The position numbers and the translations under genes were made by a program. Below, one piece after another: positions 1-64,000 of a DNA stretch of 64,000 bases (positions are counted from its first letter, which is position 1; the number at the start of each line of letters is the position of its first letter). Origin of the DNA: Bispira polyomma (Eukaryota); contig OZ287751.1 of the NCBI GenBank assembly GCA_965649765.1, positions 63,612,001 to 63,676,000 of the forward strand, written 5' to 3'. The notes under the pieces are model-generated. The model did not search any database. It worked only from the letters and a program-made list of their open reading frames with translations, and was not told where the DNA came from.

Positions 1-525
1 CAGAAATTCGGATAATATAGAAATCCAGTTCTATTTATAAATTGAGATTTTTTAAAATTTTGTCCTGCTTTCAATTTGTCAATATGGTGTACATCTCTGT
101 CTGGTAATTTCTTTCAGAGCCCAAAAAACCTTGACTGGGAGTATTTACTGGTGTAATTAATTGGCTCTTGAAGGGACTCCTGACACAGTGTAAGAAACTC
201 AAGTCATATCATCTGTTTTCTCAGCAGTACATGTTTCACCAGCACAGGACAAGTTTCCCATCTAAAATAACACAGATGTCACTACAACTGAACTAGATGT
301 GGGTTTGTGCCAGTAGTTTTTTTTTGTATCTTTATGTACATATATCTCTACAAGTTCTCTCCTAAAACATGGCCTATAGTGTCAGTGGTGATATTATTAA
401 TTGGTGTTAAAAATCTGGTTTACACCTTATGTTTTTGTGAACAACACACCACACATGGCAGGCAGCTGTCAGTGAGTTGAGATGTGGCTGGGTTTTTGTT
501 ATCTGCTGGATCTTCTCTCATAGTG

Positions 526-825
526 TATGTACACATGTATGCGGCTTGCGAATTGCAATTTACTTCTCCCCTCCAACGCCCCCCCTCCCCCCACGCCGCC
601 CCCCCTCCCCTTACTATTGAATTATCACCTTAAACAGTGCGATTTTATATTCTCATCCGATTTTTTCGGTCCTGGAGCGAAAAGTTCGCATTCGGAAGCC
701 GCAGATCGTGCGCCGCAATTCGCAGTCTGACATATGTGAACAAATTAACAAAATATATGAGGAGACAAAAAATCGCAGCCGCAAATCGGACGTCTGATGT
801 CGAAAGCCGCTTACATGTGTACATA
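526..825. mobile_element. ~300-bp MITE with ~25-bp terminal inverted repeats
   Basis: TATGTACACATGTATGCGGCTTGCGA ... TCGAAAGCCGCTTACATGTGTACATA; CpG-rich interior; partial second copy near 8120-8170. Confidence 0.65.
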
Positions 826-2332
826 GACTTACACCTAAACTCCACTCCCCCCTTTTCTACACAGTATCTTCTTGTGATAAGAGAAAATGTATATACCAGA
901 TAGAATACAGTAACACCTTCACTAGTGAACACTGAACACCTGGAAATAGCAAACACCTTTCTATAATGATCACTTGATTTCCCCCCCTTTCGGTTGGGTC
1001 CTGTAAGTGTTTTCTATATGAAGATTTTACTGTAAATGTCATTATAGTGAACATTTTGTTTGGTTTGATTATTTGCTATTTTTCTTTCAGAGTTATTCTC
1101 CGTTGCTATTTTTCTTTTAGAGTTATTCTCCAAAGTGTTGCAGCACCAGTATATACAACACTTTAAACATTTGACTGACGTATATACGCATAAAGAATTT
1201 AGGAGCTATAATTATATCAAAACATTCACAAATTACACTAATTTAATTAAATTCAATGGCACAGGTGTCTATGGAAGAATACTTTACAATTTGAGTACAT
1301 AAAGAGGTTTCTATGACCTTTAAGCTTCTACAGTAATTACTGAAAACTTCTCCCAATTCTTAAACTTGTTCTACTGTAGCTGATCTCAAATTATACTCTT
1401 TCTGGATCTTTGTACACATGTCTCATTTTATCATGACAACTCATCAATGCAAATGGTAAATGTTTTTGTAATGTACCAACAATGGTGAAACTTATAAGCA
1501 GTCACTTCAACATAAGCAGCTAATGATGAATTGCACAGATAATTAATTGTTAAAAGTAAACAGGTAATTGATAAATGTATACCGAACACCTGTGTAGCTG
1601 TTTAAAGCTCTAGTTTCAAAGGCATATGTATAAAATGTGATCTAAATAAAGATGACTTCAGTTTTAAAAAAGACCTCTTGGTATTTAACTACTATCACGA
1701 ACATCTGTTGGACTATAAAAAAGGCTGTCACTTGATTAACTGCCATCAATGTTGCCAATATATAAAAGGCCTAAAACAAGCTCTGAATGCCAATGCAAGA
1801 ACTGCCAATATTAACAAAGCCAAAAAAAAAACATTCAAACATTTGCCGCAAAATGATTTTCTCATACTTTTGATGTTAGTGATTGAAACATTAGCTGAAA
1901 ATATGATGACAAATTGTAAACAGAGTGGTTCAACATTTAGCTGGAGTCTTGGTAATTATATGGTAATGAATTGTGTATGGGTAACTAATAGTCATGTAAA
2001 AATATTAACTGTAAACTCATTTTGTATGAAATTTCTTTTTTTTTCCCAAGAAATTCTATTTAATTCTAAACTTTTTTTTGGGTATTGAGACTTTATAAAT
2101 TTAATACCTGGTAACATAAATCGCCAAATTTTTCAGGTTGTTTTTAGTTTGGCATCTTTCTAACATATGGTAAATAAATATTCAATGAGACACTTAGCAT
2201 TTCATTATGTTGTTCAAAAAACCTATTGAGAAATTTACATGTAATTAATTGACAGACAGAGATTAGGCACATGTTTTAAAGCTGTAGTAAAGGAAGTTCA
2301 ATAACAGAAAGACGCTGTGATATATGTATATA

Positions 2333-2574
2333 TAGAGTAAGAAATCTAAAATTCGCCACAGTATTTAAAGTTTGGTACCTAGAAAATGTTGTGTTTTAGA
2401 TAGAATTGTGGGTAATATTTTTCTGAAAATGAGATTATTGTGATTATTTTGCCTTTACTTACCTAAATTCAAGTCATTTGTTCCCCGCCTGCCAGGTTTT
2501 ATTGATTTGACTTAAATTTTAGGGGGTGTCCGAATTTCAGATACAGTGTGGCAAATTTTAGATTCCTTACTCTA
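2333..2574 (+). mobile_element. ~220-240 bp MITE family 'TAGAGTAAGGAATCTAAAATTCGCCAC', copy 1
   Basis: ~35-bp TIRs (TAGAGTAAG(G)AATCTAAAATTCGCCAC...TTTTAGATTCCTTACTCTA); at least 8 copies in the window. Confidence 0.85.
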
Positions 2575-3247
2575 AATACACTGTCATTCATCATTTTTTA
2601 AAGATGTTTCTACAAAAGCAATTTTCTGAGGCGATCAGTCAATGATAGCTGATCGCAATTTCATTAGTTTCATTGATATATAAGTATCTGTTTCCATGTG
2701 AGTAACACTGACAGGCGGCGGGAAATGCAAAGGATTTTTGCTCCTACTAGCGAAAACATAAATATTGACGACTACCATTGAATATTGCCCACATGGAAAT
2801 GCTCACTAAATCTTTATGGATGCACACACCTGTAATGATATCTCACTATATAATTGTTATATCTGCCTGGACATTCCTGTCCACATATGGTTTATTATAT
2901 ATTATAACAGCTCTTTTTCAGCAGAGAAGTGACAAGCTCAGCTTAATAAGTGAAGTGTTTTCTCAACAACTTCCAGGTGCAGCACAGACTAAACACTAAC
3001 AAATCTACCGTAATCCACTCACCTTTAGCTCAAATTTAAATTTCACTACATGACATTTAGTATTCAGAAATTTACTGCTATGGCTTTTAACTTGAGAATA
3101 TATTTTTTTGGGACAAGGCTAATAATATGAAGTGTTCATCTAAAATTCTCACTTTTAAAGGATTCCCCATATATTTCATTCTCAGGCTCATTTGGTGTAA
3201 AAATAGCGTCCTTTCCTGGTGTAAACTTTTAAAGACTTCTATAGTGT

Positions 3248-3480
3248 TACAGTAGGGAATCTTAAATTCACCACTGCATCTGAAATTCGACGCCTAAAAA
3301 ATGTTGTATTTTTGGTCGAATTGTGGTGAAATTGAGTTTTTTTGTGATAATTTTGCTTTACTTGCCTAAATTCTTGTTACCAGTAGTTATTTTTCGCCAT
3401 TTTTGTTAATTGATTTGGCTTAAATTTTAGGGGTGGCGCGAATTTTAGTTACAGTGGAGAATATTAGATTGCTTGCTCTA
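3248..3480 (+). mobile_element. Same MITE family, copy 2 (more diverged)
   Basis: Same TIRs and internal AAATGTTGT.TTTTTGGT.GAATTGTGG core. Confidence 0.75.
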
Positions 3481-5554
3481 TAAAATCCTGATATGACCAA
3501 CTACTGCTGGATTAAATATGGTGGAGAGAAGTGGTAATACGTGCAATGTACACACTGTCATTGAGCCATACACTCACACATACATCTAGCCACACACACA
3601 CCATGTCTGCTTTATCTCTGTCTCTTGCTCTCCATATTAGGGACAGGTCCCAGTAAATATGGAGTGCTCCATTTCAACATGCACTTGTGTGCAAGAAACA
3701 ATGTAGAGTAAACCTTAACTAAGTCAGCCATAAATTCAAACTAAAACTGCCATTTGAAATTGTTAAATCTGTATATAAATGTCAATGTACAGTACAGATT
3801 TGAAATGTTGCAGGGTTTTGTTTCTCCTGACGCTTTTCTTTTCCGATTTTATTGTAATATTTATTACCTATATAAATTATATTAACAGAATGACCACTCA
3901 CTGGGGTATAATGAAAGTATAAGTTAAGAAAGAAATCATGGTTTTAACAACAAAGATTTATCATCTCTCAGATATCATTCTCTGTCACCACACAAGTACC
4001 CAGCCGAAAAGGCATCAACTTCTGGCACACTTTTGTCGAACCCCCAAAAACTCTTTTCAATGGTGTTCTATTGGAAGACACAATTAAATGCCATTATTTC
4101 TTTTAACACATTTAAATTATGATAATAAATAAAAGAAATTCCAAATTATTTAATAATTAAATCAAAGCTAGTGATATTTTTTTGAAAATTTTGGGACACT
4201 TAACACCTTAAGGTTTCCAGTTTTACCAAGTTATTTTTGTTACAGAGCTTTTGGAAGAGGTCTATTCGTGGCCGCTTTTGTATACATAGTTTTATTGGTG
4301 GGCAAATGACAGGCGTATTCAAGAGAAATTCACAGCAGCTTTTGCGGCTCATGTCATGTATAGCTACTTGACCCACCAACACCAATGGTTATAGAGTTTT
4401 ACTTAACGTACTTAGAGACAACTGCAGGCAATTTACTACTTCATGTGTGTCTGTGTAATAAAAAAGACATAGCCATTTTTTTAGAAAGTAATCAGACATT
4501 TGAAAGGGTCCAAGTTAATATATACCATCCTGTGTGGTAGGGATTTTAAAACTATCTCTTGATGATAAACAATGGCAGGAATTTTTTGTCGTTTTTTTGT
4601 GTGTTTAACTGTAAATGTATGCACAGCTTTATCAGGTAGACAAAAAACTCTGTATACATTGATCTCAAGCAAATTACTTACAACCTGCGCAACAGCAAAG
4701 ATAAAGAATTCATATTTGTATTCAAATTTATACTCGGTTCAATAATTTACCTTTACATGGTATAAAATAAGCACAGAATATTCAACTAGATATAATGTTA
4801 AGTAACAAATTTAGTTGTGGCTTTGAGCTACAACAGCTATTTTCTGAGAAAAAGTGGCGACAAGCAAGTGTAAGTAAAACTTTTGTTTTCGATTTTGTGA
4901 CCTTGATAACGGTCAAATTTTTACACATAGAAAATTTTCCGCAAGCCTAAAGAAGATAACTGCCAAAAATCATTTTCCATTTTTTAAAGGACGCTTAATT
5001 AGTCCTTTTGTAAAGACCTTCCCATATGTTTTTTCGAATTACCGTTTTTATTACCGATATTGCCAATCTGGTCCTATCTAGAGCAATTATAAGTCAATAC
5101 TGTTCCCATTTATTTTAATTATTTGCTCAACACTTAAGAGAATAATTTTACTGAGGTGTGTGTACACATTGCTTAAAGGAGTTTTTGTCCCCATTTTCCA
5201 AACACCTGCGTTTTAATTACCACCTGAGCAATTAAGATGGCAAAAATCATTTTCCTGTGCTGGAGAAGAAGTACATATGTGAATATATCGTTTTTTGTTA
5301 GACAAACACAATACATTTAAGATGTCCCCCTCCCCTCACACATCTGTGGAGATGACTGTTTTTACGTTTTAATGGCCCATACACGCAGAGGGCCCCATAC
5401 AACTGGATGACATTTATTAAAAACACTGTTAATAAAGAGAGAGGTGGACTCTGAAATGACTCAAGTCCTCTTGAAAATGATGAAAGTGTGAAAACTATGG
5501 ATTATTTTCTGCTTCAAAGTCGCTTGTGTGTGTGTGTGTGTGTTTAGTCATATC

Positions 5555-5771
5555 TAGAGTCAGGAATCTAAAATACGCCACTGTATATGCAATTCGTCAC
5601 CCAGAAAATGTTGTGTTTTTGGTAGAATTGTGGGAGATATTTGCTAAAAATGAGATTTTTGTGACTCTATATTGCCTTATATTACCTAAATTCCAGTCAT
5701 TTTTTGCCCAGTTTCTTTATTGATTTGGTCTAAATTTCAGCAGGGTGGCAAATTTTAGATTCCTTACTCTA
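5555..5771 (+). mobile_element. Same MITE family, copy 3
   Basis: TAGAGTCAGGAATCTAAAATACGCCAC...TTTTAGATTCCTTACTCTA. Confidence 0.8.
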
Positions 5772-6440
5772 TATATGTGAATAGTCCCGTTTTTTTCTAA
5801 TTGCATCACTTTAGATATAGATCTTCACACAGTGGTTATTATCTGTACTACTTAACTTTGCTTGAATAGCTTTTGGTTATAATAGCATGAACAATTTTAG
5901 AAATCCAAACTTTCGGAGAAACAATATTTAAAAGTGTATATTGAACTTAATATAACCAATGCTATAGATATTGTCATCAGTTCATACAGTATTTATATTC
6001 TTTTTTAGAAAGTTAAGATATTTTAAATGTTCCACACTGTAGCCTCTGATAACTATAAACTAAAGATAAAATTGCAAGGCCACGTAAGTTACCACCACAG
6101 GCAACATCTGTTATCCAGAAAACACTTCTATACATCATCCAAATAAGCCATTTCCTGATTTAATGCACATGTGCCAATTGGTGACCAAGAGATTATATAC
6201 CATCTGTGTACACATATGATTACAAGTCCTTGGGTACAATTGGCCCAAAAAATGACAAAACTCCATTCAAATATAGCCAATTTTATATAATATTTAAAAA
6301 CAAATAATTTTTATGTGTATAAAAATAGTGTAATACTGAAGAACCTCTCCTAATATGAACTTGGGTTATCTGAATATATTCTGAAAACCTGGTTTTTTAA
6401 AGGAAATATCACATGTAAACAGTAGCCACAGTCACTACTT

Positions 6441-6755
6441 GGTGGTCTCTGTGGCCTAGTGGTTAGAGTGTCAGAGTTTGGATTTTAGAGCCCTGTGTTC
6501 GATCCTCGCTGCACGCCTGGAGATTTTAGCCTTGGACAAGGTGCTGTAGACAAAAGTTGGCCCTCTCTACCAAGGTGTATAATGGCGACCTGGCCGCTGA
6601 TGGGCGTTGTATGTAGCAATACGGTTAGTATGCTTCTTGAGGGAGATGAGACTTGAACAAGTGGTAGAACCCGGGCTGGGGGGTGTAAACAGTAAAGTCG
6701 GCTGAGACCTCAATAGAGGTGTTATCAGACTATAAACCTACACACATTCACATTT
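6441..6755 (+). mobile_element. Full-length tRNA-derived SINE with 7-bp TSD
   Basis: Pol III A box TGGCCTAGTGG and B box GTTCGATCC; ACACACATTCACATTT tail; TSD ACTACTT at 6434-6440 and 6756-6762; 3' half recurs inverted at ~27908-28075. Confidence 0.85.
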
Positions 6756-6764
6756 ACTACTTAC

Positions 6765-6836
6765 AGTGTGGTGAGGTGTGGACAAAACTCCCAGCAGCCA
6801 GGCTCAATGTAGGTGATGTGGTTGTGAGTGAGCGAC
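6765..6836 (-). CDS. LRIG: LRIG exon 9 (72 nt)
   Basis: cag|G...CT|gtaagt; SLTHNHITYIEPGCWEFCPHLTTL. Confidence 0.9.
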
Positions 6837-9800
6837 CTGAAAATACAGAATACACATAATACAGTAAAATCTCTGATATAGTGAACACCTCTGAAAATAC
6901 TGAACACACCACTCTATAATGAACACCTTGTCCTGTAGACCAGCAGTGTATTTATTATGGCACCCAAAACACCTCTTTGTTACAATTCACTTCAGTGCTT
7001 GCCACATAGAGTAAAGAATTCTAAAATTCGTCACTGTATCTTTAATTCGCCACCTAAAAAAGTTTTCTTTTTGGTAGAATTGTGGGTAATATTGGCTGAA
7101 ACTGAGATTTTTTTAACTATTTTGCCTTACTTACCTAAATTCCAGTTTTCATTCATTTGGCTTAAATGTTATGGGTGGTGAATTACAGATACAGTGGTGA
7201 TACAATTTTAGATTCCTTATTCTACCATCAATTGACAAGCACATAAGTAAACCAACCAATACAAGTACTTACTATACAAACAATAGCACTACAACTATTT
7301 CACATTATTTAGACTGGCAGTAAGGCAGGGGTCCCTAATGTAACCTTTAGTTTTTATCAGGCACAGCCTGATCTTGTTTTCATTCTGGAAAGGGCGCCAC
7401 AATCTGAGAAAATACGCAAGGCCTTTATGGATTGGTTGGAAGCAATCAACACTGTGAAACTGAGGGGTGTCAGATTTATTGTCATGGATTGGTTGGAAGC
7501 AATCAACACTGCCAAACTGAGGGGTGTCAGATTTATTGTCATGGATTGGTTGGAAACAATCAACACTGCCAAACTGAGGGGTGTCAGATTTATTGTTATC
7601 AGGCGCAGATTATGTATAGTACATGTATAAATATATATATAGAGGGACCACCATATCAACCTCAAGTCTATTTCACCCTCACTGTGCGCCTGTGTCTTGT
7701 TTTTTAAAAAGACAATTCTTGTTTGAAAGGAATACAATTTGAATTTGCTTCAGTGGATAATTTACCTATCTTTCTAAGATACACCCAGCAGTTCTTGTAT
7801 ATGTATATATGAAGACATCATCATACCACTAGTATCCCAGTTTATAACACAAACAAACCAGGGAAGTTCCCTGAAGTTTTCACCAAAACACTCATTTTTT
7901 CCCCTCCACAAAAGGTCAGTGGAGTTTACAGTTTAGATGTATAGCAGGCCTAACAACTACTAGTAGGAACTGAGGAGTTTGTTTATTTTGTTAGCTTTGA
8001 AACAGCTTCCCCCAGCAATGTATCTTTTTACAAACATCAATAAACACTGCATATTAGATCAATCTACAAAATGTTTTTTTTTCACCTTGGTATAACTTAC
8101 ACAGCTACCCCTCTACCCACACTTCGCAAATCGGGAGTCCTATATTGGAAGCCGCATACTTGTGTACATACAGAAATCCAACAACAGGGAAACGAAACTT
8201 ATTTTATATTTCTTCTGGTCACAATTTTTAAAATCCGATTTTGAATCTTTTAGTTTGTAATTACATTGAACAGTAACACAAAGTATATGATGACTGGACA
8301 TCTACATTAGTCAACAGTATTAATGAGGTAATAACATGTGTCTTCCACATTTTTCCCTGGGATGCCCATCTTGTGTTATTCTTGAAGTGAAAGCACATAG
8401 TTCTACTACTTCTGGTATTTAGCTCATTACTTCTTACAACATGGGGATCCTCTAGCCTTGCAATCAGGCTCCACACTTTATTCTCTGTCATAACTTTTAA
8501 GCTGTTAAAATCCACCAATGGATGGATTCGAACTTGCCAATCTGAAGTGGATATTCGGATTCAGCTGTATATTGAATCTGGCATAATAGCATAAAACTTC
8601 TATAATCTTAATATTCCATTTTATGACCTAGTTTCTGAAGTCACCATCCCGTAGATTATTTGGCTAACCAAGCCCCCCTGGTGGTCGTCATCTGTCACGG
8701 AGTACTATCTAAAGTGGTAGATTAATGATCCTTTGGGACGTTAATAAATGGTCATCCTAAAGCAAGCCTTAGCGCCCATAATGGCTGCCAATGAGGAAGC
8801 ATATTTGAAATGACCATGTGTTGTACTAGTGTGCTATGACAAATGTCATATTTTCATTTTTGTTAGTATTTTTGCTATATATACAACCCAATTAGACCCT
8901 GGAGCAAGACTAGGGTTGTGCCTAGGAACCATATATATATACCCAGTACAGACACCTACCATTTCTATGTGTGTGTTTGTATGTGTTTATAAAAGAGAAG
9001 GTAGAGTTGTCACTGGCCTGTGTTTACACTCTCTGCCTTCTCAAGTAGGTGTTGATGACAACTACAGCTGAGTACACACAACTACAGCTATATACAAGCT
9101 ATATACTATACCACACACTACACTCAAGGAGTCAAAAGGACCTAAAACGCCCTCGCACAACCTCAAACATACATCCCTTTTAACTGGTTCCTGCACAGAT
9201 ACTGCTTGTTTGTAACCAATTTTTTGGTGGGATGTTCTCATTTGTCTAAATGCCCCCTCCCCCCCATCCATCCCCCTCCCCCTCCTCCACTGTGATGTTC
9301 CAGTCACTAACTTGCTGCTGCTGTGTGGTTTCTCTGCAGAAGCAATCTCTGAGAGGAAAGCAATTTATTGTGCCATAAACTATATAATTTATTACCCCCT
9401 CTCTTTTTTGTGTACCAGTTAAAAAGACAAGCTTTGTTATTACAGTAGAAACTCTATTATCCAAACATGATATGGGGGAGCAAGACTTTGTTCAGGTCAA
9501 ATAAAAAGGTTTGTTTCTGTACAAAAACTTGTATAGAAACACAGAAAACTGTGAAAGTGGAAAATGACGTCATGAAATTGAATATATTTAGATACCAGAA
9601 GTTCAAAGGAACAAGTTTTCATTTAAACTTATAAATGATAGCACAAAGTACATACATTAATCGTTTAATTGGTTATCATACACAGTTACACACAAACACA
9701 AAATGATGACAGATACAACCCATGTACTATCTAGCTACTTTCTCAGCCAGTGCCTAAAAAAACATTCAAGCTATAAACTTTCAAACTGCTCCTTCTATGT

Positions 9801-12800
9801 TTATTTATTGCATTTTTTTTTGTTCTCAGTAACTTCTCACTGCTGTAAAAATGTGTGAAGGCTCATTTGTCAGTGTTTAGAATTCTGTTACATATCTCCT
9901 CCACATAGGAGGCTGTGTATGTGTGTGTGTGTGTGTTATAAGGATCTATCTGTCTCTCTCTCTCTATATATATATATAATATAGGGAAAGAAGTGTTCAG
10001 TAAACCACTGAGTTGTCTAAACACTGCCACCTCTTCTTGAAGTCTCTTCACACCACACCTATACACAAACCACTCCCTGATTTTAAAAACCTTCTTGAGA
10101 CATTGCGAACACATTTTCATCACACTTTTGTAAGAGAGTATGTACAGATATCTAAATAGAGGTTTTTTTGGGTTTTTTTCACTGGACCAGCAACAAAAAA
10201 TTAAAATCGAATCTTGTAAAGTGAAGTGTTTGAAAATGTTTTCAATGTCAGCTGGTTTTTGTCAGGAATCTTTCTAAACTTTTAAAAGAACTATGTCCAT
10301 TTCAAATCCTCATGATTTCACTCTACCTTATAAATGATAGCCAAACTGATACTTAATTGCCTAATTGGTTATCTATCATACACACACAATGATGACAAAT
10401 ATAGCCCAGATGACAGATATAGCCCATGTATCTATAACTAGCAGGTATGGAATTTCTATACATATCATAACATGTAAACATTCTGTGAATCAAAGAATTT
10501 CTTCAGAACGATTTAGTATGTCAATGAAAGCGTCAAAATTGCTGTCGGCTGATCGCCTGAAAAATAGCCTGCGAGGAAAAGTAGACTTATTCTAGTTTTG
10601 CAAAGATGTTAATTAGGGTTGGGACAGGTACAAAAAATGTGGCGAGTATTCGCAAACGTCTAACCGCCTTAAAACCGGGTAGCTGTAAATTTAGTATGCA
10701 CCAATCCCAGAAATCAGTCTAGAAATATGGCGGCTAATGTAAACAAAGTCTCACAACAAAAAGTAGCAAATATGTGTGGTAATATCAGAAATGGGGCGGA
10801 AACTTATATTAGCTGCAAAAACTAGATTAAGTTTATTGTTTTGATGAAGAAAACATATGAAACAGGTAGTAATTATTAGTTTTCATAGAAGTTTAAAAGT
10901 ACTCGAAGATGACAGATGTAACTGATGGTGGCATATTTTGTCACTGATTACCGGTTACCCCTGTTCACAAGCCTAATGTGAATCTACTCACATTGACTTG
11001 AGTGACTCCAGTCCATACAGCCCTGCCTTCTTTAGTTGTGTGAGACTATTATTGTCTAGTTCTCTGTAAATACAGCACAAACAAGAGGGTTAAATAACAT
11101 TCATTCTGATTTTTTATTATTTTTACAGCATTACCACCTTTTTACCTATCGGACTATTCTTTTGCATATCGGCTGGGATGTGTGCCACAGAGGATGCCAG
11201 GTCATTGGTTGTGGCGCTACAGAAGCAAAATCATTCACATTAGCATTTCTGCAGCTTTAATTTCTGTAGATATTAAACTACCAGCCTAAGGGCAAGTACC
11301 TGAAACAGTTTCCCACATGAAGGAACAAACAGGATTTGAACTCACATTGTTGAGAGGCTAGTGATTATAAAGCCAATGCCCTGTACTTCTAACCACTAGG
11401 CCACCGTGGCTCCTTTGAGACTGACAGAGAATGAAATATATCAATGTGTCTTCGGTTCAAGTTGACCAATTCATATTCACATTACAGTTAGTTTTAGCCA
11501 TGTTTTGTGTTTGATGTTATTTTATGTTAAAATCAGCATAATCAGCTTACATTTTGCAAGAACCAATGGTTATTAAATGAAACAAACACAATTTAAAGAT
11601 TGGGGAAGGCCAATAAACTTTTGACATACATTCAGATAAGAGAAATGTGTAAAAAGGGGCTTCCACTATGTACACCAACTAACTGGCAGGGAAATAATTG
11701 AAATAAATAATTCTTAATATTTAATTATACGAAGCAGTTATCATAAATAAATTCTGCCACCTTTACATTATAATATAAACTAAACGAGACATCACAGATA
11801 AAAAGCAGGCAATAAATAACACTTTATTATCACTTAGTGTTAAAACACCACAAACGTGTGAGGGGGGGAGGAGGGAATTTACTTCTATATTTAAAAGCTC
11901 AATATACAAATCAGTCCTGTATAGACAGCACAAAAAGCCACAGTGTGTCGGTCCTATTGTCTGAATTTTTTTCAAAGGCCACCAATGCCGTGTCCCAAAT
12001 AATATATACATATATCACAAGAGATATTTTAAATTGTTTGAAATGCCAGAAGGCTTGCCTTATACATTAAATTAAAAAAAAATTCTCCTTAAAAAACATT
12101 AAATAAAAATAGGTTAAAGTCAGAGTCGCATTCAAATTTACTAAGCTGTAAGGAAATACTGACTGATACGTTTAAATGGAGAAAGACAGCTAATTTTAAA
12201 TTTTTCACACAAATTTATATGTAAAACCCTCCAACAAAGTACACCATCTAGCTCATATGCAATGACAGCGTAGTAGCTATTAAGAATACCAAAGGATAAC
12301 TAAATACTACAGGATAACAAGATAAGAGTGGTCCATGGACCACATCGCCAGATGACCGAATTTGCATCGATTATCGGCCACACGGACTCGATGCATTGAA
12401 ACCCCAATTTAAACTAAATCAAATGCTTATATATACCTAAACTGTACTATATTGTATGGTTTCCTAAAATATAAATTCAAATTTAGGTGTAAAATGAACA
12501 TAAACTTACATTTTCATCGATCTATTATTTATATTTGTTCTATGCGACAATGTGCTTTTGGGCACATACTAAAATTCGATCAACATGGGGTGCCTTCTGA
12601 ATGTCGGAGCTCTTGGGAAGTAGCTCCGTATAGAGGTAAAATTGCCTAAATCTTAGGAGGTAGCTTGAAAATCGACTAAATCTTATGAATTAGCTCTAAA
12701 ATCGCCCAAATCTTGGGAGGTAGCTTGAAAAATCGCCTAAATCTTGAGAGCTAGCTTTAAAATCGCCTAAATCTTGGGAGGTAGCTCTAAAATTGCCCAA

Positions 12801-14193
12801 ATCTTGAGAGGTAGCTTGAAAATCGCCTAAATCTTGGGAGGTAGCTCTAAAATCGCCCAAATCGATATAGGTTAGACAAAAAAACAATTAATAATTTTGA
12901 CTTGCATGAATCACTACAAAACACAAAAACATATGAGTAGGGTAATTTTGTCAAAGTTACAGGTTGGAGACAGAAAACAATTAATTCTGATTTGTATGAA
13001 GAGCTACCTGTTTACCATGAAAACATATGACCAGGCAATTTTGTCTAAGTTGAAGACAATAAATATAGATACAGCAATTTAATCCAATTAAAAAAACTTC
13101 TATACCTCACAAAACCATATAAGCAGGGTGATTTTCTCCAAGATATAGGTTAGAGACCAAAAAACAACTAATAATTTTGACTTGCATGAATCACTACAAA
13201 ACACATAAAACATACTAGTAGAGTGATTTTGTCCAAGATATAGGTTCGAGACAAAAAAACCCCAATAATTTTGACTTGCATGAATCACTACAAAAACATA
13301 AAACATATGAGTAGGGCGATTTTGTCCAAAATATAGGTTAGAGACAAAAAACACATTATAATTTTTACTTGTATGAATAACTACAAAACACATAAAACAT
13401 ACTAGTAGAGTGATTTTCTCCAAGATATAGGTTAGAGACCAAAAAACACATTATAATTTTTACTTGTATGAATAACTACAAAACACAAAAACATGAGTAG
13501 GGTGATTTTGTCCAAGTTATAGGTTGGAGACAAAAAAAAATTAATTTTGATTTGTTTGAAGAGCTACCTGTTTACCATGAAAACATAGGACCAGGGCAAT
13601 TTTGTCTACGTTGAAGGTTTAAGAAAAAAACCAAAACAATTTTCTTAAAATTGCTTAAATAAAAAAAAATATAAATACATTCACACCATTTTTCTTCAAC
13701 TATCTCAGGCAATATTCATTATAGCTTAAAATTTTTTAAAAGTACAAAAGGAAACCTTTCTGGTGATGCCAAAACGAAAATTATGTGTCCAGTATTAATA
13801 TAGACACAGCCATTTATTTTTCGGGAAATAAAATACGTTTTGCGCGAATGTCAAATGTTTGACTTTTAGTATAAACCCTCACATCCGGTCTCACGATCGG
13901 TAAACATCAACAAATAGGTAAATTTGTCACATTTTCATTGATAACTTCTATACTAGTAAAAAATTTGAGTCATATACAGAGTATGCCAAATATTCGGTGT
14001 GAATTTAAAAGCTTAACTCCTAGCGGTTTCTGAGATTATCTTGTCGACACGTTTTGAGGCCTTTTCCATATACAGTGTAGTATATAAACATCCAAGCTAT
14101 GTGATAAGTCCAGCTAACACCTACTAGTAGGTGTCACCTGGCCTAACAAAAGGCCACCTTACATTGAGAACCTTTTCAAAAATAACCTGTCAC

Positions 14194-14230
<37 letters not shown>

Positions 14231-17200
14231 TACCCCCAGATATTATTGGGACAGAAATTTCCTACTTGTGTGACTTTTGTAAGAAACCCCTTTTTTCCAC
14301 ATCTGACAAAAGGGAAGAAAACTCCTTTCACATGGACAAAAGAATTCTATTCAGTTTTCAAACACTTCCAAACCAACCAATATCTGGACTTGACATTTAT
14401 CCCACAACAGAATCACCCCCAACCCCCCCTCCGCTCTCCTTCCCCCATCTCAAAGGCCTTTTAATGAAAGAAGTCAAATTATATGCAATGTCAAAATACT
14501 GATTGGCGCTATTCTGTTCAGTGGTGGTAGAAAAATTGACAAGTTGCTACACTCTAAACACACGTCCCCCCCCCCCCGTCACCCCCTTCCTTCTTCAAAC
14601 TTAGCTCTTATTTTTTCTTTTTTAACATTTCTTACAAAGTAAATTCCCTACTTTTAAAAGGAACTCCCCATTAATATATACATACATCTATGATGAGGAA
14701 TGGAATCAATTTGTACAGCTGTGTAATATAATAGATGTTGGGTGTCATAAAAATCTGCTCCTAAAGCATCTTATAGGACCATTAATAGAACACTTCTCCC
14801 TGTGCTTTAAAGCTTGTTAATGTGAAGCCTCAGATGACTTGTTAGCAATTGCAAACAGATCAATCACCAGAGGCTCATGAATAGAGAACACACACCAATA
14901 GAAATACAGTAGAAAAAAAAACTCAAACAATGAACAGAATGAGGAGGGGAAAAATCTTTAATACTTCAGGTATTAAAGGTATTAATTCGATAAAAAACTC
15001 GCTGAAAAAAATCTTAAAAACTAAACACCGGTTCCGCTCTCTATCTCGTCCATGTTCCCGTAAATGTCCTTCCCCAACTTTTCAAATATTATAAAAAACG
15101 GCGAATTATTTTTGCAAAAAATGTATCATATAACAACAAATATCATAAAAAAAGTATCAAAAATCATTGTTTTTATATGCAAAACTTAGTAAAACATACC
15201 AGTTTAAGGTAACTTGGTCATATAACCAACCATCATTTGCGCTTCCTGTGTACACCAAGAATGATGACGTTTTATCAGCTGGGAGCATCTGTACTTTCCC
15301 GTACACAGTTGGAGATAAACATAACAAAATGGGGCTGTTTTTCGTAAGGAATTGTATGGATTTGTTGATTATTCTATTTCACAGATAAAATAGGTGATTT
15401 TGATGTACTTTATGTCATTTTATAGTGTTTATACATATCAAAGCGAAAAAACAAGTTATCGTAACGGCCCATTCTCGCGAATGCCCACCCCCAACTTCTT
15501 TGAATTTTCGTCATTTTAGCCCCTGGTCGCTTCCAAGAGCGGAACCTGTATATGCATTAAAACTTTGAATGTCTATAATTGAGGTATGGTAAAAGACAAC
15601 AGGTTCTGTGGCAATCCTTAATTCACATGTCTTAAAGAAATTCTCCTAATGCTCTATAATGTTACCATGGTAACCTTGATACTGCTCCTTCAATCTGATC
15701 ACGCCAACATGTATCTTGCTATGATATCTGTCATTTTATACATAACTGGCCCATCTATTGTTCAGAGGTAGGGTAAACTGAACTTTCACCATGGGTCCTA
15801 ATAGTCTTGAAAGAAAAGTCCAGTTCAACTCAGACTTAACCTTCAGATCTCAGATCACCCTAATCTAAACTATTTTAACTTCTATAGCGCTTAATCTCTG
15901 TGCCAGCGGATTCTAAGGCCCATGAGCCAAGAAAATAATTTTCATAATTTTGTATAGCCATTGAGAAGTACATGGTTAATGACTCTCAGTCCCTCAAACT
16001 TGTAAGGCTGGTTTCCAATTTCGACTGGTACTGGAGACTTCCAGAGTCCCTGAGCATGTGCTTGAATTTCTCCTGTACACTATAATATAATATCCACCCC
16101 CCCCCCCCCCCCACCCCCCCCCCAGTAAAAGGTAAGGACTGTAAAGAATCGCCCCTGTCTACCTTTATATTCTGCTAGATCAAGAAACAAACGGTCATAA
16201 ATCTGCTTCAGGTGTTGGGGACCTAACAAAGATGTTTTCTCTAAGATTTCATCTGTGAACTCTGTTCAGATACTTCCTCCCCCCCCCCCCCCCACCACCC
16301 TATATCTCTATAGCTGGCCCTCTTGACTATCAACCCATTCAGCTACACACACCTGTGCTTGGCTACATTACACAAGGACTAATGAATCAGGGTCTTATAT
16401 ATGGATATTCAATTATGATGAATTTCGTCTGTAAAAAGGCTGCATTTCAATGGAATTCAATGCAAGGGCTTGGCTTTTATGTCTGGAATAAAATACATGG
16501 GAATGTTTCTTCCAGTTACAGATTGAATGGTCGGAATGACAAATTAACGATAACGCCCCTTGCAATATTTCTATTCAAATGTGGCACTTCCGTGAGCTAT
16601 GGAGCTCAAATTGGGGTTGGGGAGGTTAACGTTTGAAAAAAATATTTTTTATAATTTGATATATGCATTTCTTTGGACATTTAGAGACATAAAATGACAA
16701 AGAAAAAATACGTTTTTTGCAGTAAGGAATACTTTGCATAGAAAATAGAAGCCACTAAATCCAGTAGAACTTCACCTGTCCAAACATAAAATAATATAGA
16801 TTTACACAGGAAAGGATTTTTAAAAACTGATTATCTACATAATTAATGTTTAGCATCAGTTCAGGTAACGTTTCTTCTGTTACACAGAATTTAAAAATAT
16901 CAGAAAAAGTGTCTTAATTGAACTAAAAATTATTGAAGATATATACCCTTCGTAATGAAAATACCTAAAATGGGGTAGCATAAAGCATGACCTTGAACTG
17001 TATGTTTGACCTTGACTTTACAAAAGACTAAGTCCCCCCTGTGATTGCCACCCACAAAGATATTTTACCATGGGACATCTCTACAAAGTTCCAGGCTAAT
17101 AAAAAATACATTGCCTTCCATTTCTATTTACGTCTGATGGTTACTGTACATGTGCCACAACTGCAGCTCAAAAAATGCTGGATAAACATATTATACATGT

Positions 17201-20200
17201 ATAAATATACAACAGCACTAATCAATCCAATCACAAGCCTACCAATATCAACCCTAGAGATTTGTTTCCCATTGGTCTAAACAAAACATGAAGAGAGTGT
17301 GGACTGATTCACTACACCTGGTATATGTGAAGTACTTAAGCAATCTAGGGTGACTGCTTAAACTCAAACTTACCACATTATAATATAGGACTAAGCACCA
17401 ATTAACAGCACAACAGATGGAATACAGTTTTCTCAAATGTACTGCTATTAACTATTAAGTAATATGGAAAAAATCATAAAAGATTTTATAAAGGTGGGAG
17501 ACCAGATATATGGAGATATTAAGGTGTGGGTTTTTAGTTTGAGAGTTCTCATCAAGCTGTACAGTACACAGAGTCTCTCTGGTTTGCACTGATCCATTCC
17601 TAAGCATGGGATTCACATGATCCAGATGGATACAATCAATCCAGCAGCTCATTTACCACCACCAACATCTAACACAGATACAGCAGACCCATTATACAGC
17701 TGAACACACACCCACCCATACATGCACTGGGATACACAGCCCCATACAGGCACTTGAGACACACATCTACTAAGACACACATTCAGGCACACAGCCAGAC
17801 CCACAGCTATGCAGGCATTTAAGAGGCAAAGCCAGGCCCACACCCATACCGACACTGGAACACATAGCCATACCCATTTACACAGCCATACAGGCACTCA
17901 AGACACACACTCGGACACACATCCAGACCCATACACAGCCATACAGGCCCATAGCAATGCAGGCATTTAAGAAGCAAAGCCAGGCCTACAGCCATAAGGG
18001 CAGTCAGACTCAGACATATCTATCCACACACCCATACGGTCACTCAGACACAAAACCAGACCCACACACCCACCCATACATGCACTCAGACACAGCCAGT
18101 CCTACAGTTATACACACATCCAGGGTAATATAAGTAGGGCAATTAGTGCCAATTACTTAACAGAATCAAACAACTAGGAAACATCTTGGGACAGTTTGGA
18201 GTTAATAAAGCATTTGTGTATTTGAGCTGATGATAAAGACAATATCTAGCAGATCATTGTGGATGGTGGTACAGTGAGGTGGATGTCAATGAAGGGAGGA
18301 GAAGAGGAGGGGGGATATGTGTGTGTGTTTGGGAGAATAAATAAACAGGATTTCATCAAACAAACAGACTTGGCAAAATAACCCACACAGAGGGATGATG
18401 CTGAACAGCAGAGATGACTTCAATTTGGTGGAGGAGGGTTTGTTCATCACAAAGAACAGAAACTGATGCTGATTTGTATCCCAAGATACCAAGTGGGGGA
18501 GAAGGGGAGTAGAGGAGGGAGTTGTACTAGAAATGTAATATAAGTATCATTGGATTTATACTTAGCACATATATCTATCTACTTTCAACTGGTATTCACA
18601 TTGCTAATTAACCCTTTTCTGACTGCAACAGTCTATTGCCTCATGCCTCAGCTACTGTCATTCCCCAAACTGAAGAGAGAGGCTTGAGAATGACTATTTA
18701 TCAAGATCCCTAAAGACCGCCATCTGGTTTTCTGAGCCACTAGGCAAATGTGTGTACACATCTTGCCCAAGGAGTGATGAAAATAATTTTAGTGCTTAAT
18801 TAATACATCTTCCCTGACAAAATTGTATAAAGGATGTATTGATCTTTAAGTTATTATTGCAATTTCTTCTGTACAGAAAACCGGATGAGTAAAATTTTGA
18901 AATCTGAATAATTATAATCTACAATTTTTTCTGTCAAAACCTTAATAGTCCGAGTCACATAAAAAAAGGTTAATTTTTATCTCTACAAAGAAATTACCTG
19001 TCCCTCCAAATAAACCTATACATGTATACAATATAGCCCTAGATTCAATACTTAAAATTTTCATATTATATTACACTTGGGTGCCGTGTAAAATATGTTA
19101 AATAGCTGGACACAGATCTAACCTTATTCAACCTACAAGTCAGTTGGTGTACTAACCTAATTTATAACTGGTTACAGATCTTTCTGTACCAGTTTATTCA
19201 CTAATTGGACTAATTGGATACAACACTGTAATCTGTCACATGCACTCTTGACAGAGTTCATTTGAATCAACTAAAAGAGCAACTGAGTAAACTCTGCCTG
19301 TCTTAAAATATATAAACTTTCAATTTCCTATAAAATGTTAAACCCACCAAGAGGGCTGGATCTCTGGAGCTTTCTCAATCGTTGCCCCCACATTATGAAA
19401 TGGTTTCCCTTGTGGAGCTGAGATAGTGACCTATCTCTTCAAACTCGTTTACCCCCCTTAGTTCCCTCCCTGTACACCCCTACATCCTCCATATGACCTG
19501 GCCATGTTTTTTAAAAATTTTCTATTGGTTATTTGATTCAGTTGTTTCACTTTAAAGATGTCTCCCATCAATGAGACCATGTATATTTCCATCAAAACCT
19601 CTGGTATCTAAAATTTATGTCGGACAATACGCACGACCAGTCTCCTAAATTTAACCTTAACCTACTCTTTTAAATATCAAATAACTGCTATTCTCATTTT
19701 ATCAACCTGTTTAGTACTGTTGGGAATTTGTTTCTTTTTTTCTGAGTCGATTAATCGGCTAATTTTCCGACTGATGATTGACCTGAGATGAAATTTTATT
19801 GCTTGAAAAATTGTGATACTCAATACGCCATCCGGGACAGAATATAAAGTGATCCAGTGAGAATTTGGTTAGCTTCAGATGTTCTGAGATTTAGTATGTA
19901 AAGCTGATCTACATACGAGTTCCTGTAGACAGGGCGATAAACAGAAACAAATTTTAAAGTGCAACAAATTGCTTTACTTAGCAAAGTTATTTCTTGAATA
20001 ATTGATTAAATGAAATTAAGACTGATCGACTACAATCTTGGGAGTAACACAGATGATTTATTCGACAAGATATCTAATCGTCACCCCACTACTGACTAGG
20101 CTGATTAACCAAACAAATTTTGGTCTCCAAAATGTCTGGATAACAGGTGTGTTGTATATAGAGTGCTCAGTACATTGGTATAAGTCACTTACAAGGTGTT

Positions 20201-23200
20201 GATGTTACTAAGGCCCCAGAATGCCCCGTCAGAAAGCTGGGTGATGTTGTTTCTCTTTAGTTTCAAGGTAGACAGCTTCTCAAGGCCACTAAAGGTCAAG
20301 CCAGCAATGACTTCTAGTTTGTTTCTGTACAAATCACTGAAAAAAAAAAACAAATAAATATATTATACATATTTATATGTATAAATAATTTGCAACTCAC
20401 TGCATAATGAAACCACTGGGTTATCTTTTCAAGAAATAAATTAATTTATTTTACAAAAACATGAATATAAACCAATCATATTGGGGTTTTTTCATTCACA
20501 AACAAAAACATTAATTAGTGATTAACTTCTTCCAAAAACACACTTTATTTACGGAAACACGATACGTTCAGATAGAAGTCAATACGGGGACCAATTAGTG
20601 ACAATTTTTCTCTCTCTATATTTTGATATGGTGTTCATATTTTTCTCAGGAGCCAAAGGTCTCCCAGTCTTGAAAACTACCCTGGTAAAATAAACCACCC
20701 ATATATATTTATTCTTTTTCATTCAAACTGCAACCGGAAAATTGCCTGTGACCCCCAGATCAGTGTAAGATGACTACAAACATATACTAGGCACTGAAAA
20801 CTCCTGATATCTTATCCAGCAATCTACAAACGTTTGCCCTCATTAGCAAAGGGGGTAAAATAACAAGTGTTTTGGAGATGACAAACATGATAAAGAACTA
20901 GAAAGTCCAGGACACCTGTACAATGTATAAGGAATTAGACCTGGACAGAGATATTCTGCAGCACCACTTAAAACAAGGCCTATCTGCACATACATGTATA
21001 GTCATTCATATTGTGACCAAGGTGATGAAGTTTTTCAAGTGTACCAACCAGATACATCTGGGGTTATATAAGGTATTTCTACATATAAATAAAAAAGATG
21101 CAACTATTAGGCAAGAACTATGTGCTGCAAGGTTTTCAGTTCAAATAGCAATCGAGACATCACAAGAACGCAAGAACCTTGCTAATTCCAAATTACCAAT
21201 GCAAGTATAACAAACATATTTTGATACAACAACTTTGATCTATCATCAGCTTAGTATTTATGGAACTTTTGTGTGCATCAGCAAAAAGTTTTTGTTGAAG
21301 TTCTGTTTTTATTTCAGTTTAAAAATAATTTTGAGATATGTAATTCCTGTTAACATAAATTCAAATAATGATTAATCAAGCACATAGTGAAGAATATATA
21401 CTAGGATTGGAGTTTCTGTCAACAGAATTTCAAATTTTATTAGATTGGAATTTTCTGTCCGGACGCTTTACGTGCACCAAGAAATTTAACAGTTTGGTCT
21501 AACTTTAAAAATAGCTCTACCAGGGTTTTTCTGATACACTTTAATAGTGCAAAACCTGGTAGTTTATTGGCAGATAAATCATATTTTATGGCTTTACTTT
21601 CTAAAGTGCCAACAAAAACACCACCATAACAGGGGAAATGGGGGTTGAACTTGTGTGAGAGATTCTCTGTACTGATCTAGTACTACTCAAAGGAAAGAGA
21701 TCTTGCATAGTTTATATGTTTTGTTTAGACGTTCCAACACAAACTTTACGGTCAGACAGAAAGGAATCTAAAGACAATTTTGAAATGTGTGTGTACATGT
21801 TAAGCAGAGACCCAACAACAAGAAAATGAACCAGGTTTTTTTTTCTGAGATCATGTAAAATAAGACTGTACCATCTATATGGTCAACTATATATATATTG
21901 GCAGAGTCCACCACGCAGGGAAAGAAGAGGGTTTTAAAAGCCAAAGTTTGAGTATTATCTTTAGAGTCAGTGTTATTGGTTTGAGGACACAACACCTGTC
22001 CCCATGTGAGATTTATTGTTTTCTACCTGGTATTGAAATTCATCAAGCCATATAAAGCAAGATGTTTATCAAGTTATCTATCATGTTAGGGACTCTTATC
22101 AGATGACAAGGACAAATTGGAGGTCTGTATAGAACATAATAAAGGATCACTAAAAAAATTCGCTACCAATTTGCCAACTCTTACAAAACCACTATAGTTT
22201 TATATCAATGAAAGTCATAGATCAATCATGCACTTTTGTGACCCAATTAGGTGGATTTCAACATGTAGTATTGGAAAAAAATAAATTTCACAGTTTTAAT
22301 TTTTTTTGAACATCTCTATACCCTTAGCAAGCGTGGTGACTATTTATACTTAAGGGCAAATTTTAGCCTCTTTACTGCCTTTATCAGTGAGAGATGTAGC
22401 ATATTCTCGACCTGTATTCTATCATAACTCATTTCATGCTTGACTGCTTTGAAATCTTCCTTTAAAATCTGAGGCCACTTGGTGTAATGTGTTTCTAAAC
22501 ACAGACCAGTTTCAGAGCAATTATTGAAATACAATTTTGCATGTTGCTACAAGTCAATCTACCAATTTGGGGGAAGTCAAGGTTGTATTTAGTTTTTAGG
22601 GCTTGTGCAGATTTCTTAAAAAAATATTTAGGGTTTAATTAAAAGAAGCAACTTTATAATCGTTTCTATCAGAAATATTTCGGCAGGGCTGAGGTGACTT
22701 ATAACTCTTTTATAAAATTTCCTAGGGTTAATGTGGAAATACAGTAGAGCCTCTGTTATCTGAACATGTTCGCAGAGCAACATTTTGTTTGGACAAGAGA
22801 AGGTTTATAAAATAGAAGGGACAATTCTGTACAAAACAATAGGAAAAACCTAAATTTGGGAGAGTGCAAATAAGTTTATAAAATGGAATATTCAGATAAT
22901 GGAAGTTCAGATGATAGAGGTACTACATTTGTGCTGAAGAAGGAAATTTTACAACTGTTTCTCAAACAGAAATTTTGGCAGGACTGGGGGGTGGGGGGGT
23001 GGGGGGGGTGTATTTAAAATAACTGATTTAAAATGTTCCTTGGTTAACTTGGAAGTGAAATGAGTACCGGTACTAAAACACTAGCCATAATAAAGAGAAT
23101 TTAAAATGGGTCCACAACAAATCAAGTCAAATCCGTCCCTGGGACAATTGATTTTTTTTACTGCGTTAATAACCAGCCAGACCTCTTTATTAATCCATTA

Positions 23201-26200
23201 ATGCAATCATTATGCGGTGCCAGAAACTAACAGCCACAGAACACTGACCATTTAAAGCAGTAGAAAGCAGTTTCATTTCACCAGATACAGTGAATTTGTT
23301 TTATATATTGGAACATAACTGCCAGATATATCCCAGTTTATGGAGTTTTTAGGGAATGTTGTGCAAAAAGAAAGATCCCAGTCCACCTAATAACTAGTGA
23401 ACAAAAGCAATTCACACGTCTTAATGAGAGACATTTACTCTAATATAAAACTTCGTCATCAAAAAGGGGGTGGGAGGAGTGCTGGGACTTGTGTAATGTA
23501 CAGTAATATCTAATTCAGGCCGGTGTGTTTTTTATGGTCAATAATGCTTGCATCGCATGCTGTAAGGCCATGAAATGAAATGTTTCCTTTCTCTTTACTG
23601 CAATGCACTGGGGAGAGAAAGATTGTGATGTAAATGGCATGAACAAAAACATCATTGATCATGATGTACTGTAATGGCAATGATGTTAAAGCCTTCTTCT
23701 TGTGTGTAGGTTCATATGTATGGGGATAGAAACTATCCTCATTTAGTTAGTTCTTCATTTTATCAAAATGCCTTCACCATTTCAATCAGAACAATAAGAC
23801 AAACAATTTTATAACCTTACAAAAGTAAAGGAAAAGTGAGGGTTTTTTTTTTTGTGTACTTGCTGTGCCACAAGCCGCCTACATGGAAACATTCCACTGT
23901 TTTGATGACGATCGATTTTATAACCGCAAGCTGCTGTGCACATGGAAACATCCACTTAGCCAGATTCTTAACATACAAGGTAGTCCCAATAATATCTGCA
24001 TTATCGGTCATACCAGGACCATTAACACATGTAAAGCAAATGTATATTGAACAATGCTTTTTTTATACAACATATGATACTCGAGAAGAAACGACAAGGC
24101 AATTTGCTTACTTCTTGGTAATAGATGTGTTATTTATACTTTATTCACCCGAGTGATGATCCTCTTATTACTTCTACACATTAATAACATATATTATATA
24201 TACACCTGAAAACTTACATATAATACACAAGGAGTTTTTAAATGTTTGAAACTTGACAACTGACAAGTGTTTACTGTAATTTTGTCACACATTTTAAAAT
24301 CATAGGTAGTAAGTACAAAGACGTTATGGCCCCAAAAAATCGTTCACGAGTTTAAAAACTACTTTTCATGGTAGTTACACCTGTATTGTCCAGCTTTAAT
24401 ACATGCAATTTTCATTCTGTATCACAGTCGCACAGAGACATGTTAATTATGCCAATTTACTTTAAACAGAAGTTAAGAATGACAAGATTCCACCTTACAC
24501 CCCCTCTCCCCATCTCAGTCAATATAGTGACAGGCAGTTTTCTTTAATAATATTTCTATATAGTGAACGACACAACACATAAAAACACACCCTAGATATC
24601 AGTGGAAAGTAATTATAGGTGAGGCCTATCTGCGTTTTAAAAAGGGAGTAATTATTTTGATTGTACAGGGTGATACAACCTTTTCAAGTCGGCCCGACTA
24701 CCACTGAGCGACGTACAATACAGTGGCACCAGGACACTGAGGAATAGTAGTCTGCTTACACACACAAAGTGTTTTAGAGTCAAACCTCAATATTTCTACT
24801 CTCTATGAAATAATAAGGAAACGTCACAATTCACGTCTGTCTTTAATGAAAGGTTGAATGAGGATTCAGGAGTTTTACTACCCCCCCCCCCCCCCCCCCC
24901 CCAAAAAAAAATAACAAATAGTATTTAAATAAATTAAAAAAAAAAAAAAAAAAAAATAATAATTCAAGAATGTGGACCATAGATGTCATTAATTATACAT
25001 TTATAAAATAGTTCACAAAGAGTTTTCTCTAGAAAAATAAATCATTTCCTTAACTGTTTACAAAATGCATGTCCTGAATTGATATCATTTTGTTGTTGTA
25101 ACATTCCGTGTTTATTCCCCATTACCAAATCGTCAACATTTAAAATAATGACTGGGTCTTGTGTATTGAATGCCAGTCAGAAAGGAAGAAGAAATCGAGT
25201 GAGGAGGGGGTAGAAACACCTGTCACCTTCACCTGTTTACATGTCACCTTTCTAAAATTCTTTTTTGCTCCAAAATACTATATGAACACCAAGTAGGTTA
25301 AGGAATCTAAAATTCGCCGATGTATCTGAAATTTGCTACCTAGAAAATGTTCTGTTTTTGCTAGAATTGTGGGTAATAATTGCTGAAATAAAGATTTTTG
25401 TGACAATTTTGCCTGAACTTACCTGAATTCCATTTTTTTTTTTGCTTTTTATTGGCTAAAATTTTAGGGGTAGCAAATTCCAGATACAGCGGCGAATTTT
25501 AGATTCCTTACTCTAACAGAATACACCCAGTGAGAGATGGGGATTATAATCAGCTTGGTCTCCCAATTGACATTTCAGATGCGTCTCCACCCGTTTGTCA
25601 ATACAAAACAGCCCACATAGAACTCTTAAAGGTATAAGTTAGAACACGATAATAACTAACTCTACTCCCCCCATATTTTGTAGTCAAATACAAACTTACC
25701 ACTGTGGTTATAATAATACTATTCAATAATTAGAGTTATACAAGATACAATTCAAGCAAAATAAATATTATCTAGTAAAACGCCACATGTAACAATTTAC
25801 ATTTTGCAATTAGAACATTATAGCAATTAACTAATACGTCCACAAAAGTACACTTTTTTAACTCTTACCATCATAGTTTATAATCTAATTCTCTCGCTTC
25901 AGGCAAACCTAATTTTCCCAATATCAATGACAAATTTACTACTTCAGTTTTTGTTTTGCTATCGCCTTAGGCAGTCCAAAGCTGTAACATACCTGTATAG
26001 AACAGAGGTTTAGAAATGGGCCATGTGTACTACCAATGTAATCTAATCTAATCTTTATAGCACTTAATCTCTATACTAGCGGATTCCAAGGCGCATTAGA
26101 CAGGAAAATCATTCTCGTAATCATATAGCCATTGGACGTACAGGGAGGGGGGTGTCATGACCAGAAATGGTAAGGAGTCCAAGGTGGAAAAACCTTGCTT

Positions 26201-29200
26201 AATAGGTACATTTTGAGCTTGTTTCTAAAACTGGTTAGTAAGGGGAAAGTGGGAATATCATGAAGCAGATCATTCCACAGCATAGGAGACTTATCAGAGT
26301 TCTACTTCAAGGGGTTTGACTGTCTTATCTGACACACACGTATACTTACAGTAGTTTGAGCTGGGAGAGCTTCTTAAACACTTTAGCCGGTAGAGTTCCT
26401 ATCTGATTTTTGCCAAGTCTTAGCATCTCCAGATTGGGCAGGTTGTCCAAGGTCCCTTTGGCCAGCTTAGTGATGCGGTTGTTGTTCAGGTATCTGTATA
26501 AAACAGTTAACAAACAATTGTCAAGTGACCATGTTTTCTTTGAGACATTATATGGTAACAACTCCCCCTTTATCCTAACTTTTAGTGTCTCGACATTTCA
26601 GTTTTTTATGCGTTTTACTTTCAATTCTTCTCATTTATTTGGTCCCTACTGTTTCTGCTGAAAATCCTCTTCCATTATCCAAACATTACACAGTAGAACC
26701 TTTATTATCTGAACTTCTATTATCCGAATATTGGATTAATAAACTTCGCTTTACTCTAATAAATCTATGTTTTCCTATTGTTTGTTCCGAACTACCTCTT
26801 CTATTTTTATGAACCTTCTACTATCCAAACAAAATCTTGCTCCCCTAACATGTCTGGATAATAGAGGTTCTACTGTCTATACTAATCTTTCCAAGGTGTG
26901 CAGATAATATAGTCTTTTAATTGCAATAATTCAGAAGGGATAAATAAATTGGGTACCCAAACCCACATCAATAGCTCATTTTACAACTTTCATATTTTTT
27001 CTTTCTCTGAATTGGGCTGTGGGTAAACACATCAGTTGAAAGCTATACATGTACAATATCCTAATACATGTTTCATCACAGAAAGTATGATGATGCTCTT
27101 GTCAGAAATATGTTTTTTCAGCATTACATCTCCAAGGACATGGCCACCATATGATACTCCAATAAAGGGATTTCTATGTTGTTATGAACAAATGCAGCCT
27201 CTGGTTTCAATTATGCAAACCAACAAACTTACCACTTTAAAGACAGGTCATTCAGAAAAAGAGAACGCATTTATAATTTTACATGTTGTATTTTAACACG
27301 AAAGTGAAAAAACAATTACATCTGGTATATTGACATTGGATCATTTTTATGGTCTTTGCTATAATGCAAACGATTAATAACAGAATATTGAGAGGTACAG
27401 ATTCATTTCACAAGGCATGTGGCTTTTTTTGCCATTTTGTAATTTCTTGAATATAAACAATCGCACATACATATTGGGGATTCTGGTTTAAGAATAAGTT
27501 AAACTTCACCAATAAATAGGTCAAACTAAGGAAACAAACCACTTTAGGGTTAAGATACATGCAAGACAATCTGTAACAGTTTAGATTAAAGCGATAAATA
27601 TTCAGACATCGCCCTGAATACTAATATGCTTACTATGACCACTACTTATTAATAAATGGCAAAAATATGATCACCATCAGCAACAAGTAGGGAGTATTTT
27701 TTTCGATTCACCATTTTTTTCTGAAGGTTTAAAAATATTGAAACAAGCTTACTGAGGGACCAATAAATTGTGTTTACTTGAAATGTACTATAACACAACA
27801 AAAGCCACAAGAGAAGTTGTTTAATGGTGTAAGAGGTTGAACTAGATAATATGGACTAACAAGGATAAGCTAGAATTTGAGGAAAACCATCACATTTTGG
27901 GTCATTATGTGTGTATGTATTTAGTCTGATGTCACCTCAATTGAGGTCTCATCCCGACTTTACAGTTTACACCCCAAGCCTGGGTTTTTCCACTTGTCAA
28001 CCAGTTCTTCACCCTCAGCTTCCTCAGGAAGCATACTAGCCGTGCTGCCGCATATAGTGCACAAAGTCTAACACCCGATTAAAACATTTTAACCACTTTT
28101 TTTTTATATCTAATTACTTAATTTTAACCACTTTTTTTTTATATCTAATTACATCTGAGTTTTGAACATACATAGACAGGCCAGTGTACAATATTCAAAT
28201 GTGTATGTATATTCTGTAACAAGCTGAAATCATAGAAGAAGAAATGGCCATGAACACGGACTACTACAGTTCTGCAGAAGAGGTTCTAGTTAAATATTTG
28301 TACAGCTGCCATGCTCCTTCACAAGAAGGTGTGGTGTGGGTTTTCACATTATATACATGCCCCTGAGAAAAATGAACAATTTGTACCAATTCTTGCCACT
28401 AATTACCTGAATCCTAAAACTAGTAGCTTAAACAAGAAAATATGGAACCTACTAGCTGTATATTTGGTTTTCTTTTGTACTGCTATTCTCAAGTATAGAA
28501 AGTCCAAATCGGTAGAATTTAAAATTATTATTCGGGCAGAATAACACTTTCTACCAGTAGAGTTTAATATTCTGCCAAATTGGACTTTCTACCATGACTT
28601 ATACAATACACTAAAAAAGTTCACATTTTAACTACAAATCTATCTCTTCCTGATACATACGTATTAAACAACGTTCTGAATTTATACTTCCTCGTCGCAA
28701 TTGTTCATGCAATTTGGCCTAAAATGTTTACTGGCTACTAGTAGTAGTGTTTATATTATAGATTAAACACATATTTCCCCAAAGTTACAATGGCTGTAAA
28801 CCTGTAAAAGAATACCACTTATTGTGTCCCCCTATAGAAAAAGGTAAATCAATTTTTGTGCCTATAAATTGACAGAAAACTTGCATGATTTTTAGACAAC
28901 AGGCCACTGCATTCAAACAGGGAAGATTGTGTTTTCCTTACGAACTCAATAGAAACAATAGCGTCATTTTAGTAAAGGTAAACGATATGAATGAAGTACT
29001 CGGGTTGAGGGAAGTGTGTACTGAGCTAGCTAGAGAGAGAGCGAGAGAGTGTGCAATAGGTACCGCTTGTACTTCATCTCCTTCCCCCCCCCCCCCCCCC
29101 CCCCCCCACCAAGGAAAGTTAACTCAAAAACAAAAAAAGTAAGGGGAGAATTGTTATGTTAGCATTGAAGCAATTGTGCTTCAAAATCCCATTTCGAGGC

Positions 29201-32200
29201 TTCTAGGAGGGAACTGTATAAATATGACAAAAATCCCATAATGCCACTGCATATTATTTTCTTTCAGCTAAAACGCCCAAAAAAAGTAAAAATAAACCCC
29301 CTATCCACCAACAGGCGAAATCAATAAATATGAGAGGGAAGTAGCAATAAAAGATCAATCAACCCTAGAACTATGCCCCCTCCCCCCGCCCCACCCCCAC
29401 TAAAAATATTAAAAAAATTTTCAAAAAATTTTAAGAAAAAACATAAACGTCAGAGAGCTAGGGGTGGTGATGGGGTGAGTGATTTAGATGGAGCGAGGTA
29501 GATATCGGGGGGACTCAAATTCCCCCCCCCCCCCCCCACCAACGTCCCGAAACCAAAACAGGAATCCTTGCACAGAACAGAACATAAAAACAGGCATAAA
29601 AAAAGTTAACAGGCCCAGCCTTTTTGCCTAATGAAATGATCCACAGACTATAGCCATGTTCATGAATACTAACTAGCTAGTGCACCAGCACACTTGGGAC
29701 CCAGAATGGCTAGATATGTACATATATATCTATAGATACATATAGAATGGGAGGGATCCTAATTGCTTCCCAAAATAATTGAGTAACATATAGCTTTTGT
29801 ATATGTTCCTAGTTCTCTAGTGCAGAAAATTCAACCCTTCGTGTACATTTTCATGTCGGCAATTGGCGACAACGATCAGTCGACATCCAATGGGCAATCG
29901 GCAATTTTTATGTGTCCATAGAATTATTTAACCAAAATGGATACCTATATTTAAACTCAAATATTTTAGCCATTTCTCAAACCAATTTTAATGCAAAAAA
30001 AAAAGCACAATAAACCCAATAAAATAAGCTTTCTCACCATATTTTAATGAAATTTTTATCTTCTTTAATTCTTGAGTTATTAATAAAGAATTGGCAATAT
30101 TTACACGGCGACAGACGATGCTGGGCATTTTTTTTCAATCAGTTGATAACAGAAGTTCGGATAATAGAGGGTATGCTGTATTACTGCTGGTTCTAACTTA
30201 TAACGCTCCTAATGTAAATTCCTGGTTTGCAATAAAAATAAACCCAATATATTTATTTTTCTAATACACAAGGTTAAAAACTTCATCCTCATGGTATTAT
30301 TTTTTACTAAGACAGTGTGGAATTTAACACAGGAGGACAAAACCTCCAGTATTTCATAATTATACTTGGGCCATCAATGTGGTCCCTAGATAGCCATATA
30401 GAGAATTTAGAGCCCAGTTTTAAAACACTAGTTGCCACAGTGACAGTAGGCTAGTTCCTTGGTCCCTATATATAACACATCTGGGTAAACACCAAAGCCC
30501 CTCCATGCAATCTTCTCTGTTCATCTAACAAGTGACACTCGTAATGAAAACTAATTTTCTCTATGGAACGCAAAAGGCTTTTACACACTTTGCCTATTTC
30601 TATTTCTTTTTTAACCACTTTCTTTATTTCAATGATTTATCTTTCCCTGTAGTTTCTTTTTTTATTGTCATTAGAATTGAGAATATCTCAATTTTTTTGC
30701 AAATCCAAGCCCATACTTTTTTTCTTACCAGTTTATAGTAAGATTTACACAGAAAAATAAAGAGGTAAGAACACATTTTGAAAGAAACATTGTGTTGCTA
30801 TTGAATGTTTCAAGAAACTACTGTACTTTTTTTTATAGAGAAGTACTTCCTTATCTCAGTGAACTGAATCTATGATTTTTCTGTTAAAACAATGGGAGAC
30901 CAAAGGGTTTGAAATACAGAAAATCTTTTTTAAATTACACATTTCTTAAACAACTTTCAAGACCTCAAGCCTTTTAACTTACAGCTGATGTAGGTTCGGT
31001 AAGAATGGGAACGTGCCATTGGTGAGTTCCGTCAGTTTATTAAAGCCCACATCAAGTTGACGTAGTAATGGTGTCCGTCTCAGCAACGTTTTGGAAAGGG
31101 ACCGTAGTTTGTTGTGGCTTCTGTAAAGATAGAGAAAGAGAACATGATGAGTGACATATAACGATATGATCTGAGAACATACAGTTGAACCCCTTTAAGT
31201 CAAACCAAAAGGTGCCAACACAACAAAAACTACTTCTACTTAAGCAAGATTTCCACATAAGAGGGTAGATTTCAAAGGAAAATGCATTTGTAGGAATGCT
31301 TTTTTTAATTTTGGGGGAGTTGGGGAGGGGGGGTTATTGATTTACCAGAGTTCTACTTTATAGGGTTTCACTGTTAAGTTAAACCTTGTATGTATTTATA
31401 TACATCCTAAAACTTCAAAGAAACAAGCGTTATTAATTTATTTTGTTGTTTTGTAACTAATTTAACTAAGCTAAGAAAAAAGGCGCTAAGGTCAATTCAT
31501 ACACAGGTGTCATTTTAATAATAAAAATTTGTGTCTATTCAAAATGTAATTATTCTACAAAAACACAAATTACTTATAAAGGTTCTTTGATAATGTATTT
31601 CTCCAATATCATTCCTTTTCTCTTTGTCATCATTTCTACATAAGTTCAATTATAGTTTCATAAAGCAAGCCCATTTCTTTTTTCCTCTACAAAAAATTGA
31701 ACACCAAATTAAATATTATAATAACATTTCTCGTATTTAACTATCGTCAAACGCTTTGACAACTGAAGTATGAAAAATCATTCAATTTAATATGAATGTA
31801 AATGTATAAATTTTCATAATGAATCTCAATCAATTCAGTAACACCTGATACAAAACTTTTATTTATAGGTCTACTACGATATTATTAAGCTATAAAAGTA
31901 ATAACCTAATCGGAGTAGAATAAAGGGAGGTAGGTTGGGCGCTTTGAAAAAACCCCAAAGCCTCTCCCAAAATGAGAGATTTAATGCTGTGAATATTGGT
32001 CCAAAAAGTCACAATATTTATATCTATGTAACAAGTTCTGGCCTTATTCATAAGTCAGGACACATGGCTTTTAAGATAATAAGTTTTTCAGAGTTGAGCA
32101 AACCCCAAAAAAACTATGCCTCAATCTGAATCTTCCTTAATGTGGTGTTCACACTATGGCGGTATAGAGTGGTGGTAAAAGAAGTTGAAAATCGCCTTGA

Positions 32201-35200
32201 GGCTATACCTATAACTTCCCTTAACTTCAGCTTCCTTTCCAAACCTTCTACAATCGGCCGTGCGAGGCGGAAGTTTTAGGCATGGTTTTTCAGGCGGTAT
32301 ATTTTACCCAGATGGAACAGCCAATTTAATAGGCGGAAAGACCAGTTACAATATCTTCTGGTAGCGCCTACCATATTCAGCAATATGTGAACGGAGCATA
32401 ACATTGAGACCTTTGCAAAGGCAGAGACAGTGAGGGAATGAGTCGTCCCTTGGGGTGTCTTTTGAACAGAGAGGAGCTTTTTGTATACTGTATACTACCT
32501 ATAATAGTATACAAAAGCTTAGGGAAGCAAAGTGTGAAGCGTTTCTCTTATAAAAGCCCACAGTTGTCAAGAGAAATAAGGCATAGAAAGATTTTAATTG
32601 GAATTTCTTCAATTTGCAGTGCCTGCTATCATCTATTCATACATTGATATGTATCACTGATAGGTGAAAGAAACCACACTTTCTGAAGGAAATCTTTTTT
32701 TTTTATTATTTTTTTCTGGCCTATAAACCAAAGTTTTCTCACAAGTCACAAACAGGTTTTTTTTATAGATACAGAAGACTAATGCATCAATATTGAAGGA
32801 AGGAAAAAAAATCTACTTTTGGCAAATGCTTTCGTTTGGCAAATTGACTGTTAATTTATGTGATGTGATTCAATAGCCTAAAAAGTTGAACAGTAAAAGG
32901 TCACCTTTAAGAACTTGGATCAGCTATAATACTCTTATAATTAAATGGGGTCATATAAAATTCCCCATTGAATAGATTAAAGAATTTAAATACTTTTAAG
33001 CTGTTTTCCACAGCTATTGAATAATTTCAGTAAATAAAACTATATTGTAATGTAGTTTTTTCTCCCAAGGAGTGTTTCAGCTTCTTTACTTTAATGGTTC
33101 AAAAACTACCAAACCAAGTCAAAACATCATTTTCCTAATCTAATAAACATACACATTTGTTTACCCACATGTGCATGTTTGCACAAAAATCTTCTAAAGG
33201 CCAAATGTACTCCATGCACTTTTAGAGCCAAGAAAAAAACAAAAAAACATCCACTATACACTTTGTGAAAAGGAGACTAAAGTCAAACTTATACCTTACC
33301 TACAGAACTTGTAAAAGAAAGCTCAATTATTTACAAAAATACACCCAAAAAACTATATAATAACTTTGCTAATGTGGAAAGAATATACATAGACTAATGG
33401 GTACAATAGATACTTTAACAGTAAGGAACATGGGAAAACAAGGTCAACTTTTCAACTGTGACCTTAAATTTTGAACACAAAAGGCCCAGTGCGAACACTG
33501 AGCTTGTGATTCTGTTGTGTACTTCACTCAGTAAGTGGTCACAGCTGAGCAAAGTATACCCACAAATGTCACCACCACCACAGGTGAACAATAACCCAGC
33601 ACACACTAACAAACACAGCCAACACACAACACCGAGTGGGCAGATTATCTCACCAAGTATTGATATACTGGATTACTGCCAGGCTATTATATATATACAG
33701 GGATGTGTGTAGTACTTGTCTTCTACAGTATTCATCCTAATGGCTGCCAGCAGGTTGGTGTATCCTGAAGGCTTAAACTGCTAGCTATATGGCTCCTTCT
33801 ACTGATCAAATGTGTACATTGTAAACTGTTTATATAACTGTTTAGTTTTGTATACCTTAGAAATGAAGCAACCCCAAGTTTTAGACAACACACAGTCTCC
33901 CAGTTGAACCTAGATCACTTAAAACACTTTCTGGTATAATTTTGTTGTTGCGCTTTAGAAGATACCTCCTATCAATAAGGCGCATTAAAAATACGAAACA
34001 TCATATTTAAATACTAAAAGGTAAGGCTACTAGGCTTTGTAGATAGGTTAGTGTCTTGCATATAGGATTGTGTTTCTAATTTTTTATGGATCTTACAAGG
34101 ACCCTTTTATGTTCCTCAAGTTTTGCCAAACAATTTTTGGGTTTTAGCAGACCAAGTTCCTCTTTTAAGGGAGATATTGCACCTGCAAAGATTTAAATTG
34201 AATTCTATCAACCTAAATACAAAATTACTGAGTATCGATGTGTTTGAAAGATTCTAAGCATATAAAACACTAACTGTAACGACCATCTATTGTAAAAAAT
34301 GCAATCTGCTAACACATCAGTCCATATATCAAAAGAGATTTTAATAGAACGCAAGGCCTACACGTTACAGTAGACTGTGAACATTATATTTAGATCACTC
34401 ATTAAGTACAGCTAAAATGACTTTCCAAATAAATAAATAAATATTTGTAAAACTTTTAAACATTTAATCATGGTGGATATTTTTTTCCAAATATGGCATC
34501 AATTGCTGGAGAGGGTGGTAATTAAATATTATACTGTCCAATACATGGCATTAAATCTTACTTATAAGGGGCATACACCACTGCTCAAAGATCCAAAAAT
34601 ATTTACTCGTCCTGTCTCACTGGACCTGGTGCTCCTGACTATTACTTGTGGTTAATATTAAGGGCTGGCCATGTTCGTGTCATTAAGAGTAAGGTCTTTC
34701 TAATATTTACTCTTCAGTCTGTCACAAACTAGGGCTTCACTTAAAACGTTTATATATAAAGTAAGGAATCTAAAATTCGCCACTGCATCTGAAATTCTCC
34801 ATCAGTAAAATTTAAGTTAAATCACTTAAAACTGGCGAAAAATAACTGGAATTCAGGTAACTAAGGCACAATAGTCACAAAAATCTCAATTTCAGCAAAT
34901 ATTACCCACAATTCTACCCAAAACACAATATTTTGTAGGCGATGAATTTCAAATACAGTGGCGAATTTTAGATTCCTTACTCTACATATAGCACTTTATA
35001 ATCATCACCAACAAAAGACAGACATGACAACACCCCCCACCCCTCCTCATCCCCTGTTATAAAGGTGGATTTGTTATACTTAAGTTCAATGTTAGTAAAG
35101 TAATATTTAAGGAGGACCTCCTATACATCACTGGGCATGTTCTCGCAGTATGGCTACAATTCTTACACAGAGTCAAATCCCTTTAGGTGGAACTCTGTTA

Positions 35201-38200
35201 AGGTTTATTTTCCTTTCATAAGGAATAAATGTAAATGACAGAAAATCAACCTTTAAAATGTACCGTCAAGTATAAATCCCTTGCAGTTCGACTTTAAAGG
35301 GGTACAACATACTACAATTGTACAATAAGCAGACTGTCACTACTTGAAAGTGGCAATGCTTTATCAAACCAAAGTTGCCCCAATATTTGAGATCTCACAA
35401 AAACCTAAACTTATATCATCAAGGCTAACGTTTTGAAATTTCTTTTTCAATGCCCCAGTCCAATTTACAGATTCACGTACACATATCTATTGACGTACAC
35501 ATATCTATCTATTGACATAGATGTTCTTCCCTTAGTTCTTGGGCCGTATTCACAAACATTCTTAGAATACAATTTCTTAGAATTTTCTTGGTCTCGGCCA
35601 ATCCAATTCTTTGAAACAATTTTTTTAGCCAATCAAATTGGTTGAGGCAACCATTTTAAGACCAAGAATCTTTGCAAACACCAGCCCTGATTGGCTTGTA
35701 CAGGGGTTTTGCTGTCTTTGCATATTTATATATCATGCATATACATTATTCTATACAGAGAGAAGAATCTGGCTGGGGGAGAGAGAAAGAAAGAGAGGGA
35801 GACAGCTAGGCGAGAATGTACAAGAATTAACTGGGCTTTGAAGTTTTGCCTTGAAGCTTTCTCTCTTTATACAAGTATACATGTGTACATGTAGATATTC
35901 TATGTTCTCCTCCCTGATGTTTCAGTTCTCTTGTATGAAGTAGACAGCACACAAGAACCAGAAGTAAACAGGCCAAGGGAAGAAAACTTGCTGTGTTTTG
36001 ACACAGGTTTTCAGATGTGGTGTGAAGCAATTATGTAGTCATGTTAGAGATTTACACTGTCGTAAATCAACCCCTAGAGGTGCCGCGGGTGTGAAAGATA
36101 CTACCTACCAAAGAAATTTTGTAAAGATGTGGGGGGAAATGGGGGTGGCACATAAAAACATCAGACTACATCTTTCGTCAGTGGGATTTTTTTTTCATTC
36201 AATAGTTGAAGGAGGGAAGGGGGGAAGGGGGGGGGGGACTTTTACAAAATGAACAGTGACAATACATAAAGATACCTGTGAACATTGTGAACAAGATGTG
36301 TTCGTTTCATAAGAGACAAATTGATCAAATAATTTGGCGGAAATGTAGTATGTTACAGAAACGGTTCCATAGATGTTTTTGTCTAGCTTTTCACAATATA
36401 CTTGGGAATCAGAGTACCTGTATATTTTTATACACCTACTTGTACAGAAAAGATTGGGGAAATTCGCAACTTAGTTGGAAATCTTAGAATTTTTTAACTA
36501 TCCTTAAATCTCAACTGTACCATCTTACAGATTTGAGATATCATTACAGTTTTAAGATTGTGGTGTATATTTCAAGTTCTTTACTGTACCCCCTACAAAT
36601 CAAATACTTGGCACATATTTTCAGTCAGTGCCAAAAAAAAATAATATTACTTTGGATGCTATTTATACACACAATTATAAAAAACTACAAGAACAGGGCC
36701 TGTATTCTCCAAAGAAACTCAAACTCAGACCCAAATCAAATGAAAGCTATGTGGAAGTCATTGTACATGGAAATAAAACTACACTTGTGACAGACTCAAC
36801 TCAACTGCTGATGGTTATGTGGAAGTCATTGTACATGGAAGTAAACCTATACCTGTGACCATTCATTTTAATAGAGCTTTCAGCACTGAATTCATATATG
36901 CTGTTAGATTTTACTTAATGTCACCCTAGCCAGAGATGTGGGGGCTTCAGAATTGAGCTTGAGATTTTTGTCGAAAATACCTGGTCCCCTGGTGTATAGA
37001 ACTCATTGGCGTTTGTTTGTACACTGGAAATACTTACAGCAGTAAATGGGTCAAACTGTAATTCACTGGAAAAGTGGGCAGTTCATCCAATTCATTGTAC
37101 ATCAGCTTTCTACAAAATCAGAGTTATTACATTCAAATTTTAACACCCACTAGTAGGCCATTACCATAGAAACACAATTCCTATAGTGTATAGTATTTCA
37201 TACATGTGACAATGTATGATGGGAGTTACCTATATATAATGAGGAAATATATAGGGGGTCTTTATAAAATGTATACATCTTAACAATACTCGCCACTTCT
37301 GGTGCACATTTTCAAACCGCAGTCAAACATATACACACAACTGTTAAAGCAGCGCTCCATCCCAATATATATAAGTGGACCCTCTTGATATTCAGTTTCC
37401 AACTCAAAGGGATCTTGAAATGTTGAAAGCTAAATGTCCCATGAATGCAACAAAATACCTTTCCGATGACGGGAATTGTTGACTTTACAAAAACACAAAA
37501 AGGTGTTACTTTTTATATGTCCCGATTATCAGCGTTCATTCACCATAAATGAATATACTATTATAAACTGTTTAGTGAGACACTAATGTACACATAGAGT
37601 GTGGGGGTTGTTTTTTTGAACGTGTTCAATTCTCTTTACTTCATTTGTAAACATCATTGGGATTATCACCACCACCCGCAGAGCAATGAATACAGTTTTT
37701 TCCTATAAATCACTCTAACTCAATTCTGTATTTGTAATATTATACCTTGTGTATGAATAAATAAATTAATAATAATAATAATAATGTACCGAGTTAACTT
37801 TGACTTTGATTTGACTGACTCATTAATTTCTGACGTTTCCAAACAATGCTGATTTATTAACACATATTCCCATCGAATTTTTACACTATATAAGTTTACA
37901 ATAACTGAGGTAGTTGAGATACTATTTTATAATGTCACCAAGTACAAAATCAAACTTTATTCTGTGTGAAAGTACTGGTTAATTTATTTATTTATTCAAA
38001 TGTACACTAGGTACACAATAACATGTTTATACAATGTGGAAAACAGAGAAACTTATAACCAAATAATACAAATTAAGCAATATAATATAGAAAATGATCA
38101 ATAAAAATATGCCTCCAAAGGTGAGTAACAAACTATTTTTGTGGAGGGTTTTTCTTGATGAAAAATATTGTACCGTAATTTATACATTAACATACAGTAA

Positions 38201-41200
38201 ATAAATAAACAATAAAAGTATCAAATAAATACTCACAAAGTTTTTAGCTGTCGAAAGTGTGTGAATAACTCTGAATTAAGTAGTCTAATTTTATTTCCAC
38301 TCAAATTCCTGAAACACAAACAATTTATTTTGAAAAGATCCAAATTCAATAAGACAAAATGTAGTGTTACCGTGCCAATATATAAATGACAAACAATATG
38401 GAAATGTTCTTTCGTTGTGTTGTTTATTACATAATGACATATATAAGAGAATATGCTAAATCTATGAGCTAGTGTCACAAAATAATTGGAGAAATGTTTA
38501 AAAAAAAGTCAGTTTTTACTGTATCTCAGGAGCTCATAAGAAATGAAACCACCTTAACTGGTATTAAATTAGTGGGTAAATCATTTGTGTGCCACGACAT
38601 TGATATCAAAGGCAAAATTAACTCAATATTGGCCGATATCGAGACATAGTAAGAAACTGGAAATCTGCCTAAATGAAACAGGAAGTGTGAATTGCTAAAT
38701 TGTTTACAAGTAACAACAGGCTTAAACTATCCAGTGTATTAAACTGGATTAAAAATACCATTAAATTTTTTGTGGAGGTGTTGTCCCAGGGGAAAATATG
38801 TATCATTTACGACATTGATATGTTTGTGTTACTACACATTGACACCCAAGAGCCCAAACAATAAATATTGTTAATATAGAGTTGTAGACAAACAATTTAC
38901 CCAAAATCTTATCCTCTTAAGACAAACCAATTCTAAAATTAACAAGTACAATATATTTTCTACAATTAAACAAATTTTAGACTACACAAAATCAGATCTA
39001 AAAGTGTTTAACTTTTACTAAAGCAGTTCTCCCAATTTTACCTTCTCAAATAAATTACAATTTTAAAAGAGTGAAACTCTCTCAGGTTTATATACCATCA
39101 AGAAATGGTACATAGAAAGAAAACAATTGACGCAAGATTTGGTAAAGGGGGGAAACAAGCCATGAACTGTGAGAAGAAAAACTAAAGAACATCATAGAAA
39201 ACACAGTGAGGCTGTTCTAATGACTTGGGGGCAAGGCAGCTGAGTAAAGCTTCTAAGTAGTAAAGCCCTGCATATAAAGTGTATGTACACAGTGGGTCTA
39301 CTAGAAACCCATGCAGTAGTTTTTATTATTATTACCATGGAAACATTTGCCTTTGAGCTGAACTAATATTTTCATAAACCATTTGTAATTGTGAGAAGTT
39401 CACAGTTTAACTTCCCCAGTGTACATTATGTACAGCTTAAATAGAATTGCAGATTTGTAGCACAAGGTCAACTTTACTCAGATACAACTGAAATGGGATT
39501 TTAAAAAGAATCAATCTTAGTATTTCATCTATTTCAAGTTATCTATTACAGAAACCTCTGGATTGTTTTTTAAGATTCTTTAACAAGATGTACTTTTTCT
39601 GGAAAAAAAAACCCCGTTTAGTTCTGAAGTTACTACATATATGAAAACTACCTGTACAATATCTCACTGAAAGTGGGATTAATTATGTAATGATGGCTTC
39701 CATTGGAATGGAAAAGAAATTATCAACATTTATAAATACGTTTACGTAGCTCTGCGGAAAAAAATTACTGTCGATAATGACCTATTTACAGAAAATTACC
39801 TAAACATCTGTATATATATACTCTAGTGGGTAAATTGTTTATTGATATTGGCAATATTTATTGTTTGGGCTTTTGCATGCCAATATCGATGTATAATACA
39901 AACACATCGATATCAAAAATGACACATATTACACCTTGGGACAATGTTTATTCAAACATTTTAATAATATTTCATGGTTAAAACCTTTTAAATAATGAAT
40001 TTTAACCATTTTATATCCATTTTTACTTGTAAACATATTTAGCGGTTCTCACTTCCGGTTTCATTCTGGCAGGTGTTTTTTTTTCTGGAATACATTCCAG
40101 TTCCTTCACATTTTTTTCCTACCTCCTGATATCAGCCAATATTGAATTAATTTTATTTTCGATATCAATCTCCAGCAGCCCAAACGATTTACCCACTAAT
40201 ATACTCCTCAACTAACCTAAGATACACAACAGTTAATACTTAATATCACAGTTATAAGCTGGAGCATTCTGATTGTTTACATTTCCTTTTGAATAAACAC
40301 CATAACTTCCACAAGTGTATTTGCTTAAGCAAAAAGACTTGTACATTCAAATTTTCATTGAATAATCAAATTATGAACGACCCTCAGATTCACATTAAGC
40401 ATGCATTTACAAAATGCATTGATGTCTATCTGTATGCACGAACAAATTTTTGTAGAGGTTAGTATATTTTGCTCAACACACTCAATAAACTTTTACATGA
40501 ACATTTGATGACCCAATCATATTATCAATATTTATTATCAATTATGCACTGATTAGTTTTCATTAATGGAAAACTTTGTCTTGTGATAATTCCTATACTG
40601 GTCGTGCACTGAATTTCACAAGTTTTGATATGTTTGACAATATACATTATACTTTTCTGCAATGGACTTCATACAGCAAGAGTTTCTGTACATCATAACA
40701 GGGGCATAGACTCGTTGGAAACTGAAGGTGGCCAGCAGGGCCAGTATCTTTTACACTTTAGTGGCCCGTATAAATATTTAGTGGCCCTTAAAATTTTCTA
40801 ATTCTGATACGCCATTACGGTACCCCTGATAAAAAAATCAGGACTATTTAGAGTAAAGAATCTAAAATTGGCCACTGTATCTGAAATTGGCCACCTCTAA
40901 AAGTTAAGCTAAATCAATAAAAACTGGTGAAATATAACTGGAATGTGCAGGGGCAAAAATTCGCAGTCGCCAACTCGCCAGTGGCGACTTTATTCCGATA
41001 AGGATGAGTAAAACGTTTTTCGGGGTCGCCCGGCTGGCAATTTAGATTTAGAGGCGAAAAGACGAAAGCTGTTCTCGAAGAAGCTTGCTTACTTCCGGTT
41101 TTCGCAATCGCTAAACGAAACCACTACACAAATAAAAAACGCATTTTAATTGATTCAATGCATGAGCGATATACAGGATTCCAAGTCCACGTGTTCTGCA

Positions 41201-44200
41201 ACGTTTTAAAGCAATAAAATACCTTTTATCGACTTTATTTTATAACATTTCCTTCAATCGCAGATTCTGCCATTTGTAAACAAAACAACCAAATATCTCA
41301 CTCTGCGCAGCTTCTAAAATATTAAACTACAGTGACTGTTTGTCTGCTACATTTTCATTGGTTCAAAATCGAGGAGTTGTCCTGTGACAACCAATCAACG
41401 ACTAGCTTTCTTCTACCAAATTCCAAGCGCCACCAAGCGAGTGGATTTGTTACCGCATAAAAAACAGTGTTTTATTTATTCAAACCCTAGCAACCATAAA
41501 GGGGAAGTTTTCGTTCTTTGTATTGCACATCAGATGCATTTATCAGACAGCATATATGGTGTGATCTACTTCCAATATACTTTTTGAAGAATATAAGCAA
41601 TTTTTATTTGATGAATTTTTACATTGGCCAAATTGCTTACTTTTGTCCCCCATTTGAAATTACATGCCCCCAGTTTTTCAGTGACAGTGGGGGAGTGCCC
41701 CAACATTTTGAAATTCCTAGAATAGACACTGCATATTATATATGGACTTATGGTGAATTTTATGGAAAGATACTCGAGTAAGGATTAAGGAATCTAAAAT
41801 TGGCCACTGTATCTGAAATTAGCCATCTAGAAAATGTTGTGTTTTTGGTAATATTGTGGGTAATATTTGCTAAAATCAAGATTTTTGTGACTATTTAGTC
41901 TTACTTAACCACGTTCCAGTTATATTTCACCAGTTTTTATTGATTTAGCTTAACTTTTAGAGGTGGCCAATTTCAGGTACAGTGGCCAATTTTAGATTCT
42001 TTACTCTAAATAGTCCTGATTTTTTTATCAGGGGTACCGTAATGGCGTATCAGAATTAGAAAATTTTAAGGGCCACTAAATATTTATACGGGCCACTAAA
42101 GTGTAAAAGATACTGGCCCTGCTGGCCACCTTCAGTTTCCAACGTGTCTATGCCCCTGAATGTGGTTAAGTAAGACTAAATAGTCACAAAAATTTTGATT
42201 TTAGCAAATATTACCCACAATATTACCAAAAATACAACATTTTCTAGATGGCCAATTTCAGATACAGTGGCCAATTTTAGATTCCTTAATCCTTACTCGA
42301 GTATCTTTCCATAAAATTCACCATAAGTCCATATATAATATGCAGTGTCCATTCTAGGAATTTCAAAATTTTGGGGCACTCCCCCACTGTCACTGAAAAA
42401 CTGGGAAAATGTAATTTCAAATGGGGGACAGAAGTAAGCAATTTAGCCAATGTAAAAATTCATCAAATAAAAATTGCTTATATTCTTCAAAAAGTATATT
42501 GGAAGTAGATCACACCATATATGCTGTCTGATAAATGCATCTAATGTGCAATACAAAGAACGAAAACTTCCCCTTTAAGGTTGCTAGGGTTTGAATAAAT
42601 TATACACTGTTTTTTATGTGGTAACAAATCCACTCGCTAGGTGGCGCTTGGAATTTGGTAGAAGAAAGCTAGTCGTTGATTGGTTGTCACAGGACAACTC
42701 CTCGATTTTGAACCAATGAAAATGTAGCAGACAAACAGTCATTGTAGTTTAATATTTTAGAAGCTGCGCAGAGTGAGATATTTGGTTGTTTTGTTTACAA
42801 ATGGCAGAATCCGCGATTGAAGGAAATGTTATAAAATAAAGCCGATAAAAGGTATTTTATTGCTTTAAAACGTTGCAGAACACGTGGACTTGGAATCCTG
42901 TATATCGCTCATGCATTGAAGCAATTAAAATGCGTTTTTTATTTGTGTAGTGGTTTCGTTTAGCGATCGCGAAAACCGGAAGTAAGCAAACTTCTTCGAG
43001 AACAGCTTTCGTCTTTTCGCCTCTAAATCTAAATCGCCAGCCGGGCGACCCCGATAAACATTTTACTCGTCCTTATCGGAATAAAGTCGCCACTGGCGAG
43101 TTGGCGACTGCGAATTTTCGCCCCTGTCATAATATCTTATTTTAATTTCATAAAATCAGTTTATAAATTGGTGAACCCAAGTAGTGTTGCAATCGATTTT
43201 TAAAATATATAACCAGTTTTTGGAAGAAAATTCAGGGCCAAAATCCAGTTTAACTGCTCTGGGGAATTTTATGTAAAAGTTTAACTAAATTGCAGATTTT
43301 TCTGCTTGTTACATATTTTTCGGTCAAGTGGCTCTCGCTTTTAAGTTCTGATAGACTGCTCAAGTATTCAAAGTGAACATATTGACTTGCTGACTTCTAC
43401 ATTTGTTTGGCTGACCACTACTGCTGTATATTATGTCACAATTTAATATACTTACAGTTCATCTAAGTTTGTTAACCCTTGAAAGGTAGAAGGCAAGACA
43501 TCAATAATCCTATTTGAAGATAAATCCCTGTAACAACATAAAACACAGTTAAAATTCTATTTCCACAGAACAAAAGTCTGTATCAATACTCAAGTGCGTG
43601 TAAAGGGTTGCAGGCCACTAGATTTAGTGTTATACGCATATGACTCTAGAAACTAAGGATGGAACCGAGGGCTCGACACTCCCTGTATGAGCCATATTTT
43701 GTGAGGAATCGAGTCCATTTCCCCCACTCGACTACTCACTATTATAGCAGATTATTGCTCACACAATATAAAAGATACATAAAATATTAACATTTGTACA
43801 TTTCGGCCTGGTTACTCACACAATACATAAAATATTACCATTTGCACATTTCGGCCTTGTTACATAAAAAAATATGTCAGATTTGGTAAAATAACCCACA
43901 TTTCATTCCATATTCCTAAATATGTTGTAAAATATCAGACATTTTTACACAATAACATTGCTACGGGAAACGGCTATATTTGTTTCTGGCATTTACATAC
44001 AACTAATCTAATGATATTTTTAAGGACGGAACGAGTAGTCAGTTAATCCCCGACGGAGCGGTTCGGCTTGTGGCTCAAGTTACAAATGAGAAGCCGATTA
44101 CTCGACAAGTTTACTTCTGACACACATACAACTCATTAAACCGTATATAAACATCAAATTATATATAATTAGACATCAAAACTCAATATTTTCACTAATA

Positions 44201-45568
44201 TTCACCCCTTTCTTTAGTATTTACAATGTATATATTTTGTACGGTTGGAAGGAAGTAAACAAAAACTGCTTCGTTTTGGTTTGGGTTAAAATATGTTTGC
44301 GAGTACTCAGCACCGAATCGAGTATCACCTAGCAAGTAACCGGGGCCCATTTTCTGGCTTTGTTAACTTAGGCTTTGTACAATCATTGTTTTTCATAAAA
44401 TCACCATTACTACTGTTATACATCAATGTAACATCAATGACACAATTATGTATTAATCATGTCAGACTGGTCAGGCAATGTCTAAAAAATATATTTTTAC
44501 AACGTCACAGGCTGAGAGGGCCCCCCTTGAAGCTGTGTCTGTGGCACAGGCCGCTTCTAGTATTTTATGAATACTGAATTATACACTGAAACTAAGTGCA
44601 AGTTTTATTACTAACAATACACCTAGGAAACAACTCTGTCCTTCGCAGTGCTACATCAGTAAATTGCTCATTTGAATATTGTTAAATAAAGCAATGACTG
44701 GCCAGTATGTACATCTGTTAATAAAATGACATCTTCGGCAGTTTCATTTAGAAGAAAGCAATTAACGGAACTCCCCAGAAATAGCAATAAAACTTGTCTT
44801 TTGTAAGTGCATGAATTTCATGCAAGTAATTAATGGAACTTTGCGGAAGTCTCCGAAAATAGCAATTATTAGAGCAAAAATGTGTACATACTACGTGCAT
44901 ATTCGTCATTTGTAAATGTTGATTAAATTACCAGAGTCGTTAAATTACATTATATTACCGTATTATCATATATCAGTTAATATTTGCTTTAATAAATCGA
45001 ATTTGATAATAAATATTGTTAATTTCTTGCAATTTTGTTTTATATGTGGCAATATAAATTTAAATATGGTAGCGAGTTGCGGTGGTAGGGACTCGCACAT
45101 AATTGTTTTTCATGGGTCTTGTTTTTATATAGTGTACAGTCACATTACTATTATATTTATAGAATGAATTACCCATCGAATACCTAATATAAGTTTTTCA
45201 ATAATAGCTGTATGTGTACATCTGTAGACGATATCGTTCACAGATAGAGTCGTGTAAGTTTTTTATGTACAGGTGTATCACTAGCCCGATACTGAAACAT
45301 GCTAAAGTATAACACTTCCACTGACAGCTGCAAAACAGTACACACAACTGAGCGATAATAAGAGATAAGTGTCCACTTACAAGATTTTGACCCAAGTCGG
45401 TAGATCTGTTGGTACAGTGTCAAGGTTCCTTTTGCTACAGTCAACCATATGACCGAGACAGGAACAAACTGATGGACACAGAAAGTTTTCACTCCAAGCA
45501 GTACTCCAGAAATACGCAAAAATAATAACAAAAGAAACCTTCAATTTACAAAACATTATATCCGCCAT
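6765..45568 (-). CDS. LRIG: LRIG-family leucine-rich repeat and Ig-domain receptor, 5' part (coding exons 1-9; continues beyond left edge)
   Basis: Manually spliced exons 45568-45381, 43527-43456, 38308-38237, 37109-37038, 31120-30983, 26493-26350, 20336-20193, 11063-10992 and 6836-6765 join in one frame with AG/GT boundaries. The product is signal peptide + LRRNT (CPSVCSCLGHMVDCSKRNL...P..LP.WV) + LxxLxLxxN repeats. It includes LRIG-typical segments recalled from memory: GLTF.GL..L..LKL.RNNI..L.DGAFWGLS, GLYGL, WEFC. The Ig, TM and tail exons are not in the window. Confidence 0.9.
7007..7224 (+). mobile_element. Same MITE family, copy 4
   Basis: TAGAGTAAAGAATTCTAAAATTCGTCAC...TTTTAGATTCCTTATTCTA. 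Confidence 0.8.
7427..7597. repeat. 57-bp tandem repeat, 3 near-identical copies
   Basis: ATGGATTGGTTGGAAGCAATCAACACTG..AAACTGAGGGGTGTCAGATTTATTGTC at 7427, 7484 and 7541. Confidence 0.95.
10614..10975. mobile_element. hAT-type MITE (362 bp)
   Basis: Imperfect TIRs TAGGGTTGGGACAGG / CCTGTTCACAAGCCTA; 8-bp TSD ATGTTAAT (10606-10613) vs ATGTGAAT (10976-10983). Confidence 0.7.
10992..11063 (-). CDS. LRIG: LRIG exon 8 (72 nt)
   Basis: cag|A...AT|gtgagt; ELDNNSLTQLKKAGLYGLESLKSM. Confidence 0.9.
11281..11413 (-). mobile_element. tRNA-derived SINE 5' portion
   Basis: Minus strand GGAGCCACGGTGGCCTAGTGGTTAG (A box) ... GAGTTCAAATCC (B box). Confidence 0.65.
12639..12863. repeat. 30-bp tandem repeat (~7.5 copies)
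   Basis: AAATCGCC(T/C)AAATCTTG(G/A)GAGGTAGCT(CT/TG)A units. Confidence 0.92.
12864..13620. repeat. ~90-bp tandem repeat array (interrupted)
   Basis: GATATAGGTTAGAGAC(C)AAAAAAC..ATAATTTTGACTTGCATGAATCACTACAAAACAC...GATTTTGTCCAA units. Confidence 0.9.
15026..15550. mobile_element. ~520-bp TIR element (MITE-like)
   Basis: Terminal CCGGTTCCGCTCT ... AGAGCGGAACCTG; CpG-rich interior. Confidence 0.5.
17690..18120. repeat. Degenerate CA-rich minisatellite
   Basis: Recurring ACAGCCATACAGGCACT(C)AGACACAC / CACACCCATAC motifs. Confidence 0.75.
19380..19580 (+). mobile_element. Old L2-clade LINE 3' fragment
   Basis: YLFKLVYPP* followed by a 3' UTR (TTCCCTCCCTGTACACCCC...TCTATTGGTT...CACTTTA.AGATG) that recurs inverted at ~62830-62960. 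Confidence 0.55.
20193..20336 (-). CDS. LRIG: LRIG exon 7 (144 nt, two LRRs)
   Basis: poly-T tract, then cag|T...TT|gtaagt; DLYRNKLEVIAGLTFSGLEKLSTLKLKRNNITQLSDGAFWGLSNINTL. Confidence 0.93.
22741..22927. mobile_element. Tc1/pogo(Tigger)-like MITE
   Basis: TA|CAGTAGAGCCTCTGTTATCTGAAC...GTTCAGATGATAGAGGTACTAC; same family as 26691-26874. Confidence 0.6.
25294..25515 (+). mobile_element. Same 'TAGAGTAAGG' MITE family, copy 5
   Basis: TAGGTTAAGGAATCTAAAATTCGCCGATG...CGGCGAATTTTAGATTCCTTACTCTA. Confidence 0.8.
26039..26290 (-). mobile_element. L2-clade LINE 3' fragment with (GATTA)n tail
   Basis: Minus strand encodes PMLWNDLLHDIPTFPLLTSFRNKLKMYLLSKVFPP (compare the C-terminus of the 47346-49988 ORF), then GCGCCTTGGAATCCGC...GATTAAGTGCTATAAAGATTAGATTAGATTA; a shorter relative lies at ~15860-15985. 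Confidence 0.8.
26350..26493 (-). CDS. LRIG: LRIG exon 6 (144 nt, two LRRs)
   Basis: cag|A...CT|gtaagt; YLNNNRITKLAKGTLDNLPNLEMLRLGKNQIGTLPAKVFKKLSQLKLL (inside ORF 26346..26561). Confidence 0.92.
26691..26874. mobile_element. Tc1/pogo(Tigger)-like MITE
   Basis: CAGTAGAACCTTTATTATC ... GATAATAGAGGTTCTACTG TIRs. Confidence 0.7.
27908..28075 (-). mobile_element. 3' half of the SINE family seen at 6441
   Basis: Reverse complement of AGTATGCTTC...TGTAAAC.GTAAAGTCGG.TGAGACCTCAAT.GAGGTG..ATCAGACT. Confidence 0.75.
30983..31120 (-). CDS. LRIG: LRIG exon 5 (138 nt, two LRRs)
   Basis: cag|A...CT|gtaagt; SHNKLRSLSKTLLRRTPLLRQLDVGFNKLTELTNGTFPFLPNLHQL. Confidence 0.9.
34757..34984 (-). mobile_element. 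Same 'TAGAGTAAGG' MITE family, copy 6 (opposite orientation)
   Basis: Same TIRs with the internal core inverted. Confidence 0.8.
35540..35688. mobile_element. ~150-bp MITE (PIF/Harbinger-like TIR)
   Basis: GGGCCGTATTCACAAACATTCTT ... AAGAATCTTTGCAAACACCAGCCC; related element at ~57817-57931. Confidence 0.5.
37038..37109 (-). CDS. LRIG: LRIG exon 4 (72 nt)
   Basis: tag|A...CT|gtaagt; KLMYNELDELPTFPVNYSLTHLLL. Confidence 0.87.
38237..38308 (-). CDS. LRIG: LRIG exon 3 (72 nt, one LRR)
   Basis: cag|G...TT|gtgagt; NLSGNKIRLLNSELFTHFRQLKTL. Confidence 0.87.
38570..38906 (-). mobile_element. hAT-type MITE, diverged inverted copy of 39824-40198
   Basis: TAGTGGGTAAAT start and ATTTACCCA end; interior homologous in inverse orientation to the 39824 copy. 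Confidence 0.7.
39824..40198 (+). mobile_element. hAT-type MITE (375 bp)
   Basis: TIR TAGTGGGTAAAT...ATTTACCCACTA with a perfect 8-bp TSD ATATACTC on both sides. Confidence 0.85.
40699..43126. mobile_element. Outer copy of a 1211-bp non-autonomous TIR element, split by an inverted copy of itself
   Basis: Ends CAGGGGC...GCCCCTG; 6-bp TSD TCATAA (40693-40698, 43127-43132); 2428 - 1211 - 6 = 1211 bp. Confidence 0.92.
40948..42158. mobile_element. Inner, inverted 1211-bp copy of the same element
   Basis: Ends CAGGGGC...GCCCCTG; 6-bp TSD AATGTG (40942-40947, 42159-42164); carries an intact nested TAGAGTAAGG-family MITE at 41774-42008. Confidence 0.92.
43456..43527 (-). CDS. LRIG: LRIG exon 2 (72 nt, one LRR)
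   Basis: cag|G...CT|gtaagt; DLSSNRIIDVLPSTFQGLTNLDEL. Confidence 0.9.
45381..45568 (-). CDS. LRIG: LRIG coding exon 1 (signal peptide + LRRNT)
   Basis: MADIMFCKLKVSFVIIFAYFWSTAWSENFLCPSVCSCLGHMVDCSKRNLDTVPTDLPTWVKIL; ATG in strong context GCCATCATGG; donor TT|gtaagt. Confidence 0.9.
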
Positions 45569-45839
45569 GATGGCAAGTGGAAGGTGGGCCTCAGCCCCAA
45601 AAAAATCAAAACACGGTAGAAAATATCCAATGTTACGTCCTGTCCACTGCATACACTCTCTTTAAATCGTGTGAAATGTTTAATCTATTCCTCTGTGATA
45701 CTGTTGCTCCATTTTTTCGGTGTGTACCCGTCTAACAACTGTAATAATCTAACTTAATTAGCACCTCCTCACAACACAACACTTGGTAATCCATATTACG
45801 GGCACGTTATGAACTCTTGTCAAGTACTGGGCGCTTCCC

Positions 45840-45861
45840 ATTGGCTGGCGCTGATCACGTG
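45840..45861 (-). promoter_or_regulatory. Candidate LRIG proximal promoter module: E-box CACGTG plus CCAAT box
   Basis: Minus strand reads GCACGTGATCAGCGCCAGCCAATGGGAAGCGC, about 270 bp upstream of the ATG, in a locally CpG-richer patch. Confidence 0.5.
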
Positions 45862-46735
45862 CCTGCATATTTTAACACCTCGGTAAAAGGCAACCGAGTA
45901 CAATCTGCTTTTTCTTCTGTTCAGGGAGGGAATACTATATATGATGAATGGGACCTTTATCCAATGAGGACACGGGTTGTAAACGATTAGACTTACATAA
46001 CTGAATCATATATAAAACACAGTGTATAAACAAACTTCTAGATAACTTGATAACGTCTATATATTTTTTCCGTGGGAAGACGCGGAGGAAACAGCTTTTA
46101 GAAATGTTTTATAATCTTATGTATAAACAGACAAACAAACAGACAAACAAACAGTTCTCTTTTTAAGCCGATTACCGGCCCTGATTGCTAATTAATTTAG
46201 ATACAAACACAACTGGCGTCCTTTAAGTATGCATGTATTTATAAATGCATTAATTATATGCGTTTGTTTATTTGTCCCCACTATAATTAAGTAGGCATAA
46301 CACATTTGGTTTAGGTGTAATCTTATTAATGCTTCACACGAAGTTCAAAATGTTTGGTTCTTTTCACAATTTGTGTGTTTGTTATTGTCATGGAACTGAA
46401 CTAGTTTAATGAATGCATATTAATCGGAAAGTTTTAATAAAGATTATTAATTAGGCAGAATTAATAATTTGACAAGCAAAAAGTGAGTATATTAGCAAGA
46501 TATGTAAATGTTAACCTAGATTTTTAAGATTGAATAACAAAGACACGTGTGATCAGGTTCCTTGACTAATATTTGAGCAGATCGGAGTTATTGATAAGAT
46601 CGAAAGCCTTTGTTGCATTGATAGGAAAGCCTACCCTGGAAAGAAAATAACTGAGCATAATACACAGAAAAGAAAAGGGAATAAACCTTGAATTTACTGA
46701 GTTTAATTCTTTCCTTCGGTGTGTGACTTGTTATG

Positions 46736-46843
46736 ATAATCAACTATCCTAAAATATATACAATAATCAACTATCCTAAAATATATATAATAATCAACTA
46801 TTCTAATATGCATACAATAATTAACTATCCGAAAATATATACA
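46736..46843. repeat. 27-bp tandem repeat x4
   Basis: ATAATCAACTATCCTAAAATATATACA units. Confidence 0.85.
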
Positions 46844-47234
46844 TTAACATTTACAAACTATGGCAAATTTTAAGAAGGAAATCGTTGTTGGCTTTAAACA
46901 GAATCAATTTCACCAATTTAATATAATTTGAAACTTTCCATATGCAAACTGTGGATATTGTACAATATGACCATTGTTTTAGAAAAGTTATAAATTTGTT
47001 TAAACTTTAACATTAGTCACACTTCCCTTAATCTAATAAATAGATCATTTAATTATATATGGTTAACCATTACATATGCTACATGTCTACAGTTGCCCTA
47101 TAAAAAGTAATTACCCTATAATGTGTAGATCAATAATAAAAAATCAAAGACATCAGCCATATTCGTATATTTTGTCGATTTTAATATGCACTCTTTAGTT
47201 TTTTTACCATTGTCACATTTTTAAATTCCTTAAA

Positions 47235-49988
47235 ATCACAGAAACACACATTAGGAGTTCTGATACTCCATCATTCCTGTCTGAACTTACCCCAGCTGAT
47301 TTTCAGCTATTCCATACCCCTCGTGTAGGTAAACAGGGTGGGGGGGTGGGATTTTTTATTAAGAAAAACTATGAATGTCGATTAGTTGCTACACCAAGCT
47401 TTACATCTTTCGAACTCATCCTTGTCTCTGCTCACTGGAAAAACCAGTGTTTAAATTTTGCCACAGTTTATCGGCCTCCTGGCTCAAATCTCACTACATT
47501 TTTCGATGAATTCATGTCCTTTGTTGGGTTTACTTGCTCGGTACCCTCTCCTACTGTATTCTGTGGGGATTTCAATATTCACATAGACATCGCATCTGGA
47601 AATAGTAATCGGTTTTCCACAGTTTTGGAATCTTGCAATCTTACCCAACACATAAACTTCCCTACCCATATTCATGGGCATACACTAGACTGCTTGCTAA
47701 CTCCGACTGATTTCAATGGTATCAGAAACATAAAAAACATTGGTTGCATCAGTGATCATTTTTCGATATCCTGTGAAATTGATGCTCCCTCCCCACCATC
47801 TTTTGATGTCACACAAATCACTTTTCGGCAATTTCAAAAAATCAATATGTCTGACCTTAGAAGAGAGTTGGCAGATACGGCCTTCGTCAAGTCTCCTGCT
47901 GATAATGCCACTGACCTATACACACAGTACTGCGCTGACCTGCAGTCTCTTATAGAACGCCATGCGCCATGTAAATCAAAGACATTGAAGAAGCCGGCAC
48001 CTGAGTGGATCACCAGTAATTATCGTGAAATGAAGATGCTGCGCAGACAAGCCAAACGAACATGGCGCCGAAACAAAACTACTACAAATAGATCTAGACT
48101 ACGCCAATGGATCACCCGGTGCAACAACACTATAAATGACTCAAAACGTGCCTACTATGCTAAGATGATATCACAAAGCGAGGGTGACCCGAAGAAACTT
48201 TGGCAAAAACTAAATAGCACCCTCCACCGTAAAAAACAGACTATACTACCAGAAAATTCCAATAGCAAATCACTGGCAAACATTTTTAGTACTTTTTTCA
48301 CTGATAAAATTACCAGAATCCGTGACGGTTTTACATTAGCTGCCCCAAATGCCCCTTTACCAACATCTCCACCAACCGTCTTCAACTGTTTCTCCACAGT
48401 AACTGTTGATGAAGTCAGGAAAATTATACTGGCATCACCCGTAAAATCTTGCTTGTTAGATCCGTGGCCCACATTCCTTGTTAAAGAATGTATTGACATT
48501 TTATTGCCCTCAATCACAAAACTTATCAACCTCTCGTTGATAAATGGCGTCTTTCCAGATGACTTTAAAAAGGCTATTGTCACTCCTCTAATAAAAAAAC
48601 CTTCTCTTCCAAAGGCTGACTTGAAAAATTACCGTCCTGTCTCAGGCCTTTGCTACATCTCTAAGTTGGTAGAACGCGCGGTTGCCTTACAGATCAAACA
48701 ACATGTTGACGTCAGCAATCTGTCCAATAAGTATCAGTCAGCGTACAAAAGTGGTCATTCTACTGAGACTGCACTTCTCTGCATCAAAAATGATGTTCAT
48801 ACATCTTTATCCAAAGGTATGCCTACTGCCTTAGTACTGCTGGATCTGTCAGCAGCCTTTGATACTATTGATCACAAAGTTCTTCTTGAATGCCTATCGT
48901 CCTGGTTCGGTATCAGCGGTATGGCGCTTAAGTGGTTCACGGCATATTTATCTGATAGATTCCAATCAGTCAAAATTGGCAATATCTTATCCGACCCAAC
49001 ATGGTTAAAATTTGGTGTTCCCCAAGGTTCCGTCCTGGGTCCCATTTTGTTTTCCATGTACACCACCCCACTCAGCAAGATTATTGCTGCATACAAAAAC
49101 ATAAACTTTCACTTCTATGCTGATGATACCCAACTGTACATCCACCTTACACCTGACTCTGCCCAGGTAGCTTTCACTTCCTTACAGAACTGCCATGTTG
49201 ATGTACAACACTGGATGGCAGCAAATAAACTCAAGCTGAACCCTGAGAAGACTGAGTTTATTTTGTTTGGCTCCAAGTCGCAACGGGAAAAATTGTCCAG
49301 CTGTTTTCCACTTGACATTCTTGGCAGTAGGTTTTTTCCAGCTGAAAAAGTACGAAACCTGGGCGTGGTGTTCGACTCTGAATTTTCCTTCTCGAACCAT
49401 GTCGCATCGGTGTGTAGATCATGTTTTGTTGGCCTCCGTGATTTCAGGCGGATTCGACGCTATCTTTCCAAATCCACTGCAGTCACTGTTGCCAATGCTT
49501 TGGTCAGCAGCAGGCTTGATTACTGCAACTCTCTGTTCCGTTCCTTATCTCGTAGTGATCTCAGACGCCTTCAGAATATCCAACACTCATTGGCACGTAT
49601 TGTGACCAAAACATCTAAATTTTCCCACATTACTCCTGTACTCAAGTCACTGCACTGGCTCCCAATAAAATATCGTGTTGCTTTCAAAACAGCAACAATA
49701 ATATATAAATTTCTAAATTCTGGATCACCCACTTATTTTAGCCCCCATCTATCCAAATATACATGCTCAGTCAGGACTAGGCGCAGTAACCCTGATAAAT
49801 TATACCTTAACATTCCCACCTTCGACCCTCGCATCCACAAATCCAAAGTTCAGTTCAATCACTGCCTAGCTCATGATGGCCCCCTCATTTGGAACAGCCT
49901 ACCTGATCATGTTCGCCTGGCTCAAACTTTCTCCTCTTTCAGGAGTAAGCTGAAGGCCTATCTTTTTGAACAGGCTTTTCCACCTTAG
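47235..49988 (+). CDS. LINE ORF2: apurinic-like endonuclease + reverse transcriptase (N-terminally truncated, no genuine start codon)
   Basis: APE motifs ITET, GGGV, YRPP, GDFNIH, THIHGHTLD, SDH; RT motifs LLDLSAAFDTIDH, GVPQGSVLGP, YADD, NLGV; L2-type C-terminus SRLDYCNSL, LHWLPI. The frame is open 37 codons upstream of the track's GTG start at 47346. Confidence 0.93.
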   Translation: MTETHIRSSDTPSFLSELTPADFQLFHTPRVGKQGGGVGFFIKKNYECRLVATPSFTSFELILVSAHWKNQCLNFATVYRPPGSNLTTFFDEFMSFVGFTCSVPSPTVFCGDFNIHIDIASGNSNRFSTVLESCNLTQHINFPTHIHGHTLDCLLTPTDFNGIRNIKNIGCISDHFSISCEIDAPSPPSFDVTQITFRQFQKINMSDLRRELADTAFVKSPADNATDLYTQYCADLQSLIERHAPCKSKTLKKPAPEWITSNYREMKMLRRQAKRTWRRNKTTTNRSRLRQWITRCNNTINDSKRAYYAKMISQSEGDPKKLWQKLNSTLHRKKQTILPENSNSKSLANIFSTFFTDKITRIRDGFTLAAPNAPLPTSPPTVFNCFSTVTVDEVRKIILASPVKSCLLDPWPTFLVKECIDILLPSITKLINLSLINGVFPDDFKKAIVTPLIKKPSLPKADLKNYRPVSGLCYISKLVERAVALQIKQHVDVSNLSNKYQSAYKSGHSTETALLCIKNDVHTSLSKGMPTALVLLDLSAAFDTIDHKVLLECLSSWFGISGMALKWFTAYLSDRFQSVKIGNILSDPTWLKFGVPQGSVLGPILFSMYTTPLSKIIAAYKNINFHFYADDTQLYIHLTPDSAQVAFTSLQNCHVDVQHWMAANKLKLNPEKTEFILFGSKSQREKLSSCFPLDILGSRFFPAEKVRNLGVVFDSEFSFSNHVASVCRSCFVGLRDFRRIRRYLSKSTAVTVANALVSSRLDYCNSLFRSLSRSDLRRLQNIQHSLARIVTKTSKFSHITPVLKSLHWLPIKYRVAFKTATIIYKFLNSGSPTYFSPHLSKYTCSVRTRRSNPDKLYLNIPTFDPRIHKSKVQFNHCLAHDGPLIWNSLPDHVRLAQTFSSFRSKLKAYLFEQAFPP

Positions 49989-50109
49989 CCGTCGCAACCA
50001 TCTACGGTAGTCTCCCTGGTTACGACTTCCATCCGCCCACTATTTTTGATTTGCGATTAACGTTTTGGGTTTGTTGCGCCTTAGAATTTGTTGTACAAAG
50101 ATTAAGCGC
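47235..50109 (+). mobile_element. 5'-truncated L2-clade (CR1 group) non-LTR retrotransposon
   Basis: Open ORF2 followed by a ~120-nt 3' UTR ending GCGCCTTAGAAT...GATTAAGCGC, which runs into the N gap; no ORF1. Confidence 0.93.
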
Positions 50110-50253
50110 NNNNNNNNNNNNNNNNNNNNNNNNNNNNNNNNNNNNNNNNNNNNNNNNNNNNNNNNNNNNNNNNNNNNNNNNNNNNNNNNNNNNNNNNNNN
50201 NNNNNNNNNNNNNNNNNNNNNNNNNNNNNNNNNNNNNNNNNNNNNNNNNNNNN
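50110..50253. other. Assembly gap (144 N)
   Basis: Run of N directly after the LINE 3' UTR. Confidence 1.
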
Positions 50254-50637
50254 CAATTAATTGCCGATAATGAGTAACTTAAGTCAATTATAAATACTCC
50301 AAGACATTAATTCGTCCGGCGCCATAAACGTTGCCACATTTTGAATATTCACTTTTTCAGATTTCTTGCATTATTCCCAGTGGCTTCCCCACAAATGTGC
50401 CGCTAAAACCGTTGGGCCCGTACTCATAAAAGCTGTAAGACCGATTTTTGTCTCAATTTGTGTCAGACTTGGTAGGTATTCACCAAAGAGTTGAGACGAT
50501 GGTCAATCTCAGATTTGCAAGTCTCAAAATTAAGGGTAGTTGATGCTTTGTGTCTGATGTATTCCGCTAGACTTTCTTTTGAGTATATGAGGACAGTATG
50601 ACTTTATATATAGACACTAATGCTAGTATTTCCACAG

Positions 50638-52189
50638 GGATGGAGGACAAAAAGTATTTGGACATAAAGTATTTGACCAAAAAGAACCTAGACAAAAAGT
50701 ATTTGGACAAAAAGTATCACACATAGGACAAAATGTATTTTTTATTAGGTAGGTATGAGTTTTTAATTTGAATATCTTTTTAAAATCATAAATATTGTGT
50801 ATTTTTAATAATTATTTTTAGTGTTTAGCACACTCTCCTCAAAAAATGCATGGCTTTTGACATGGCTTTAAACTTGATGCATTATGATTCCTTTGATGTA
50901 TTTTATTTGTAGCATCAAAGCTACATAATGTAAGACAGAATTAAGGATTAACTTAAAGGGTGGGAATAATGTAATTGTAATTAAGGCCATCTTTGAAGGG
51001 ACTACATTTTTACATTTATAATAGGTCATTGTAATGTCCAATTGTAATTCTGTCTAGTTTGGAAGGATATGAACCTGCTCAAGAGGATTAAAAATCTTTT
51101 AAAGTGTGCTCTAGTAAGTTAGAGCAGTTAAGGTGTACAAAAAAGTCAGAGCATAGATTAAAGATAATGACCTGCTCAGGAAAATTAAGATGTACAACTA
51201 TATAAACTGGCTGAATTTGTTCTTGTCATCATTTAAATTATTTTTATCATGGAGATAATTACAAGCAACAAGGGAGGACTGAAGTTATGTTTAGATGTAT
51301 AACTTAGATGCAGAATGGTGAAAAAAGCATGGAAGATTTCTTTAAGTCAATAGGACATACTATAAGACTGGGTTGATGGAAAACTGCCAATTAGGAAATT
51401 ATCCCATCAAGTGTTTCCCATCAGGAAATTTTCCCATCAACTGAATTGAGGGGTTGGAAATTCTACCATCAATAGTAAAATTTTATTTATTATTCCATAC
51501 TAAATTATACAATATTACTTGATATACCTTTTATTACATTTTAGGTACATTATACAAGTTTTAGCACTATCACTTTATGGAATTTCTAATTAGATAAATA
51601 GATATTTTTTTTATAATACTGACATTAAATATAATATTCTAATTTAATGTGTGTTTAAAAGGTATAAAACTATTATTTTGCAGAAATGGTAAAATTCACA
51701 ATTTAATAAATTTCTATATCTTCAATTCTTCGGAAAATTTTGATTTCCTATATTCAAATTATTTAGATAAAAATTTTGAGCACAAGTAAAAACACTTTTG
51801 TAAAGAAAAATATTTTGCTAATGACATTTCACCACAATTTAAAAAAAATGATGGGAAATTTTTCTACCCCTCCAATTAGCTGATGGGAAGTTTTCCTGAT
51901 GGGAAATAATTGATGGGATAATTTCCTGACGGGCAGTTTTCCTGATAGGCAGTTTTCAGGGATTCGTAGGACTGTGTTAGGTTGCATATATGAAGGACAA
52001 CTAGACAACTAATGGCATCTATGTACAAATTAATTGAATATATGTTAATGTTTATGTTTATATAATAATAAATGTTTATCAAAAAAATAATACTTTTTGT
52101 CCTAAGTGTAATACTTTTGTCCAGAAACTTTTTGTCTAGGTTCTTTTTGGTCCAATACTTTTTGTTCGAATACTTTTTGTCCGTACCAC
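50638..52189. mobile_element. Mutator-like (MULE) non-autonomous element, ~1.55 kb
   Basis: ~105-bp imperfect TIRs built of GGACAAAAAGTAT repeats, G at the terminus; perfect 9-bp TSD TTTCCACAG (50629-50637, 52190-52198). Confidence 0.85.
51371..51965. mobile_element. Nested MULE-like MITE (595 bp)
   Basis: ~100-bp TIRs with GAAAACTGCC and TCCCATCA repeats; decayed 9-bp TSD ATAAGACTG / GTAGGACTG. Confidence 0.75.
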
Positions 52190-53610
52190 TTTCCACAGAG
52201 AGGACTGGCCAAATTTATATAGTGTAATCATAATGACTTCATGCATGGTGGTGGATAAAGATATAATAAGATTTGTGAGCAAGTCTAGTGTCCCGCAAAA
52301 AGTCTCGAGCATTACTCTGTATAAATATTTAACACTGTCTTATTTTTATGTTGTAAAATGAACAAGAAGTATTTTATTATTGCTTACTATCCATACATAT
52401 CATTTAATTGATAAATAACCATTTTTTAGGGCCTCAAAACTACCTTTTTTGAGGCATTATTACATTATTTTGAGACATTTTTAACATACATTTTTGATTT
52501 CAAAGCAATCACTCAAATAGTTCATCTGAGACTAAAAAATAAATATACTTCAATATTTATTTTGAATACAAATAAAAAGTGCACAAATACTTGGTCTGGT
52601 CAAAATATTTAAACTATTTGTGTATGTTTCCATTTTACAGACTTGATCTCAGCATTAAATCTCAACTGAGTCACTTTTGTGATTACCGAAACTTGAGATA
52701 GCTGACACAGTCGATAAATAATGTACCCATTCAATACATGTTCTTTTCTTAAGTTTCTTTCACACAAGCTTCCAAATATTTTACTACTGCGAAATGGATA
52801 CATTTGTTTCTAATATAATATACGTCGTGAAATCTATGTAAACATTATTGAAAGTTCTTAGGACGTATGGGAAACAGATTAACTTAATTGAGACTGGGAG
52901 CCAGATAAACTTGAGACTGGTAGCCAGATTACCTTGAGACTATGAATCTCAAAATCTGAGACCATCTTTAGTCTCAGACTCAAGACTTATTCGTGAATAC
53001 AGACTTCCGGAGGTGAATTTTTTAAAGATTTGTTTATTATATTGTCTTTCCATTATATTCTACTTAGTTTTTTTCTTTTTGGGTGGGTCCTGTATCTCGT
53101 GCACAATAAGGACTTAAGCAGGAATTTCAAATACATACCCATTGCATTAAAAAACCAAAACAACATTCAAACACACAACTTACTAGTTGCCCTATGTTCA
53201 GACTATGAAGTTGTATTTGTTCTAATCCGGTCTCAGATTGGGACTAACCCTCCTGTCTGCTTCAACCTGAATTACCACAAAATCCTCCCATGATATCTAG
53301 CAAATTCTCCCTGGGGGTATATACTAGGAAATCCACCCCAGCTGGGAGGCCCTGCCAAGAACAGATCCCGGATTCTCAAACCCAGACAACATCCTCATAA
53401 CTGGGACCCTATCTGCATGTCACCATAATGCACGGTGAACTAGAACCTGGTATATTATCATAATGTACTCATTCACTGTAAATATCTGCAACAAGCGACA
53501 CATACCAGTATAAGGACTATGTTATATTGTTGATCCCACCAAGGGGTATGTAGTTTCATCAGCTGTCTATTGGTTTGAATCAATTTTGCAAACTTTGTTG
53601 AGGGCCATGA

Positions 53611-55007
53611 CATAGGACAAGGAAGAAACCAGTGCAATAAGGCAGGGAAGAAACCAGTGCAATATGGCAGGGAAGAAACCAGTGCAATAAGGCAGGGAAG
53701 AAGCCAGTGCAATAAGGCAGGGAAGAAACCAGTGCAATAAGGCAGGGAAGAAGCCAGTGCAATAAGGCAGGGAAGAAACCAGTGCAATAAGGCAGGGAAG
53801 AAGCCAGTGCAATAAGGCAGGGAAGAAACCAGTGCAATAGGGCAAGGAAGAAACCCATGCAATAAGGAAAGGAAGAAACCAGTGTTATAGGTAAAGGAAG
53901 AAACCAGTGCAATAGGGAATGGGAGAAACCAGTGCAATAGGGAAAGGGCGAAAACCAGTGCAATAGGTAAAGAAAGAAACCAGTGCAATAGGTAAAGAAA
54001 GAAACTAGTGCAATAGGTAAAGGAAGAAACCAGTGCAATAGGGCAGGGAAGCAACCAGTGCAATAGGACAAGGAAGAAACCAGTGCAATAAGGAAAGGAA
54101 GAAACCAGTGCAAAAGGGAAAGGTAGAAACCAATGCAATAGGTACAGGAAGACACTAGTGCAATAGGTAAAGAAAGAAACCAGTGCAATAGGTAAAGGAA
54201 GAAACCAGTGCAATAGGTAAAGGAAGAAACCAGTGCAATAGGTAAAGGAAGAAACCAGTGCAAAAGGGAAGCAGAAACCAATGCGATAGGGCAAGGAAGA
54301 AACCAGTGCAATAGGTAAAGAAAGAAACCAGTGCAATAGGTAAAGGAAGAAACCAGTGCAATAGGGCAGGGAAGAAACCAGTGCAATAGGGCAAGGAAGA
54401 ATCAGTGCAATAAGGAAAGGAAGAAACCAGTGCAATAGGTAAAGGAAGAAACCAGTGCAAAAGGGAAAGGCAGAAACCAATGCAATAGGGCAAGGAAGAA
54501 ACCAGTGCAATAGGTAAAGACAGAAACCAGTGCAATAGGTAAAGGAAGAAACCAGTCCAACAGGTAAAGGAAGAAACCAGTGCAATAGGGCAGGGAAGAA
54601 ACCAGTGCAATAGGGCAAGAAAGAAACCAGTGCAAAAAAGGAAAGAAAGAAACCAGTGCAATAGAAAAAGGGAGAAACCAGTGCAATAGCTAAAGGAAGA
54701 AACCAGTGCAATAGGTAAAGGAAGAAGCCAGTGCAAAATGTAAAGGAGGAAACCAGTGCAATAGGTAAAGGAAGAAACCAGTGCAATAGGGAAAGGAAGA
54801 AACAAATGCAATTGGGAAAGGGAGAAACCAGTGCAATAGGGCAAGGGGAAAACCAGTGCAATAGGGCAAGGGAGAAACCAATGCAATAGGGCAAGAAAGA
54901 AACCAGTGCAATATGACAAGAAAAAAACCAGTGCAATAAGGCAAGGGAGAAACCAGTGCAATAGGACAAGGGAGAAACCAATGCAATAGGGCAAGAGAGA
55001 AACCAAT
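53611..55007. repeat. 25-bp minisatellite, ~56 copies
   Basis: Unit GG(T/C)A(A/G)(A/G)GGAAGAAACCAGTGCAATA; strongly purine-rich on the + strand. Confidence 0.97.
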
Positions 55008-58000
55008 CACTGTTGGTACAGACACGGGTAAATCACAGAACCTTTTTGATTTTGTAGTCCATTGCGGAGTTGAACTCTACTGAGTTCTCTTTCTCAAACA
55101 TGGTGCTTTCTGGTTCGCTTACAGGGAAAATTTAGCTTTTAAAAGGTAAAAGATTAGATTAGAAAACCGTTGCTGACAGAAAATATTGCTGTATTGCTCC
55201 AATGATTAGGAGCTCTATGAGTGAGTTATAAAATACGTGTCGGACTGGTCAAGCAACTAGTGAAAAGAATAACTTTCTCGATTGTACCAAAACAAGAGGT
55301 CAATGTGAAGGTATCACTAATAATGGTACTCGCATCAAAGCTACAAAAACAGCTGTACATTGGGGTAATCAGTTATCAAATAATTTTAATGTCAAATTAA
55401 AGTACAAGTAATTTATGCATTATTTTTTCAGTAATTGTCAACTCGGTCAATGCTTTGTTCTCCCATGCTCACTATCATGTAAGATATACCTTACTCTGTC
55501 AGTTTTGTATGACCTTATATAGAAGACTTGACTTCCCCATCTATTTAGTAAATTTTACACCATGTGGAGAAAAGCAGTTAGAAAAGTATAGACGTCTTCT
55601 ATCTCCTCATGTATAAATACTGCTTGTTTGAAATGAATGTACTTACCTGTATGAATAAATAAATAGATAAATTTACCCTTCATAGCGGAGTAATATCCAC
55701 ACCATTACAATTCTGTGAATTTTTCCACTGACTAAAGGTAGTTTTTAAACTTAATGCAGGACCATAAAAAAAATATTTTTCTGGATATTTCAAAATTTTA
55801 AATAAGCATTTTAAATTTCGAAATCAAAAATGGCCCTAAACGCAATATAGGCATTAAATTTCTTTTGAATTCTAATATCCATCTGTCCTAATTTAAATGA
55901 CACCTGGGGAACCTCGTAAACAGTACTTAAGGGATAACACATGACAAAGCATGCTATACGGTAATTTTTAGCACGATTGGAGGCGTAGTAACACAAAGGC
56001 GAAGGCTGAGTGTTTCTAAGCTCTAAGAGTTTTAAAATTACCAAATAGCATGCTTTGGAATGGGTTAACCCTATTCCAACATGACAAATTTTAATTATTA
56101 GCTGATTCCAGTTGTTTTTACTTTAAAATTACACTTAGCAAAGGAACTATATCCATTTGGGCACTGCAGACGAAATTAGTCCACTTCCGTTTGTGCATAT
56201 ACAGTTATTTTTAACATAGAATTTAGCCAATCAGAATCGCGGACACAGCCGTGTCGCGTTAGAATCTATTTTCAAAGAGTATGAACACTAACATAAACAC
56301 TATCCTATATCTAAATTTATAACTTTTACTTAGTTGCTTTGATTTTGAATATATTGAGTAAAACATGTATTTATGATAACATTTCTTTATAGTACCAATC
56401 CATCCAACATTAATATGACTGTGAAGCCTCTACATCATGTGACGTAATTTATGTCATTCTTTACCCAAAACTGGTAGATCATATAAGAGGTCATTATGAA
56501 CTACAAACCAGTTTAAACCTATTTTAAATGAGAACATTGTAATTTTACAACATAACAAAATAATCGAGCCCTTCTCTCACTTTTCCAATGTAACATTCAG
56601 GAATACAAACCATTTAGTCAGAAAAATTTCTCCAATGAAAGAACTCATCAACCATGTGGCGATGTATGATCTTACCATTTGCGATAAATATTTGTGGTTT
56701 GTGTATCCACAGTGTGATTTGGTACAGGGATTACAGGACTTTTAATTGATTTAATATTGTTTAGCGAAAATTTCTGCTTCGGGAGCAAGAACTTTATCCC
56801 AATCGCAAATAGTACAGTGGGTTTGTGTGTGTGGAGACAGTTGTATATAATTTATAAGGAGGAGACAAATCGCAAATTGTTCATGGTATGGCGAAAATAG
56901 TACTTGTGGAGACGTACACTTACAGTGGCCAGTAATAATTTAGTGATTGGTGTGTTAATGGTTGGTATGTACTACTGAAAGTTATGTACTGACTTTCAGG
57001 TATAGATCTGAATGTTGTTATTGACCAACAAAGTTATAAAAAGGCTAACATACATGTACTATAACATTTTATATATATTACATCTTTACACATGTATTAT
57101 AAGGATATGTTATAAATGATACAATTTATTTTTGTTCCAGATAATTTTTTTAGCCCTTTATGTTTAATTAATGATTAAATGTTTCAAATTATCAAGCCAT
57201 TTTAAAATGTAGATTTTAACCTAAATTTAACACAGTTAATGTGTCCTTCACATAAGAAAGACACTTCACAAAAACGTTTAGCCATCTCCATAACGTTCTC
57301 TTATAATAATCAAAGCTAAAAGCTTCAGTGGTGCTGTGAACTAAAATCATATGATATCTAAATGTAGGCTTAAGGGCTATACAGACGACCGCCCACGACA
57401 CGGCACAACATTTTTTAGAACTTTCTCTAAGGCAAATTGCAGTGTCGTGCATTGTGGTGTAGTGTAGTGCTGGGATCAATCTGAATAATCAATATATATT
57501 GTCTTGTTTCTATTTTTATGTAGTGTCATGAGCGTTCTGTTAGATTGGTTATATTTTACTTACGTCAGTCAGGGTTTATCAATAAACCGATTTACATGAT
57601 ATTTAGTGAATGGCTAGGAATAATAAATTTTGGAGAATGCTTGTTGCTGGTGTATGGTTTAAATACCTACTTAAATATGAATTCATGATGTTTGATCACA
57701 CTTTAGACCAAGAGTGACAATGCATGAGTTTAATACATTCGTTACCATATAAAAAGCCCAGCTTTTTAAAAGGTTAAAGTAAGATTGTATTTAATATATA
57801 ATGATGAGTATTTCCAGGGTGGCATTCACAAAGAAGGGTTAAATCGAGACATTTTCCTCAATATATTGCAAAAAAAGTATACTAGATTTAAGACAAAGTC
57901 ATGTTGTAGCCCTTTTGTGAATACCACCCCAGTTGTATAATATATAACTTGTACCTGCCATGATTTTGTACAAGTTACAACTTGTAAAAATGTGTTATCT

Positions 58001-58079
58001 GCTTTTGTTATAACTTGTACAACTCAACCATACATCTGATAACTTGTACAAAATCCTAACATTGTGCACGACATGTATA

Positions 58080-59783
58080 TGTTACAGTAAATATGTGAAA
58101 TCAGTAAATACGCGTATTTACTGAAGTTTTTAGGGATTATGCGTATTTACTGACCAAATCAGTAAATACGCGTAATCCCTAAAAATTTCAGTAAATATGC
58201 GTACTTACTGGTTTTTGGGTCTAGTAAGTTCATGTATTTACTGAATTGTCTCATTGTTCTTCAAGCGACGATTAACTGGCCACATTAAGTCTTTTTTATC
58301 CATATGATGTATTATTATGTGGTAGTGGTGATTTTACAAGTTTTCAAAGAGTTCATTTTTATTTAGGTCAATTTACTTGGGCATATTACTTATATATATA
58401 TATATACTATGTTGTCTATTCTAAGTGTAGTTTGTACATATTGTTATTAATTTAAACTAAAAAGAGTTCTAAAAGATCAAGATATTATACTACACATAGA
58501 TACCCAGTTAATACATTTCACACCACCTGGTTATTTCAAGTCATTTAAAGTTTACAGCATTTTTATAAATTTTAGTATTTATGTAGGTATTATGTAGTAT
58601 TTATAACTTCTACAAAAAACTTTTTACTGAGCTTACTTTGCCAAAAATACTTTGATAAAAGGTAGTGCTGATGTCTGCTCTTATTCATCTTTTGGAATAA
58701 AATTTTATTTTAATCAAATTTAGTGTATAAATCTTGCTTGAATCTATGTTCAACTGAATCAGCCATTCTGTATATGTATAAATCCTCATTGAATTGATAG
58801 CAGACAAGCAGTCTTTATTTTTAGACAATAGTATGTGATAACAATTAATGGCCAACTACATATTCAATGGTTGATTATTTTGAACCTTCTTAAGCTGGCC
58901 TAATAGATTTTTCAAACTGAAAAGCCACATCTCAACTTAACTATAATTGTTTTCAAAGTTATGAAGCCACAAATATCGCATATAATTGGATGACCAGCAT
59001 CCAACATAAGGCAATTGTGAGTCTTCCGTGAGATTTACAGTACACAGAAGCCACATTTTAGAGTTTTAAGTACATCAAAAGAAGGGTTTGTAAAGGGTTC
59101 TTTTTATGTAATTATCATATTACCTTCAAAGCTAATGTGGCCTGTGCAGAAATGTAATTGAGTCTTTGATGATATTTGAATGCTATAGAAGCCACAGATA
59201 ACTGATTACAATATTATCAAAAAAAAGTACCTGATAACCTTTAGTCTTTATTTAATAGAATAATAAGTTAAAATTATGTTTAATTTTCACAGTTTTATAA
59301 TTATTCAATTTTAAACCTAAAACAAAAAAAAATAAGTTAAAATGTTTAATTTTCACAGTTTGATAATTATTCAATTTTAAATGTAAAACAAATAAGAGTG
59401 TTTAATTTGTATATAATATGTGTAAACCAATATTTTGACCACACTTGTGTAAATAGACAATAATGTGAATACAAAATACATGTAATATAGCATGCTTTTA
59501 AGTGACCTACCTAAATCCAGATATTTTAAAACTTTAAACACAAACCATCAAATAATACTATATATATCATATGATATTTATCTTTTAAATGTCAATAAAA
59601 ACCCTTGGATGAAATCTTCACATTACACATGTTTACTAAAATGACCACCAGTAAACTTGTGAAATAATGCAGGCCCAAAACAAGTAAATACGCGTATTTA
59701 CTGAAATTTTTAGGGATTATCCATATTTACTGACCAAATCAGTAAATACGCGTATTTACTGATTTCACATATTTACTGTAACA
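58080..59783. mobile_element. 1.7-kb non-autonomous TIR element with TGT...ACA ends (Ginger-like, tentative)
   Basis: Perfect 45-bp TIR TGTTACAGTAAATATGTGAAATCAGTAAATACGCGTATTTACTGA at both ends; flanks TATA / TAAA. Confidence 0.8.
59262..59390. repeat. ~70-bp direct duplication
   Basis: AATAAGTTAAAAT(TAT)GTTTAATTTTCACAGTTT.ATAATTATTCAATTTTAAA twice. Confidence 0.8.
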
Positions 59784-60079
59784 TAAACATATAATATATA
59801 ATGGAATAGAAAATAATCAGCTTTACTGTATATTTAAATTAATGTATATACTGGATGGTACAGTAGCCAAAATTGTGTGAAGAAGTGAACTCTAATTTAG
59901 GTAAGATAGCCTATGATTCAAGTTTCAGTGGTGTGACCTATTAAGGTCGTGGTAGGTTGAGTGTGTTAAACCAGATGTTGTTTGGGATATATTTATTGCT
60001 ATCTACTGTCTCTATTTACAACTATACAAGTACAATCTAAAGGTAAAATTTAAAAAAATGCCAAAGCCAAATTAGAAAG

Positions 60080-60590
60080 TAGACAATAGAGGCAAAGGTA
60101 GAAGGGATAATGGAAGCTGCATGTGATGTAGCTTAAAGGTAGGACCAAACAGCATCGTATTTCCAACAGCCATGTGTTTGTATGTCTTAAAGTTTTACAT
60201 TTGAATTGAATGCCAGTGAAGCCCCAGAATGTCTGAAGCAGTGAAATGAATGACCTTCACCTGGGATGTCAAGGTCTGTAAGAATGTTCTTTAATGTGGA
60301 CCTGAGTCCAGTATCTGGGAGGCACTTGCTCTTGTCAGAAGGATTTGCTGGTAATGGGTTCATTGGGTCCAAAGGGTATTTATGAAATAATACTGTAGCT
60401 GCTCTGACAGGGCATAGCCAAGGGTTTGTTAATTTTGGTAATTGAATAATGTCTGGATTGGACCTACTCTGGTTGGTTTTAGTCCATTTCAAAATGAGGT
60501 GAATACCTGGGTGGGCAAACAACATGTCTGCTCTAGTGAGCGGTTGTTGGGTCAAAGGGTGAGCCTGAGGTTGCGGTGAGGTTGGACAAC
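60080..60590 (-). pseudogene. Tyrosine recombinase remnant
   Basis: LSNLTATSGSPFDP/(frameshift)LTRAD...KWTKTNQ...LCPVRA...HSFHCFRHSGASLAF..VKL*DIQTHGCWKYDAVWSYL*; HxxR, H/W and Y catalytic motifs present, interrupted by stops. Confidence 0.85.
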
Positions 60591-62285
60591 TGTCACTGAG
60601 ATACATATCGAATAATTGAGAGTCACATTGTAAGACATTACAGTCACTGTCAACTTCATCATTGTCTATGATGTCTGGATAAACAATAGGTTTTGAACTA
60701 ACACTATTTGCTGTAACACTGCAAAAGTGTGATTCGTTATAGTCTGGTATTACCTGTGACGCACTAGCCTTGCTGTCTACAGGTAAATGTTCAATATGAC
60801 TACCCCTAGAATTCAGATTAGAAGTGGAAGTGAAATTATGGTTCTCATAATTGTCTACCTTATCAATTTGTTTATACTGAAAATTAAACTCAAAGTTTCT
60901 CTGACTCATGCAGTTCACGTCAAGTACACTGTGGTCACAACTGCTGGTGGTGGTGACTGCCGGCAGTCCGTGGTCCTATTGCTTTGTGCTGGTTGTTGGA
61001 TTTGGTTGTCCATGGAGTTTATAACATTTGGTTTCCGGGTGAGGGTTGGATTTCTTATACAGCCGGAAACAATTGGCACAAATATGTTTAAAAAGAACGT
61101 TTGACCCCTCATGATCTCCTTGGTGTTGACACTGTCTCTTTTGATAATGCCTACAAGGGATTTCCTGCTTGGTTTTCACGGAAGGGGCAGTGTTTAAAGT
61201 GGTGTTGTTGGAGACAATGGCCTGAGAATCTGAGAGTCTGTTTAGCATCCACTTTGTTTTATTAAGCCAGCTAAGGCGACCCTCCTTGACGTTGTGCATG
61301 TTGCGTAGGCCCTTCGGGCGATTTGCCAGGATATATTCGAGGCGTCTTTAAGAGTATCGGTCAGTTGAGTGAGCATGGCTCGCAAAATTGTCAGGTTCTT
61401 GACTTCCAGAATGAATGTTTTGTATCTGGCCGGCACAAATTGAGGAACAGACAGGTAATCAAACGACACACGCTTTTTGTTAATACCAGACAGGCAAGCC
61501 TCATTAGGCCATCGTTTCATAGGATCAGTAACACAAACGTTGGATACATTGTAACCACCTGAATTTTTCTTCGTGGCTAGCTTACCTTGAAAAGTTTCGT
61601 CCGCAGCCCAGGCCTCACAATGGGCTAAGCGCAAAGATATCTCGTTCTGGATCAGAGATGACTTTTTAAGGACGTCTGGTGTGGGTAAAATCGCGTCTTT
61701 GTGTTGTCATGTCTGTAGTTGTCTAAGTTGGCGGCTGCCTGAGCTTGAGAGTAAGCTGGGCCTGCTGGGTGAGGCTGATAGTTGGTGTGAGGCGGATAGA
61801 CGCTCTGAAAGAGATCTCTGTGAGCATCATAGCCCGGTAAATTGTGTGACACGTGAAGTGCAATCTGCCTGTACATGGGATCTTGAGGGATCTGTATGTT
61901 GTTACCTGTGGAGCACTGACGGTAGGTAACTGAGGAACAGGAGTGTTGGGTCGCTTAGCCTTGAGGTTTGAAATGTCCTCTTGGAGCTTTCAAACAGTGG
62001 TTAACAGCGTTTGCATCATGGCATGTTGTCTGGAGTGTATGTCCTGATAGAAACTTTTCAGAACTTACTTTCTCAGATATGCTACTCACAGTGTCACTGT
62101 CAAGGTTGTTATGTGTACCCAAATCAAGCTCGGGTGACAATTCATCAGCTGGTGACACAGTGATCCTGTTACATCTGGTCCCGACTGGGCGGGTATGAGA
62201 GATGTCGCATCTCGAGCACATAGCTGTATTAACAGAGAGTGGTGTCTTTTTACCTCTTTAGTTTATCAGCCGGAACACTTACCAT
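60080..62285 (-). mobile_element. Degenerate, internally deleted DIRS/Ngaro-type tyrosine-recombinase retrotransposon
   Basis: Frameshifted gag-like ORF with N-terminal CSRCDISHTRPVGTRC and C-terminal CRHYQKRQCQHQGDH...HICANC...PHPETKC fingers, followed by the YR C-terminal half; no RT or RNase H. Confidence 0.82.
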
Positions 62286-62799
62286 TACCAAAAAGATGGA
62301 CAAATGCTACCTATATTTTTTTAAAGCCAGATATGTACTGATTTGGGAAATGCATGATAGCATTGTATGTGTGGCAGCTTTTTTTGAAAATACCCTGAAA
62401 TTGTACATGTACCCCTGTGCCGGTATTTCGCCATTTTATGGACAACTTTTTTTCTAGGGTTTCACACATAATATTAATTTAATGGGTTATAACTATTTGT
62501 GTTTAGAAAATCATACATACCATTGGAAAGCTCATGGAATTATATTTCAGTTGATGTGTAATACATGTACTTAATACATAATCTCATTCTTTATACTTAA
62601 CAATATACATCTCAACTTGAGGAACCTAGGGGGAAAAAAATTACTTCTAATTTATAACAATTTTTCTCAATAATACATACAACATTTTTCACAAACTAGT
62701 TCAAATAATGATAATCATTAAATATAGAATTATTAATCATTAAAATACAAACCGTATCACTAACCTAAAGTTATGCATAAATCATGTTGCATTCATAAT

Positions 62800-63330
62800 T
62801 GTATTGTGGAATTTTAATGTGCCTTATTGATGTGAGGCATCTCTAAAGTGCAACAACAGAGTCAGTAAACCAATAGAGAAGTCCAAAAATATAGACAAGG
62901 TTGTAATTTGTAAGGAAAGATGTGGGGGTGTACAGGGAGGGAATTATGGGTGGTGGGCGAGTTTGAAAATATGGAAGAAAGGCGAGCAGCAAGGTATAAG
63001 GGCTGTCGATAAAAAAGTTCAAATACCAGCTTTAAAAGTGGTCACATGGACTTTAAAGAAAATTTGATAGTAAATAGGAAGCCAATGTAATTTTTTGAGG
63101 TACGATACACAGACAAAAGATGACTCGACACAGACAGTTTTGAATGAGCAGAAGGTCGTTACCACGAAGCATACACCAGGGAAGGGTAAAACTACGGAGG
63201 GGGTCTGAAAAGGTAGGTTTTGAGATGGCTTCTGATACCAGGGATTGTATCCTGTGATCTGACAGTCTGTGAGAGCTTGTTCCATTCAACTAGAGCAGCA
63301 ACAGCAAAGCCTTTTGTGGTTAAGGGGTCA
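62800..63330 (-). mobile_element. Two adjacent old L2-clade LINE 3' fragments
   Basis: GFAVAALVEWNKLSQTVRSQDTIPGIRSHLKTYLFRPPP (63330-63192), then LKKLHWLPIYYQIFFK plus a 3' UTR (63105-62800). Confidence 0.75.
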
Positions 63331-63921
63331 CTGGGTGCGTCCGATGCATTATGAGTAACCCTTATTTCCCATACAATGGTCAATTTATATCGCAATTATT
63401 CTAAATGTGCATCTGTTCAAAACACAGTACTTAACTATTTATTATTTAATCAGAACAGCTTACAAAATTCCAAATTAGAGATCTGAATGTTTAGAAATGC
63501 AAGAATATAAAAAAAAATCCACAAATTTTTAAAGCAGACATGTGCAGTACTGTCATTCATTTGAAACTGCCAAAAAATCGATAGCTGAAGAGTGTGGCTT
63601 GAAGATGTCCACTTATAATTGTCCCCAAGGTTCTTCAGCCTACCACTGTGGCAGAAGCCAATTACAGTTGGCTGCCATTTTAAGTGATCATCTGAGCCAA
63701 TATCAGGTCGTCACATGATACCGGGATTGAAACCAGGTCCTCTGTGTTCCTAAGTGTGTATTAAATAAATACAGAATGCCATCGTTTGAACGAGATAAGA
63801 AAATACTTTTCTGTACTTCAGATAATACGTGTTAGTGTTAGTGCGGGTGCTTTATGATCAATAAGCAAGTGATATTTTACTAAAATTACATACTTCATTG
63901 TATAATCTTTTGATTTATGCA

Positions 63922-64000
63922 GGGGGCTGCGGTGGCCTAGTGGTTAGCAAGCATTGCACTTCACAATTACTGGTCTCTCACCTCTGCAATGGGCTGGCGT
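63922..64000 (+). mobile_element. tRNA-derived SINE head (cut by window end)
   Basis: GGGGGCTGCGGTGGCCTAGTGGTTAG A box; resembles the SINE at 11281-11413. Confidence 0.6.

Follow-up and report, generated by a model that had tools for sequence, protein, structure and literature searches.

A non-autonomous hAT element with 6-bp target-site duplications nested inverted in a sister copy within a predicted LRIG-like gene of Bispira polyomma

In maize double Ds, one copy of a non-autonomous hAT element sits within another in the opposite orientation, which places 5′ and 3′ ends in direct orientation. Hermes is an Ac-group hAT element with 8-bp target-site duplications (TSDs), and P elements combine a THAP-type P transposase with a TSD of 7–8 bp. 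According to the available parts of PMC3260210, nested Ds breaks chromosomes, double Ds is absent from B73, and selection in maize is presumed to remove structures of this kind. Inverted Ds pairs and the mechanism of sister-chromatid transposition are described in the accessible text of PMC3239180. In transgenic insects, Hermes and Mos1 insert into their own second copy, present after replication (PMC3030943, available sections). The name hAT6 denotes hATs with a 6-bp TSD (Kapitonov and Jurka 2007, as cited in the accessible portion of PMC12730594). There, hAT5 and hAT6 share a lineage with animal hATs that include Blackjack. A hAT6-1 protein is one of the additions listed in the available part of PMC3942097 for a tree that has Tip as its third clade. 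IS3EU also has a 6-bp TSD, and its fungal families have terminal inverted repeats (TIRs) of >30 bp ending in TAYGG (PMC12730594, same portion). In the literature searched, with Repbase Reports and most subscription papers outside its scope, we found neither a description of a double hAT occurring naturally in animals nor any account of hAT6 biology that goes past its definition.

We analyzed a 64,000-nucleotide window of B. polyomma (contig OZ287751.1 of assembly GCA_965649765.1, positions 63,612,001 to 63,676,000); all coordinates refer to this window. A minus-strand LRR exon at 20192–20335 had LRIG1 as its best PDB match (E 9e-28). Reading of the sequence predicted a first coding exon with a signal peptide and LRR N-cap (45381–45568) and a second exon with one LRR (38237–38308), both on the minus strand. 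The first exon (45568 to 45381) and the LRR exon starting at 38308 join in phase; thus, the element described below is predicted to sit in intron 1 of a gene resembling LRIG.

In this intron, an outer element (40699–43126, minus strand) is flanked on both sides by TCATAA (40693–40698 and 43127–43132). It is interrupted by a complete inner element in the opposite orientation (40948–42158, plus strand, 1211 bp), which is bordered on both sides by AATGTG (40942–40947 and 42159–42164). The right-end piece of the outer element (40699–40947, 249 bp), whose last bases are the left inner TSD, is 99% complementary to 41910–42158; the left-end piece (42159–43126, 968 bp) is 97% complementary to 40948–41916. 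Without the insert and one TSD copy, the outer element is also 1211 bp long. When TSD lengths of 2–12 were tried, 6 bp was the sole match at both levels. The earlier note had described two 1211-bp copies nested inverted, with balanced lengths and a 6-bp TSD at each level, and this was exact on recheck. The TIR is perfect over no more than 7 bp (CAGGGGC), and the inner element is non-coding, with no ORF >93 aa. The insertion point lies 243–249 bp inside the outer right end, within an older passenger MITE of ~225 bp with 52-bp inverted ends (41783–42007 in the inner copy); six free copies of this MITE, 71–82% identical, occur elsewhere in the window.

The two copies aligned without gaps and showed 30 differences (2.5%), 21 transitions and 9 transversions. 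The divergence of a few percent proposed earlier was therefore correct, but the CpG transitions said to be frequent make up about a quarter of the differences (8/30), which is above the expectation from CpG content (p=3e-4). The uninterrupted target site in the inner copy (41910–41915, minus strand) reads AACGTG, also as proposed, but it is not an ancestral CpG variant: the family form is AATGTG in 24 of 29 other loci and the CG form was found in 0/29, showing that AACGTG is a later change private to the inner copy.

Four intact ends are present at the locus, at 40699 (right), 40948 (left), 42158 (right) and 43126 (left), and the left/right end pairs are directly oriented, as in the double Ds arrangement. 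The plan is that of maize double Ds, an element inverted in its own copy. Unlike double Ds, the pair described here resides in an animal, has a 6-bp TSD and a 7-bp TIR, and is inserted off-centre near the right end; its copies have diverged by 2.5%, breakage is predicted by analogy, and two such structures persist in this assembly. As far as the available sections of PMC3030943 go, the self-insertions of Hermes and Mos1 are events of the same type, but those are experimental whereas the window pair is a natural germline fossil.

The genome contains ~320 copies of the 1211-bp element (estimate 324), about 109 of which were compared in a TSD table and a tree. The flanks of the 109 copies vary right up to the termini. 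Thus, the CAGGGGC ends are the true termini, and different termini with an 8-bp TSD are rejected. The tabulation of TSD lengths, which the earlier note had recommended, gave an exact 6-bp TSD in 83/109 copies and a 6-bp TSD with one mismatch in 6 more; an exact 8-bp TSD was found in 0/109 and a one-mismatch 8-bp TSD in 1. The length is not strictly 6, a few copies having 5, 7 or 8. The subterminal motifs are asymmetric, of the GTCGCC/GGCGAC type at the left end and GGCCAC at the right end. Pairwise divergence among copies ranges from 0.3 to 8%, against 2.5% for the nested pair, and this divergence partly bears out the proposal that the family was recently active.

A protein search carrying a DUF4371 match recovered a partner of 5.1–5.4 kb that has the same ends as the short element and encodes a ZNF862-like hAT transposase. 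Both ends match in five long copies (L136, L137, L139, L140 and L148), so that long transposase-coding copies with these TIRs, which the earlier note had suggested looking for, do exist. Their TSDs are exact at 6 bp in L137 and L140, carry one mismatch in L139 and are exact at 8 bp in L148. The partner has in common with the inner element the left terminal 172 bp (40948–41119; 82–87%) and the right terminal 153 bp (42006–42158; 88–92%). With ends 82–92% alike, it may be a cousin of the short element rather than its parent.

Pfam domain zf-C17orf113 scored above cut-off in the partner (E 6e-8). Dimer_Tnp_hAT (PF05699) reached 20.7 and 18.9 bits (E 4e-4 and 1e-3) for a cut-off of 21.4; a related family, L141, exceeded this cut-off (25.7 bits), and homologs of the partner protein carry DUF4371 and Dimer_Tnp_hAT, several of them the latter. 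The long copies contain the motifs DGSTD, CDGASV, HCFAHR, GTRW and S.VERGF. A sequence-profile search of the PDB with the partner alignment gave nothing significant (best E 0.035). The structural model of the transposase (pLDDT 93) retrieved Hermes in all top 12 Foldseek rows (best E 3.5e-6), and its top VIA match was also Hermes (Z 9.7, rmsd 4.9, 204 aligned). The motifs and the model place the partner in the hAT superfamily, with a predicted RNase H-like DD-E core, a CxxH motif and a helical insertion like that of Hermes; this transposase is encoded by the partner, outside the window. The 30 best PF05699 loci of the genome were Ac-type, and none of 20 further hAT loci had the ends of the short element.

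A hAT transposase in the partner and a 6-bp TSD in the family fit the published definition of hAT6, supporting the suspicion that the element belongs to an unusual hAT lineage; the name is assigned by this definition and not by Repbase hAT6 sequences. Because the nearest in-genome relatives of the transposase (40–46% identity) make 8-bp TSDs, the 6-bp TSD may have arisen separately from that of the named hAT6 families. A P element was ruled out by the 6-bp TSD, the Hermes-like fold and a Pfam search of the partner that returned no P-type or THAP match. The 8-bp TSD of canonical hATs (Ac, Buster, Tip) was exact in 0/109 short copies and 1/5 long copies. IS3EU, as characterized in the accessible portion of PMC12730594, is alike in its 6-bp TSD but was ruled out by the 7-bp TIR starting CAGGGGC and by a partner that is a hAT.

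How are the inner and outer copies related? They grouped as sisters with a support of 0.92 among 31 copies and 0.93 among 109, and both belong to one 9-member subfamily of the 109. Within this subfamily, they exclusively share four derived bases (inner 41070, 41182, 41268 and 41416, plus strand; outer counterparts 43004, 42892, 42806 and 42658), the most non-majority bases shared by any of its 36 pairs (next 3, then 1). Two of the four are rare family-wide (5/109 and 3/109), the remaining pair of bases is also present in 14 and 11 copies outside this subfamily, and one unrelated pair has 3 bases in common. A 20-nt motif around one derived base occurs three times in the genome, twice here and once in an unrelated 83% copy. 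By raw distance, the outer copy is slightly nearer to L005 (2.32%) and L211 (2.42%) than to the inner copy (2.48%). Taken together, the sister grouping and the four shared derived bases suggest that the donor was probably a twin copy at the nested locus itself.

Local hopping is family-wide. Among 126 elements on C1–C4, 9 adjacent gaps were <15 kb when 0.59 were expected under uniform insertion (0/20000 simulations). Leaving out a 26-bp end fragment at L034 reduced the close neighbour pairs to 8; the L216 pair was also left out of the pair counts, since it is a tandem duplication bearing a single TSD, and the L037 fragment pair is absent from the tree. There was kinship in 5/8 neighbour pairs compared, and TSDs differed in the window pair and in the L038/L043, L042/L157 and L033 pairs. 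The close pairs and the sister grouping uphold the earlier proposal of self-insertion by local hopping.

We consider it likely that a twin of this non-autonomous element was excised by the family transposase and reinserted into itself. The process would start from the long partner, whose ends and TSD are the same, and its enzyme may have worked in trans, through the 172 and 153 bp of end sequence in common, to spread the short element as several subfamilies. One copy entered the predicted LRIG-like intron and duplicated TCATAA there. Its lineage gained the four base changes, presumably at this locus, before the two copies split. A local hop would then have placed the second copy inside the right end, in the MITE, with the four ends left intact; the donor twin would have sat on the sister chromatid or homologous chromosome and reinserted next door. 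By analogy with Ac/Ds, transposase, if present, is predicted to act on the double structure, whose two directly oriented left/right end pairs would support sister-chromatid transposition and breakage. The earlier note had cast the four ends as possible drivers of inversions or deletions. The double-Ds arrangement is indeed there, but no rearrangement was seen at the locus: both TSD pairs are intact, showing that sister-chromatid transposition or breakage has not happened on the assembled haplotype.

The inner copy may instead be a family member from elsewhere, drawn in trans to the resident copy via transposase on its subterminal sites (a landing pad); the shared bases would then go back to a common donor since lost, or to conversion at a later time. 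Another nested and inverted pair, L031, speaks for such homing: it has the same architecture with other TSDs and an insertion ~305 bp inside the same right end, and its copies belong to different subfamilies and are 6.3% apart. Thus, nesting needs no local donor. Two nested cases were seen versus 0.06 expected for ~324 copies, and 3 non-sister pairs <15 kb versus 0.59 (p=0.02; no excess at 15–100 kb), although both expectations assume uniform insertion. Nor is the MITE itself the attraction; as a general target of the family it was rejected, with 0/105 other copies in a free MITE copy. However, the copies in the window are sisters, and taken by itself the nested pair of non-sister copies falls short of significance (p ~0.06, or 0.21 with a family twice as large). 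No third nested pair was found among the left-end matches listed (67 of 67; 100 of 110), a count that misses copies with changed ends. We therefore regard homing as an unlikely origin of the window pair. More generally, transposase bound at the right end of a resident copy might direct incoming elements of this hAT6 family, sister or not, to sites 240–310 bp inside that end, where they would insert inverted, so that chromosome breakers of the double-Ds kind would form again and again in the germline of an animal. We offer this homing as a tentative conjecture and consider it unlikely; if true, the family would create hot spots of rearrangement by targeting itself.

The two copies could also look like sisters as a result of old gene conversion between the arms, if an unrelated subfamily member had inserted by chance and a few bases had then been copied. 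Long inverted arms can convert and the four shared bases fall within 350 bp of one arm, but differences private to one copy lie in between the shared sites, both copies come from the same small subfamily, chance nesting is expected 0.06 times per genome, and L031 has no converted tract. This makes conversion very improbable. The nested junctions rest on the genome assembly. We compared three public contig sets (X1, X2 and X3; 2 samples, 1 study), requiring 31 bases for bridging. In region 39700–41900, difference-free contigs extend out of the flank as far as 40712 (X1) and 40724 (X2, X3) and thus cover 14 and 26 bases of the outer element, below this threshold; no listed contig piece bridges the inner left junction. 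In region 42104–42213, positions 42148–42155 are uncovered in all three sets and the inner right junction is unbridged; these are filtered records, in which a hole proves nothing. An un-nested allele is possible in these samples. Assembling inverted repeats is difficult, and the inner/outer divergence could be allelic, as expected if two haplotype or paralogous copies had been wrongly joined. Yet the duplications are exact at both levels and have the family's own length, the 30 differences are scattered, and the same architecture occurs independently at L031. An assembler would have no reason to create such joints, making an artefact exceedingly improbable.

The ingredients, hAT6, local hopping and double Ds, are all known, and a specialist will be little surprised. 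The value lies in a clean example from nature: one animal assembly retains two structures of the double-Ds type, and its fossil insertions allow local hopping to be counted (8 close pairs versus 0.6 expected). With the transposase identified and 8-bp relatives 40–46% identical to it, the basis of TSD length becomes testable by comparison. The in-genome relatives include makers of 8-bp and of 5-bp TSDs, and comparing these related transposases, whose staggers of 5, 6 and 8 bp occur side by side in the same genome, could show what sets hAT target spacing.

We recovered the inverted nested pair of 1211-bp copies described in the earlier note, with 6-bp target site duplications (TSDs) at both levels. 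The outer element spans 40699-43126 and has TCATAA on both sides, and the inner element lies within it at 40948-42158, in the opposite orientation, with AATGTG on both sides. When duplication lengths of 2-12 were tried, only length 6 matched at either level. The inner copy is 1211 bp long, as is the outer copy minus the insert and one TSD. The terminal inverted repeat is perfect over 7 bp, the element contains no ORF longer than 93 aa, and none of the public contigs compared with this region bridged the inner junctions. The pair lies between predicted exons 45568-45381 and 38308-38237 of an LRIG-like gene on the minus strand (best PDB match, LRIG1). The two copies align without gaps and differ at 30 positions (21 transitions and 9 transversions). 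CpG transitions, which the earlier note saw as frequent among these differences, are indeed enriched (p=3e-4) and account for 8 of the 30. The inner copy does carry an uninterrupted target, AACGTG, but this is a private change rather than a CpG-variant target site, because AATGTG is present at 24 of 29 other loci and the CG form at none of them.

We searched the genome (1.035 Gb, 75 contigs) with 24-nt end patterns and obtained 180 exact left and 181 exact right matches, versus 0 for controls. The overlap of the left- and right-end lists on contigs C1-C4 gives a family of ~324 copies, with length classes of ~0.75-0.8, 1.05, 1.09, and 1.21 kb; we compared 109 of these, each with both ends and together making up roughly one third of the family. 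The TSD was exactly 6 bp in 83 of the 109 and 6 bp with one mismatch in 6. The remainder had exact 5-bp (4) or 7-bp (3) TSDs, 7-bp TSDs with one mismatch (2), a single 8-bp TSD with one mismatch, or none by the automatic rule (10), and some of the "none" and 5-bp cases reflect boundary changes. A 6-bp TSD is the norm in this family, although the enzyme is a little imprecise. Element positions 836-1060 are an older MITE, of which six free copies of 225-250 bp, often TA-flanked, lie in the window (2327-2578, 3227-3482, 5550-5775, 7006-7224, 25293-25518, and 34752-34990). One copy of the same subfamily (L039:1621-2898) has a short internal inverted duplication at positions 186-290, a possible repair scar. 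At L216:1046-5278 (C7:64.26 Mb), two copies 3163 bp apart have identical TSDs and flanks, a tandem or assembly duplication.

When a DUF4371 hit was used for a protein search, two of the left-end matches proved to have transposase matches 1.4-1.5 kb away. Five long, transposase-coding copies (5.1-5.4 kb) match the short element at 82-87% over the first 172 bp and at 88-92% over the last 153 bp, and are ~97-98% alike across the coding part. Their TSDs are exactly 6 bp in L137 and L140, 6 bp with one mismatch in L139, and exactly 8 bp in L148; the right end of L136 is damaged. The exons examined contain stops or a frameshift in L139 and L148. The partner has a C17orf113-type zinc finger in its large exon and a weak hAT dimerisation match in its last. 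For its structure model (pLDDT 93, from a 70-sequence alignment), the 12 best Foldseek rows are Hermes, and a wide VIA search also ranked Hermes first (Z 9.7), with integrase cores within 1 Z unit but aligning over only ~90 residues. PMC12730594 gives hAT6 as a hAT with a 6-bp TSD; with a hAT transposase partner and a 6-bp TSD, the family is therefore hAT6 by this definition (no named hAT6 sequence entered the tree), and the suspicion of an unusual hAT lineage was borne out. Many of the 227 partner homologs have DUF4371; those with names are ZNF862-like and come from bivalves, hemichordates, echinoderms, and fish (≤50% identity).

In maize, the chromosome-breaking double Ds is a Ds inverted within a copy of itself. 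The nested pair resembles this structure: a non-autonomous hAT6-type element has inserted into a copy of itself, and local hopping is the likely route. Inner and outer cluster together (support 0.92 with 31 copies, 0.93 with 109) and have in common four bases, three of them transversions, that the other 7 subfamily members lack, the most among 36 subfamily pairs. However, two of the four recur in other subfamilies, and by raw distance the outer copy is equally close to two further copies, L005 and L211. A 20-nt motif over one shared base occurs 3 times in the genome, twice in the nested pair, which also shows that the two nested copies have not spread together as one double element. The simplest reading of these sequences would put the donor at the window locus itself. 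On a sister chromatid, the 2.5% divergence would date the insertion; if the donor was instead an allele on the homologue that had diverged beforehand, the insertion may be much younger than 2.5% implies.

Family-wide, local hopping was also supported. Between neighbours in the set of 126 elements on C1-C4, 9 gaps were below 15 kb versus 0.59 expected, while gaps of 15-100 kb showed no excess. One involves a 26-bp match to the left end (L034:4020-4045) within the coding part of a different sequence that resembles a retroelement, a fragment or a coincidence; 8 close gaps remain without it (p=2e-7). Of 8 neighbour pairs (7 from C1-C4 plus L033 on C5), kinship was detected in 5: the window pair, L032 (0.92%), L038/L043 (0.28%), L042/L157 (1.3%), and L033, whose two copies share a two-base allele that almost no other copy has. 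It was not seen in L031, L041, or L158/L159. L031:2215-4642 (C3:101.47 Mb) is a second inverted nested pair (6-bp TSDs ATTGTG and AATTCT), inserted ~305 bp inside the right end, with copies of different subfamilies 6.3% apart. Chance would be expected to produce 0.06 nested cases, against the two observed. Alternatively, transposase at a resident right end could draw incoming copies, sister or not, a reading based on this single non-sister nested pair and on the number of close non-sister neighbours (p=0.02 if insertion is taken as uniform). Both nested insertions fall within the passenger MITE, and none of 105 other family copies lies within a free copy of it. We regard such homing as highly doubtful for the window locus, and as unlikely across the family.

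The ends of the nested pair run right, left, right, left, which gives two left/right pairs in direct orientation with spacings of 249 and 968 bp. According to PMC3239180, directly oriented Ac/Ds pairs undergo sister-chromatid transposition, accompanied by flanking deletions, inverted duplications, and breakage; PMC3260210 describes nested Ds elements as chromosome breakers, absent from B73. By analogy, the four ends may be a substrate for alternative transposition, as had been proposed, but nothing is rearranged at the window locus, where the TSDs are intact at each level and the exons collinear. At L032:735-7496 (C4:95.52 Mb), a LINE ORF2 lies in three parts, some of them inverted, around a pair of sister copies in inverted orientation that have no TSDs of their own; a single near-perfect 6-bp duplication is split across the two elements. 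The split LINE and divided duplication suggest that paired family ends have rearranged DNA there.

The genome holds further ZNF862-like hAT relatives (L220-L228, L141-L151, and L233), with ends CAGTGCTCCAGA and 5-bp TSDs or ends CAGTGTTC and 8-bp TSDs. The nearest families are 40-46% identical to the partner (over 160-243 columns), with exact 8-bp TSDs in 4 of 4 copies of one and in L141, L145, L151, and L226 of others. In a more distant family, at 24% identity, the TSD is 5 bp in 3 of 3 copies, whereas a further copy, L233, has 6 bp and is a single deviant like L148 with its 8 bp in the 6-bp family. Close inverted pairs occur in other hAT families too, at L143/L144 (C9:50.13-50.16 Mb), C5:31.74 Mb, and C10:20.05-20.07 Mb; L143/L144 is an inverted duplication, not a hop, because both have the same flanks.

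Elsewhere in the window, 47199-49985 (+) holds a 929-aa LINE open frame, endonuclease/reverse-transcriptase-like by eye, and family copies L035 and L037 carry insertions of related pieces. A 1.4-kb tandem array of 25-bp period with long open frames occupies 53605-55007, other arrays lie at 12611-13643, and several open frames at 60190-62257 (-) look DIRS/Ngaro-type gag-like by eye.
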